Assembly: GCF_037042905.1 (NCBI RefSeq)
Contig: NC_087250.1
Span: forward strand, 24,678,001 to 24,742,000
Direction: 5' to 3'
DNA from: Lytechinus pictus
Lineage: Eukaryota
Length of the DNA stretch: 64,000 nucleotides
Shown: in pieces, positions 1 through 64,000 of the stretch
Layout of the letters: each line of letters begins with the position of its first letter
Numbering within the stretch: position 1 is the first letter of the stretch
Notes under the pieces: generated by a model
The model's input: only the letters and a program-made list of their open reading frames with translations
Database searches by the model: none
Told to the model about the DNA's origin: nothing
Program-made: the position numbers and the translations under genes

Positions 1-1295
1 CATATTACAATTTGCAAGTGAGATCATAACATGAAAATGAGCGTAACTTACTTTTATTCCTATGGAATGTCATTAGAATAGTATTGATGTTCCCTCCAAG
101 ATTTTCTGCTCCAATGAAGTTCACTCAGATACCATGATTTCGAACATCAATTCTATAAACAGATAATTAGTCTAGCTATTTCGTTTCAGAAACTTGAAAT
201 TCGCAGAGTCCAAAAGAACGACACTCCGCACAGATATCGTAGGGAATTGTGGGACGGAAAAAATGTTTAATGCATGAGTACATGAATAAAACATTAGCGT
301 TTTATCCAATCATACAAGTGCATTATGCGTATTTTGACGTCATTCTCATGAATAAAACATTGACCCTCCAAAATCAACCTTCAAATTGTCCGCCGGCAGC
401 CATGTTTGTTATGTACAAAACCTATGGGAAATAAAAACGCGCGGAAAGAGTTACCTCTCTAGCTCCCTTCGGGAGCTTATACGTAAGATTGTATCTCTGT
501 GCCTCCTAATTGGTCTGGCGCCATCTGCGACAAATTATGCAGTCTGCTTTCCAGATTCGTACCGCAAAAAAAATGTGAGCATCTCTTGTATTTTCTACTT
601 TAATTTAAATTTTGACGAAAACTGGTAAGTGTGACTGTGAAACTATGTTGCATGTATATATATTTTAAGAGCGATGTCATTGTATGATTTATTATTAGAG
701 GGATAAGTGCAGGTACGTCAGAGATATGATAAACGAAGTGTGACCCTTTTGAGCACCGGAACCCACCACACCAGCACCACGAGTATCGCGGATGATTCTT
801 CCCGAAACTTCCCGGGAGGCATTCTTCATTGCGCTGTCGGGGGGCGGGCGCGGATCTCGAAACTGATCTGATTGAACACTCACACTCATAGCATTACGAA
901 TATTACGAATTACGAATTCAACAAATCCCCTCCTTTGGGCCTAAGACCGTCACCGCTAATCATTTTATATTAACATAGACCAAAAGCTTCAGTCTCTGTA
1001 TTTTGGTTGTTCCGCTGAACTACGTTGGCTCCACTCACCATACATAGACTGAAGGGGATGGGGCCCTGTACCTACAGCCAACGTATAGTGAACTAGCGTT
1101 TTATAGATCGCGATTTAAAACTGTTTTTTAAGCAAAATTGAAAGTTTCATGGTTTCCATTATCAAGGAAATATAAATAACTTAAGTAATTGCATACCTTG
1201 GGCCGGAGTTATTGAAAAAAATCCTCTGGATGATTGAGAAATCTGTCATCTAAGACATTTTCACCTGACCTGACGGTTTTTGTCGGGAAATAATA

Positions 1296-3710
1296 AGATG
1301 GCAAATATAGCGATCTTCAACGCTTATATATAAGCGTCGAAATTTGTAGCCATCTCCTTGTATTAGTCTATAATATACGACGTGTCAAATTGTAGCGAAC
1401 TAGTTCGCCATTTCCAGATCTCCTCTATATATATATATACGAGGGGAAATTGTAGCGAACTAGTTCGCTATTTTCCAGATCTCCTCTATATACAAACGAC
1501 GGGAAATTGTAGCGAACTAGTTCGCTATTTTTCGGATCTCCTCGATATATACACGAGGGGAATTGTAGCGAACTAGTTCGCTATTTTCCAGATCTCCTCT
1601 ATAAACAAACGACGGGAAATTGTAGCGAACTAGTTCGCTATTTTTCGGATCTCCTCGATATATACACGAGGGGAATTGTAGCGAACTATAGTTCGCTATT
1701 TTCCAGATCTCCTCTATATACATACTACGGGATTTGTAGCGAACTAGTTCGCTATTTTTCGGATCTCCTCGATATGTACACGAGGGGGAATTGTAGCGAA
1801 CTAGTTCGCTATTTTTTATTTTTCCAGATCTCCTCTATATACATACGACGGGATTTGTAGCGAACTATATACGAGGGGGCATTGTAGCGAACTAGTTCGC
1901 TATTTTTTTGGATCTCCTCTATATATACACCAGGGAGGAATTGTAGCAAACTAGTTCGCTATTTTTCGGATCTCCTCTACATGTATACGACAGGAAATTG
2001 TTGCAAACTAGTTCGCCATTTCTCATCTCCTCTCTAAAATATAAACATGGCAAACTGTAGCGAACTAGTTGGCAATTTTTCTGATCTCTTCATATACACG
2101 AGGGGGAAATTGTAGCGAACTAGTTGTCATTTTTTCCAAAGCTTACATTATTGTGAAGGCTTCAAAGTGAAAATCTGCAGGTTTTGGCTGTATATATTGA
2201 TGCCATATTGTCAAATTGTAGCAGACTAGTTCGCTATTTTCCAGATCTCCTCTATATATATATACGAGGGGGAATTGTAGCGAACCAGTTCGCTATTTTC
2301 CAGATCTCCTCTATATCCATACGACGGGATTTGTAGCTAACTAGTTCGCTACTTTTCGGATCTCCTCTATAAAATTATATACACGAGGGGGAATTGTAGC
2401 GAACTAGTTCGCTACAATTCCGTCTCTTGTATATATAAAGATTAGAAAAATAGCGAACTAGTTCACTAATTCCTCCTCGTGTATAACATTTTATAGAGGA
2501 GATCCGAAAAATAGCAAACTAGTTCGCTACAATTTTCCGTCGTATATATAAAGAGGAGATCCAAAAAATAGCGAACTAGTTCGCTACAAAAGAAGAGATC
2601 CGAAAAATAGCGAACTAGTTCGCTATAATTTCCCGTCGTATATATATAAAGAGGAGATCTGGAAAATAGCGAACTAGTTCGCTATGATTTCCCGTCGTAT
2701 ATATATATAGAGGAAATCCGAAAAATAGCGAACAAATCCCGTACTAGTATGTATCTAGAGGAGATCTGGAAAATAGCGAACTAGTTCGCTACAATTCCCC
2801 CTCGTGTATATATATCGAGGAGATCCGAAAAATAGCAAACTAGTTCGCTACAATTTTCCGTCGTATATATAAAGAGGAGATCCAAAAAATAGCAAACTAG
2901 TTCGCTACAAAAGAAGAGATCCGAAAAATAGCGAACTAGTTCGCTATAATTTCCCGTCGTATATATATAAAGAGGAGATCTGGAAAATAGCGAACTAGTT
3001 CGCTATGATTTCCCGTCGTATATATATATAGAGGAAATCCGAAAAATAGCGAACAAATCCCGTACTAGTATGTATCTAGAGGAGATCTGGAAAATAGCGA
3101 ACTAGTTCGCTACAATTCCCCCTCGTGTATATATATCGAGGAGATCCGAAAAATAGCGAACTAGTTCGCTACAATTTTCTGTCGTATATAGAGGAGATCC
3201 GAAAAATAGCGAACTAGTTCGCTACAAAAGAAGAGATCCGAAAAATAGCGAACTAGTTCGCTACAATTTCCCGTCGTATATATATATAGAGGAAATCCGA
3301 AAAATAGCGAACTAGTTCGCTACAAATCCCGTAGTATGTATCTAGAGGAGATCTGGAAAATAGCGAACTAGTTCGCTACAATTCCCCCTCGTGTATATAT
3401 CGAGGAGATCCGAAAAATAGCGAACTAGTTCGCTACAATTTCCCGTCGTTTGTATATAGAGGAGATCTAGAAAATAGCGAACTAGTTCGCTACAATTCCC
3501 CCTCGTATATATATATATAGAGGAGATCTGGAAAATAGCGAACTAGTTCGCTACAATTCCCCCTCGTATATATATATATAGAGGAGATCTGGAAATAGCG
3601 AACTAGTTCGCTACAATTTGACACGTCGTATATTATAGACTAATACAAGGAGATGGCTACAAATTTCGACGCTTATATATAAGCGTTGAAGATCGCTATA
3701 TTTGCCATCT
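1296..3710. mobile_element. Foldback-type element with internal array of about 57-bp units
   Basis: About 110-bp near-perfect terminal inverted repeats (AGATGGCAAATATAGCG...); about 40 units with palindromic core TAGCGAACTAGTTCGCTA, forward to about 2390 and reversed after 2420. Confidence 0.85.
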
Positions 3711-3725
3711 ATAAAATACCGTTTT

Positions 3726-4516
3726 TGTCTCACCTGCATAGCAGAGTGAGACTATAGGCGCCGCTTTTCCGACGGCGACGGCGGCGGCGGCGTCAACACC
3801 AAATCTTAACCTGAGGTTAAGTTTTTGAAATGACAGCATAACTTAAAAAGTATATGGACCTAGTTCATGAAACTTGGCCATAAGGTTAATCAAGTATTAC
3901 TGAACATCCTGCCTGAGTTTCATGTCACATGACCAAGGTCAAAGGTCATTTAGGGTCAATGAACTTAGACCATGTTGGGGGAATCAACATCAAAATCTTA
4001 ACCTAAGGTTAAGTTTTTGAAATGTCATCATAACTTAGAAAATATATGGATCTGATTCATGAAACTTGGACATAATAGTAATCAAGTATTACTGAACATC
4101 CTGTGCAAGTTTCAGGTCACATGATCAAGGTCAAAGGTCATTTAGGGTCAATGAACTTTGGCCAAATTGGGGTATTTGTTGAATTACAGCCATAAATTTG
4201 AAAGTGTGTTGGTCTAGTTCATAAAACTTGGACATAATAGTAATCAAGTATCACTGAAAATCCTGTGCGAGTTTCAGGTCACATGATCAAGGTCAAAGGT
4301 CATGTAAGGTCAAAGAACTTTGGCCACGTTGGGGGTATTTGTTGAAGTGCCATCATATCTCTATAAGTGTATTGGTCTAGTTCATAAAACGTGGAAATAA
4401 GAGTAACCAAGTATCACTGAACATCTTGTGCGAGTTATAGTAGTTTTCAAAATCAGCACTGCTGCTATATTGAATCGCGTGATGCAGGTGAGACGGCCAG
4501 AGGCATTCCACTTGTT
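3726..4516 (+). mobile_element. Helentron-associated (HINE/DINE-1-like) non-autonomous element
   Basis: Subterminal IR GTCTCACCTGCAT (3727-3739)/ATGCAGGTGAGAC (4482-4494), short 5' IR, (GGC)n microsatellite, four internal tandem units of about 180 bp, T-rich insertion site. Confidence 0.75.
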
Positions 4517-6575
4517 CTTGCAAGTTGCCATCTTGAATGACGTCATTATCGTTATTAACTTAATGTCTCGAATCGATATATCGCGATTATAACTAGTACT
4601 AGTACTAGTATAACTAGTATCGTTTATCTTCGGTTTCGTTCGCATATGGAGCAGATCGTATAATATCGAAAGCAATATCGATATCACATTCGTGATTGTT
4701 GACGTTCGTTTGTAAATATTTTATAGTTTGGCTGCCATTTTGACCATTTTTATCGTGTTCAACCCAATTAAACATCGGTAAAGTATATTTTTCATGCCTT
4801 TTTCATCTATATCGTTTAAAGTATTTAAACATTGAAATATCAAGTTTTAAAAGTTTGTTGTTTATACATCCTTAGATTGTAAATTCGATGTGTAAAATTA
4901 CATCAAACTTTGGACTGTGAATTGACAAAAGGGAGGGAATGAGAACACATGCGAGCCCACACGTACACCCTACCGTCGGTAAATGGGGATTACAGTAAAA
5001 TGTCAGAAATTGTTGAATAAATCCCCAGAAACGACGGTTATTCCTGTCTAATATTAACAGAGCGCTGGCAGCTGACGTCCATCAAGGCTCAAGCCGGTCG
5101 TAAAACACGCTCTCACTGATGGACAGCGGAAATCAATTGTTGTACGCTGCTCCTACCCATTGGCATTGCGATGTTGTTCGTTCACTTTATCAAAAGCAAC
5201 GCACAGCAGCGAACTTTAGCGCTATGAAAATGATAGCAGAAACAAGAAAACAGGCGTGCATAAACATATTTTTTACGTACATCGCAAACAACCGCACATG
5301 AAATGCATTGACATCACCTTGCAGATCCGTATATCTACGGCAAAAAAGCAGTTGAAATTTGACGGAGAAATGTGCGGAAAAACGTTTAAATGCATCTTTT
5401 TCGGACAGTATTGATGTCGATAGTAGCGCTTACCTTCGGTCAGAAGTTGATTTTCATTTGGGCATAAAATTCCACAGGATTGATGAAATTTAACAGGATT
5501 TTTTTGATGGTCAGACGACAATCGCATATTATAGACAGCCTAAAATAATGTACTGACAAACCGGATATGAATTGCGCATTGCATTCTAGGTAATGTAGGG
5601 ACTTTCCCTATTGGCAATCGGGGCTAAAACATGACCGTCTTTGGTCGAAAGAGGGCCAGTGATCGATCGGTGACGATCAATGGCCGAAGGAGCTTGTGTA
5701 AACAATCGCCCCGGGCGGTCGTAGTAAAAATTTGATTCTGCGTCTATCAGTGTCAGCAAGGCTCCATGACTTCTTCGTCATGGAGCCTTGCTGACACTGA
5801 TAGACGCAGAATCGAATCGAGACCTAGTAGACACCTGGGGAGTGTTTCATGAAAGGACTTGTCAGACGTTTTATCCGACAAGTCCCGTTTTATCCGACAG
5901 TTACCATAGTAACAGTGGCCCTCAGCCAATCCGAATCAAGGAAAGATGTCATATCTGACAACTTGTCCTACAAAAATGTTGTTCGAGGAGTTTTTAAACA
6001 TTAATTTTTTTTTTTTTAATTTCTCCTCGTACACAGACGGCTCGCTAGCGTGCTGCCGCCACTAGGTGAGTTACAATGCAAAATCCCCCAAGGGGCTCAT
6101 TGATTTTTGTCTTTATTTCATAAAATATATAAAAAGAACTGTACCAAAATAAAGCTTATTATTCCGTTTTGGCCTGAAATGCACCAAAACGGGGAAAAAT
6201 AAACTTAAAAGGGGAAAAAACAGTGACTTACTTTGGCTGTCGCGCAACTTCACTTCTCTGTTTTATCCGAACTTAATACATAAACATATGTTCCCCTGTA
6301 CAGATCACGCTAGAACTTGGTCTCTGTATTTGGTGAGTGAAGCCAACGGAGTTCAGCGGAACAACCAACATAACAGAGACCGAAACTTTTGGTCTAATAC
6401 CTGGATGGATTTCCCTAGTGAAATTGGTTTGTACGGGTGAATTTTATTGATATTTGAACCCGCTCACACGTATTGTGAGGTAGTATTAGTATACAAACCT
6501 CGCACCATGAACCGCGTTTGGCAGTGGATTTCTAACTACATGTAGTGGATCGCACGTGCTGGGATCCCACTTCTT

Positions 6576-6724
6576 GGGCCCGTTGCGTAAAACTTTTTAC
6601 CTGAGATAACTTTTACCGGAGTTTTTGCCCTGTGTTAAAGTCAATGGCAGAAATCAGACTAACCTTAGTTTTTAATAGTTTTTACCAGAGTTTTCTCAGG
6701 TAAAAAGTTTTATGCAACAGGCCC
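6576..6724. mobile_element. MITE (Harbinger-like)
   Basis: About 30-bp TIR GGGCCCGTTGCGTAAAACTTTTTACCTGAGA / TCTCAGGTAAAAAGTTTTATGCAACAGGCCC. Confidence 0.75.
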
Positions 6725-8054
6725 CTGGTGTCCACAAATTTTCTTGGCTTGAGTGATTTGAACCTTCAAACACCTAGTGCGTATGAAGGTTCCAAAAAAT
6801 GGGTTAAAAATAATATTAAATAAAAAAGTGAACATTTTAAGTTTTCTTACCAGGCCGATCTCGTGTAGATCCCTCGATCCGTTTGTCAACAAAGCAAATT
6901 ATACCATAGGTCTGACCTTTGAACCGCTCCGTTATGACGTACATTCGATTAGCGATGTTACAAAATGCCGTTTTGAAGAACAATTTAGAGATACAAATTA
7001 TTATTTAACAAATACTAAAATTTAATACGTGATTATGAATAATTATTATTTGAATGAACCCTTGAGTGTGTTTGAAGTGCAGCTGTGTCTGAGTGTGTAG
7101 AATGAGCCGCTGAGGTTGAGAGCTCTGCATGCCTCTGACTCAGGCTGAGATGAGGTGTGCCAATTATCAACTCTCTCCACAATCGGAACTTTTTAACTCC
7201 TACTTCAGCGTTAGCCATTATCTTCAGACACTCACTTTTATTGAACTCATCATTATATTGTATTGTGCTTTCTAACTTACTTTTCTAATTTTCATTTCCT
7301 TTTGGAGTAGAGTCTAACATTAGATGATTTTGACTTTTGTTTTTTCATTTATTTTTCCCAACTTCCCAAATAAATGTTATCTTGGAAGCTCATTTGTATC
7401 GTGTAGACCTCTAGACCTATATGATAGAAAAAAAAACTAATTAAAAGGCCTAAGTACTAGTCACTGATTTCTTTAGACTGATACTCATTATTGGAAAGGG
7501 GGGGGCAATATTTTCCATGTATGGTAGTGGATCGTATTACCGAACATTTTTCATGAATTCAGTCATGTCAAACACATTATTCTCATAAAATTCACCAAAC
7601 TTTCAATTACCTAAAATATAAATACCTAAAAATTTTGCCAAAATAGTTTTTCCTTTTTACGATATTAGCTTCCAATCGGACCCCTCTTCGCATGTAAAAT
7701 ATTTTGGTCACTTGAAAAAAGTATCGTATTACAGAACGTGTGTTTTCTATGGGAAAAGTTGAGAAAACAACAAAATTACTGATGAGCTATTTTGCCATAT
7801 TTTATTATTTTTAGAATATTGATACTTTGAAAATGTGTTTTGGACCATTTTCTTTTTATTCAAGTTCCCTTTGGAAGAATGTTGCAAAGTATGAAATTAT
7901 TTTCTGACGCCACGATGTGCGCGTTCGGTAATACAAGGCCGGTCGGCAATACAATCACTCACTATACTATCTGCTCAATGGCAAAAAGAAGCTGCTGAAA
8001 ACTGCTTATCTAATAAAAGAGAGCCAATGGAGTAAATTATAAAGTCAAAAAGGG

Positions 8055-8093
8055 GCCTAAGCTTTCGATCCTAGCAGAATCTTCGTCGGAGGC
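8055..8093 (-). ncRNA. Candidate minimal type I hammerhead ribozyme (core variant)
   Basis: Minus strand reads GCCT-CCGACGA-A-GATTC-TGCTA-GGATC-GAAA-GC-TT-AGGC: stem I GCCT/AGGC, stem II GATTC/GGATC, GAAA box, palindromic AAGCTT in place of stem III; lies at the PLE 3' end. Confidence 0.7.
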
Positions 8094-9012
8094 AAAATGA
8101 CAAACATATAAAGTGGAACAAGCATAATATAGACCACAAACAAGCTACAGCAACACTAGAAACAAGGAGACAAAAGGGGCATTAGTGAGTAGAGAAGACC
8201 AATCAGGTTAGTGAAGGGGATGAAAGAAAAGGAGTAGGCAGACACAAAGGGAAGTTAGTGTAAGTAAGGCCAAGAGGGATTAAGATAATGAGGCAGGCAA
8301 CATCAAACAGGATCTGGAACAAAACAGTGATAGAGGGATGAATAACTAGAGAATTAGTGAGAGGTGGGTCAAACAGGTTACAAAGAAAGGCTTAATAAAC
8401 TGGTGCATAAGAGTGGGGGGAAAAAAGAAGAAAAAGAATGGGGAACAACTGATAATGTGCAAAAGACATATAAGTATATATGATAAAGCATTAAACAAAC
8501 TAAGAGAAGAAGGTAAGTGTAAATATGTATCTATAAGTGATATGTATATAAATATATCCAAAAAAGAAATGTATATGAAAAAATATATAAATATATACAC
8601 ATATGGTGTAACTGATATGGTAATCCGCTAGGTGTGACGGGAAAAAACATAAGACTATATAGTAGGAAAGAAAAAAAAAAAAAAATCTGTATATGTGAAA
8701 AAGAGGAAGCAAATTGCCTAAAAAGGTAAAAGCAAATATAGAAGAGAGGGGGTGTATTATGAAGAAACCATAGTATACATGTAAATAAGCAAATGTGGTA
8801 AATCTAAAAGAGGTGAGTGGAGAAAAAACAAATATATATATATATATATATAATAATTATTATATCGCCTGAATAAGGAAGGAAAAATTGGAGCTGAGCT
8901 TGTATGAGATATGGGAGGAAAGTAGAGTAAGAAACTATAATGTAACTATTCAAAAGAGCTGAGGGGAAAAATTATATGTATATATAAATTGAAAGTGGAT
9001 AGGAAAGAAAAA

Positions 9013-11350
9013 TCAGTCGTTCCCCTCTTGGATGTTCAGGCCATGAGGTTGGGTGGTGCGAAGTCGTCTCATCCAGAGCTTCTCCCTGCTAGTACGGACT
9101 GAGTCAGGACGGGTACCTAAAGATTCGATGCCCTGTAGCATCATGTCAGTGATGGAGTGGTTGGGGAGGTTAAAATGGCGGCCAACTGGAGTGTCCAGCT
9201 TTGCTGTGTTGACGGTGGATCTGTGCCCGTAGAATCGTTTCTTGAGTGTGGTCTTGGTTTCCCCTATGTATTGTACCCTACAAACTCTGCAAGTGATGAG
9301 ATATACAACATTAGTGGTAGTGCATGTGATGTTGCCCTTGATTTGGTGAGACAGGCTGGTAGAGTTGCTGGTGAAAGTATCGCCCTCGTGAAGGTGTATT
9401 TCACATATGATGCACCTGTTGCTGGTGCATTTGAAGGTGCCATGCTGTATGGGAGAAGAATGGTTAGTGAGGGAGGGCACTTCAGCACGAACAATGAGGT
9501 CCCTGAGATTCGGTGGGCGTCGGTATGCTAGAAGGGGAGTATCGGGAACGGCCTGTTGGAGACGATCAGAAGTGTGTAAAATGTGGTGGTTATCAAACAG
9601 GATTTTGCGGAGAGGGGGTAGATTGGGATGGAAGGTGGTCACAAGCGGTATTCTGTCGGTGGTCTCCTTGTCACTTTTTGGTTTGAGAACTTCAGATCTG
9701 GGGAGAGAACGAACTTTGTTAATTGCCAGTTGGACTGCCCTGGCCCCGTGGCCCCTAGCACAGAGATGTTTCTGCAGATTCCTGGCATGGAAGGAAAAAT
9801 CAGGGTCCTCGGAGCAGATACGGCGAAGTCTGAGGGCTTGACTGTAAGCGATGCCGGTTTTGCAGTGACGGGGGTGGCAGCTGGATGAGTGGAGGTACTG
9901 GTGGGTATCTGTGGGTTTAGAGTATAGGGTAGTGGTGATACCATTAGACTTTTTCTGGACTGTAACATCAAGGAAGTGGGTTTCCTGTTGGGAGAAATCA
10001 GAAGTGAATTGGATGGTCCTGTGGAAGGAATTGATGTGGTCAATGAATGTATGGAGGCTGTCTTCATCCCTGGTCCAGATGAAGAAAATGTCGTCTATGT
10101 AACGCCACAAAATCCATGGGCGACAGGGGGCTGAATCTAACATCTGCTGTTCCAGCTTCGTCATGAAGAGACAGGCGAATGAAGGAGCCATCCGGGTGCC
10201 CATTGCTGTACCGAATATCTGTAGGTAGTGCTTGCCCATGAATGTGAAGTTGTTTTTTGTTAGTACATGAGACATCAGAGATTTGATATCGGATATGGGG
10301 GGACTGGAATGGCCACTGGCGGCCAAGGCTTCACATGATGCTTGGATACCTTCGTCGTGGGGAATGCTGGTGTACAGTGAAGAAACATCGAAAGTGCCGA
10401 TGATCGCAGTCTCGGGTATCTGGTCCTTGATGTCATTTAGTTTCCTGAGAAAGTCTGGAGTGTCGTGGATGTAAGAGGGTGCACGTGAGACAAGGGGCTT
10501 AATGTGGTAATCAACAAAAAGGGAGATGTTCTCTGTTGAGGAACCATTTCCTGAGAGGATGGGTCGACCGGGGTTGCCAGGTTTGTGGATCTTCGGGAGG
10601 AGATAGAAGCGGGCAGGTTTAGCATTAGTAGGGGAGAGAAATTTGTGGGCCTTCTCAGAGAGATACTCGCGTTCTTTCATGTCATTCAGTGTCGATTGGA
10701 TCTGTAGGGTCAGAATCAAGGAGTGCATAGTGAGATCGATTATTGAGATGTTTCATGGCTTCATCGATGTACTGCTGGCGGTCCATAACAACGACGGCTG
10801 ATCCTTTGTCTGCAGGCTTGATGATGATGTCGGACCTGTTTTTGAGTGATGAGAGAGCCTGGCGTTCTTCTCGAGGAAGGTTGTCATGTGCTCTGGTGTC
10901 GAGGGTATCTGTGGAGCGAACTTGGGATGAGACAGCTTGGATGTAAGTTTCAAGGGAAGGAACTCTATTCTTAGGTGGAATCCATGTGCTTTTCTTGTAG
11001 AAGGGCTCGGGATCAGAAGGGGGTGCATCTAAAAAGAACTCTTTGAGACGTATCCTGCGATAGAATGTAGAGAGGTCTTGGCTGAGAGCTATCTGTTCAA
11101 CTTCTGGTGGCGTGGGGCAAAACTTGAGACCTTTAGAGAGAAGAGAGGTTTCTGCTTGGGAGAGAGGGGAGGATGAGAGATTAACAACCAAATGGGGGAT
11201 ACATCATTGTTGTTGGTATGTCGTCTAAATCTGTTTGACCGTTGTCGCTTCTTTGTGAGGTTGCCTATTTTCTTGTTCCTGCGTTCAGTGAGGAGAGACC
11301 TGTGTTTAGAGAGATCAGATTCAATTTCATCATTATACTGAAGCCATTGG
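9013..11350 (-). pseudogene. PLE reverse transcriptase / GIY-YIG endonuclease ORF, broken by two frameshifts
   Basis: PLE motifs VVNLS, LSKGLKFCPTP, IKPADKG, YLLPKIHK, GRPI, FDVSSLYT, GTAMG, RYIDD, then a Cys-rich linker and VVYLITC..C...YIGET. Frame changes at about 11195 (C5 run on - strand) and about 10705 (between track ORFs 10682-11191 and 9013-10728). Confidence 0.9.
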
Positions 11351-11664
11351 GTTTAGCTTAATTAATATACTATCTGCTCATCAATATCACATTTTTTCAT
11401 TTGCCACCAAATCCAAAAATTAATTCCTTTTTGCAATTGCAAGTACTTAATGAAAACAAAATTGAAGACAGTTGTCTCCCAAATTGAAGACTTTCACTGA
11501 AATTACATGCAGGCGCCATAATTCTTAGAAAAGTCTTGCATATTTATGACATTGCTCCGGTCTGATTTGATTATCAGAAAAAAAAAGTTTAGCTTAATTA
11601 ATCCTACCCATTTTTTTTTCTTTTTTTTTCTCTGTCCCTCATTTGCAGATACCATAATATCAAG

Positions 11665-11715
11665 ATGTCATTCAAGAGAGAAGGAGATGATGGTTCACAG
11701 TTGAACCTTCTTAAG
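11665..11715 (+). CDS. SCNM1: SCNM1 coding exon 1 (MSFKREGDDGSQLNLLK)
   Basis: ATG at 11665 and GT donor at 11716; peptide matches the known SCNM1 N-terminus (MSFKREGDD.SQLN.LK). A polypyrimidine/TTGCAG acceptor ending at 11648 implies an upstream non-coding exon. Confidence 0.93.
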
Positions 11716-12977
11716 GTTTGTATTACAGGTTATTAAATGAAGTATAATAAATTATAATTAAAAATTAAGTTATCACTTTGTTTTGTTTAAGCCTAGATGT
11801 ACAATTTTATATTATGATATAGATCCTATTGTATTTTTTCGTCTTTGTGTATTCTTATTTATAAAGCCATTTGGAAACCAAATTTCTTTGTATGCATACA
11901 AATACATTGACCAATAAAATAATCTTCAATCTCATTTTAAATACAAGGGAAAAAATGCCCAGGGACTCGGGGATGATTCCCTCTGAACAAAAGTATAAAG
12001 CGCCTAAAAAACAAAGCAAAAAGGCCCTAGATTGCTTGAAATTCCCATTTATGTCCAATGTAATCATAATGGTGTAGCAAATTTTGGCTGATGATCTCAA
12101 CAAGGAGCATTGTCATTATGATGAGCAGAAATCCCAGGGGCACATGTCCCCCCCCCCCCCTACTCAAAATAGTAGGGGGGGACACACTATTAAATGTCCC
12201 CTTACTATTTGTGGTCTTTTATGATAAAAAGAAATGCATCATTCAAAATCGAAATAAAACATGTATTTTAGGGCGAAATGGGATGATAACCTTTTATTTT
12301 TTGCTTGTCAAATTTATTTTCGTCGAAATGACCTTAAATTTGGGGTGATAACATTTTTTTGTTTGCTTGTCAAATTTTCCAGCCCTTGTCCCCTACCTTT
12401 TGGGAGAGATTTCCGCCCCTGGTCATTACAAGGTGAAAACCATGCTTGTACACAAATTATTGTTTTTCACAGACAGGCATACATTAAAATAGGTATATCA
12501 TCAATATTGAAGGGAAAAGGGTATACTTTTCAATTATATATCAACTTATCACAAAAAGTAGAATATTTTAAGCATTACTTGGTGTTAACATCTTTGTGTA
12601 GGGTACTCTGAAATAGGATGATTACTAAACTCTATTTTGAAAGTCCATATTGTATATATCGTAAGTTGATTTACATAATTGATGAAAATTCTATATTTAA
12701 ACCCTACAATTCTGTACACTGTACTGATCTACCTGATTTTACTTTGTATTATTATTGTAATGAGATTGTAAATTGGACTTTTCAGCTCTGTTAGCAAATG
12801 TGTACTATATTATACCAATAAATAAAATAATAATAAATGAAATAAATATAGTGTCCACCTTCTAATGAGTGTATGATCCCCCACCCAGGCTTCGTAGTGA
12901 AAATGAAATTTTTATCTTAACCAGTGTGTCTGTGTTAAAAAGTTTGATGTTATTTTTATTTGTGTTTTAATTTGTAG

Positions 12978-13048
12978 AAACGGAGAGTAGCTGAACTGTT
13001 GGCTAAGGATATCCCAGATGATGAAGCAATGCTTATGAGCAATGGAAG
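12978..13048 (+). CDS. SCNM1: SCNM1 coding exon 2 (KRRVAELLAKDIPDDEAMLMSNGR)
   Basis: TTTGTAG acceptor, AG|GT donor, 71 nt, phase 0 to 2, in frame with neighbours; matches SCNM1 KRRV..LLA..IP.DEA motif. Confidence 0.93.
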
Positions 13049-13674
13049 GTTGGTATGTCAGGCAAACTCAAATAATGGAGTCGAGGCTGGCCTCAAGACC
13101 ACTTTTGGTCGGCCTTGACCTCAATCGGGCCCAGTAGTATGAAGAGAGTCAAGGGAAGACACTTTCTCCTGGAGAAATGACTCTATGATGATCGCAAGTA
13201 TATGTTTGTCATTGTCTGATGGTATATTGAATGCTTGAGATTTTTATTGAATTATTTTCAAATTCCTTAAAATATATATATAGCATTTTAATATGTCAAA
13301 TGACATGTGGGGAAGCTGCTTACTTTTTATGTCATAAAACAAAAAAACTGAAATGTCCCATTCTTAGATTTATTTTCGCCAAACCATTGTCAAAGTGTTT
13401 TTTTTTTTTTTTTATTCTAGCTTAAATTTATTTATACAGATTTACATTATTATGGCTAACTTCCTTAGTATGGCGTCCTGCCAGTCAATTCTTGATAAAG
13501 CTGGTTGTAAGAGAAAAACATGGTAAATGGTGAGGATTTTTGCTAAGAAAGCATTAATTCCTATTAGCAAGCAACCAGAGGACCTATGGCTTAAGGTCCT
13601 GTCCGAGATGATTAAGAACCCTATCAGAACATAGTTATTGCTTAATTACTGCTTTTTATCATTTGAACACCCAG

Positions 13675-13763
13675 GTATGCGTGTACGGTTTGCCATTATA
13701 AACCAGTCTTCGACACGGTTGATATGCTGACAGTTCACCGAGCTGGAAAGAAACATCAACATG
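13675..13763 (+). CDS. SCNM1: SCNM1 coding exon 3, matrin-type C2H2 zinc finger (YACTVCHYKPVFDTVDMLTVHRAGKKHQH)
   Basis: CCAG acceptor, GTATGT donor, 89 nt; C-x2-C...H-RAGKK-H zinc finger typical of SCNM1. Confidence 0.93.
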
Positions 13764-14144
13764 GTATGTACTGTGTCATCCCTTATTAAATGCGTTCAAG
13801 GACCCCTGTAATACACTGTGCTAAATATAACTTGGTGTCTAGATATATAAAAATATATTGATTATACATATTTATATATAAAGGTATAATTTATATATAT
13901 TGCAAAATAAGCATAAAAGATCATTGGTAATTTAAGCACATCTAATTTGCCTTTTTGTTTTGAAGCAACAAAAAAACACTTTTCAAATAGTGTATGATGG
14001 TGGAATACATAAAAACAATTAGGCCTACTGTTAAAGCTAAATAGGTAATCTTTATAAAAAAAAAAACAAATGAGGGAATTGCTCCAAGTATAAAAGGTGT
14101 TTAATAATTCCAATACATCATTTAATTTTATTTTTTTTCTGTAG

Positions 14145-14248
14145 CTACTGAAAATCATTTTGCAAAGAAGAGAGAGCTCGCTTTGCTGGTCAGGAAGAGA
14201 AGACAAGAAGAAGAAATCAAGAGAGAGAGTCAGAAAGGAAAGAATCAG
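14145..14248 (+). CDS. SCNM1: SCNM1 coding exon 4 (ATENHFAKKRELALLVRKRRQEEEIKRESQKGKNQ)
   Basis: T-rich GTAG acceptor, CAG|GTAATT donor, 104 nt, phases 1 to 0 consistent with neighbours. Confidence 0.88.
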
Positions 14249-15007
14249 GTAATTATAAATGACCAGTCCAGTTGGATGTTTCATAAAGCTGTTCGTAAGA
14301 TACAAATGACTTTATGCACGACTGGTGATCCTTTCTTTTGCTATGTGATATATCCCTATGTAATTGATCTATGACCTAAGAACATGTTCCAGTCATGTGT
14401 AAAGTCTTTTGTAACTTTACAAACAGCTTTATGAAACACCCACGTGGTCAAATGATCTAGGGGTACGTTGGGTGTTACCTCGGGGTTAGGGTCCCCCCCC
14501 CCCTTTCCAAAAAGTAAATACCAAAAAAGGTAATTGTCGACTGCTTTGGGAATTCAAATGCCTTTGTGTTTAGAAAATTTTTGAGGAGGTAATGTTGAGC
14601 CTTCCACATTTGAATTTTTTTGTTGACAAAAACCAAATTTTTCACAAAATGGATCCCCCTAATGATCTTGTACAAACTTGAATATACAGTATCTGACAAT
14701 CATGCAGGTAAACTTCCATAAGCTGAACTCATTCACCCAATTGAAGCAATGTTTTTACCAGATTTTGCAAAGCCTCTGTTGTATAGCTTTGTCATTTTGA
14801 ATTTCAATTAAGTCAAACAATTTTCAATGATCTCAATAGAATAAGTTTAGGCAAAGTTACTTGTATATTCAATGTACAGAGAGAATTTAGTCGAAATTGT
14901 GAATGAAGGTGAGATGAATAGCATTATGACATCTTATTTAGAGTAATAAAACAGAATAAAGACATTGTGAAATCATAATCTTTTGTTTGCTCGTTTTTCT
15001 AATAAAG

Positions 15008-15111
15008 GAAACTGAGCCATCCCCCCTATTGCTGAAAGTGGAAGCGGCCAAAAGACACACACTGCTGAAGGAAGCTCCATACAATCCTTGTCATACACAC
15101 AAAAATGAAGG
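15008..15111 (+). CDS. SCNM1: SCNM1 coding exon 5 (ETEPSPLLLKVEAAKRHTLLKEAPYNPCHTHKNEG)
   Basis: AAAG acceptor, GTGAGT donor, 104 nt; PLL...APYN.C resembles the conserved SCNM1 segment. Confidence 0.85.
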
Positions 15112-15696
15112 GTGAGTCTACTTTCTAAAGGGAGATTATTATCTTGCTACAGAAGGGCTATTATATTTCTTTCACAGGTAATTTGATCAGGGGGTTAGTA
15201 TGAAAAAAAAAGGGTCATTTCCAGGATAATACAAACTGTTGCATTTATGATGTGCTACACTGGTTTTTCACCAAATGCCCATACTCTCAAATTAGTGAGC
15301 CTTTTTATAAAATGCAAGACTGATCGTAAATGCTTGTCAATATCGACAATGTAAATCTACGGAGGTCAGATTTACAAATATAACTAGCTGATGAGTCCAA
15401 GTGATTGAGAACTTGATTTAGAAGCTAAGAACATGTCACCAGTTGTGCATAAAATCATTCATAAATGAAAGTTTATGAAACAGCACCGAGATAGTTTGAA
15501 TCACATGTTTCAGGTAAACTTGCATAAGTTGACCTTCCATAAGTCGAGTATTCGCCATTTTTAGATATGATTATGCAAAACATATTTCTTTTAGGCCTAC
15601 ATGATATTTTTCTGAGTTCAAACAGATTTCTGTCGTCCTGCTAGAAACGATTTAGGCAGAGTCACTTCTATTTTTTTATTTTATTCATCTTTACAG

Positions 15697-16638
15697 ACCT
15701 CAAAAGAAGTCAAAGAACAAGCTATTCTTCCAATCCATTCGGCAGATCAGTTCAACCAATCAGACGGCAGGGAATTCAAATCTAGCCAATCGGGACCAAG
15801 ATCTTTCACATTTTTCCCATAAACATGCTACAACTGTCGCTACTCAACCAGGCTTTTCGAATGATCACCCTCATGTTGCTATTGCCGGCCCTACTACTGC
15901 TCCTCGAAAGGCAGGTCTCAAGCCTGGTTTAAAGTCTAACCTTCAGACTCAAGCTCCAGGAGTTTCCAGCTTTCAAATCAGACCATACGTTTCAAAAGCA
16001 AAGAGGAATGCAATGAGTGATGAAGCAAACCCTTCAAAACAACCAGATCCTAAACCTAATTCAGGAAAGCCAGAGACAACCTCATCCCCGGGTTCCTACA
16101 ATGAATCATCCCTTTCCATTCAAGATCAATTGTCTGGAGGTGAGGTTGAGAACTCGGTTGAATTCATAAGGGAATTCCAAAGTACACAGAACTCAGATGT
16201 TGGTGGCTATGCTAGCTCTACCAAGCTTAGACAGGTCAAAGATGAGAGGACCATGAAAGCAACTCCAGGCAGCTTCTTCCAGAGGGAATCGCCATGTGGC
16301 AACATGCAACAGGATTTCAGGTTAGATGTAGATGGTGGAGAGAAGGGTTCACGGCAGCATGGACAAGGACCTGCACCGAAGCCTGAGTTTGTGAGGGGTT
16401 TCCAGGGGTGTAGTCAAGGGACACACAAACGCCCTCAGGGTGTAAGGGGTATCCAGAGGTGTGGCCAAGGGACTTCCCTGGAGCCTCAGGGTTTGAAGGA
16501 TCTCCAGGACTGCAGAAGAGGGGCCAGAGTAGAGGAAGAAAGGACTAAACAAAGACCAGTAAAGACAAAGCAGAAGAGCAAATCAAAGATGACAGATGAA
16601 AAGAAGAAAGAAATCCAGAGATACTTAGAGCTTACCAG
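15697..16638 (+). CDS. SCNM1: SCNM1 coding exon 6 (942 nt, low-complexity/disordered, ends ...EIQRYLELT)
   Basis: TTACAG acceptor, open frame throughout (includes track ORF 16013-16648), AG|GTATGT donor at 16639, phase 2 joins the last exon. Confidence 0.85.
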
Positions 16639-17489
16639 GTATGTATGAAGTACCGAAGCAATGATGTCACAAAATACCTTTTTCACATTTCACTGGTTTT
16701 AATACCACATTTTGACGAAGCATTAAATACATCAGGCATTGAAATTTGTCGGGAATCGGTCTATGAGGGCCCAAAGTGTGACTGTATGTCCTCTCGCTTT
16801 GCCTCATTGAAATTAATGAGTGTAAATCTTCCAAACATAATGAAACAAGCTAGATACATTGATTTCAGAAGGGCCTATGCCTCACTCATTTTGCCATACC
16901 TTGGGCCACCGCGAACAATTTTTGTTAAATTTGGTGTGTGGATTTTAGTCATCATGCTGTCTGGACATTTGGTCATGAATATGCTGTATTGCACAAAAAG
17001 AAAATTATGATATCACACTGTGGGAGTCTATAATAACACTTTTCTAGTTGATGAATATCTTTATAAGTGGAGATGGAGGGTTGGACTTAGTCTGCTATGC
17101 AGACTCTGAATGGCTCGTGAAGTGGGATCTGCAGCTGGTTTGCGAAGCAAACCAGCCTGAAAGGGCGAGCGAAGCGAGCCATTTCAGAGTCTGCTTCTTC
17201 TTTGGAAATCTTGTTCCCACGGTCAAAATAAGTCCCACCCACCCAAAATTTCAGAGAGCTTTCATTGGATAACTTCATCTGTCTGTAAACCAAATTTTAT
17301 GACCACTGAGGAGTATAGATAATCCCCTACTTCAACCACAGAGCCATGAGCAGGGTTATTATGTAATACCCTCGCTCAGGCCATCAGACAGTGTTTACAT
17401 ATGACATTCCACTGAGCAGCTGCATGTATGGCCAAAACCTTGCTCCATGGCCCAAAATAGTGGATGGTTTTATCATAGCTCTCTATATA

Positions 17490-18250
17490 TATTCAATTCA
17501 ATTCAATCTTTATTTCGCAAATAGGATAAAAATACAAGGAAACATCAAATAATGTGATTAGATAATAAAAATAAATTGCGTGGCTTCCCATGAAGGTAAT
17601 AAGAAACATGTGAGGCTCGCCAAAACATAGTAAAAACAAAACAACATTAATACAAAACAGAATATCATATCATTATAGTTAATAGTGTATATAAAACGGA
17701 GAAAAAAACACGAGTTGAGGGGGGTAGATACGTTACAAGTATGCATTGATATCATGTGTGAGAATTAATAATAATTTACTAGAAAATTTGAATACTGTTT
17801 TCTAAAAGAATATATAAATTGTGAATTAGTTATTATTTGGGGAATCTCATTCCATTGTTAAGGACCTACATAACTCAGCTTCGTGACTATAGACCTAATA
17901 GACCATAAATGAAATTTATTGGAAGAACGGGTATTATGGTTATGAACTTGATTATTGCATTGAAAAAGATCTGAAAACTACATGGGTAACAACTACCTCT
18001 TCTTGAACTTATAGATAAATATTGTGAGTTCTCGCTTATTAAATAAAGGTGCGGATGGTGTTAGGTTATTAGAATAGGTAATTATTCTTAAACATTTCTT
18101 TTGAATATTGAGTCCAATTCATATGAGGTTACATTGGTATTGCAATATTTTAAATAAGAGAAAATCATGGAATGGTATAAAGTTATCAGATTTTTATGAA
18201 GCAAACTAAGCTTAAGTTTGTAAATTAAACCAGTATTCCTTAAAACATTT
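17490..18250 (-). mobile_element. Degenerate L2/Crack-like LINE 3' fragment in SCNM1 intron
   Basis: GLIYKLK...LITLYHSMIFSYLKYCN, SAPLF and WNEIP remnants; (TTGAA)n-like tail at about 17493-17510. Confidence 0.6.
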
Positions 18251-19298
18251 ATCATATGGTACTTAAAACCCAAAATATCAAACTCAAAAACACCATTCTC
18301 ATAAAATTCAGAACTTAAATATTAAATATGATAGTTTACAAAATGAAAATCTTAAATTTCACGATTGTAAGTTTGTAAACTATCATACTTTTAATCAAAC
18401 AGGATAGCTATGTTTTATTTTGTTCCTGTTTGGAATTAACTTCTAACCATAGTTTCTTGATTGGACCTTGTATTTGTAGTCACTTCTCCATGCTACTGTA
18501 TTCAACCTGTTTTACTGTTATGTTAGCTCAGTTTGATATTAATTAGCCTTAATTAGCCTTGTGTAAGTTGTCATGCCCAGCAACATTCGTTCACCTTTGT
18601 ATTAAAAGTGTTTTTATGCCAGCCATAATGTATGTGATAATCAGGTACTTTCAAACTCAAAAGTATGCTGAATGAAAATGTTGGCAATTTTTTTATATAA
18701 ACCTAAATCGGATCTATTTGATTTAAATAAGATTTTTTTAAATTTCAATCTGATTTTTTCTAACAAATTTTTTTTAACAAAGTGCAAACACCCAAAATAT
18801 AACCCTTCACACTGACATCAATTTTAAAATTATGCATTTCACCACCAAAATTATTCTTAACTATTTCATAATCAAATCCAGTCAAAATATAATTTATAGA
18901 AAATATTAAAGCCATAAAGAAGCTGACATTTTCTGCTGTGTCTAAAGTACATGTAGAGAGCTTCTACTTATTGGTTCAAAGGAACTGTCTTGGTACAGCT
19001 AATGCTGCAAACATGCAAAGTTGGTGCTCATTTTCAAAGCTCTTGGTATTTAATGAGGATCAGTTTATTTGGAAGAATTCCATGACTCAGAGATTCAAGT
19101 TCTCCAAAGAGATATATTGTTTAAATTTTATTTTCAGGTCAAGGATTGAAGATCATACATGTTAAAGAAAACTGCATTTATCTTTTGTTTGTTTCAACCC
19201 CAAGTTGTTCTTTGAGCCACAGTTGGAACGACTGTTTCAAAGCATTGGCTTTCAAAGCTTTGACCGACTGCATTTATTTTTGTTTGTATCAACCTTAA

Positions 19299-19895
19299 AG
19301 GAATGGACCGGGCTGAAAATATTCAGATCTAAATAAATAGAGTAAAATGATGAAAATTTCACCAAAATTGGATGACAAATAACAAAGTTATTGTATTTTA
19401 AAGTTTATCAGTATTTTGTGAAAACAGTTATATTTACATCGTCATGAATTTTCATTTGGTGGGTTGATGATGTCACATCCCCTCTTTCCTTTTTCTTATA
19501 ACATGAAATCATAATTGTTTCATTTTTTTTATACATGTGTAAATAATGTGTCTCCATTATGATGAAATAAGTTGCGGCAATAAATAACTAATGTACTTAA
19601 TTAGTTGCCAATTCAATTGTTTTTAGTTATTGGTAAATTCCTTTTTAATAAACCTAATTTCACATAATCATAATCAAAAGAACAAGTGGAGATATGCCAT
19701 CATAAGCCCAACTAACGGATATTCATGAAGACATGCCTAGAAATGTTTTACCGGAATAATCGAAAAGAAATCTTTAAAATTCAATAACTTTGTTATTTGT
19801 TATCCGATTTTGATCAAATTTCAGTATTTTACTCTGTGAATTTTACTTTATTTATTGATACATGTATCATAATTTCTCCAGCCTGGACAATTCCT
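19299..19895. mobile_element. Kolobok-like MITE
   Basis: TTAA|AGGAAT...ATTCCT|TTAA; interrupts the second copy of a local tandem duplication. Confidence 0.75.
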
Positions 19896-20800
19896 TTAAG
19901 TTCTTCTTTGAGCCATAGTTGGAACTATTTGACTGTTTCAAAGCATTGGCTTGCAAAGTTTTGACAAACTTGCAAGTTAATTAAATGATTTCGTTTACAA
20001 TAAACTGGAAAACTAGTATTTTAGCAGCAGTTTTGCTAAAATAAGAAAACGGGTTCCCTTATACTACTGTGTCGGCCTATTTATTTGAATACAGGAACAT
20101 GTAAAGGAATAGAAATGTTAAAATATCGGTGTATTGGGTAAGCAGGGACGTTGCCGATTTTTACTTTTATTGTACTCAATTCAAAATATTCACTTAAAAA
20201 TGTACAAACATAAATCATTTTGGCAAAGGGCACTAAAATGTATAGTTGTTATGATTTAGTCATGTTAGTGCCCTTTGCCAAGAACATTCATACATATTTT
20301 AAAATAAATGTACATGTACTTAATTACTGAACCTTTTTCAGTGAACTGGCTGAATGAAGCACAATCCTACTCAGAATGTCTGAACAGGCTTTTTCTAGTA
20401 TAGGATCCATAACCCATCCTGGAAAAAATCTATCATGTTGAGATTCAGCCTAATAAGTTCAGAGTTCCTTTACTTTCTTGAAAACTGCCCTCTAAAACAC
20501 TTTTGAATTTTGACATAAAGAAACAAGAAATTTGTTTTACTATTAACAAAGTCTACTCATACATACAAGTTGAGTAGGGGTCGCGTATAATGTAGGCTAC
20601 ATGTTCATCTTTGGTTTTGCAAGATTGACTTGATTTCATTGATTTGATTTCAATTGTTCTGAGTAGATATGAAGGATTTATTCCTGTTCTCATGATATAA
20701 AGTTGGTAAAATCTTTCTCTTTTTAATTTAAAAAGTAAAACTGCCACAAACAATAAAAAATCCCAAATAATTTGTACATGTTTCAATGGAAGTGATTTAA

Positions 20801-21557
20801 AGGAAAAGTCATGCACCCCAACAAAAAGCTGCTTTGAATAGTAAGAGAAAATCAGACAAGCATAACGCTGAAAATTTCATCAAAATCCGATATAAAAGAA
20901 GAAAGTAATGACGTTTAAAATTTTTGCTTAATTTCACAAAACCGTGGTTATATGCAAATCCTTGTCGGTATGCAAATTAGGGCGATGACATCACTCATTT
21001 TTTTTTGTATTTTATTATGTGAAATATGAAATATTTTTATGAAAAAAAATCATTCCTCCCTGACCATGTGGGATTACATTGTTTTAACATTTTGTAGTTC
21101 AAACAAGAGGGTCCTATTTGTTAAATTCGTAAAAATTGAAATGTTGTATAATTCAAACAGTAAAAATGCAAAAGCAATAGTGAGTGAGTGACATCATCGA
21201 CTCTCTAATTTTCATATCACTGAATTGTCATTATAACTGGGGGCCGTTTCATAAAGCTGTTCACAAGTTAAGAGCGACTTAAAGAACGACTGGTGAACAC
21301 TTCTTAAGCGATAAATCATCGCCAATGTATATACAATTTACCACAAGAAAGGATCTCGAATCGTTCTTAAAGTCGCTCTTAACTTACGAACAGCTTTATA
21401 AAACACCCACCTGTTTTGTGAAAAATAAGCGAAACTTTAAAATGTTATCATAAACTATTTTACATCCGATTTTGATGTAGTTTCCAGCGTTATTCTTGTT
21501 TGATTTTTCTCTATGTTTATTCAATTAAACTCTTTTTTTCTGGGGTGGATATGACCT
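20801..21557. mobile_element. Kolobok-like MITE containing a nested Harbinger-like MITE (21240-21410)
   Basis: TTAA|AGG...CCT|TTAA, homologous to 22835-23425; nested element flanked by CTG on both sides. Confidence 0.75.
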
Positions 21558-22834
21558 TTAAATCAATGATTTGAAAAAAATGATCACAGTGATTTAAATC
21601 AGCCAATCCTGCTGAATGAACTGAATATGAAAACAATTAGCTTTGTCAACACATGCAATGTCGATGCCAAAGATGTGAAAGTTGCATATTGGTATGCCCG
21701 GGAGCTATATGCCTTGATGCTTTACTCATTAGTGCAAACTGCTTACATGTACTATGCCCCATTGCTTTGAAGGATAATTATTTTGTTTCAAAATATTAAT
21801 TTGTTGGATTTGAATTGTGGAAAGTAGGTAATTTTTTGTTGTTGTCTGTTAAATATGTGCTTACCAGTTATATTGGCTGTAGTGCACTAGCGTACCTATG
21901 GGGGGGGGGGGGGCAATCTGCCCCCCCCCCTGACGAGCCACAACCCATACAAAAGACATATCCCTGCCCCCCCTGACGAGCTTGAAAGACCTTTATTGCC
22001 CCCCCCCCCTGACAAACTTGAAGGCCTTTTTCTTTTTTTTTGCATGTCAATATTTTTTCTGGTACGAAAACCTTTATTTTCGATTGAGGACCTTTTCTTT
22101 CTTTTTTTTTTGCTTGTCAAATTTTTTGGCGGGCAAATTTTCCCCTCCTGTGGAAAATCCTAGGTACGCCACTGCTGTATGCTACTTCTTCTAAAAAAAA
22201 ATGCATTTCATAGGCGGATCCAGGGTGGGCCCGAGGTGTCCGGTGTGATGATGAACAGTGTATATTTCAGGGGCCGTGGAAATGGTTTTCAAAGTAGGGG
22301 GGGGGGGGCTGATGACGCAAAAAATCACAATCATATGGTCATTTTTATGATTATGTACACGGCTTTGAAAGTGGGGTCACCCCCCCCCCCCCCCCCCGCT
22401 TCCGCGGCTCCTGTATTTCATGTGCAATGGGGATGTCTGAATCTCATCTGTAAATGAAATATATATAATTTATCTTTATTTGATATTAGCCATAAAACAA
22501 AACATCAAAACATTCACAATAGGCTTAATGAAGAAGGAAACATTGAAGTCGAAAGAATAGAATTATAAAGAAAATGTGAAACTAAATGCTAATGGCAGGG
22601 CAAACAAAACTTAATTTATTAAGATGTAAGAAGAAGGAACGGAAAAGAAGAAAAGAGACAAAGAGAAAGAGAAAGAAAAGATAACAAGAAGGAAAGGAAG
22701 GGGATGAAATAAAGAGGGTATAAGAAAGGAGAACAAGTCATATCTTATGTGAGTAGTACATAAGGTTAATGTTGCATGCTAAAATTTCATATAATTTCTT
22801 ATTTTGTACTTTAGAAAACGGTTTGGTTCATTAA

Positions 22835-23425
22835 AGGTCAAGTCTACCTCAGAAAAATGTTGATTTGAATCAATAGAGAAAGATCAGACAAGCACAATGC
22901 TGAAAATTTCATCAAAATCGGATGTAAAATAAGAAAGTTATGACATTTCCAAGTTTCGCTTATTTTTAACAAAATAGTTATATGAACGAGCCAGTTACAT
23001 CCAAATGAGAGAGTCGATGATGTCACTCACTCAATATTTCTTTTGTTTTTTATTGTTTGAATTACACAATATTTCAATTTTTACGAATTTAATGATTAGG
23101 ACCTCTTTGCCTGAAGCATAAAATGTTAAACATGTTCAGGGAGGAATGAAACTTCATTTCACCATGACAATGACAAGAAAATAAAAATATTTCACATTTC
23201 ATATAATAAAATACAAAAGAAATAGTGAGTGAGTGATGTCATCAGTTCCCTCATTTGCATACCGACTGAGATGTGCATATCAAACTGTTTTGTGAAATGA
23301 AGCGAAACTTTTAAATGTCATAACTTTCTTATTTTACATCCGATTTTGATGAAATTTTCAGTGTTATGCTTGTTGAATTTTTCTCTTTTTATTCAAATCA
23401 AGTTTTGTTGGGGTGGACTTGTCCT
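22835..23425. mobile_element. Kolobok-like MITE
   Basis: TTAA|AGGTCAAGTCTACC...GGTGGACTTGTCCT|TTAA with long imperfect IRs; a further copy at about 45867-46398. Confidence 0.8.
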
Positions 23426-23504
23426 TTAATCAATCAGTTCCATTATATTGTAGAAATGATAAAGATACACGTAGGATGATAAATAACATTTAAAAAAACA
23501 GGAC

Positions 23505-23850
23505 ATTGGAGGAAAGGAAGAAGAATGAGAGAGCAAATGAAATAAAAATGAAAATAAAATTAGAAAAAATAAGAAAGGAGGAGGAAGGGAAAGAATGAAA
23601 GAAAGAAAGAGAGAGAGAGAGAAAGAGATAAAAATGAAAAAAAAAGGAAGGAAAAAATGAATGAATGAATGAAAGAAAGAAAAAGGAAGAAAGGAAAGGA
23701 AAGAAAGGAAGATATAAAGAGAAAAAGAAGAGAGAAAAAAGAAAGAAAACAAAAGAGAAGAAAAGAGGAAAAGAAAAAAAAATCAAGAAGAATGAAAAGA
23801 GGAAAAAAGAAAAAGAGGAAAGAAAGGAAGAGAAAGAAAGAAAAAGACAA
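23505..23850 (+). repeat. Purine-rich (A/G) low-complexity tract
   Basis: Almost only A and G; explains the F/S/L- and K/E/R-rich spurious ORFs. Confidence 0.9.
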
Positions 23851-24467
23851 GGTTTATTCCATGTCACTTATAAAAGACCCGGGGGGTGATCAGGGCATCT
23901 TCTACACATTCATATACTGTATTAGTTCCATACACGTTCCTTGCTGTAACAAAAAATGTTTCAAAATATGCCCTATGCTATTATAACCATGAGCTATTAC
24001 AGACTTTGGTATCATCATGGACCTATCATCCAAACCATTCCATCTCCTGACTACTCAAGTACATTCATATATGTATCTATGCATGTATATGGATCCTATG
24101 TGTATGTAGCAAAATGAAAGAGGAGTATACCCTATTTGTTTAAATTCCACAAGATAAGAAATGGTCAGAACAGCTGGATCCTAATCCCTCTCTTGCCCCT
24201 ACTTCCACAAATCTGCTGTCAATCATGGTATCTACTGGCAACGGAGGGTTTCAGCAAGCTCCGCCTTGTGTACACGTTTCGTGTACATTGGTCAAACAAG
24301 TTGTAGACCCAGATCTGCAGGCTCTAGTAGACCTAGTCTGCTATGCAGACTCCTTGAATCAGCTGTGATACACACACTGCAGATGTGGGTCTACAGTTGT
24401 AGACTAGGTTGGACTAGGGTTGGAGGATGCGCTTGAATCATGTAGAGCAAAGGAAGGAGGAAAGGGC

Positions 24468-24872
24468 GATAGACCAGTTCGTAATCACTTCATGGACAAT
24501 TTTGGTCAAATTACCTTTTATTTCTTTCATTATGATAGGCAGATTTCAAAGGAAGATATTATGTAAGCATGCCTTACATAGCAGGATGAAGAAATTGAAT
24601 AGACCAGGTGACTAGAATAGCATACCAATGAACACTTTATGAAGGTATTTGTTGCAGTCCTACTTTGAATGCATAATAGGGCATGTTGTACAATGAACTT
24701 GGCAAAGAGTGAATTACCAGTCGTTCGTGGATGTAAATGAAAAAACACAATCCAAAAGAATATATGAATAATCAAGACATCAAATATGGTACTTAAAATT
24801 TAAACCACTATGTCACTTTAGTACCAATGACCTTCCTCAGATCATGCGCAGAGTGGAACTACGAACTGGCTT
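24468..24872. repeat. Dispersed about 400-bp element; inverted copy at about 33412-33844
   Basis: TAGACCAGTTCGTA terminus and colinear reverse-complement interior. Confidence 0.75.
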
Positions 24873-25102
24873 TTTGCTATGAGTGTTAGAGGAAGCCGCC
24901 AAGCCGGCATCCCCGGTTGTCTTGGGCACAAAAGAGGAATTAATCATTTGACAACTTTTTTTAGCTGATTGACTCACTGTCTTTGCGCTTCCATTGATTG
25001 TAAACTGAAATGGAATTCTGGATTTCATCCTCCTAGTAAATCCCTTTCTTGCTTTCACTCATGTTGTTCTTGTTTTATTTTGTATCGCCTTTGTTTTGAC
25101 AG

Positions 25103-25190
25103 TTCTGGTTGGGTCCAAGACAATGGAGGTAACTGGGTCAAAGGTCAGGATGTGGAGTTTGATTCGGATGAAGAGCCACCAACATCTTAG
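25103..25190 (+). CDS. SCNM1: SCNM1 last coding exon (SSGWVQDNGGNWVKGQDVEFDSDEEPPTS*)
   Basis: TTTGACAG acceptor; conserved SCNM1 acidic C-terminal motif SGW..D..G.WVK...VEFDSDEE.P; TAG at 25188-25190. Spliced CDS = 1449 nt (482 aa). Confidence 0.93.
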
Positions 25191-26789
25191 TCCATGTGCT
25201 CTAGGACATTTCACTTGAACAGAAAATGAGGCTCCTACTTGCTCAACACTTCTTCAATAGACAAAACAACAGCTCCGAGCAACCCTCTGATTGAAAGGCG
25301 CCTAAGGCGGGAGTCAGGAGCAATGTGACGATTGCAAGGTATATATCCACACACTGTTACTGTCAACCCTGGTCAGGTGAATGAATGCCTGGCATGATGC
25401 AGTCCTTGAAATAAGCTGTAAAAGATGCAGGCTAAATCTGGGATTAATGGTATCCAAGTATTTGAAAGTGCACAAGAATATGATATTCGATATACAGAAC
25501 TATTTATTATTGTATTATCATTATTCTTTGTGTCATTCTCCTTATTGCTATTGCATTATTATCCCAGCCATGGCGTACCGGTAATATTCTTCAGCAAGAA
25601 ATTTATCCACATTGGGCGACACTCAACCCAGGTGAGGTGAATGGGTACCTGGCAGGATTAATTCCTTGAATCCACTGAGCGCTGAAAGGCAGCTCAAACT
25701 AAAGCAAGGATGATAATAATAACAATGCGCCTCATTTCTAGATAGATTGCGCAATATAATAATAATAATAATATAGGTATATTTACCCAGGGAAGCCACT
25801 TCAGTTCTGAAAACTGTTCTCCAGCGGGCCCTGCTATTATTATAAATGCCTAATATAAATGCCTACTATTATGTATAATTGGTAAATTTCCTTTAAGTTC
25901 CCTCAAATATTTAACGAGTAGGTGTGTGATATATGTGCAGTAACGACTCAAAAAAGATTGGGAATTCTCTGTCACAAAGATTTCCTTCTCCAGGCGGAGC
26001 CATTTCAACTTTCAAGATAAAGAATACATCCACGCTTTTCTTCTGAAAGAACTCCCTCCGATGAGGGCGGTAGACTGGGTCAACTTTATCAGAGATCACT
26101 TCCGACATTATGTGGCAGAGGTTTACAGCCCGTGGTTGACGCCCCCATGATGGAGATTTCGAGGTTGACGAGTCATTGTTCGGCAGATGGTACAAGTACA
26201 GAGGCAACCCGAATGTCAGCATGCAGGAATTCATCCACACCAATATCGTGTTTACACGTGCATCGGCGCTTTATTCAGAACCAAAATCCAATGCAGAATC
26301 AGCGTTTGGTTTATCTTGCTCTGTTTTTAAATGCTGTCACAGCTTGCAGAGCAGAATCGTCTCCCGGGACAAAAACCTGAAATGATCCGCGCACCAACGC
26401 TGGATCTGTGCGCTTACAGGTACATCATAATGGTAGAAAAAATGAAATGCGTGCCAATTGCCGATGCTGAATCGGCTTTCTGTTTACACGTAAAAAAAAG
26501 CTGATTCTGCATTGGCTTGCACCCTGTACCCACTACTTTGGTGGTACAAAATCGCTGATTCTGCACCGAGAGCCGATGCAAGTTAATCATGTCTACACGC
26601 AACAAAAAGCAGATTCTGCATCGGCTCGTCGTTCATTACTGAATATCCTGCCTGAGGTTCAAGACCAAGGATAATAGGTCATTTATGGTCAAAGAACTTT
26701 GGCCAAGTTGGGGGTATCTGTTGAATTACCTTAATAACTTTGAAAGTTTATGGATCTGATTCATGAAACATGGACATAAGAGTCTTCTA

Positions 26790-27320
26790 GAAGTGGACTA
26801 TTCTAGAAAGAAGGATAATGTTCTTTTTTTGTAACAATACTAGAAGCTTCCAGAATAGTGAAAATTTATATATATAAGCTGGCTGCTTCTTCAAGCACTT
26901 CATCATATCAGATCAGAACTCAGAGTTTTACACCAGACTTTATGTCAGAGCATAGTTTATTTCCAACTGGAATACAACATTTATCTTCTGTGGAATTATT
27001 TGCACGCCATCAATCAACCGTTTGCCGTTATTTTGAGAGAGGAATTCTCAGTTCTCATCAAGATCATCAACCCGTTTTAATGAACGCTTTTCAAAACTTG
27101 GATTACTGAAATTGACTGTTAATCCTCATCCAAATCATCTTCACGGACATTTCAACTCGTTACAGTGACTCTTGCTATTCATCGTGCTTCAACATAAATT
27201 TCATCGTCGCCATCATTGTGAACTATAATTTAAGGAATCTTAGCCAACCAACTTGGATTTAATACAGGACTATCATACTTTGGATTGCACATCTAACTCT
27301 TCAAGACATCATATCTACAT
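26790..27320 (+). repeat. Dispersed repeat, possibly solo-LTR-like; inverted copy at about 55080-55555
   Basis: Shared TATATAAGCTGGC and TTATCTTCTGTGGAATTATTTGCACGC segments; LTR identity not established. Confidence 0.6.
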
Positions 27321-27685
27321 GTATGTGTATACTTGAATTTATTGTATGTTTCATAAAAATCTTGACATTTGATTGGCTGATGAACCATGTTACCATGGTA
27401 GTTGCAGTAGTTACAAATTTACAATAGTTGTAACTCATTGTGAAGTGGGTGCTAGAACATGCAAAGCATGCATAATTCATATATTTATCCTTCAGTTTTA
27501 CCTAAACTTGACCAATATCAATGAGAATGAGTCCATGTATTTTATATACATGTACTTGTATACTTATATACAGTAATTCAGTGAGATTTGACAGAGGAAG
27601 GAGGAGAACAACGAAAATAAGGAGGATGGAGGAGGAGAAGTACAAGAATATGAAAGAGAAGAATAAGGAGAAGAAGGACAAGAAA

Positions 27686-30190
27686 ACTTCAGTTTAATTT
27701 AACCAAAGCTCATAATTTGGTGTGTATGATACTAGCATGGATCCCAGGAAGCCTATTGATTTTGGGGTCAAAAGGTCAAAGTCACAGTGACATGTTTTTA
27801 TCTTACCCTTCTGCAGTCCTTGTAAACTCGATAATTTCAGTTTAATTTGACCTAGGCTCATATAATTTGGTGTGTATGATACTAGCATGTATCCCAGGAA
27901 GCCTAGTGATTTTGAGGTCCAATGGTCAAGGTCACAGTGACATGTTTTCATCTTACCCTTCTGCAGTCCTTGTAAAAGCGATAACTTCAGTTTAACTTAG
28001 TCGAGGCTCATATAATTTGGTGTGTATAATACTAGCATGGATCCCAGGAAACCTTTTGATTTGGAGGTCAAGGTCATATTGACATGTTTTCATCTTACCC
28101 TTCTAAAGTCTTTGTACTGTAAGTAAACGTGATATTTTCAGTTTAGCCATGGTTTAACTTAACCCTAATTCTCCCGGGGGGGGGGGGGGGGGGGGCTATA
28201 ATGTAAAAAAACAAAGAAATACATAAGAAATTCATAAAACAATAAAATACATAAGAAATTGATTTCCAAACCGAAGTTTTTAATTTCCGTTTTTAAGAAT
28301 GCTACAAAGAATATTTTTACCAAAAATAAGCATTTTAGGGGCTTTATTTAGTGAATTAGAGCAAAACATATGATTTATGCATAAATTAGCATAATTCATA
28401 TAAAATAAAATCTCATTATTTTGGAAAATTTTACCATACAGCCTTGTAGATTACATCGCACACTACCAGCGTGCAAATTTTTGGGTCGCTCGCGCGATCG
28501 GCGGCCGAGATCTTAAGGGGGGGCCATAATGGCCCCCCCCCCCTGGGAATGACAAGAATCAAAATACCCCGGGAGATTTAGGGTTAACCTAGGCTCAGCT
28601 AATTTGGTGTGTATGATACTTGCATGGATCCCAGGAAGCCTATAGATTTTGAGGTCAAAAGGTGGAAGGTCAAGGTCACAGTGACGTTTTCATCTTACCC
28701 TTCTGCAGTTTTTGTAAACGCGATACCTTCAGTTTAACTTAACCTCGGCTCATATAATTTGATGTGTATGATTATGATACTAGCATGGATCCCAAGAAGC
28801 CTTTTGATTTTGAGGTCAAGGTCATACTGACATGTTTTCATCTTCCCCTTCTAAAGTCTTTGTACAAATAAACGTGATATTTTCAGTTTAGCCATGGTTT
28901 AACTTAACCTAGGCTCAGCTAACTTGGTGTGTATGATACTAGCATGGATCCCAGGAAGCCTATTGATTTTTAGATAAAAGGTCAAGGTCACAGTGACGTT
29001 TTCATCTTACCCTTCTGCAGTCCTTGTAAACGCGATAACTTCAGTTCAACTTAGCCGAGGCTCATATAATTTGGTGTGTATAATACTAGCATGGATCCCA
29101 GGAAGCCTTTTGATTTTGAGGTCAAGGTCATACTGACATGTTTTCATCTTACCCTTCTAAAGTCTTTGTACAAGTAAATGCGATAACTTCAGTTTAACTT
29201 AGCCGAGGCTCATATAATTTGGTGTGTATGATACTAGCATGGATCCCAGGAAGCCTAGTGATTTTGAGGTCAAGGTCATACTGACATGTTTTCATCTTCC
29301 CCTTCTAAAGTCTTTGTACAAATAAACGTGATATTTTCAGTTTAGCCATGGTTTAACTTAACCTAGGCTCAGCTAACTTGGTGTGTATGATACTAGCATG
29401 GATCCCAGGAAGCCTATTGATTTTTAGATAAAAGGTCAAGGTCACAGTGACGTTTTCATCTTACCCTTCTGCAGTCCTTGTAAACGCGATAACTTCAGTT
29501 CAACTTAGCCGAGGCTCATATAATAATACTAGCATGGATCCCAGGAAGCCTTTTGATTTTGAGGTCAAGGTCATACTGACATGTTTTCATCTTACCCTTC
29601 TAAAGTCTTTGTACAAGTAATTGCGATAACTTCAGTTTAACTTAGCCGAGGCTCATATAATTTGGTGTGTATGATATTAGCATGGATCCCAGGAAGCCTA
29701 GTGATTTCGAGGTCAAGGTCATACTGACATGTTTTCATCTTACCCTTCTAAAGTCTTTGTACAAGTAAATGCGATAACTTCAGTTTAACTTAACCTAAGA
29801 TCATATAATTTGGTGTATATGATACTTGCATGGATCCCAGGAAGCCTATTGATTTTGAGGTCCAAAGGTCAAGGTCACAGTGCCAAGTTTTCATCATACC
29901 CTTCTGCAGTCCTTGTAAACACGATAACTTAAGTTTTAACTTAATTTAGGCTCATATAATTTGGCGTGTTTGGTACTTGCTTGGATCCCAGGAAGCCTAT
30001 TAGTATTGATTTTGGGGTCAAAAGATCAAAGGTCAAGGTCACAATGACATGTTATATCTTACCCTTCTGCAGTCCTTGTAAATGTGATAACTTCAGTTTA
30101 ACTTAACCAAGGCTCATATAAGTTGGTGTGTATGATGCTAGCAGAGATCCCAGGAATTCTATTGATTTTGAGTTCAGAAGGTCAAAGGTG
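27686..30190 (+). repeat. Tandem array of about 130-145 bp units (probably the interior of another HINE-like element)
   Basis: Recurrent GATACTAGCATGGATCCCAGGAAGCC...GAGGTCAAGGTCA...CATCTTACCCTTCT, about 15 copies with alternating variants. Confidence 0.9.
28163..28583. mobile_element. piggyBac-like MITE inserted in the tandem array
   Basis: TTAA|CCCTAATTCTCCCGGGG...CCCCGGGAGATTTAGGG|TTAA; neighbouring array units carry the single empty TTAA (AACTTAACCTAGG). Confidence 0.85.
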
Positions 30191-30868
30191 AAGTCACCAC
30201 CTTCCACTTTTCTTGCTTGAACAATAAATCCATTTTCCACATTACAGACGGGTGTATTTTAAAGCTCGCTTTAGTTTAGCGACACTCTTATTAAGTGTAT
30301 AAAAGCATTGATTTCACCATAGTTTTTTATTCCTTGTATGGATTCATATTTCTCTTTTATTCCATCTTTTACAGAGCAAACTTCCTAATGGATCGTGGTG
30401 TATGGAGCAATAGTGTGATGCTGCTGGCCAGATACATGGAGGTAAAGTGTTATGTTTGCATTCCTGTTAATGGATGGATAGTTCTATATTCAAGCCGTCA
30501 TGCTTTTATTTGCAGTGCAAACTTGGGTGCTTGAAATGGGTTCAGTCACTGTGAAACCCGGTTTGGTGGCTGGCTGTTTGATGAGCAAATACATGTAGTA
30601 AGAATTCATCTCATCATCATTTCGATTGCAGGAACTATCTTTATTTGGTTAGTCCTGCAGGATTTAAAAACTTACCTGTATATAATTATATGTGACATGT
30701 TTGTATGATAAGACATGGTGCATAAAATCTGTTGTGGTCTAGCCTGAATAAAGCCAAATCTGCTGTACGCTGGTTTCTTTACCACCCATGTTGAAACACT
30801 TTTCAGCCTCTGCATGCTTTTTTCTAATTTTGCCCATAGATTTGTGTAGAGAAGGTAGTTATGTCCCT

Positions 30869-33000
30869 GGGGTGGTATTCTGAGGTCATTTTATCTTTGA
30901 AATATTTTATTTTATCTTTTAAAATGAAATTGGTATTCTGAGATGACATTTTATCTCTCAGATACACAGTCAGTAGGCAGGTCCCAAAAAAGTGGCTTGT
31001 TTCATCCAAGTGATATTCATGACTTGAGAAGTTTTGCATATTTAATGAGCTTGATGCGGACCAAAACTCCTCTTTTCATTCTGTCATTGCTGCTCTAATT
31101 GTGCATCGAATTTCATGATTCTGGTATCATTGTAAAGAAGAAGAATCATTCTTTCAGGTCATGTGTTTGAATTTATTCAAAGATTTTGTAATATATGTTA
31201 AAATTGTGATCTAAAATATGCTACAAAACAATTATTTTCACCTGACAAAAGCTGCTATTTTCACACTTTATTTTTGTTTGAGCCCAAATGATTTTTATAT
31301 CATGATAAAGCTGAATATGTATGCTTTAAAATGGTATAGGTTTCAAAATAAGAACTGGTTTAATCAGGTCAAGATCACACTTTTCATTGTCCAAGTACAT
31401 AAAGCAGCTTGAAAACAAGAATACTGCACTCTGATTGGTCAAAGGGACCACACACTGGCAAATTCCAACGGTTCCACTGCCTGGGCTCATGGGAAGGTCA
31501 CACTTCCCATGTGGTAATCTCCTCAAACTACCCGCGCCTGTTGTTCTGTGAACCTTATCCAGCCAATCAGAACTCTGGATTTCATGCAAGTACACAATTT
31601 CAGAAATCTCGTCTTGTACCTTGGTGGGAAAAGTGTGATCTTGACCCGATTAAAAGGTGTCGCATATCAAGAGTGGCATTGTGAGAAAGTACAGAAGTTC
31701 AGCTTTATGGTGATATATATATCATTGAGGCTCAAAATAAAAAGTTTTGCACAATTTGCAAAAGAAAACAGAGGAAGAAAATTCAGTTTTGAGGCACATT
31801 TTCAGGCCAGAAATTCACTTATTTCTCAAACTATTGTATACAAAATAAATGACCAATGTGAAAGAATAACATTTACTCTATCTGATGGTGCAATGATATT
31901 TCATTTATCTAGAGGTTAAAACAGGTAAATTATTAGAGAAAGAAAATCTCACGAATCACGAGATTTTGCAAGGAGGAGGATTCAGCCCCGAGATGATTTG
32001 GATGAATCTGGCCTTTTTGCTCATTAGCATGGGGACCTGCGGTCTGACTGTACAATTTACAATTTCATCTTGAGTATCTATGATGATGCGCAACAGAGCT
32101 GTTATGATTGGGAAATCATAGTTATACTAAAGTGAAAGGACTTTAGATAATTTCTGTGATACTTCTTTGTGTGAGACATCACAAGATGATGGCTCAGGTA
32201 ACCACACATTCCAATGAGATGAAGTACTCTCTCTATCCATGCTAAAATGAGAGTTAATTGTACAAATGAGTTTAGATCCAATAAAGTATTCGAACTATAC
32301 ACACGTGTCTCTCAAGCCTCCTAAATATTGTTTAACTGGAACTCTACAAAAGCAATGGCTGCGTAGACATACACATCGCGTATCTGGCCATTGCAACGCG
32401 GGTGATGTGCTTGCGCCCAAGTAACTTTGAAGAAAAAATAAAATAAATTTAAAAGAGGGTAGGGGCTATTTTATCTCTGCGACGTTGATTTCGTCAATAT
32501 TTCTAGATGAATTAACTCCAAATGTTGACATGAAAAGGAAGAAAATTCATATGTTTATTGAGAACAACACCTCAACGTTATTCCTGTACATTCAGGAAGT
32601 ATTTCATAAGACTTTTCTTGACTAAATATTGTATTTGAAATGATGATTGAAAAGATGCATATAGACTTCGAAAAAAAGATGAGAGTATCGTCATTCTTGT
32701 TAAAAAGAAATCTCTGTAAAGACGTGAAGCATATAGTGCAAGCGTATTGAAGTCAATAAATTGACTTCAAATAGATAAATGGATTTCCATTGGTTGAGTG
32801 ATATGAGAGAGCTATTAAAGCATGTTTCCAATTGGATATTGATTAAAAAATAGGTGTGACTTACAGAGATAAAGTGAAGATAAAATTGTTCTCAGAATAC
32901 CAATTCGGAGAGATTTTAAGGGTATTTTATCTCATTGATTTTAACGGAGATAAAATATTTTATTTTATCTGAAATAAAATGGATCTCAGAATACCACCCC
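30869..33000. mobile_element. Harbinger-like non-autonomous element with a nested TIR element (about 30965-32051)
   Basis: TIR GGGGTGGTATTCTGAG at both ends; inner element CAGTCAG..GCAGGTCCC / GGGACCTGCGGTCTGACTG. Right part (32390-33000) recurs inverted at about 50601-51695. Confidence 0.7.
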
Positions 33001-33106
33001 AGTTTTCATCTTTTTGTAATCCTTTGTCCCTGTTTATGGACCTCCAATGTTGGCGATTATGCACTCATTCTATGAGTGGTTTAATGTTGATGAGGTTTGG
33101 GGCCAG

Positions 33107-33276
33107 GGGGCCGTTTCATAAAGCTGTTCGTAAGTTAAGAGTGACTTTTAGAACGACTGGTGAACATTTCTTACGCGCTAAACCATCGCCAATAAACATA
33201 CCGTTTACCACAAGAAAGAATCACCAGTCGTTCTTAAGTCGCTCTTATCTTACGAACAGCTTTATGAAACACCCAC
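33107..33276. mobile_element. 170-bp PIF/Harbinger-like MITE family
   Basis: GGGGCCGTTTCATAAAGCTGTTCG...CGAACAGCTTTATGAAACACCCAC, CWG flanks; other copies at about 14271-14443, 21240-21410 and 58584-58742. Confidence 0.8.
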
Positions 33277-33966
33277 CTGGTTATTTGGCGTGTCTGGTGT
33301 ACCTGCACCTTGAAGGCCATGACAGGAAACCATTCACTGGCCATGGTGTTAAAACACCCTAGTTATACCTGTATAACACCCTGGGGACCACTGTGAAAGC
33401 ATGTAGTTCCTTTCTGCGCATGATCAAAAGATTCTACGCATGATCAGAGGAAGGTCATTTGTACTAACGTGACATGGTGGTTTAAAATCTCATGAGATAA
33501 GCACCAACTTTGATGTCTTGATTATTCATATATTCTTTTGAATAGTGGTTTTCATTTACATCCACAAAAAACAACAAGGCGTCCATGAACGACTGGTATT
33601 TCACAGTTTGCCAAGTACATTGTGCAACATGCTATGATATGCATTCAAAGTAGGAATGCAACAAATACCTTCATAAAGTGTTCATTGGTGTGCTATTCTA
33701 GTCACCTGGTCTATTCAATTTCTTCATCCTGCTATGTAAGGCAAGCTTACGTAATATCTTGCTTTGAAATCTGCCTATCATAATGAAAGAAATGAAAGGT
33801 CATTTGACTAAAATTGTCCATGATTAACTACGAACTGGTCTATAGTCGGGGAGAGATGTAGCATGAACCCCCCTCCCCGCATTGATCATTGGAAAAACTT
33901 GGATAATGACATATATCCAAATCTACACAGTGAAAACTATTATGGTGTTTATTGGTGTACATACAT

Positions 33967-36900
33967 ATGAGGCGCCGAATGTACCAATATTATATAGAAC
34001 AATTATTTGTTATATAATCATTATTTATTAAATAATAACTATTATTTATATATAATTTACATTTTATTTGTAAATAACTACTATTATATAAAATATCATT
34101 TCTAATTATTTATATATAATTCCAAGTAATACTTCATTATTTGTAAATAATAATAGTTCGACATTCCATTATTTATAAATAATGATTATTTGTTTTTCAT
34201 TATTTATAAATAATGATTATTTGTTTTTCATTATTTACAAATAATGATTATTTGTTTTTCATTATTTATAAATAATTTGTTGAGTTTTCCATTATTTATA
34301 AATAATGATTATTTGTTAAATAATGAAAACGTCTACTTCATTATTTATAAATAATTTTTTCGAGTGCACCATTATTCTCATTATTTATAAATAATCATTA
34401 TTTAATGTTCGAGTTTTCCATTATTTATAAATAATGATTATTTGTTAAATAATGAAAACGTCTACTTCATTATTTATAAATAATTTTTTCGAGTGCACCA
34501 TTATTCTCATTATTTATAAATAATCATTATTTAATGTTCGAGTTTTCCATTATTTATAAATAAAGATTATTTGTTAAATAATGAAATATCTACTTCATTA
34601 TTTATAAATAATAATTTTGTTTCAATATCCCATTATTTATAAATAATCATTATTTATAAACAATTTTTACAGTTTGCCATTATATACAAATAATCATTAT
34701 TTATATACAAATAACCATTATTTATTAAATAATGCCATTATTTATTAAATAATGCCATTATTTATTAAATAATGCCATTATTTATTAAATAATGCCATTA
34801 TTTATTAAATAATGGAAAACTCGCTATAACATGCAAATGTGGGACCGCCCATGATATGAATATTCATGATGCGATTTCCTTTTTCGTGATTTTTCTTCAC
34901 AAATTTTTGTCCATTTCCTCTTCATAATGACATTTCTTGAAGCAATTTTCTAGAGATATGGTCTGATTGTAATATTCTTCATTTTCTATATAACTTCGTC
35001 TTCGTAGAAATATCAAAAAGTGTAATTTTATTCGATTTTTCCTACAGTTCACAATCCCCATAGGCGCGCGTGTACGGTAGGGACAACCGGTGAATCGACG
35101 GAGTGCTCTTCATCGAAATACTACGTTGGTTGGTCCCCGGAAGTGGCAGGCGGAATTTAGCCCGAATCCTCGATGGAAGTCAATCAAGTGCATATGAGCT
35201 GAGAGAGTGAAATATCAGTGTACTTGTACAGGCCCTTCTACTTTTTATAAATATTTCTTGTTGCTTTTTTTGTTAAGTTAATTTTTCCTGGTATAGAGAT
35301 AAGTTTCAGTTCTAATAATGCACTTCAAATACATTTTGGAGTGTCTGTTTGAGGCGTTTGGGGCGATTTCACCCTGGCCCCAAAATGCTCGCAACGACAA
35401 TACGGGGGCATGATGACCCCTAAATTTTTAAAAACTTATTTTTCTATTAAAAATTATCACAAAATTCACCAAAAGTGTGCACGAAAGCCTTCGTATTTCA
35501 CTTTTAAAACTCCAAAAAGTGCCCAAATGACAAGCTTGGTCGCTTCGCTGTGTCGCTTTCAACTTGAGAACGTTTACGCGTCTGCTTCCCCCCCCCCCCT
35601 CCTCCGAAAGAAATTCTGTATACGGCCATGCTCTGAAGAGCCTGGCACATTGATTTATGTATACTTTCATTTTCATTATTTTTATCTCATTATCAACATG
35701 GCCTTACGCAGAATTTTTTCCAGGGGGGCCGGGGCCGGAGCATGACGCGCGTAAACTTTCTCAAAAAAATCTTGAAAGCGAGACAGCCACGGGACCAAGC
35801 CCAAATGACAAGCTTGGTCGCTTCGCTGTCTCGCTTTCAACTTGAGAACGTTTACACGCGTCTGCCCCCACCCCCCGAAAGAAATTCTGTGAACGGCCAT
35901 GCTCTAGTAAAGAGCCTGGCACATATTGATTTATGTATACTTCATTTTCATTATTTTTATCTCATTATCATCATGGCCTTACGCAGAATTTTTTCCGGGG
36001 GGGGGGGGGGGGGGGGTGGGGGGAGCAGGACGCGCGTGAACTTTCTCATAAAAATCTTGAAAAAGCGAAGCGACCAAGCTTGTCATTCGGGCTTGGTCCC
36101 GTGGCTGTCTCGCTTTCAAGATTTTTTTGAGAAAGTTTACGCGCGTCATGCTCCGGCCCCGGCCCCCCTGGAAAAAATTCTGCTTAAGGCCATGTTGATA
36201 ATGAGATAAAAATAATGAAAATGAAAGTATACATAAATCAATGTGCCAGGCTCTTCAGAGAATGGCCGTATACAGAATTTCTTTCGGAGGAGGGGGGGGG
36301 GGGAAGCAGACGCGTAAACGTTCTCAAGTTGAAAGCGACACAGCGAAGCGACCAAGCTTGTCATTTGGGCACTTTTTGGAGTTTTAAAAGTGAAATACGA
36401 AGGCTTTCGTGCACACTTTTGGTGAATTTTGTGATAATTTTCAATAGAAAAATAAGTTTTTAAAAATTTAGGGGTCATCATGCCCCCGTATTGTCGTTGC
36501 GAGCATTTTGGGGCCAGGGTGAAATCGCCCCAAACGCCTCAAACAGACACTCCAAAATGTATTTGAAGTGCATTATTAGAACTGAAACTTATCTCTATAC
36601 CAGGAAAAATTAACTTAACAACAAAAGCAACAAGAAATATTTATAAAAAGTAGAAGGGCCTGTACAAGTACACTGATATTTCACTCTCTCAGCTCATATG
36701 CACTTGATTGACTTCCATCGAGGATTCGGGCTAAATTCCGCCCGCCACTTCCGGGGACCAACCAACGTAGTATTTCGATGAAGAGCACTCCGTCGATTCA
36801 CCGGTTGTCCCTACCGTACACGCGCGCCTATGGGGATTGTGAACTGTAGGAAAAATCGAATAAAATTACACTTTTTGATATTTCTACGAAGACGAAGTTA

Positions 36901-37925
36901 TATAGAAAATGAAGAATATTACAATCAGACCATATCTCTAGAAAATTGCTTCAAGAAATGTCATTATGAAGAGGAAATGGACAAAAATTTGTGAAGAAAA
37001 ATCACGAAAAAGGAAATCGCATCATGAATATTCATATCATGGGCGGTCCCACATTTGCATGTTATAGCGAGTTTTCCATTATTTAATAAATAATGGCATT
37101 ATTTAATAAATAATGGCATTATTTAATAAATAATGGCATTATTTAATAAATAATGGCATTATTTAATAAATAATGGTTATTTGTATATAAATAATGATTA
37201 TTTGTATATAATGGCAAACTGTAAAAATTGTTTATAAATAATGATTATTTATAAATAATGGGATATTGAAACAAAATTATTATTTATAAATAATGAAGTA
37301 GATATTTCATTATTTAACAAATAATCTTTATTTATAAATAATGGAAAACTCGAACATTAAATAATGATTATTTATAAATAATGAGAATAATGGTGCACTC
37401 GAAAAAATTATTTATAAATAATGAAGTAGACGTTTTCATTATTTAACAAATAATCATTATTTATAAATAATGGAAAACTCGAACATTAAATAATGATTAT
37501 TTATAAATAATGAGAATAATGGTGCACTCGAAAAAATTATTTATAAATAATGAAGTAGACGTTTTCATTATTTAACAAATAATCATTATTTATAAATAAT
37601 GGAAAACTCAACAAATTATTTATAAATAATGAAAAACAAATAATCATTATTTGTAAATAATGAAAAACAAATAATCATTATTTATAAATAATGAAAAACA
37701 AATAATCATTATTTATAAATAATGGAATGTCGAACTATTATTATTTACAAATAATGAAGTATTACTTGGAATTATATATAAATAATTAGAAATGATATTT
37801 TATATAATAGTAGTTATTTACAAATAAAATGTAAATTATATATAAATAATAGTTATTATTTAATAAATAATGATATATATAACAAATAATTGTTCTATAT
37901 AATATTGGTACATTCGGCGCCTCAT
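33967..37925. mobile_element. 3.96-kb foldback (giant palindrome) element
   Basis: Arms 33967-35827 and 36064-37925 are near-identical reverse complements with a 236-bp spacer; ACATACAT direct repeat at 33959-33966 and 37926-37933. Confidence 0.92.
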
Positions 37926-39179
37926 ACATACATGTATAGGGACACGCCAGTCATTTTAATTTGTTGTTATTTCAACACCTATGGATGTTATTGTTATTTC
38001 AACACCTTTGGTTGTTACTTTTACACCCTTAAGTGTTGTATCAATCTCTTTGGTGTAACTTTAACATCTCAGGGTGTGTTCCTCTATGAACACCAACTGG
38101 TGTCGGCTTTTAACACCCTGTTTTTAAAGTGTTCACATATCTGAATAATTCAGTGATTTATCGATGCATGGTGCTATGTAGTTGAAGATGAGTTAACTTG
38201 TGAAAATTTATAACCTTCAAAGTTTTCTTATTTCATGTTTTTGCAGAGCTCTACATGAAATTGGTATATATACACATGAACATATTCTGTTATACCATGT
38301 GATACAAAGTGAGAATAGAAAGTAGAATATTGAATCCCTGCTAATCATAACTTGCCATCAGATTCATATTGTTTATCTTCCTTTAGTCCAGTCAATCTAG
38401 CCAGAATAGGGGGGCAACCCACCACTAATTGCAACACGAGATATTCCACTGAAATGCTTTCCAGGAAGGTCCCCTAAACAACATACTAAAAGTCCCAAGA
38501 AATCCAAGCAGTGGAAATTTATGAAATTTGCATATTATGCAAATTAGCCATGAAAAATTAGAAAAAGAAGGGAAATAATCCAAAGAGTACAAATTAAATG
38601 TCCAAAATAATTTGATTTGAATGGAAATTCATGATAAATAACTGAAGTCAATGTTTTCAATCAAAAGTGCAAAAATTTCTACCTCATTTGCATATTATGC
38701 AAATAAGCATCCTTATATGGAAAAAATGTCAAGATATTGTGATTTTTCTCATATAGACTGCTTCAAAACATTTCATTAATGTTGACATTAATATGCTACT
38801 ATATAACTAAGCATGAGAATTCATCCCAATGCCTGAAAATTAATTTGCATATTATGCAAATTAGCCATTTAAAAAAATAGAAAATGAGAAATGAGAAAAA
38901 TTAAATGTCCACAGCAAGTAATTTTGAACATGATGAATAAATAAGTTCAATGTCTATATTTAAAAGAGCTAGCAAATCTGCCTCATTTGCATATTATGCA
39001 AATAAGTATCCTTATATGGAAAATGTCAAGAAATTTAGATTTTTATCACATTGACTGCAGTGAAAACATTTAAGTTTTTTCAAATTAATATGCTGCTATC
39101 ACTAAGCATTCAAATCTATCCTAATATGATTTATATTCAAGGAAAAATACTTGAAATATGTTCTTCGCTTCTTAAGCGT

Positions 39180-41600
39180 TAGTCTGACAAGATGATGGGA
39201 TTGGCAAGAACAAAGCACAGTATTTGAATTGGTGTGTAGTTTGTTAGAGTTGACAACCCTTTCTTATATGGATGGGAACGACTTAGACTTTCTTGAAATT
39301 TCACCGCATAAACATGATAAAGGGAGGCCAGGAAAAGCAAACTTATGGCAGGTAAGATCTGATGAGTAGTCTCATTAAGAAGTGCAGCAGAGATTCCGTC
39401 TGGCCTCCCAGGACCAAAATCCAGTTGAAACCAATTAGAGCAAAACCAATTGAAACCAGTTGGCCAACTGGTTTCAATAGGGAAATTGGAACAACTGGAA
39501 CCAATTGAAACCAGTTGCCAACTGATTCCAGTTAAAACCAATTGGGCAACTGGAACCAGTTGGCAATTGGTTTCAATTGGTTCCAGTTGAAAACAATTAA
39601 GCAACCAGTTGGCAACTGGTTTCAATTGGTTCCAGTTGTTCCAATTTCCCTATTAAAACCAGTTAATCCAATTGGAGGTAACTGGTTTCAATTGGTTCCA
39701 GTTGAAACCAATTGGAGGCAACTGGTTTCAACTGGAACCAGTTGAAACTAATTGGTTTCCAACTGGATCCAATTGGAACTTCCAGTTGGAATGACTTAAT
39801 TAGTTACAAATTAATTAGATTTTGCACTAACTATTGCTCATGCCAACAAAGAAGCAGTGCTATATGTCTATAATACCAATGTAAAGGGCATTGATAAATA
39901 GACTTTCATTATGTATATATATTACATGACGTACAGAGCTTCAAATATATGTATTTGTATTTGATGTAATTTGGTAACAGTTAGTGGTGTACTAATTATC
40001 TTATAATCTGTTTTAATTATAATCTATGACATTTATGAACATGGTTTTCACTCCTAAGCATTCTAAACACTTATCTGAAACAAGTATGGTACTTGAAATA
40101 GAAAATAATTAAATAGATACATTTTAAATGATGATGAATCACATAAAACATTAATCTGTGCACACTGGCAGATAATATGCAAATTAACTGGTTTCAATTG
40201 GAACCAGTTGGGTAACTGGAAAATTTCCAATTGGAAACCAATTGGAAGTCATTTCCAGTTACCCAACTGGATCCAGTTAGGATTTCCAGTTACCCAACTG
40301 GTTCCAGTTAGGATTTCCAGTTACCCAACTGGTTCCAGTTAGGATTTCCAGTTACCCAACTGGTTCCAGTTAGAAATCATTTCCAGTTGGAAGTCATTTC
40401 CAGTTACCCAACTGGTTCCAGTTAGGATTTCCAGTTACCCAACTGGTTCCAGTTAGAAATCATTTCCAGTTGGAAGTCATTTCCAGTTACCCAACTGGTT
40501 CCAGTTAGGATTTCCAGTTACCCAACTGGTTCCAGTAAGAAATCATTTCCAGTCGGAAGTCATTTCCAGTTACCCAACTGGTTCCAGTTAGGATTTCCAG
40601 TTACCCAACTGGTTCCAGTTAGGATTTCCAGTTACCCAACTGGTTCCAGTTAGAAATCATTTCCAGTTGGAAGTCATTTCCAGTTACCCAACTGGTTCCA
40701 GTTAGGATTTCCAGTTACCCAACTGGTTCCAGTTAGGATTTCCAGTTGCCCAACGGGTTCCAGTTAGGATTTCCAGTTGCCCAACTGGTTTCAATTGGTT
40801 TCAACTGGAAATTGTTATATTCCAGTTAAAACCAATTGAAACCAGTTGAAACCAATTGAAACCGAATGAAACCAGTTGGAAATCCAACTGGTTTCAATTG
40901 GATTTTGGTCCTGGGCTAGTAGCTTCATGCAGGTTGTTTTCTTTAACAATTTCTTCAGTAGTCTGGCTACACCTGCTTGACTAAACAATATGTTATCTGG
41001 CCATATCTGGGTCAGGACTGGGTCCCAGGACTTCAGCGTCATCATCATCATGATCAGTGGTGAATACTAAGACTAAAAATCTTTGCCTTCCTTTAATAAT
41101 GATATTCCAATGTAGTCATAGCTATTGATATTAAGGGCTCCCAACATGCTAATTGTTACAGCCTGGATCATTGTCAATCCGGTCAACAAATTATGTATAA
41201 TAGGCTTGACTACAAACCCTCTTATGGTCCTCTTTAATGCATTGTAGCAATTCTGAGCTTTACCTTACTGATGCTTTTGGAGCTCTAAAATGTGCAAGCC
41301 TTCCTAGACTTTCTCTAAAACTCTTGACATCTTCCGACACAACTTATGTCCATTCTCTCATTGAGGCAACTTGTGTCGGAAGAAGACATGGTTAATGGTG
41401 TGTTCTTGTTAAAGTCCTCTTGATTGGCATTCAGTCTCCTATGCTCGACTTGTCGGATTTCAGTACAGAGAGTTGTATGATTGTCCAAAGTACATCTGCA
41501 TGACACTATTAAAGTCAGCATTCCTCCAGAAGAACATCCTTAGTCGTACCATAAAATGTTTATTCCTCTGGATAACCTCACAGTATACCCATGAGTAGCA
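39180..41600 (-). pseudogene. Degenerate LINE ORF2 fragment (CR1/L2-like), split by the 39407-40915 insertion
   Basis: GVARLLKKL...(AT)RPDGISAALLNE...ISLLFLASL...KKG...NYTPI resembles the pre-RT segment of non-LTR ORF2; many disablements; extent approximate. Confidence 0.65.
39407..40915. mobile_element. Non-autonomous TIR element with subterminal repeats (EnSpm/CACTA-like)
   Basis: TIR CCCAGGACCAAAATCCA...TGGATTTTGGTCCTGGG, 2-bp CT duplication, arrays of CCAGTT/AACTGG/CCAATTGG motifs including a 31-bp tandem unit at about 40250-40790. Confidence 0.8.
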
Positions 41601-42104
41601 CATTGTGGCAAATAAATCTTGGAAGTGGTACACACTGTCTAATCAATGTTGGATGGTATTTGATGGTGATGTTAAGGGTGTTCCATTATGTTGTGTCCTC
41701 TTGTTGGAAAGGCAATAATCTGGCTTAGTTCTCCATCTGGTTTGTTGTCTCACTGAGGAATTTATGTTTACCATAAATATCAGGAAATTAATATTATTAT
41801 TTGCATACGACTTACTTAGAAACTATAGCTTTAATATTTTGAGATGGTTGCCATAGGAGATTTATCAAAGAGGAGAGAACAGAAAATGGATGCTTCAACA
41901 TGAAGCAGCAACTGGATTCAGCAAGAACGTCTAATTACGATTCCTGTATCTGAGAAAGATGCCTATAATGCACTTTAAGCCTTCATCATGAATTTATGAA
42001 TGGCTTTCATGTCGCTCGTATAGGCAAATGCCCATTGTTACTCTTATTAAGCATGCCCAGAGATCTTGTGATCCAAGAAAGTACTCATATTCACCACCAA
42101 GACA

Positions 42105-42590
42105 AGTGATGATGATGATGATGATGGGTTCTTGTAAAGCGTCGGTATCCGCCTCAGCTGGGCGCTCATGGCGCTTGCTCAAAAATAGGAAATATCTCAC
42201 AAATTTCAATGTCTTCAAACAGTGCTTAGGATCATCATTCAGTTCAAGTACTGTCCTAGTAATGCTACAATTGAGTTATTCTTGTCTTGGGATAATGTTG
42301 GAGTGGGGAACAGAAAGGTCTTCAGGTAAGACTCAAAAGTTGATTGGGTCTCTGCTCTCCTGATAAATTGGGGAAGGCTATTCCACAGCTTTGGTCCAGA
42401 GATGTAGAAGGCTCTGTCACCCCAGGTTGTGTGGCTGAGAGATTCCCTCAGCAATGCTTGAGCTGCTGATCTGAGACTGCGTGTTGGTCTATGCTGAGAT
42501 AAGAGCTCTGAGATGTAGGGTGGAGATTTATCGTTAAGCGCTTTAAATACAAGGACCCCAAGTGACATCTTGTGCTGATCACTTGGCAAT
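42105..42590 (-). mobile_element. L2-like LINE 3' end
   Basis: VFKALN..SPPYISELL...PTRSLRS...WGDRAF...GPKLWNSLP..IR...F...LKTFLF followed by a 3' UTR ending in (CAT)n. Confidence 0.8.
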
Positions 42591-43924
42591 CCAGGAGTTG
42601 CTAGCGTGGACTATACTCGCAAGAAACGCAAAGTCTCTATACAAAGTCAAGAAGAGAGCAAGACTTGGATGGAAATAATGAAACATTCAAGCAGTGGGAT
42701 CCATGTAGAATTGACTCATCATTGTACAATATGAGTGGGGTAACTGCTCGTGACAAAACTCAATATCAACCAAGCAAGAAGTGTAGGGAAGGTCATCATG
42801 GTTAATACACATAATCTACATGGAATTTTAGAGGAAAGTATCACTTATGTGTTTCCTTGAATATTTATAACATGTCGGATGCTTATTTGCATAATATGTA
42901 AATTATACTTCAGATATTAAGCTGATTATTAATGTATTTGCCATTCTTAGTGATCAAATCATATTGATCTAGACTGAAATGTTTTCATAACTGTTTTTGT
43001 GAGAAAAATTAAAATTTCTGGATTTTTTCCATATAAAGATGCTCATATATATGCAAATGAGGTAGATTTATTTACGATTTTTTTATCTAAAACATAAATA
43101 AATTTGTAAAACTTGTCATGGGCTTCAGTTCAATTCGTATTGATTTCCAATATTTGGATTATTTTCCTTATTTGTAATTTATTATGGCTAATTTGCATAA
43201 AATGCAAATTTTGTGATTTTCCCATATGCTTGTATATTTAAGGACTTTTAATATGGTGTTTAGGAAACCTTCCTGTAAGGTATTGCCATATTCCAATTTC
43301 AATAGATAATCTACTTGTAATTTTTGAGGGATGTATCACCAGTGTGTTTTCTTGAATATTTATAACATGTTAGATACTTTTATTTGCATAATATGCAAAT
43401 TACACTACAGACACTAAGCTGAATACAAATGTATTCAACGTCCTTAGTGATAGCAGCATGTAAATTCCAACATTAATGAAATTTTTAAGCAGATAATGAG
43501 AGAAAAATCACAATACCTACACATTTTTCCATATAAGGATGCTTATTTGCATATTATGCAAATGAGGTAGATTTTTTGCACTTTTGACAAAAAACATTGA
43601 ATACAGGTATTCATCATGAATTTTTGCTCAAATTAAATTGTTTTGGACACTCAATTTGTAATCGTTGGGCTATTTTCCTTATTTTTCTTACTTTTTATGG
43701 CTAATTTGCATAATATGCAAATTTAATAAATTTCCACTGCTTGGATTTCTTGGGACTTTTAGTATGTTGTTTAGGGGATCTTCCTTGAAAGCATTGCAGT
43801 GGAATATCTCGTGTTGCAATTAGTGGTGGGTCAAACCCTATATTGACTGGACTACTTTCCATTAGTGAAGAAGCTTGATGTGGATTCACGTAGGCAATAT
43901 CTTTGTTTTTTATCAGAGTTTTTG

Positions 43925-44602
43925 TCTTACAAGTTTTTGAAATGTCATCATAACTTAGAAAATATATGGACCTAGTTCATGAAACTTGGACATACATAAG
44001 GTTAATCAAGTATCACTGAACATCCTGCATGAGTTTCACGTCACATGACCAAGGTCAAAGGTCATTTAGGGTCAATGAACTTTGGCCGAATTGGGGGTAT
44101 CTCTAATCTGTTGAATTACCATCATAACTTTAAAAGTTTATGGATCTGATTCATGAAACTTGGACATAATAGTAATCAAGTATTACTGAACATCCTGTGG
44201 AAGATTCAGGTCACATGATCAAGGTCAAAGGTCATTTAGGGTCAATGAACTTTGGCCAAATGGGGGGTAATTGTTGAATTACCATCATAACTTTGAAAGT
44301 ATGTTGGTCTAGTTCATAAAACTTGGACATAAGAGTAATCAAGTATCACTGAACATCCTGTGCGCATTTTAGGTCGCATGACCAAAGTCAAAGGTCAATT
44401 AACTTTGGCCATAATGGGGGTATCTATTGAATTACCATCAAAACTTTGAAAGTTTATGGATCTGACTCGTGAAACTTGGACATAAGAGTTATCAAGTATC
44501 ACTGAACATCTTGTGCGAGTTATAGTAGTTTTCAAAGTCAGCACAGCTGCTATATTGAATCGCGTGATGCAGGTGAGACCGCCAGAGGCATTCCACTTGT
44601 TC
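43925..44602 (+). mobile_element. 5'-truncated copy of the 3726-4516 element
   Basis: Same tandem units and near-identical 3' end (...GATGCAGGTGAGAC.GCCAGAGGCATTCCACTTGTT). Further fragments at about 46735-46950 (5' end) and about 26635-26780. Confidence 0.8.
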
Positions 44603-47600
44603 TTTCTTTAGCATTTCTTGTGTAAAGATTGCTGAGTGGCGCATTTATGTAGAATGTAATATACATGCTGCGGTTATACCGTTATTAATGTGAGCCCTGT
44701 AATACCATAAATTTGTATTTGCTCATACATGAACGTTTTCCTATATCATTGCTATTACTCTGTAATCTATAAATTTGGAATTTTGATTTAAAGTATTTGT
44801 GCCCATTTATAACACATGTATACACAAACTTTGATAGCTTGTCCACCCAAACAAAAAGTTGCATCGAAAAGCACTGGAAACTTCACCCCCCCCCCAAAAA
44901 AAAAAAAAAATCAACTTTTGTTATGTCCATATTTTTGGCAGTATGCAAAATTGCAAATGAGTGAGCAGATGATGTCACACATTAGTCTCTTTTGTATTTT
45001 CAAACAGTCTGACCCCCCCCCCCCCCACCCAATATCATAAAACTCGGTTTAATTATAGTCTCTCAAGCCTTCAAATACCCATTATTACCTAGGGTGTATG
45101 TAAAGCTAAAATATGTAATGATGGTTTCTCCTATCCTTTGCCGTCTCAGGAATCCTGACGTAATTTAAAAGCCACTTAGGATATTAAAGTTTTTTTAGTC
45201 TGTCACAGAAAATTGAATCCCCCTCTTTTTTGCAGGCAAATTATGACTAAAATAGTGTGATGTCATTTGAAATTAGTTTTTTTTTTAAGACAACACAAAT
45301 ACAGCATGCTTCATAGACATTTATTAGTCCAAATTGTAAAGAAGGTGAGAGAAGTTTACTGTTGAGACTTTTTTTGATGTTACATTAATTATACATCGTT
45401 TAGCATTCAACTGATAAAACATTTCTCTATATGAGTACATGTAGCAGAAGTGTTAAAGACATAAGCTTCTAATATACATGTATGATTTACGTATTAACAA
45501 AACACAATGTACATGTACATCTTTCTTTAGAATAAGATTTGGTTTACAGGCACAAACCTCTAAACATCTTAAACTAGTTATTTGTAAAGACACTTGAGAT
45601 ATAGCATCTATTAAAAAAGTTCTCACATGTTTGCTGATCAATGGAGTCAATCATACAATGTATGTACATTCTCCAGGTATCAATGCATATTATATCAAGA
45701 AACCCATTTGTATTTTAAATTTAGGAACAATATCAATTGATGAAATCCTGACTACCCTTAGAAATAAGTATATGTAACCCATAAATTACATATATATTCC
45801 GAAATTACAGTTCACATATTATTTTGAAAAGAAAACAATTTTTTTTTATCCCACTGCCCACCTTAAAGGACAAGTCCACCCCAACAAAAAGTTCATTTGA
45901 ATCAAGAGAAAAATCCAACAAGCATGACACTGAAAAGTTCATCAAAATCGGATGTAAAATAAGAAAGTTATGACATTTTTAAGTTTCACTTAATTTCACA
46001 TAATAGTTATATGCACATCCTGGTTGGTATGCAAATGAGCAGACTGATGGCATCATCCACTCACTATTTATTTTGTATTTTATTATATATATTAAATATT
46101 CTCATTTTTTCATTGTCAAGTGAAACAATTAATTCCTCCCTGAGCATGTTAAATTAGCATTGTGTAAGCTATTACTATATGGTTCAGTCAAGGTGGACAG
46201 TTGGTCCTCATTGTCAAATCTGTAAAAGTGAAGGACATCATTGACATTGTGCATATTACTGTTTGGTGAAAAATAAGCAAAACTTCAAAATGTCATAACT
46301 TTCTTATTTAACATCTAATGTTGATAACATTTATGCTACTTTGATTAAAATTCTCTATTCCTTAAAAATCAACATTTCTCTGGGGTGGACTTGACATTTC
46401 AGTATGCTTCTTTAAATTATCACATGCATAAGAAAGGTGCAATACTAATAAGTGTGCTAATCATATGCTAATAAATGACTAAAAGACTGATTAAAATTAG
46501 AAATATAAAATGTTGTAAACAAATATGCTGCACCAAATAAAATGGATTTATTTAACAATCCCATGTTTATGAATTTTGCATGTTCTTTATTTATTGTTCT
46601 GGGCTCTCTTTTAGAGGTAAAAATAAGTAAACTTCAACACATTTTTTATTATGACCAATAATTAATCTATCAGAATTATTGGTTGGAGTTTGCAGTCGTA
46701 CAAAAGTCTGAATTGTGAGGTGATCTCCCCATTTTTCTCGCCTACATAGCAGAGCGAGACTATAGGCGCCACTTTTCCGATGATGGTGGCGTCGTCGTCT
46801 TCATTGAAATCTTAACCAAGGTTAAGTTTTTGAAATGTCATCATAAATTAGAAAATGGACCTGGTTCATGAAACTTGGACATTGGGTAATCAAGTAATAC
46901 TGAACATCCTGCCTGAGTTTCAGGTCACATGACCAAGGTCAAAGGTCACTGTGATTGGATATTCTGAAGCTCATTACTGGTCATTTTAGGACCTAAAACA
47001 TGATTTCAATCATTCTTATTTTCAGCTAGTCAGCCAGATTATTTCAAATCAATGCTGCCATCTCCTGATCAAGATGAAAACAAAACAAATGAAAAATGAA
47101 ATCCTTTTGGTCAAACAACATAATTTCCTTATAGCGGATTCACCTGTGTGGTGAAAATCAGTGACTGGGAGTGTCTGTTGCCCACACTCTGTACAAATTG
47201 CCACAATACACACTAAAGCTAGGCGACCGCACACCTTATGACCCGATTTCAGAATAAAACGTAGTAGAATTTGATGCTAATATTGAGACTTAGAATATCT
47301 TACTGTGTAATGTTCTAAATCATTGTACGAATACCTATGTTCAAATCTGTGAACTATGCTATCATCCTTCTTAGAATAAAAGCGAATTTAATATCTAGTC
47401 GTAATGACATTATAGAAGTCTTACGATTGGCTACGATTTGAAACTAACTTGGCCTTTACTCCAAAATAAAGGCTTGCAATCTTTCAAAATGGTTATATTA
47501 GTATTCTTTCAATTAATTTTAACCTCAAATAAAATGATATGTTCCATTCACATTTTCAGAGTTCCAAAATGGGATCGCGAACAGTCGTAAGGTGTGCGGT

Positions 47601-48589
47601 GGCCTTTAAATTGGTGGGATCCTCATTGGAGTATCAAGACCCTATCTTACAAAGAGTTGTGATCGATCCGATCAGACAACTATGGAAAGCCAGCGCTGCC
47701 AATCAAGAATGATGTGTGTTTCCGTTCAGAGTGTTAACGCATGCATCATTGGCCTGACAAATCAGAGTGCTCGTTCTTGTTTCCTTCGAGACCTCTGTTA
47801 TGCACATTTCCTATGTTATGATTTGTTTACATTAATGGATTTCCACGGTCGAAATTGGTCAAATATCACAGTTATTTGTGAGAAGGGGCTGCAAAGGCCC
47901 TGTACATTTTTCTTCTTATTTTCTCCATTTGATTTCGTGCCTGTATCTTAGTGTTGGAAAAAAGGTCCAAAAAACTACCTGTTCCTATCTATCAATAATT
48001 GTATTCATTTCATGGAATAACTATAGGCTTCATTTCACACTATAAAATGCAGTACATGCTACATGAAATGAATTAATCATCATCACAAGTGTTCATTAAC
48101 CCCCCTATCTACTAGAAAATGTTTTATAATCTTACATTCAAAGGTACTTACATATAATTTACCAACATATATAGTGCTATATCCTATTGTAAAGAAATGT
48201 TTGTTAAAAACTGCAAAATCTTAAAATAGCCTTAAAATGGACACAAGCTTTTGACATGCACTCATCAGAGTAAAATCACATGAATAAACACTAGAATGAA
48301 TCAATATATAATTGAACTGAAATAGACAATGGATGCTAAATGACAAGCTGTGACTGGATGTCAAGGTAAACAAATTTAGGCTTGGTATCAGTTATGTTCA
48401 TCCTAAAAAACTATGGTACTAAATTGATACTTTATCATAAAGTATATGACATGACTACACTAAAACATTTTGTAAATTATTTGTGACTTGCCACTCCAAA
48501 ACCAGCAATGAGTCACCAAGGAATGTTTTCTGAAAGTAGTGAAAACAATTATTTTGCTTATCTGAAAGAGGAAAACCTTTTCCTTCCCA

Positions 48590-50330
48590 TTTTTATTGCC
48601 AAATCTTTGTCCCACTTTATCTCAAAATCGGGCATGTCAATTTTCTTGATTTTCGTGTCATGTATGGACATCATTATGGACATGGGAAACGAAACTTTTC
48701 AAGGTTATCAAATCATGATGACGTCATCTAGGCACCATTTTGTAAAATTAAATGATTGATCATATCATCGCAACCAATCATAAAAAAATAATCCATATTT
48801 GCATCATATCAAGTTCAGGTGACAGTTCATCAGGATATATCATCAGAGGTCATGCAAAGGTCATGACGCGCGCGTACGCGCGCGCCAAAATTTTAAATTT
48901 CCCCAAATTGACCGTGGTCAAGTTTGGGTACGTTTCTGGTCATTTTGAGCATGTCAAGAATTTGCGCGCGCACAGGTGTGCGTGCGCGTTCTTGCACCTA
49001 CCATCGGTATGCATCTTCAAGTCATTATTTATTTTATGTCTTTCCATTGTCCATATTTTTCTGATTAATTTGATACCTCATTCAGCCTCTTACGACCAAT
49101 AATACGGAAATGCGCGTCCCTTCAAATTTGCATTACTCGCGCGTGCAAACTTGCAAAATAAGTCATAAATGGGCAAAAATATGCCTATATAAAATTGACT
49201 GTAGCTCTTCAGGGAGTCCGTTGACCCCCATTTTTTTTTTCATATTCGAATAGAGTATGAATAGGAGATATGATTTCATGCCACATTTGACCCTTAATTA
49301 CATCGTGACGTCATCAAAATGGCGTCGGAACTAAAAATTTGTGTTTTCTGTTTAATGATGTCACCACACTCATGTAAATTGATTCTAATTCCGTTAATGT
49401 TGGTCTGTTCTCGCCAAATTTTCAATATGTTTTAACTTAGAATCTACTCTTTAGACAATATCTCCACTGTTTCATTTTAAAGCTTGTACTATTCTCAAAA
49501 CTAGAACTTTGTAGAGGTTTGTTATCATGCCCATTTTGTACTTGCAAAAAAATACATTGACAATATATGTTTCCGGTTTTGCTCTCTCTGCCAGTCGGAC
49601 ACACTGTGGTCGACTGGATAACATACCTGACTGGTAAAGCAGGGTTCGGTAGTTCAAACCTCGCTTTACTCTTTTTTTTTCTCTCTCCTTTTTAAGGGGT
49701 CTGTCATGAAAATGACAGATCACCTTTTATATTCGTCAGAATTTTCTTTATTTTTATTGCCAAATCTTTGTCCCACTTTATCTCAGAATCGGGCATGTCA
49801 ATTTCCTTGATTTTCATGTCATGTATGGACATCATTATGGACATGGGAAACGAAACTTTTCAAGGTTATCAAATCATGATGACGTCATCTAGGCGCCATT
49901 TTGTAAAATTAAATGATTGATCATATCATCGCAACCAATCATAAAAAAATACTCCATATTTGCATCATATCAAGTTCAGGTGACAGGTCATCAGGACATA
50001 TCATCAGAGGTCATGCGCGCGTCAAAATTTTAAATTTCCCCAAATCGACCGTGGTCAAGTTTGGGTACGTTTCAGGTCAGTTTGAGTATGTCAAGAATTT
50101 GCGCGCGCACAGGTATGCGTCCATTGTCCATTATCTTCTGATTTATTTGATACCTCATTCAGCCTCTTACGACCAATAATACGGGAATGCGCCTCCATTC
50201 AAATTTGCATTACACGCGCGTGCAAACTCGCAAAATAATTCATAAATGGGCAAAAATATGCCTACATAAAATTCACTGTAGCTCTTCAGGGAGTCTGTTG
50301 ACCCCCAATTTTTTCTCATTCTTGGATATA
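48590..50330 (+). repeat. Two direct copies of an about 600-bp repeat (48590-49240 and 49752-50320)
   Basis: Both begin TTTTATTGCCAAATCTTTGTCCCACTTTATCTC and are colinear; the second lacks short internal segments. Confidence 0.85.
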
Positions 50331-51207
50331 GTGAATATCTCATTTGGAGATTTCGTAATTACGTCAAGATTAAGTTATTAGTGAAAATTACATATTTTCG
50401 CAACATACATCAACGTATTTGACCGTATCTTCGTTATTACTGGTCAGTTTTCTCCCAAATTTTGATACGATGTAGTTCCGATGATAACGGGTAATTTTAA
50501 CATTGTAAAACATCATTTATGCATCTATGTAGGAAACGCTGCAATATTGAGACGCTATTGGGTTGAAAAATTTCATTCTGGACTTTTTGCGGAAATTCCT
50601 GGGGTGGTATTCTGAGATCCATTTTATCTCAGATAAAATAAAATATTTTATCTCCGTTAAAATTAGTGAGATAAAATACCCTTAAAATCTCTCCGAATTG
50701 GTATTCTGAAAACAATTTTATCTTCATTTTATCTCTGTAAGACACACCTATTTTTAAATCAATATCCAATTAGAAACGCGCTTTTATAGCTCTCTCATAT
50801 CACTCAACCAATGGAAATCAATTCCGCTAGGAGGTATGGCAAAGAAGTCAGATTGCGTCAATTTATTGACTTCAAATACGCTTGCACTATACGCTTGCGC
50901 GTCTTTCAGAGATTTCTTTTTAACAAAAATGACAATACTCTTTTCTTTTTTTCGAATTCTATTTCGCATCTTTTCAAGCATCATTTCATAGACAATATTA
51001 GTCAAGAAAATTATTATGAAATACTTCCTGATTGTACAGGAATAACTTTAAGGTGTTGTTCTCAATGAATATATAATTTTTCTCCATTTTCTTGTCAACA
51101 TTTGGAGTTCATTCACCTAGAAATATTGACAAAATGAACGTCGCGGAGATAAAATAGCCCCTACCCTCTTTTAAGTTTATTTTATTTTGTTCTTCAAAGT
51201 AACTATT

Positions 51208-51656
51208 ACCGTGTTTACACTTAATCGGCATTTGAATCGGCTCGCGGTTCTGAACCGCGAGCCGATGCAGCATCGGCTTTTTCATAGCGTGTAAACGCGA
51301 GCAACTTGAATCGGCTCGCGGTTCAGAACCGGCAATTTGCACCACCAAAGTAGTAGGTTCTGAACCGCGAGCCGATGCAGAATCGGCTTTTTTACTACGT
51401 GTAAACAGAAAGCCGATTCTGCACCGGCAATTTGTGCGCATTTCTATTACTTTACCATTGTGACGTAATTGTAAGCGCACTGATCCAGCGTTGTCTTTAT
51501 TATGACGTATATTGTAGGTATGCGTATCATTTCAGGTTTTTGCATCGGCTCGCGGTTCTGAACCGCGAGCTGTAACAACGTGTAAACGCAATCCAAATGC
51601 CGATTCTGCATCGGCATTTGGTTCAGAACCAATTGCCGATTAAGTGTAAACACGGT
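51208..51656. mobile_element. MITE nested in the 50601-51695 copy
   Basis: TIR ACCGTGTTTACACTTAATCGGCA, ATT on both sides; absent from the homologous position (about 32420) of the other copy; related fragment at about 26245-26630. Confidence 0.8.
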
Positions 51657-51718
51657 ATTGGTCGCAAGCACATCACCCGCGTTGCAATGTCCATATCAAA
51701 GACCTTATAATATATTAA

Positions 51719-52136
51719 GGCCACCGCACACCTTACGACCCGACCAGTCGCCGACTGGCTTGCGACTGGGTGAGGGGAGATGTGACGTCACAGCGCATGT
51801 CAGCTTCAGAGTCGCAGACCGGTCAGAGACAAGTCGCAAGGAAAATCGGAAGGATTTGACATGTCGAATCCTTATGACTGGATCGCAAGCTCAATCCAAA
51901 TTCCAGCCAATCAGACAGCATACTTGCACGACGCGTATATGATAAACAACGCGCATACGCAGTAGTAAACGCATTCTCTTTGTTGTTATGCCAAAAAGCA
52001 AAAAGCGCATGCGTGAGTCGCAGATCGGATCGCAAGGTGTGCGGTGTCGAGGCTTATGACTGCCTTGCGACTCATCTCCCCTCACCCAGTCGCAAGCCAG
52101 TCGGCGACTGGTCGGGTCGTAAGGTGTGCGGTGGCC
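51719..52136. mobile_element. MITE with about 65-bp near-perfect TIRs
   Basis: TTAA|GGCCACCGCACACCTTACGACCCGACC...GGTCGGGTCGTAAGGTGTGCGGTGGCC|TTAA; similar termini with a different interior at about 47221-47605. Confidence 0.85.
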
Positions 52137-53769
52137 TTAACACGCATGCCTACATCCCATCTTACGTTCCTCGACGCTCCTAGATAAAAAATCGCAGTGG
52201 GGCGCACCAAGTTCCAGGGAATATCATGGGCGTCCACTGGCGAGATGGGGGCGGCTTGGGGGGCCATGTGCCCCCAAATTTTTCACGACCAAGAAAAAAA
52301 GAGAACAAGAAAGAAAATGAAATGGAAAGGAAGAAATGGTATATTATTTTCTGAATAGTATGTCAATTTCTTAAAAAAAAATAGATTTCTGTATTAAAAA
52401 TGTCAAAAATTTTGCTCGCTTGCTTTGCTCGCTCGCATCCTTTTTAGAACTGTTGTTCTATCAGCCATTTTTGGCGCATTATGCCACTGTGATCGTCATA
52501 CCAGTAGGCCTATAAATAATCCCAGCTCGCATATTGCGCTATTTAGTAACATACGGAACATCATCATGTTTTTTTTTTTAATATTCCGTTTTCATAACCA
52601 ATGAAAAAAAGTTTCAGCTTAGCTCCCCCATAATTTAATTGGCGAGATACGTGTCCTTTTGATTAATTTCTGGAACGGATATCAAAATATTTTGAAATAT
52701 TTTAAAAGATGAAATGAAGGAGAATGAAATATAATACAAATAATACTACTACTACTTATAACAATAATGATAATATTAATTTTGATGAAAATAGTAATAA
52801 TAATAATAATAAAAATAATAATGACAATAACAATCATCTGGTTATCTATAATGCGCATAAGACATTGTATGTATCTAAGCGCTTACATATTTATCACCCC
52901 GGTCATCATTTTAATCAGCTATTCCCGCACACAACGTATGCACATCCTCCACTCCCTGGGGAAGTGGGGAGTATCCCAGCCTGTCACCGGCGATGAGGCG
53001 CACACAATGCAGGACATGCAGGACAAGCTACAGTAACTTTCACATCTTACAATTTAGCACCAGGGTTGATATGGTTGAGAATGGCAAAGTGTTGATTAAC
53101 GACTTGCCAAAGGATGCTACACTAAGGTGGGATTCGAAAACACGACCGTTTAAGTACAAGCCAAGAGTCAGAACTGCTACACCACACCACGACGGTTCCA
53201 CTTTAAACTTTAGTCTTTAGTTAGGACTAACCCTTAAACAAAATAATAAAACTCCGCTTTTAGCGGCTGATCGGCGAAAATAAGGATGAAAATTTTTTTC
53301 CACCCCCCCCCCCCCAACCCTAGTGGCGAAAGCTTGGTCCACTCCTTGAATATGTCTCAAGTTCACGATCTCAAAATGTCCCTTTTCTGGTAAATAAACT
53401 CAAAAATATTAAATTAGCGCATCGCGCTCTCATTTCTTTTACGAGATATCCCCCCCAAGATATATGCTTCATGTTTACAATTGAAAAAAAAACGTATAAA
53501 TGTCCCCTTTCCAAGTCAATAACAGCTCGCGCTTCGTGCTCGCATTATAAATTCAGTTAGATGCGTATTGGGTTTCATGAATTTGTAACTGTATTATTAC
53601 TGGTATATATATTATTGTCTTTTAGAAATAACAATATTTGTTTAGACGTAATGAGGGAGATACATATTCAGTTATTAAAATATATTTATATTGTCGCTAT
53701 TGCACAGAATAGAACAAAAATACAACCGAAGTGTAGTTTTATAGTAATAATAATAATAATGATAATAAA

Positions 53770-54058
53770 CAGTTATTGTATAGCGCATATCACATTATGA
53801 ATAATGTCTCTATGTGCTTCCAAAGGACTTGGATATTATTACCCCAGCTGTAGCTTGGCAACCGTAATTACTAAGATTACAGCGCACACGCATTTCAAGG
53901 AATCAATTCCTGCCAGGTACCCATTCACCTCACCTGGGTAGAGTGCAGCACAATGTGGATGAATTTCTTGCTGAAGGAAATTACGCCACGGCTGGGATTC
54001 GAACCCACGACCCTCTGTTTCAAAGTCAGAAGACTAATCCACTGGGCCACAACGCTCC
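53770..54058 (-). mobile_element. tRNA-derived SINE
   Basis: A box TGGCCCAGTGG and B box GGTTCGAATCC followed by a non-tRNA body and AT-rich tail; 5'-truncated sister copy at about 25560-25770 (+); more diverged SINE at about 52840-53190 (-). Confidence 0.8.
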
Positions 54059-54720
54059 ACAACGCTAGTAACTCACCAGTTTCGTAATGAGCCAACAAAA
54101 AGAAATGGAGGGGGCCAGACAAGGATGACATTTATTTTCCTTTCCTTTATTCTTTTTTTTTCATTGGTAGGGAGAATGGGGGGGGGGGGTCCGTGGCCCC
54201 TAGCACGCCCCTCCCCCATCTGTACGCCAGTGATGATCATACTTTCGTTTGAAACAAATTGAAAGAAAAATGGTGCAAGGGTAATTGGCCCAAGACGTAA
54301 ATAAAAATTATTGATAAAAATATTTATAATTATAATGCTGATAAATATACAATAAATCAAGCAGTCACCAATGAAAATAAACAACGTGAAAGAACAAAAC
54401 GAGAAAAAGAGAGAGAGAGCCCGCGCGAATGTATGGTGTATAAGTTGCTTGAAAATAGAAGAGATATTGTGTCCAGCACCCCCCCCCCCAAATTCTCTCC
54501 CCGCTCAAGACCGGAGTGAAACCAATGATAATGATATATGAACAAAAATCCAGATTCACAATTTCAATGAGGAGTGTGTCATTCCCCTTCTCCGTTACAA
54601 TTTGTCAAGTGGCAGCAGCAGGGAGCTGTGATGATAGGGGGAGAATGAGATGAATAAAACATTAACGAATAACAAGAACAAAACAACAACAAGCAATTTG
54701 TATCATTGGAGAAATAAGAT

Positions 54721-55061
54721 GTTCATGCAATTGTCGTATAATCGGCGCAATTTTCGGCGGAGAAAATATCGGCTGAGCAATTGTCGCGGAGCAATTGTCG
54801 TAAAATCGGAGCAATTTTCGGCGGAGCAAATATCGGCGGAGCAATTGTCGTATAATCGGAGCAGATATCGACAGAGCAAATATCGGCGGAGCAAATATCG
54901 GCGGAGCAAATATCGGCGGAGCAAGTGTCGACGGAGCAAATATCGGCGGAGCAAGTGTCGACGGAGCAACTTTCGGCGGAGCAACTGTCCGGAGCAATTG
55001 TCGGCGGAGCAGTTGTCGTATTTTGCGTAGCAATTGTCGGCGGAGCAATTGTCATGGAACC
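54721..55061 (+). repeat. 15-bp minisatellite (CGGCGGAGCAAATAT variants), possibly inside a small TIR element
   Basis: About 20 units; ends GTTCATGCAATTG / CAATTGTCATGGAAC are imperfectly inverted. Confidence 0.85.
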
Positions 55062-55889
55062 GGCGAAGATTCCTTAAATTAAAGTTCACAATGATGGCGA
55101 TGATGTAACTGATGTTGAAGCACGATGAATAACAAGAGTCACTGTGATGAGTTTGAAATGTCTGTGAAGACGATGTTGATGATGATTAACAGTCAATTTC
55201 AGCAATCCATTGGTTGAAGAGTGTTCATTAAACAGGTTGATGATCTCGATGAGAACTGAAAATTTCTCTCTCAAAATAACTGCAAACAGTTCATTGATAG
55301 CGTGCAAATAATTCCACAGAAGATAAATATTCCAGGTGGAAATAAAGTCTGCTCTGACCTAAATTCTGGCGTGAAACTCTTAGCTCTGATCTGATCTGAT
55401 ATGATCTGATGAGATCTAATGTGATATGATATGATATGATACTGCCAGCTTATATACAAATTATTCACTATTCTAGAAACTCCTACTATTCACTATTCTG
55501 GAATTTTCTAGTATTGTCTACAAAAATAAAATTCTTCCCATTTCTAGAGCAGTCTACATTAACACTCTTTAACACGTTGAATGACCTCATTGAAATCAAC
55601 AGTGTCAACAAAATAGCTTTTAGCCTATTGTTCATTTCCACTACCAACACAAGTCTATTGTAAAGCAATCTCTATTCAGAAATTAAAAAAATCCTTGGCC
55701 TTCATGCAGGCGAGAGACCTGAATAACACAGGCTTTTACAAAAACATCATGGAATGTTCTTTATCATTCCATGCCATGAATATCCTTAAAGAGAAGATAA
55801 CTAAATAAATGAATGTAATTACTTTTACAATTTTTCTTATATATAACAATGTATGATATCATAATCCTTGTTTACATAAATTTTATGTA

Positions 55890-58800
55890 TATTTTTCCTT
55901 AAGTTTGGACATTCTAGGCAATGTGTGTTATTCTGAAAAAGACGTGTATGCAACTATACTACGAACGCAAACAGAATTGTTTGATAGACGTTTTGAACTG
56001 ATCGAAAAGGTAGGCTACCTACTGCTTGCAATTAGCCATTAAGAAATTACATAGGTCAACAATCAAATAATGCGAGCGCCATGCGCGAGCTGAAAATTTT
56101 TGACACTTTAACCTAAAGATTGGAGATTCTATGCACTTTTTGGAAATAATGAAACGGATGAGTAATTGGTATATAACTTAACAATTGATGCGAGCGCGAA
56201 GCGCGAGCCCAAAATTCCGAGATTTAGACCTAACAACGACACACTCTATTCATTTCTTGAAAAAGGATGAGTAATTTAGGATCTTCCTTACATCAATAAT
56301 GCGAGCGCAAAGCGCGAGCAGAAAAATTTATATACGTTTTGAACTATTTGAAAAGGCAGGCCATACATGTCTGGACTGCTTGCACTTAGGCAGGAAGACA
56401 TTAAATATATCAATAATCAAGTAATGCGAGCGCAAAGCGCAAGCTGAAAATTTTTGGTATTCCGATCTCAAACTTGAGAGTCAATTTCAGCTCTATATTG
56501 CAAGCAATTTGTAGAAAAATTGTGAGGTGGATATCTGGATCACACTTAATGATGAGCTGATATTTTTCATTATTATTACTTTGATTTTTGACATAGGACC
56601 GGGACATCCTTAGGACATGCCATCATATGATAATGATTACTATCTTCCTTTTCCTCTTGCTCAGCGCGAGATGAAACAACATGCACAATCTAATTATTAA
56701 ATTGATATCTTATTTGTTAATGCATAATCGAGGGCGCGGAATAAATGCGAGTGCAAATCGCGAGCCGAAATTTTTGATATACTGTCATGAAGAAAGGATT
56801 TTAAGTAGTTTGTTGTGTAATCAATATTGACACATACATAACTCGCCAATCAAAATGCGAGCGTGCAGAGCTAGCTGATACGTTTTGATAATCAGACCTG
56901 AAAAGGGATATTTTGAAAACTTTATGGAATACACAAAAATAATAAGTACCTGATAAATCAAATTTTCAAGCGCGCAGCGCGAACAGACAACTTTAATATT
57001 CAGACCATAAAACTGACATTTTTACAGAGCACTTTATTAAAATCAATTAGTAAATCACACAAAATAATGAAAATTTATTTTCCGAGGTGAACTAATTATG
57101 TTTTGTATATATTGACTTTCAAACTTGATATTTAAGCTCCATATTGAACAAGTTATGTAAATCTCCTAACAGTGTGAGTGCGAAGCGCGAGCAAAAATCT
57201 TATATAGTGACACAGGGGTGGATCCAGCCTTCGTTAATAGGGGGGGGGGAGGCGGATTTTTTTTCAGCCACATTTATCGCCAATTGGTCGCTCGAAGTTG
57301 ATTTTTGTTTATTGCTTTAAAAGGGTCACTTCTAAGCTTTGTTCTTGTGATTCAACATAAATATATAAAAATATCATAAGCCTTATCTAAATAGTGCGAG
57401 CGCGAAGCGCGAGCTATTATTATTTTTTGGTATATCCTGTATTTTGTCCTAAAATTTAAACATTCTGGGCAATGTTTGTGATCCTAAACGAGATGTGTAT
57501 CCAACTATTACAGCTATCGCAAAGCGCGAGCAGAATTTTTATATACACGTTTTTACCTGATCAAAAATGGATCTATTAACGATTGCTTGCAGTTAGCCCT
57601 GAAGACGTTACATATATTAACAATCAAATAAATAATGAAAATTTGGTAACTTCTACCTGAAGAATGGAAATTCTAAGCACTTTTTGTAATCATGAAAAGG
57701 ATAAGTATGTAACTAAACAATATTGATGCGAGCGCGAGCGGAAAAATTCGAGATTCTATTCATGATTTGTAAATCGTGAAAAGGATGAATAATTGGAAAT
57801 CTTCCTACATTAATATTGCGAGCGCAAAGTACGAGGAGAATTTTTTTAATATTGTGATATGAAACTGGATAATGATTTAAGTAGGGAACAAGCTGCATAT
57901 CTGAATAAACATGCGCGCATGTCTCAGATTTCGACATAGAATCTAAGTGGGCATTCTAAATGCCTTTTTTTTTTACTATGAAAATCAATAAAGTGAGCGA
58001 GAAGCGTAAGCTTAAAATGTTTGATATTCCGATCTGAGAAGGGTCAATTTAAGCTCTGTATTTCAAGCACTTTGTAGGAAAATTTTTTGGTGAATATGGA
58101 TCACATTAACAAAAAAAGACCTTATGGCCCGAATCCACAAAGGTGGTTTTGAAAACCCACTGTTGAGTCCATGGTTTATGCAGATTTCCTGTATAAATTA
58201 CGTTCAGTTAGAGCGTATCTGGGGCGTGTATAAAAAATGTCCAATTCTGATGCGCGCTTTTGTCACAGTGCGCCATATTGACGCCTGTTACCATGGTTAG
58301 ATACGCTATTTTATTCACGATTCCACTCTCTGAAGAGTGGACTCATGAATAAAATAGCATGGATAACCATGGCAACAGGCGTCAATATGGCGCACTGTGA
58401 CAAAAGCGCGCATCAGAATTGGACAATTTTTAATACACGCGCCAAATACGCGCTAAATTAAGCGTAATTTATACAGGAAATATGCATAAACCATGGACTC
58501 AACAGTGGGTTTTCAAAACCACCTTTGTGAATTCGGGCCTATATGTTTCATTATTATTACATTGAGTCTTGACATAGGACCAGGGGGCCGTTTCATAAAG
58601 CTGTTCGCAAGTTAAGAGCGACTTAGAGAACGACTGGTGATCCTTTCTTACGCGCTAAACCATCGCCAATGAATATATCATTTTCCATAAGAAAGGATCA
58701 CCAGTCGTTCTTATCTTACGAACAGCTTTATGAAACACCCACCTGGACATTCTAAGAACATCATGTCATCAAATGAAAATGATGATTATGTCTTCCCATT

Positions 58801-59408
58801 TCTCTTCCTAAGCGCAAGATGAAACTTGTCGATAGTCCATTCTGAAAAAAAAATGATAATTTGATTATTAAATTAATATCTTATTTATTAAACTAATATA
58901 CGTAATATGAGAATACGAAATCTGTAAATATTATGGCCTGAAAACTGGACATTTAAAGCAGTTTAGATGCATGAGTTAATATACATGTATTTTCAACAAT
59001 CAATGCGAGCGCAAATTGCGAGCCGAAATTTTAATATTCAGATCATAAAACATAATTTTTACAGAACACATTTTAAAAATCAATTTGTAAATCAAGCAAA
59101 ATAATGAAAGTCCGATTTCCGAGCTGAAATATTTTTTTTATTTATGTTGATTTCAAAATACATTTTGAGCTCCATATTATTCAAGATATGTAAATCATCT
59201 AACAGGCAATGCGAGCGCAATTTTCTTTTATAGTGATATGAAAATTTTTATTTTATTCACTCCTCTTCCTCTTCTTATGTTTCCCCTTCATTTCCCCCCT
59301 CTCTTTTCCCTTCTTTTTTATCTTTTCCCTTATTTTTTGTTCTTTCTTCCCCTTTTTTTTGCCCCGCCAATAGGGGGGGGGGGCGAGCCCCCGCCCCTGG
59401 ATCCGCCT
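55890..59408 (+). repeat. Degenerate compound repeat with periodic GCGAGCGCGAAGCGCGAGC motif; about 1.3-kb tandem duplication
   Basis: 55890-57200 aligns by eye with 57440-59230; 57213-59408 is bounded by AGGGGTGGATCCAG / CTGGATCCGCCT. Confidence 0.7.
58126..58539. mobile_element. 414-bp palindromic MITE
   Basis: Nearly whole-length inverted repeat centred at TCCACTCTCTGAAGAGTGGA (about 58330); TAT on both flanks. Confidence 0.85.
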
Positions 59409-59465
59409 ATGCTTATGGTACTTTTTGTTTTGGCGTCTCTAAATATCCATAAATAATAATAATAA

Positions 59466-59496
59466 CTAGATTTTAATTCGTCATGCGGACGAATTA
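59466..59496 (-). mobile_element. Possible Helitron-type 3' terminus
   Basis: 9-bp hairpin TAATTCGTC-ATGCG-GACGAATTA (59474-59496) followed on the - strand by CTAG|T. Confidence 0.45.
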
Positions 59497-60947
59497 GGTT
59501 GTCTGTCATGATTTTTCATTCAGTGTCGGCTAATATGTATGGAATGAATCTTCTAGATATGATTGATAATCTTCATCATAGACATCATAGGAATAAATTT
59601 TGACCATTGCTAAATGTGATTATTAATGTGGTGATGACAATCGCGGATGATTATAATGATGGTGGTGATAATGCGAAACGGAAAATACGAAATGAACTAA
59701 TGAGCACATAAAACGCCTTAAAATCTCCTCAAAATCTTCATACGATTTTACCAAAATTGGTTTTCCAAAATAACGCAATGAAAGGCGCCCTAATTTTCAC
59801 AGCAGCTAATTTTAATCGACAGTACTTTAATGTTTTTATGCAAAATCTTTTTTTTTATTCTTTGTACTGTCAGCAATTTTGTTTAATGATTTCAATCAAG
59901 AATTTTTACAACATCATTGGGAATGAATTTTCACAGAATACTTGAAAATTTATAGGTGATACTTTCTGAAAAATAAAATATCTTTAGTATTTTCATTCAA
60001 AATTTCTGCTAATTTCAATAATTTTTAATGAGAAGTTTCAGAATGCTACAATTTCACAGCATTCACTTCAATACTCATCAGTGATGTATTTGATAAAAGA
60101 ATTAAGTATAATTTTTTTGGGGTAAATGTTTGCAAAATCTCTGCAAATTTCTAAACACTTCACATAATATTTTCCGTCAAGAATTTTTAATATCCATATA
60201 TTAATTGTGTAAGACTTCGATATTTACTTGAAAATTCTTTCTTGAAGGTTTTTGCTGAAAAACGTCAGGTAAAAGATTCAAATACTGGCAATTTTCCTAC
60301 AAAAATTCGGGAAAATGTGTAATTAATACCTCTTAACGCGCGAAGCGAGTTAATGAGAGGTTATCTCAGGTCAGACTAGCTGGACAACAACATAGCCCGC
60401 CAGCGGTACGTAACAGGTGTTTTACAAGGAAGGAGCCTGGTCAGGCGAATTCCTTTGCCCTGGCGGAGATATGTTGCGATGCCAAATATGGTATTTTGTC
60501 GGACTTCACGAGGAGGCGTGGCCAAAAAATGTTGCGTTGCGAATTTTGGTATTTTCGGACATTACAAGGAGGCGTGGCTAAAAATGCTACGTCGCGTTAG
60601 CTGACGTGGTAATTTCGGGAGGGGGCAAAAGCCAATTTCTAACAAGTTAGCATTCTTCTTCGTGGAGTCGATTTGAAAGCATCTTCCATCTCAATTCACC
60701 TGTCTTGTGCAACATACTTCCTGTATTTTTGTTATATTTCGTTGAACTCTTTAGTTGTGATCCTTCTAATTGTCTTTCTTACCCATTCATATATCTTAAA
60801 GAACGCTTCGCAGTTGAGAATTTATTCTTTTATCTAGGAACATACCTGTATATTTGTGTTATATCCGTTTGTTGGACTTTTGAGCTGTTAGGAGTCACAG
60901 TTTGCTCTAAGGACTTTTCAATTTCGCCACCCCTGCATTATTCAATC

Positions 60948-62057
60948 ATGCCCAAGGTTAAGCCAGGCAAAAAGTTAAGTCAGAGGAAGTCTACTCGTCG
61001 TTCGGTCCGAGATGCCGCCAGCCAGCCTTCTCCTGTCGACCTCGAGACAGACGTCGGCCAAGTTTTTACTTCTACGCAGAGCCCAGCTGCTGGAAGTTCG
61101 GCGTCGACAACCAACGGTGAGTTCGGGACAATGGGGGGCTCCTGGCCTCTTGTGACTTCTCCACAAGATCCGGTCATTCCCCAAATTCAATCCCAAGCTT
61201 CTCCTTCTATCCCTCCTGCCCATGTAGTTGAGGGGCTTAATAGTCATGATAATTTTACACCAGCCCCCAACCCTCCTTTTCCTACGCTGTCTGCGCAGCC
61301 AGATATGCTTAGCTGTGTGTGTGATGATTTGGGCGGGGAGGTGCCTTCCAGTGTTAAGGAGAAGATTTGGAAAGGTGAATTTGTAGAGTTAGGTGGATTA
61401 CTAAAAAGGGAAAGCTTAAGTGAGGAAAGTTCCCAGTTGCAGGCCTTCAGCCTTTGTGCCACCGGGTCCGCTTTAATGCTTCGCCCCCAAAGCAAGGCTC
61501 CGGTGATCGCCAGCATAGAACAGTGGACATCTGCGTTCATTATTTACGCGTCTATATACTTGGAGCGACACTGTATGCGTGCGCGCGAGCTCCTCAAGTA
61601 TATGGATATCGTTCGCTCTATTGTGCGTTTTGGGGGTTTCAATTGTCGGGCCTATGACATTCAATTTCGGTTACGTCAGGCCTGTCATCCACATCGTTCC
61701 TGGGCTGTCATAGACACCGAGCTATGGCTGACAGTAGCTTCGACGCCCGGTCGAGCAGCGTTTTCGTCTTTTGGGGGTAACCAGCCCTTTCGGCCATACG
61801 ACCGGTCGTTTCGGCGGGGTAGTTTCCCATCCTCAGGATATGCCAACAGACAAGGGGCAATTCGGGCCCCTGGCGCCGCGCCTGCCCCCTTCCGCTCCTC
61901 ACCAGTCTGTTTCGCCTTTAACGCTGGGTCATGCCAACGCACCGCCTGTCGTTATGCTCACCGGTGCGGAAAATGCTCCTCAGCAGCGCATGGCTCACAC
62001 GCCTGCAACTCTGCCGCTGCAATCGCCAAACAGAAGCCTAGCTCCAACTCCAATTAA
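60948..62057 (+). CDS. Ngaro-like Gag (ORF1), 369 aa from ATG 60948
   Basis: KEKIWKGEFVEL, IEQWTSAFIIYASIY, YDIQFR motifs and C-terminal Cys/His cluster CFAFNAGSCQRTACRYAHRCGKCSSAAHGSHAC. Confidence 0.85.
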   Translation: MPKVKPGKKLSQRKSTRRSVRDAASQPSPVDLETDVGQVFTSTQSPAAGSSASTTNGEFGTMGGSWPLVTSPQDPVIPQIQSQASPSIPPAHVVEGLNSHDNFTPAPNPPFPTLSAQPDMLSCVCDDLGGEVPSSVKEKIWKGEFVELGGLLKRESLSEESSQLQAFSLCATGSALMLRPQSKAPVIASIEQWTSAFIIYASIYLERHCMRARELLKYMDIVRSIVRFGGFNCRAYDIQFRLRQACHPHRSWAVIDTELWLTVASTPGRAAFSSFGGNQPFRPYDRSFRRGSFPSSGYANRQGAIRAPGAAPAPFRSSPVCFAFNAGSCQRTACRYAHRCGKCSSAAHGSHACNSAAAIAKQKPSSNSN

Positions 62058-63621
62058 ACTTGGCAGCATGCTCCCATTTCTTAGACGGCACCATAATCAA
62101 CATAATGCAGCTTTTCTGATTTCTGGTTTTAGGTTGGGTTTTTCATTGGGTTTCACAGGCGAGCGTCGCTCTGTGTTCTCGCGTAATTTGAAATCTGCTA
62201 GGGAGCATAGGGACATGCTGTTGGAGAAAGTTGGTAAGGAAGTTAGTTTAGGGAGAATGTCGGGTCCTTTCCAAGACCCGCCTTTCGATAACTTTCGCTG
62301 CTCCCCGGTAGGGCTCGTCCCCAAGCGAAATCCGGGAGAATTCCGTCTAATTCAGCATCTATCTTCTCCTCGGGGGGCTTCGGTTAATGACCACATTGAT
62401 TCCGATTTGTGTTCCGTGAATTACACTTCATTTGACAAGGCGGTTGATCTCGTTGCTCGCTTGGGAGCTAGTGCTCTCATGGGAAAAACCGATATAAAAT
62501 CCGCTTTTCGCTTACTACCAGTGAATCCCTCCGATTTTGACCTTCTGGGGTTTTGCATTGATGGCGCGTATTACTTTGATAAATGCTTGCCAATGGGCTG
62601 CTCAATTTCATGTGCCCATTTTGAGCGTTTTAGCACTTTTCTTGAGTCATGTTGCCGTGAAATTGCGAATTCAGAGCAAATTTTGCATTATTTGGATGAT
62701 TTCTTTTTTGTTGGCGCAACACGGCAGGAATGTCGTTCCTTGATGTATCATTTTAAGGCGATGTGCGAGGTTTTTGGCGTCCCGATAGCGGAGGAGAAGA
62801 CTGAGGGGCCCGTTCCCACTATCATATTTGTAGGGCTTGAAATCGACGCGGCTGAGCAGAGAGTTCGGGTACCCAAGGAGAAAGTAAACGTGTTACAGGC
62901 AATGCTCATTGATTTTGTTAAGAAAGATAAGCTCTCGTTGCGGCAGTTGCAGTCGCTAATTGGCAGCCTTAATTTCGTGTGTAAAGCCGTGGCTCCCGGA
63001 AGAGCCTTCCTAAGGAGACTTATCGATCTTACTAAAGGGGTCCGCACCTCAAACCACCGGATAAGGCTTTCACGCGGCGCAAAAGAGGACATGCAGGCCT
63101 GGCTTACGTTTCTGTCCGATTTCAATGGCACAGTTATGTTTTCACACTCAACATGGGTAACTAATGCTCATTTTCAGTTCTTTACTGACGCTGCGGGTAG
63201 CATTGGCTTTGGTATATCCTTCCAGGATAAGTGGGCTCAAGGGAAATGGCCAGCTGAAATACTGGAGAAGAATTATTCCATCGCTTTTCTAGAGCTTTTC
63301 CCAATAGTAGTCGGTATACGTATGTGGGGGGCTCTTCTAGCTAATTCTAAGGTCTTATTTTGGTCAGATAATCAAACAGTTGTTCATGTTGTTAATTCCT
63401 TAACTTCGAAATGTCCTAGTGTAATGAAACTGGTTCGTTTGCTTGTAGTTCTTTGTTTGGAACATAATATTATGTTCAAAGCACGTTACGTGCCAGGCTC
63501 TCGCAATGAAAAGGCTGATGCCCTCTCTCGTTTTCAGATGGACAGGTTTCGCAGGTTAGCACCAGGCGCAGATCTGGCTGGCAGCAAGCTTCCCGCCCAT
63601 CTTTGGAGCAGCTTCATATAG
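61771..63621 (+). CDS. Reverse transcriptase + RNase H (ORF2)
   Basis: SPVGLVPK, FRLIQHLS, KTDIKSAFR, LPMG, HYLDDF (RT); FTDA, LEL, SDN, NEKADALSR (RNase H); uninterrupted 616 codons. True start uncertain. Confidence 0.93.
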   Translation: MGVTSPFGHTTGRFGGVVSHPQDMPTDKGQFGPLAPRLPPSAPHQSVSPLTLGHANAPPVVMLTGAENAPQQRMAHTPATLPLQSPNRSLAPTPIKLGSMLPFLRRHHNQHNAAFLISGFRLGFSLGFTGERRSVFSRNLKSAREHRDMLLEKVGKEVSLGRMSGPFQDPPFDNFRCSPVGLVPKRNPGEFRLIQHLSSPRGASVNDHIDSDLCSVNYTSFDKAVDLVARLGASALMGKTDIKSAFRLLPVNPSDFDLLGFCIDGAYYFDKCLPMGCSISCAHFERFSTFLESCCREIANSEQILHYLDDFFFVGATRQECRSLMYHFKAMCEVFGVPIAEEKTEGPVPTIIFVGLEIDAAEQRVRVPKEKVNVLQAMLIDFVKKDKLSLRQLQSLIGSLNFVCKAVAPGRAFLRRLIDLTKGVRTSNHRIRLSRGAKEDMQAWLTFLSDFNGTVMFSHSTWVTNAHFQFFTDAAGSIGFGISFQDKWAQGKWPAEILEKNYSIAFLELFPIVVGIRMWGALLANSKVLFWSDNQTVVHVVNSLTSKCPSVMKLVRLLVVLCLEHNIMFKARYVPGSRNEKADALSRFQMDRFRRLAPGADLAGSKLPAHLWSSFI

Positions 63622-64000
63622 AGAGAGAGCATCTGTTGTTTTCTTCGCGGGCGCCCGGCACTCATCATACTTATAGGAACGCTTGGTCTGTGTTTAAGCA
63701 GTTTCGGCTGCAATATCATTATGATATAAGTATACGTCCTGACGTTGAGCAGGTCGCTCAATTTATTGCTTATCTCTCCTGGAATGGGTATGCGGGGGCA
63801 ACAATAAGTACATATATATCAGGCCTGGCTTTTACGATGCAAACATTGGGTTGGCCTGATGTGACTGACGCGTTTGTAATCCGGCGGCTGGTAGACGGGT
63901 GCAGGCGGAAAAATGCTCGCCGTGATACCCGGTGTCCCATAACCCTGCCTATTCTCAAATCCATCCTAAATTCATTGACTCACGTATGCGTTAATACGTA
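63519..64000 (+). CDS. Tyrosine recombinase (ORF3), N-terminal part
   Basis: My translation: frame open from 63519 (after TGA 63516-63518) to window end, ...SRAPGTHHTYRNAWSVFKQF...FIAYLS...ATISTYISGL...RRLVDGCRR...DTRCPIT..., typical of a DIRS/Ngaro YR N-terminus. Catalytic residues lie outside the window. Confidence 0.82.

Follow-up and report, generated by a model that had tools for sequence, protein, structure and literature searches.

Does an array of palindromic repeats whose polarity reverses exactly on one of its palindromes mark a site at which an enzyme cuts and rejoins DNA, or is the reversal a trace of how a larger element shrank? We addressed this question for an array in a 64,000-nt stretch of the Lytechinus pictus genome (the window), by comparing it with the other copies in the genome. 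The locus is most probably a young, non-autonomous Mutator-type (MULE) foldback transposon, one of a family of about 55 copies, whose inverted arms were fused via homology at the palindromic core.

Anatomy and ends of the window copy

The core, TAGCGAACTAGTTCGCTA, is a perfect 18-bp palindrome, each copy of which is predicted to fold as a small hairpin. We located 37 near-complete cores (≤4 edits; 24 of them exact) spanning 1393-3613 and three half-cores at 1858, 2726 and 3047, matching the total of about 40 given in an initial annotation of this DNA; elsewhere in the window there was no core match at ≤3 substitutions. The related linkers of about 39 bp described there were recovered as well (29 regular linkers, mean length 39.7 bp, 79% identical), and core and linker together form a repeat unit of ~57 bp. 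Reading from the left, sixteen cores have rightward linkers; next comes one symmetric core, with AATTG on both flanks, and then twenty cores with leftward linkers, the polarity being rightward to 2396 and leftward from 2415; a switch at about 2390 had been reported. The central palindrome, annotated as 30 bp (2391-2420), is 2 bp longer (Table 1). A 321-bp duplication had been noted at about 2495-3136 and was found one position further on; other copies have 0-4 occurrences of its marker linker. The copy does not consist of array alone, since an 89-bp non-array segment interrupts the left arm. In a sister subfamily this segment holds a 1.5-kb nested element with an 8-bp target site duplication (TSD), ATTGTGAA. 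Separately, an 87% relative of the segment lies at G000:C5:30567826-30567998, outside the listed copies, and is possibly an old member of the family.

The regular core-plus-linker spacing and the hairpin-forming cores give the array the look of a CRISPR locus, and they are what speaks for a CRISPR-like array of acquired spacers, or else for a simple satellite with a local inversion. The linkers, however, are not unique spacers: their mean pairwise identity is 0.79 (n = 29), against 0.44 for shuffles. Moreover, the array is mirror-symmetric rather than one-directional, its terminal inverted repeats (TIRs) are multi-copy with TSDs at unrelated sites, a search of Rfam returned ten weak matches, all far below gathering scores and none to a CRISPR family, and there is no open reading frame of at least 170 aa within 5 kb of the array. 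We therefore regard either of these explanations as extremely improbable.

The element had been delimited at 1296 and 3710. Comparison of copies showed that its true span is 1285-3721, 11 bp more per end, and that these 11-bp tips, GGGAAATAATA and ATAAAATACCG, are present in nearly all copies, at unrelated genome sites. The tips are asymmetric and are not inverted copies of each other; across copies, the termini begin GGG at one end and CGG at the other. Directly outside them TTTTTGTC is duplicated (1277-1284 and 3722-3729), which overturns the earlier statement that there was no convincing TSD beyond ATA. Academ-type ends, or ends with a 3-bp TSD (TAA/ATA beside AGATGG), were considered and dropped, because the next 11 bp belong to the element in other copies. 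As for the TIRs, annotated as about 110 bp with a second palindrome, the palindrome ACGCTTATATATAAGCGT is indeed present at 1320-1337 and 3669-3686, but the length needs correction: the inverted repeat measures 197 bp at 99% identity (1296-1492 / 3514-3710), of which 97 bp is non-array. The left outer TIR forms an imperfect hairpin centred on the copy of ACGCTTATATATAAGCGT at 1320-1337 (fold z = -2.35).

Table 1. Features of the window copy (coordinates in the window).
Feature	Position	Strand	Remarks
Left TSD, TTTTTGTC	1277..1284	+	8 bp; identical to 3722-3729
Left terminal motif, GGGAAATAATA	1285..1295	+	outside the inverted repeat; common to other copies
Left outer TIR	1296..1392	+	97 bp; 0 mismatches to right TIR
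Left array, outer block	1393..2129	+	13 rightward cores and one half-core, decaying inwards
Non-array segment	2130..2218	+	89 bp; interrupts left arm; conserved across main subfamily
Left array, inner block	2219..2396	+	3 rightward cores and linkers
Polarity switch	2390..2421	.	32-bp perfect palindrome centred on core 2397-2414
Right array	2415..3613	-	20 leftward cores and 2 half-cores
Higher-order tandem duplication	2496..3137	+	321 bp (2496-2816 / 2817-3137); 1 mismatch
Right outer TIR	3614..3710	-	97 bp; inverted copy of left
Right terminal motif, ATAAAATACCG	3711..3721	-	CGGTATTTTAT on minus strand; unlike left motif; common to other copies
Right TSD, TTTTTGTC	3722..3729	+	runs on into 5' tip of high-copy repeat 3722-4516

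The element is inserted into the tip of the 3722-4516 repeat, which itself lies inside a third repeat. With the duplication read once, the sequence of this 5' tip, which was the insertion target, is found 4,938 times across the genome, counting the window copy. In sequencing runs aligned to positions 600-1390, the host repeat left of 1282 resumes at 4517 in three of four runs; the same four runs contain the flanking host repeat without the insertion, which, the host repeat being multi-copy, is no proof of an empty allele. TIR-like pieces ~91-92% alike were seen in one of the four, a run labelled with a second organism. As to expression, the one raw RNA run, in which read depth over the TIR is 2, is uninformative. 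From its anatomy we take the 3722-4516 repeat to be Helentron/HINE-like; its subterminal inverted repeats (TCTCACCTGCAT) lie near 3728 and 4480, and its internal tandem units measure 162/192 bp. The window holds other features as well. In a second foldback, at 34017-37874, a centre of 226 nt separates two arms of 1,816 nt that are 100% complementary; AT-rich tandem units occupy 34133-34814 and 37077-37758, and weaker symmetry continues out to ~33965/37925. At 38417-43831, 259-nt inverted arms (89%) surround CCAGTT-type tandem arrays (39444-40887), probably another modular TIR element. A pair of long open frames at 9016-11203 (minus strand) is presumably reverse-transcriptase-like, judging by its motifs, and open frames of 468 and 627 codons lie near the window end (60651-63618, plus strand).

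Dispersal of the family

The start of the TIR gave 111 matches at ≤1 mismatch in the 812-Mb genome and none with a reversed control. Requiring tip and TIR start together (≤2 mismatches), we counted 53 left-type and 55 right-type ends genome-wide, with no hit for the reversed patterns in either case, and the family thus comprises ~55 copies. Our census of TSDs and centres covers the 43 complete ones. Among these, 32 have a 9-bp TSD, including the C9 copy (the 43rd), six have an 8-bp TSD and five have none, two of the five with a damaged left tip; the TSD sequences are all different. The element has transposed as a unit into unrelated sites, making 8-9-bp target duplications, and the original suggestion of a foldback transposon is borne out. 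Both 97-bp TIRs are identical to those of the window copy in 25 of 42 copies, which indicates recent spread of the main subfamily. The number of units per end ranges from 4 to 41 across the family and varies through unequal exchange or slippage turnover of the ~57-bp units.

Two further observations concern individual copies. One, at G000:C14:13976251-13977609, carries the left-type tip on either side and has two symmetric-core junctions that lie almost equally far from the respective ends; it is possibly mirror-duplicated. Small transposons are repeatedly nested in the TA-rich linkers and the 89-bp segment of L066, L074, L075, L076 and L077, and are carried along as the foldback moves.

Central junctions and the palindromic core

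If the core were where the arms always meet, a point that the initial annotation put forward for checking, every copy should switch polarity on the 18-mer. When we classed the centres of the 43 complete copies, they resolved into 15 distinct junctions, of which eight are off the core: five lie in linkers, those of L050/L066 and L068 in TA runs and those of L054, L056 and L062 at other places, and the three of L055, L057 and L074 are at nested insertions. The remaining seven are on the core. One of these is the window's junction, found linker for linker in 28 of the 43 copies, which is one event inherited by descent and not 28; L051, L052, L053, L075, L076 and C9 each have an on-core junction of their own. 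Symmetric-core sites number 44 genome-wide.

Several of these junctions can be followed back to a longer form. First, L052 equals an L074-type element minus 3,385 bp, removed core to core, with no edits in three linkers on each side; its seven right linkers differ from the last seven of L074 by two edits in total. Second, taking the hybrid linker and one core (58-59 bp) out of the L050/L066 type gives the C9 copy. Third, the right arm of L076 starts exactly on a core within the 18.5-kb C5 copy. The parent traces of L051, L053 and L075 are looser (5-18 edits on one side) and we do not count them as shown, and L068 looks like the reverse loss relative to the C9-type conversion. Short copies thus derive from longer ones when a deletion brings together a core of the left arm and a core of the right. 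The proposal that the arms were joined by a crossover at the core, with loss of the interior, holds in this form for the relatives L052, L076 and C9; for the window's own junction, with no parent identified among the copies examined, we infer a core-to-core deletion of the same kind.

Why, then, do deletions land on the core? With two independent random breakpoints, an intact, in-register core is expected in 0.6% of events, and the observed seven of twelve array-to-array junctions far exceed this expectation (p ~2e-13), whereas against the simpler null of a uniform position within the unit (18/57) the same count is only marginal (p = 0.05). The arms are inverted, and therefore only self-complementary sequence can be shared between them in direct orientation. 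All 131 direct matches of at least 15 bp between the window's two arms are core; those of 10-14 bp comprise 196 in core and 49 in (TA)n. This ranking, core and then (TA)n, is also that of the observed junctions. Since every direct inter-arm match of at least 15 bp is core, plain homology suffices for the bias, a sufficiency that we infer from these counts.

The sequence of events would be as follows. Inverted arms share, in direct orientation, only the 18-bp core and, more weakly, the (TA)n runs; a deletion guided by homology, whether through single-strand annealing, through joining at microhomologies or through slippage from one folded-back arm to the other while a gap is repaired, would land most often on the core; and a later core-to-core deletion across the centre could turn any other junction into the on-core type, a conversion that C9 exemplifies. 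A dedicated recombinase would not be required.

The competing explanation, raised in the initial annotation, is that the core serves site-specific recombination: an enzyme would cut the DNA within it and rejoin the ends, thereby miniaturising the element. In its favour, the perfectly palindromic core has a per-position conservation of 91-99.9% over 1,387 cores, against 79% pairwise identity for the linkers, and the seven on-core junctions, the 44 symmetric sites and the repeated central flips seen in seven copies (XOX, XOXOX) are what such an enzyme might leave behind. A fully symmetric site, however, should invert as readily as it deletes, and in the 42 copies whose linkers were classed (1,344 in all) not one inversion within an arm was seen. 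The polarity switches once in 35 of these 42 copies, and the seven multi-switch copies (L031, L035, L040, L043, L048, L063 and L065) proved to be tandem duplications or triplications of the two-unit centre (~117 bp) with linkers in their original orientation, not inversions. Sites of the loxP, FRT or dif type carry an asymmetric 6-8-bp spacer, which the core does not have; no recombinase gene was seen in the interiors read; and the eight off-core junctions also speak against such a site. The absence of inversions largely refutes site-specific recombination, which we consider very unlikely; the notion of a dedicated recombination site gives way to plain homology.

Transposase and affinities

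The assignment to Mutator, made from the ends and TSDs, is a probable one. Three of the five features that we considered for membership of the MULE foldbacks were found: an 8-11-bp TSD without fixed sequence, long TIRs with subterminal tandem repeats in variable number, and a G-starting terminal motif with asymmetric tips outside the inverted repeat (GGGAAATAATA, CGGTATTTTAT). hAT and P elements make a fixed 8-bp TSD and Galileo a 7-bp one, with CA/TA-type termini. A hAT or P/Galileo origin was rejected, 32 of the 38 TSDs being 9 bp and the termini GGG and CGG; the hAT length is likewise given as 8 bp in PMC5499845.

We looked for a transposase in the longer copies. The longest are C5 (18.5 kb), C2 (22.7 kb), C16 (19.6 kb) and C9 (20 kb). 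The C5 interior, of which 8.45 kb was tested, is 97-99% identical to that of C2. C16 contains the ~620-bp tandem unit of C5 at 87% identity, and among the 40 of 9,198 candidates that were scored the unit turned up nowhere beyond these three copies; C5, C2 and C16 look like the long form ancestral to the short copies. The C5 copy (L077) also has a decayed outer-TIR copy at the inner edge of its right arm, and family-specific interior was noted at L077:1-3300 and L077:8449-8640 (G000:C5:33422000 onward). The 8.45 kb read from C5 contains nested repeats, a Tc1-type DDE fragment and degenerate units. Of seven short frames from this interior searched against Pfam, only DDE_3 of the nested Tc1 piece scored above the cut-off, and one frame read through stops had no match among 1.84 billion proteins. 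C9 was read whole and showed nested material, with no frame that could encode a transposase; within these interiors (C9 whole and 8.45 kb of C5) the search for a transposase with the family's ends found none.

Other candidates were tried and rejected. The 1.5-kb interior of L050, L066, L070 and C9 is no transposase remnant and equals the nested element with its own TSD in the 89-bp segment. The medium-long copies L039, L045, L048, L056, L057 and L074-L076 were set aside as autonomous copies, no transposase ORF of their own having been seen (the Pfam scan covered all of these except L057); where examined, their extra length consists of nested MITE-like or LINE-like pieces, including reverse transcriptase and RNase H fragments. 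The genome does contain FLYWCH+MULE genes, yet of the 17 PF10551 (MULE) and 19 PF04500 (FLYWCH) genome matches none is within a known copy. Neither array nor TIR was seen in the 1.55 kb read upstream of the best FLYWCH+MULE locus, G000:C20:115894-116721, which was set aside as a partner.

An alternative is the same element and the same passive collapse with a transposase from another, or an undescribed, superfamily. Merlin/IS1016 elements make 8-9-bp TSDs and have GG at both termini; the TSD length fits, and here one end starts GGG and the other CGG. No MULE gene was linked to the family among the profile matches and in the interiors read, copies of 18-23 kb are large for a MULE, their tandem ~620-bp interior unit has no explanation, and the foldback shape arose in several superfamilies (PMC3169594). 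Against this, the mixture of 9- and 8-bp TSDs with asymmetric CGG/CCC tips closely matches Tm1 and Muta1, and FLYWCH+MULE genes do exist in the genome. We judge a Merlin-like or other non-Mutator transposase unlikely. A bolder version, in which the 2-3-kb copies are collapse products of a giant foldback (18-23 kb or larger) moved by a non-MULE protein family of unknown function encoded in its interior, with the core serving as both the enzyme's multimeric binding site and a built-in collapse point that spawns gene-less derivatives, strikes us as quite improbable.

The affinities of a Mutator-type foldback can be set out against several described systems. In Tm1 of root-knot nematodes, asymmetric 7-bp tips (CGGTTAA / CCTACCC) lie outside TIRs made of tandem motifs, the TSDs are 8-10 bp, mostly 9, without sequence preference, and a copy with a Phantom-like MULE transposase is known beside many non-coding derivatives (PMC3169594). 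The present family resembles it in the short asymmetric motifs that flank the inverted repeat on the outside, with CGG at the start of one and CCC at the end of the other, a likeness in sequence judged from the printed motifs; it also has TIRs with a variable number of tandem motifs, 8-/9-bp TSDs and non-coding derivatives. Tm1 has units of 13-15 bp, 1-9 per end, whereas here each end has 4-41 units of ~57 bp that contain an 18-bp palindromic core, and no transposase copy was found in this family. Muta1 of Aedes aegypti, a type 2 foldback MULE, likewise duplicates 8 or 9 bp of its target, and its subterminal repeats raise both excision and the binding of the transposase (PMC5225508, PMC5499845); its terminal motif, GGGTCTACCC, starts with GGG (PMC5499845). 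Shared with Muta1 are the TSD lengths, a GGG-starting motif, subterminal tandem repeats with linkers, and non-autonomous derivatives whose two ends carry different numbers of repeats. The differences are that here the palindrome is the core of the repeat, the tips differ, and the arms are often fused directly. By analogy with Muta1, the window element would behave as a derivative of a type 2 foldback MULE: its tips would be recognised by a DDE transposase provided in trans, and the repeated cores, each with two inverted TAGCGAAC half-sites, would add binding sites and raise the efficiency of excision. Binding of a transposase to the core is plausible on this comparison, and the position of the junctions lends it no support.

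MULE TSDs are given as 8-11 bp (PMC6446971). Tetris of Drosophila virilis, with 8-10-bp TSDs and no ORF, was placed in Mutator by TSD length alone, the same kind of evidence as is used here (PMC4079207). With Tetris and other modular foldbacks such as Galileo and the sea-urchin TU elements (cited in PMC4079207), our family shares long modular TIRs, internal tandem repeats, arrays that expand and contract, and two-arm copies, whereas the units of Tetris are ~220 bp (PMC4079207). Galileo is a P-superfamily foldback whose arms expand, contract and persist without an interior, and the foldback shape alone does not fix the superfamily (PMC3573991). A palindromic unit core acting as a recurrent fusion point is not described for Tetris or Galileo in the available text of these papers (PMC4079207, PMC3573991). 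As for the deletions, microhomology-mediated internal deletions of Ozma create non-autonomous families, MITEs, that then amplify (PMC3814204). Deletion between short direct homologies likewise yields non-autonomous families here. Unlike Ozma, with its incidental 6-8-bp matches and Tc1/mariner interior (PMC3814204), our family finds its homology in an 18-bp palindrome present many times in each arm, which is why the same junction type recurs. Within a full-text collection that lacks Repbase and the majority of subscription papers, no paper on palindrome-guided internal deletion of foldbacks was returned.

The foldback kind, the turnover of arms and deletion between short homologies are all already known, and this family is a further example of known biology. 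It is a recently active family whose copies record how such elements shrink. A palindromic unit core placed in inverted arms is the only long direct homology between them, and internal deletions recur on the core for that reason; the resulting polarity switch appears programmed but is not, which counsels caution in reading palindrome-centred junctions, or eukaryotic 'CRISPR-like' arrays, as recombination sites. Should the 18-23-kb interiors encode an unknown transposase, the short copies would define both its binding site and its target-duplication rule.

Follow-up and report, generated by a model that had tools for sequence, protein, structure and literature searches.

The window examined here, a 64,000-nucleotide stretch of the Lytechinus pictus genome, contains a real, near-perfect palindrome: a multi-copy and non-autonomous foldback element whose ends are probably of IS3EU/GingerRoot type. 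In structure the element is a foldback: its inverted repeats are long and modular, combine a repeated outer domain with an inner domain, and make up 94% of its length. Its membership in IS3EU is likely, judging from two features of its ends, the TA..TA termini and a 6-bp target-site duplication. The foldback reading put forward in an earlier note on this DNA is therefore upheld for an element that is non-autonomous, multi-copy and modular in its arms. The positions of its parts and of the insertion site are collected in Table 1.

Table 1. Parts of the palindromic element and of its insertion site, numbered from the first letter of the window
Feature	Position	Strand	Basis or remark
Left piece of older host repeat	33925..33959	+	CAC..GTG ends, AACACC subrepeats; split by the element
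Left CATACA duplication of the target site, 6 bp (favoured reading)	33960..33965	+	Exact repeat at 37927-37932
Left arm (terminal inverted repeat), begins TATGAGG	33966..35827	+	Arm alignment
Non-repetitive tip, 25 bp	33966..33990	+	44% G+C against 14.8% adjoining; presumed transposase cleavage end
Left outer domain	33991..34814	+	Arrays of palindromic AT-rich cores; 31-, 129- and 20-bp higher-order units
Left inner domain	34815..35520	+	706 bp, without internal repeats; 35457-35492 common to another very abundant repeat
Unit U1, 278 bp, itself an imperfect hairpin	35521..35798	+	RNA fold
Central unit U2	35799..36091	+	Oriented like U1, from which it has diverged; about 29 bp inverted at its ends; contains the 236-bp spacer
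Mirror copy of U1 in right arm	36093..36370	-	276 of 278 letters as in U1
Right inner domain	36371..37076	-	Mirror of 34815-35520; one X7 contig covers 36306-37106 with 5 differences
Right outer domain	37077..37901	-	Arm alignment and tandem arrays
Right arm, final letters CCTCATA	36064..37926	-	Arm alignment; records of X1, X24 and X7 break off at 37926
Right target-site duplication CATACA	37927..37932	+	Exact repeat of left copy
Right piece of older host repeat	37933..38132	+	Summed X10 depth of 84107 at 37979-38064

Global alignment of the two halves gave arms of 1862 and 1863 bp separated by a 236-bp spacer (35828-36063) and differing by 6 substitutions and one 1-bp indel (7/1863, or 0.38%). 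The palindrome is thus as nearly perfect as had been claimed by eye, with arms of about 1.86 kb and few mismatches, and its outermost bases (33966 and 37926, TATGAGG..CCTCATA) lie one base beyond the boundary first proposed. The 25-bp tip matches the window at two places only, which are the two ends of the element. The outer domain, described earlier as AT-rich and made of a palindromic 16-mer, is indeed composed in this way: its 824 bp have a G+C content of 14.8%, and the 16-mer has 11 exact copies in the left arm and none in the window outside the element. When the core is relaxed, 23 copies can be counted in the outer domain, and its arrays comprise six units of 31 bp, three of 129 bp and seven of 20 bp. 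The inner domain proved to be non-repetitive, also as claimed. The three promoter-like motifs named for it are present once each, but the rest of the window has 28 further octamers and 8 further GC boxes; taken as a signal these motifs are background-like and carry little weight. Finally, the unit of about 280 bp, with the spacer inside another copy of it, was recovered as a 278-bp unit and a third, diverged copy that holds the spacer and matches the unit at 250 positions in 308 alignment columns.

The element carries no recognizable transposase. No Pfam family was found in the five open reading frames of the element that were scanned, in agreement with what had been noted from the letters alone, and an integrase-like DDE transposase was absent from both the element and the 90 window frames scanned (of 122 with at least 75 amino acids); its absence from the element is as expected for a non-autonomous copy. 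A Pfam scan of 84 further window frames was blank for all 84. Within the 64 kb no further copy of the element was found. Matches to the terminus pattern in one metagenome contig, one viral contig and three prokaryote genomes were attributed to chance: they are isolated, span 18-26 bases in DNA of 48-68% G+C and show no further similarity.

Evidence for other copies comes from public sequencing runs. The run search listed 24 runs from 11 studies under four organism labels, 20 of them with part of the stretch, and recorded no RNA run among the holders of the stretch. Four of the 24 (X1, X7, X10 and X24) were compared over 35829-38400, a region covering the spacer, the right arm and the right flank, and matching records were present in all four (309 in X24, 877 in X10, and 22 and 11 in the other two). 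The element is consequently multi-copy, and the case raised earlier, that no other copies exist, does not apply. The 877 records of X10 are contigs and include several joints between modules, for example from 36049 to 36898 on opposite strands. Such joints show other module orders in a related organism and, together with mixed flanks at 37926, point to copies that are dispersed and structurally variable. At the junction of the centre, records of U1 type cover the same letters in the other runs. A 36-bp piece of the inner domain (36399-36434, mirrored at 35457-35492) is common to another very abundant repeat; X10 depth reached 35548 in that bin, and loose ends were seen on both sides in X1 and X10. 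Since this piece is shared with an abundant repeat, the inner domain seems to hold captured repeat fragments.

Comparison of runs also provides a record of exchange between the arms. The X7 contig over 36306-37106 departs from the right arm by one A>T, one C>A and three T>C changes. One of these places, 36622, has a letter private to the right arm. At the other four (36598, 36709, 36859 and 36937) the two arms are alike and differ from the contig, and at the first three of them the other letter is also found, at full depth, in X1, in X24 and in X10, which is more divergent. Because the same new letter stands in both arms, the contigs seen show that changes have, by all appearances, been copied between arms in this lineage. 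The homogenised arms proposed earlier accord with these four letters, which are common to both arms and absent from the contigs of other runs, contigs being prone to drop rare variants. The four letters would date the copying to the lineage, not to the present insertion, and may mark an unseen subfamily; the route was presumably gene conversion or fold-back repair. Where the arms differ from each other, the other runs agree with the left arm at five places (36088, 36184, 36261, 36622 and 37875), and at 36442 and 36743, where the left arm has a private letter, X7 agrees with the right arm.

This last pattern indicates that both arms have a history of their own, and it bears directly on the suspicion that sequencing or assembly produced the mirror structure by folding back one real arm. 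No matching record spans the whole stretch, as might be anticipated if the mirror were spurious. However, an artefact would not be expected to leave seven differences between arms that side with different runs (five with the left arm, two with the right), nor two different flanks that share a direct duplication and between them give the host repeat in its proper order, nor a central unit that is a third and diverged copy. We consequently regard an artefact as very improbable.

The window alone leaves the length of the target-site duplication ambiguous, given that exact duplications of 6 bp (CATACA or TACATA), 8 bp, 4 bp and 2 bp (TA, AT) all fit, CATACA with ends TAT..ATA, and TACATA or TA with ends TGA..TCA. 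No exact duplication of 9 or 10 bp was present at any boundary tried. The ends of other copies are more informative. Among the loose ends listed, one X1 contig and 24 X24 reads (agreement 0.58, with mixed flanks and T as the consensus first letter) depart behind 37926; one X7 contig stops exactly at 37926, and one X10 contig matches on to 37930. A cluster at 37925 may lie among the unlisted loose ends. Copies that break off after ...CCTCATA suggest that the element ends in TA..TA, and this disfavours 8 bp because the copies share the last A, at 37926. The duplication is thus most likely the 6-bp CATACA, as read from one copy, the only one with both flanks. An alternative that we hold unlikely is an element with ends TGAGG..CCTCA and a TA duplication, Tc1/mariner-like or of another TA-targeting superfamily, inserted in a CATA microsatellite that mimics the 6 bp. 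The TA duplication is exact at 33968/37924, the insertion site is rich in CATA and TACA, and all copies would end in CCTCA followed by TA, as observed. The 6-bp repeat would then be a coincidence, one in which the same 6-mer flanks both sides, seen at 9 of the 4587 TA sites of the window. Furthermore, the X1 contig runs for 29 letters beyond 37926; if contigs are assembled from 31-letter words and stop where paths merge, the other path would share the last A and not TA. TGAGG is also not known as a usual Tc1/mariner end.

Less probable still, in our view, is the version preferred in the earlier note, in which ATGAGG..CCTCAT ends and an 8-bp duplication define a TU-like foldback or one of Mutator, hAT or P type. 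Its factual part stands: ACATACAT adjoins both sides exactly, with corresponding ends ATG..CAT, and a match between two random places of the window has a chance of 7e-5 for an 8-mer, compared with 0.00046 for a 6-mer. TU1 reportedly has an 8-bp duplication, and the 29-letter overhang of X1 would be expected if that flank began with A. In addition, passages of the literature place most foldbacks in Mutator and give duplications of 8-10 bp for Tetris (PMC4079207) and 9 bp for the nematode Tm1 (PMC3169594). What speaks against an 8-bp duplication is the point of divergence: flanks should part from 37925, yet the listed loose ends of X24 and X1 and the end of the X7 contig all lie at 37926, so the 8-10-bp duplication typical of Mutator/Foldback is not what we find. 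The 8-mer can instead be decomposed into the 6-mer, an A that happens to stand in the flank, and a T or A that is the last letter of the element itself. The ends of other copies at 37926 hence favour CATACA, which had been mentioned earlier as a second possible reading.

The insertion lies within an older repeat of the host, which the element splits and which spans 33925-38132. The right part of this repeat is extremely abundant in X10, and it may itself be a MITE-like element. Farther into the right flank, 38151-38322 had depth in X24 only and 38323-38400 in none of the four runs, and these runs gave no empty site.

The ends of the element can be compared with those described for IS3EU. For IS3EU families the termini are given as TA..TA and the duplication as mostly 6 bp, and 72 of 77 GingerRoot elements have TA..TA (excerpts of PMC10045372 and PMC6839031). 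Fungal IS3EU termini are given as TAYGG..CCRTA in an excerpt of PMC12730594; the terminus TATGA shares four of the five letters of TAYGG, a fungal consensus set here against a sea urchin host. Non-autonomous elements are assigned in Repbase by a match of the terminal 11 bases to an autonomous family, as stated in part of PMC4455052. Deuterostome members of IS3EU appear, beside an oyster entry, as acorn worm and zebrafish entries in the IS481EU supplement alignment, and the repeats annotated in a sea-urchin genome include IS3EU (PMC11316814, in excerpt). The element is like IS3EU/GingerRoot in its TA..TA termini, 6-bp duplication and terminal inverted repeats. In GingerRoot, however, inverted repeats of 100-150 bp surround a transposase or gene fragments, whereas those of the element measure 1.86 kb and are modular, and no transposase is seen between them.

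The body of the element finds its counterparts elsewhere. The foldback form is said to have arisen independently in several superfamilies (passages of PMC4079207, PMC3169594 and PMC2775673), among them the P type, to which Galileo belongs with its 7-bp duplication (PMC2775673, in part). With Drosophila FB, Galileo, Tetris and Tm1 the element shares long, repetitive and modular inverted repeats with outer and inner domains, a noncoding nature and rearranged forms. It differs from these elements of Mutator or P type in having IS3EU-type ends and a middle that is one more copy of a unit of the arms. We found no link between IS3EU and foldbacks in the literature covered by the search, which lay outside Repbase and subscription journals; one paper contains both words, unlinked. 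The TU elements of sea urchins have a repetitive outer and a non-repetitive inner domain and occur as modular variants, and they are said to have an 8-bp duplication and a distinct middle segment. Set beside them, the element is alike in its sea-urchin host, in the repetitive outer and non-repetitive inner domain and in modular variants (the X10 joints), and unlike them in its 6-bp reading and in having no distinct middle. TU (Liebermann et al. 1983) is itself cited as a foldback in a passage of PMC4079207.

How the middle came to be a unit copy can be approached through the unit itself. The RNA fold of the 278-bp unit has an energy of -112.3 kcal/mol (z = -9.07), and none of 200 shuffles was as stable. 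Loss of the centre by recombination between units is feasible because each unit is self-complementary; the 3' half of the forward unit resembles the 5' half of the reverse unit as a direct repeat, so that a deletion between units would yield the present centre. A gain fits as well, with a single central hairpin unit being duplicated and then mirrored by conversion of the arms. In the central copy the inverted ends, about 29 bp long, are almost intact, and the copies of the arms are without the last part of theirs. Five weak Rfam matches to miRNA precursors, all far below gathering scores, are explained by the hairpin shape and were rejected.

We propose that a transposase of IS3EU/GingerRoot type, with an integrase-like DDE domain, would move the element in trans. 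This enzyme would bind the arrayed palindromic cores of the outer domain and cut at the 25-bp tips, and a 6-bp staggered cut would leave CATACA twice. The centre could be rebuilt at the self-complementary 278-bp unit, through a deletion from one unit to another or through the doubling of a single unit. A read-through transcript of a copy might then form a rod as long as 1.86 kb and be edited by ADAR. A bolder extension, which we offer tentatively and think rather unlikely, holds that IS3EU/GingerRoot elements of sea urchins propagate as near-complete palindromes, fold-back synthesis primed at the self-complementary inner unit rebuilding one arm from the other during transposition or gap repair. 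If true, it would provide a foldback route in a superfamily for which the literature searched shows no such link, and would supply ADAR steadily with double-stranded RNA of kilobase length.

Transcripts of the family are in line with the last step of this scheme. In the RNA run X24, 309 of 8.7 million reads match the stretch and both strands are covered. A>G (70) and T>C (43) changes account for 113 of the 159 changed places, a count that also takes in the flank, some 470 bases that include the host repeat. The same two classes make up 36 of 105 in the DNA run X10; X1 has 5 such places among 20, and X7 has 3 among 5. The difference between X24 and X10, two runs with different organism labels, had a Fisher p of 4e-9, and of 0.003 on transitions alone, for changed places that are not independent and for comparison DNA that comes from individuals other than the animal of X24. 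Among the 40 of 220 variants listed, most X24 changes also occur in DNA. One A>G change, at 36061, was set aside as editing, being a unit variant with the letter of the left arm. The spectrum of the family RNA nevertheless looks A-to-I-like, the pattern expected if fold-back transcripts are edited by ADAR, in reads that need not derive from the present locus. It lends support to the capacity for hairpin RNA that had been suspected from the palindrome.

Precedents for such editing exist. In excerpts of PMC5625713 and PMC9989829, RNA of a palindromic Harbinger repeat of Xenopus tropicalis is A-to-I edited without need of a neighbouring copy, and 86% of editing sites in Strongylocentrotus purpuratus lie in repeats. 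Like the frog repeat, the element is a self-complementary repeat of a DNA transposon with RNA of A-to-I type. The two differ in that the frog repeat measures about 200 bp and the element could form a 1.86-kb stem, and in that editing is read here from a mismatch spectrum without matched DNA.

Foldbacks have mostly been connected with transposases of the Mutator and P types, and one of IS3EU type would add a third, integrase-like source in a superfamily whose structure and function are called largely unexplored in part of PMC11934779. The element also offers a compact system in which to study conversion between arms and the editing of a kilobase hairpin by ADAR. Its novelty is limited, as foldbacks of sea urchins have been known since 1983, RNA editing of palindromic transposons is known, and the 64 kb contain two further foldbacks unrelated to the element. 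The element is a tidy variant of known foldbacks and not a new kind of system.

One of these two neighbours, at 1296-3710, is a foldback-like element unrelated to the palindrome, with AGATGG..CCATCT ends, a possible 3-bp ATA duplication and an inverted repeat that runs for about 200 bp before the fourth mismatch; its arms are unequal in length and consist of a 57-bp repeat whose core is palindromic. The other, at 39407-40915, has CCC..GGG ends and a 2-bp duplication (CT on both sides); its arms consist of CAACTGG/CCAGTT subrepeats arranged as 31- and 83-bp arrays, and we take it to resemble the non-autonomous elements of EnSpm/CACTA type in animals. Two retroelements are also present in this repeat-rich animal DNA, their names being our reading of the domains. 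A Penelope-type element on the minus strand (9013-11203) has a frame of 579 amino acids with reverse transcriptase and GIY-YIG domains, and an upstream frame of 173 amino acids is probably its shifted start. A DIRS-type element on the plus strand (60651-63998) has overlapping frames of 468 and 627 amino acids, the latter with reverse transcriptase/RNase H, and one that continues past the window end; among named relatives, its protein is closest to those of Lytechinus variegatus (66%), L. pictus (61%) and Diadema setosum (59%), a result that most likely marks the host as a sea urchin.

The remaining observations concern one open frame and several repeats. A plus-strand frame of 330 amino acids (15656-16648) looks like a large low-complexity exon; it contained no Pfam family, and a homology search with 15698-16639 returned 0 of 1807 candidates among longer proteins. 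Related arrays of a 150-190-bp repeat with AAGGTCA motifs occupy 27685-30176, 3793-4436 and 43946-44515. Two 299-bp units at 38525-39099 each have palindromic, octamer-like cores (TTTGCATA/TATGCAAA), and the segment 38417-38861 recurs in inverted orientation at 43382-43831.
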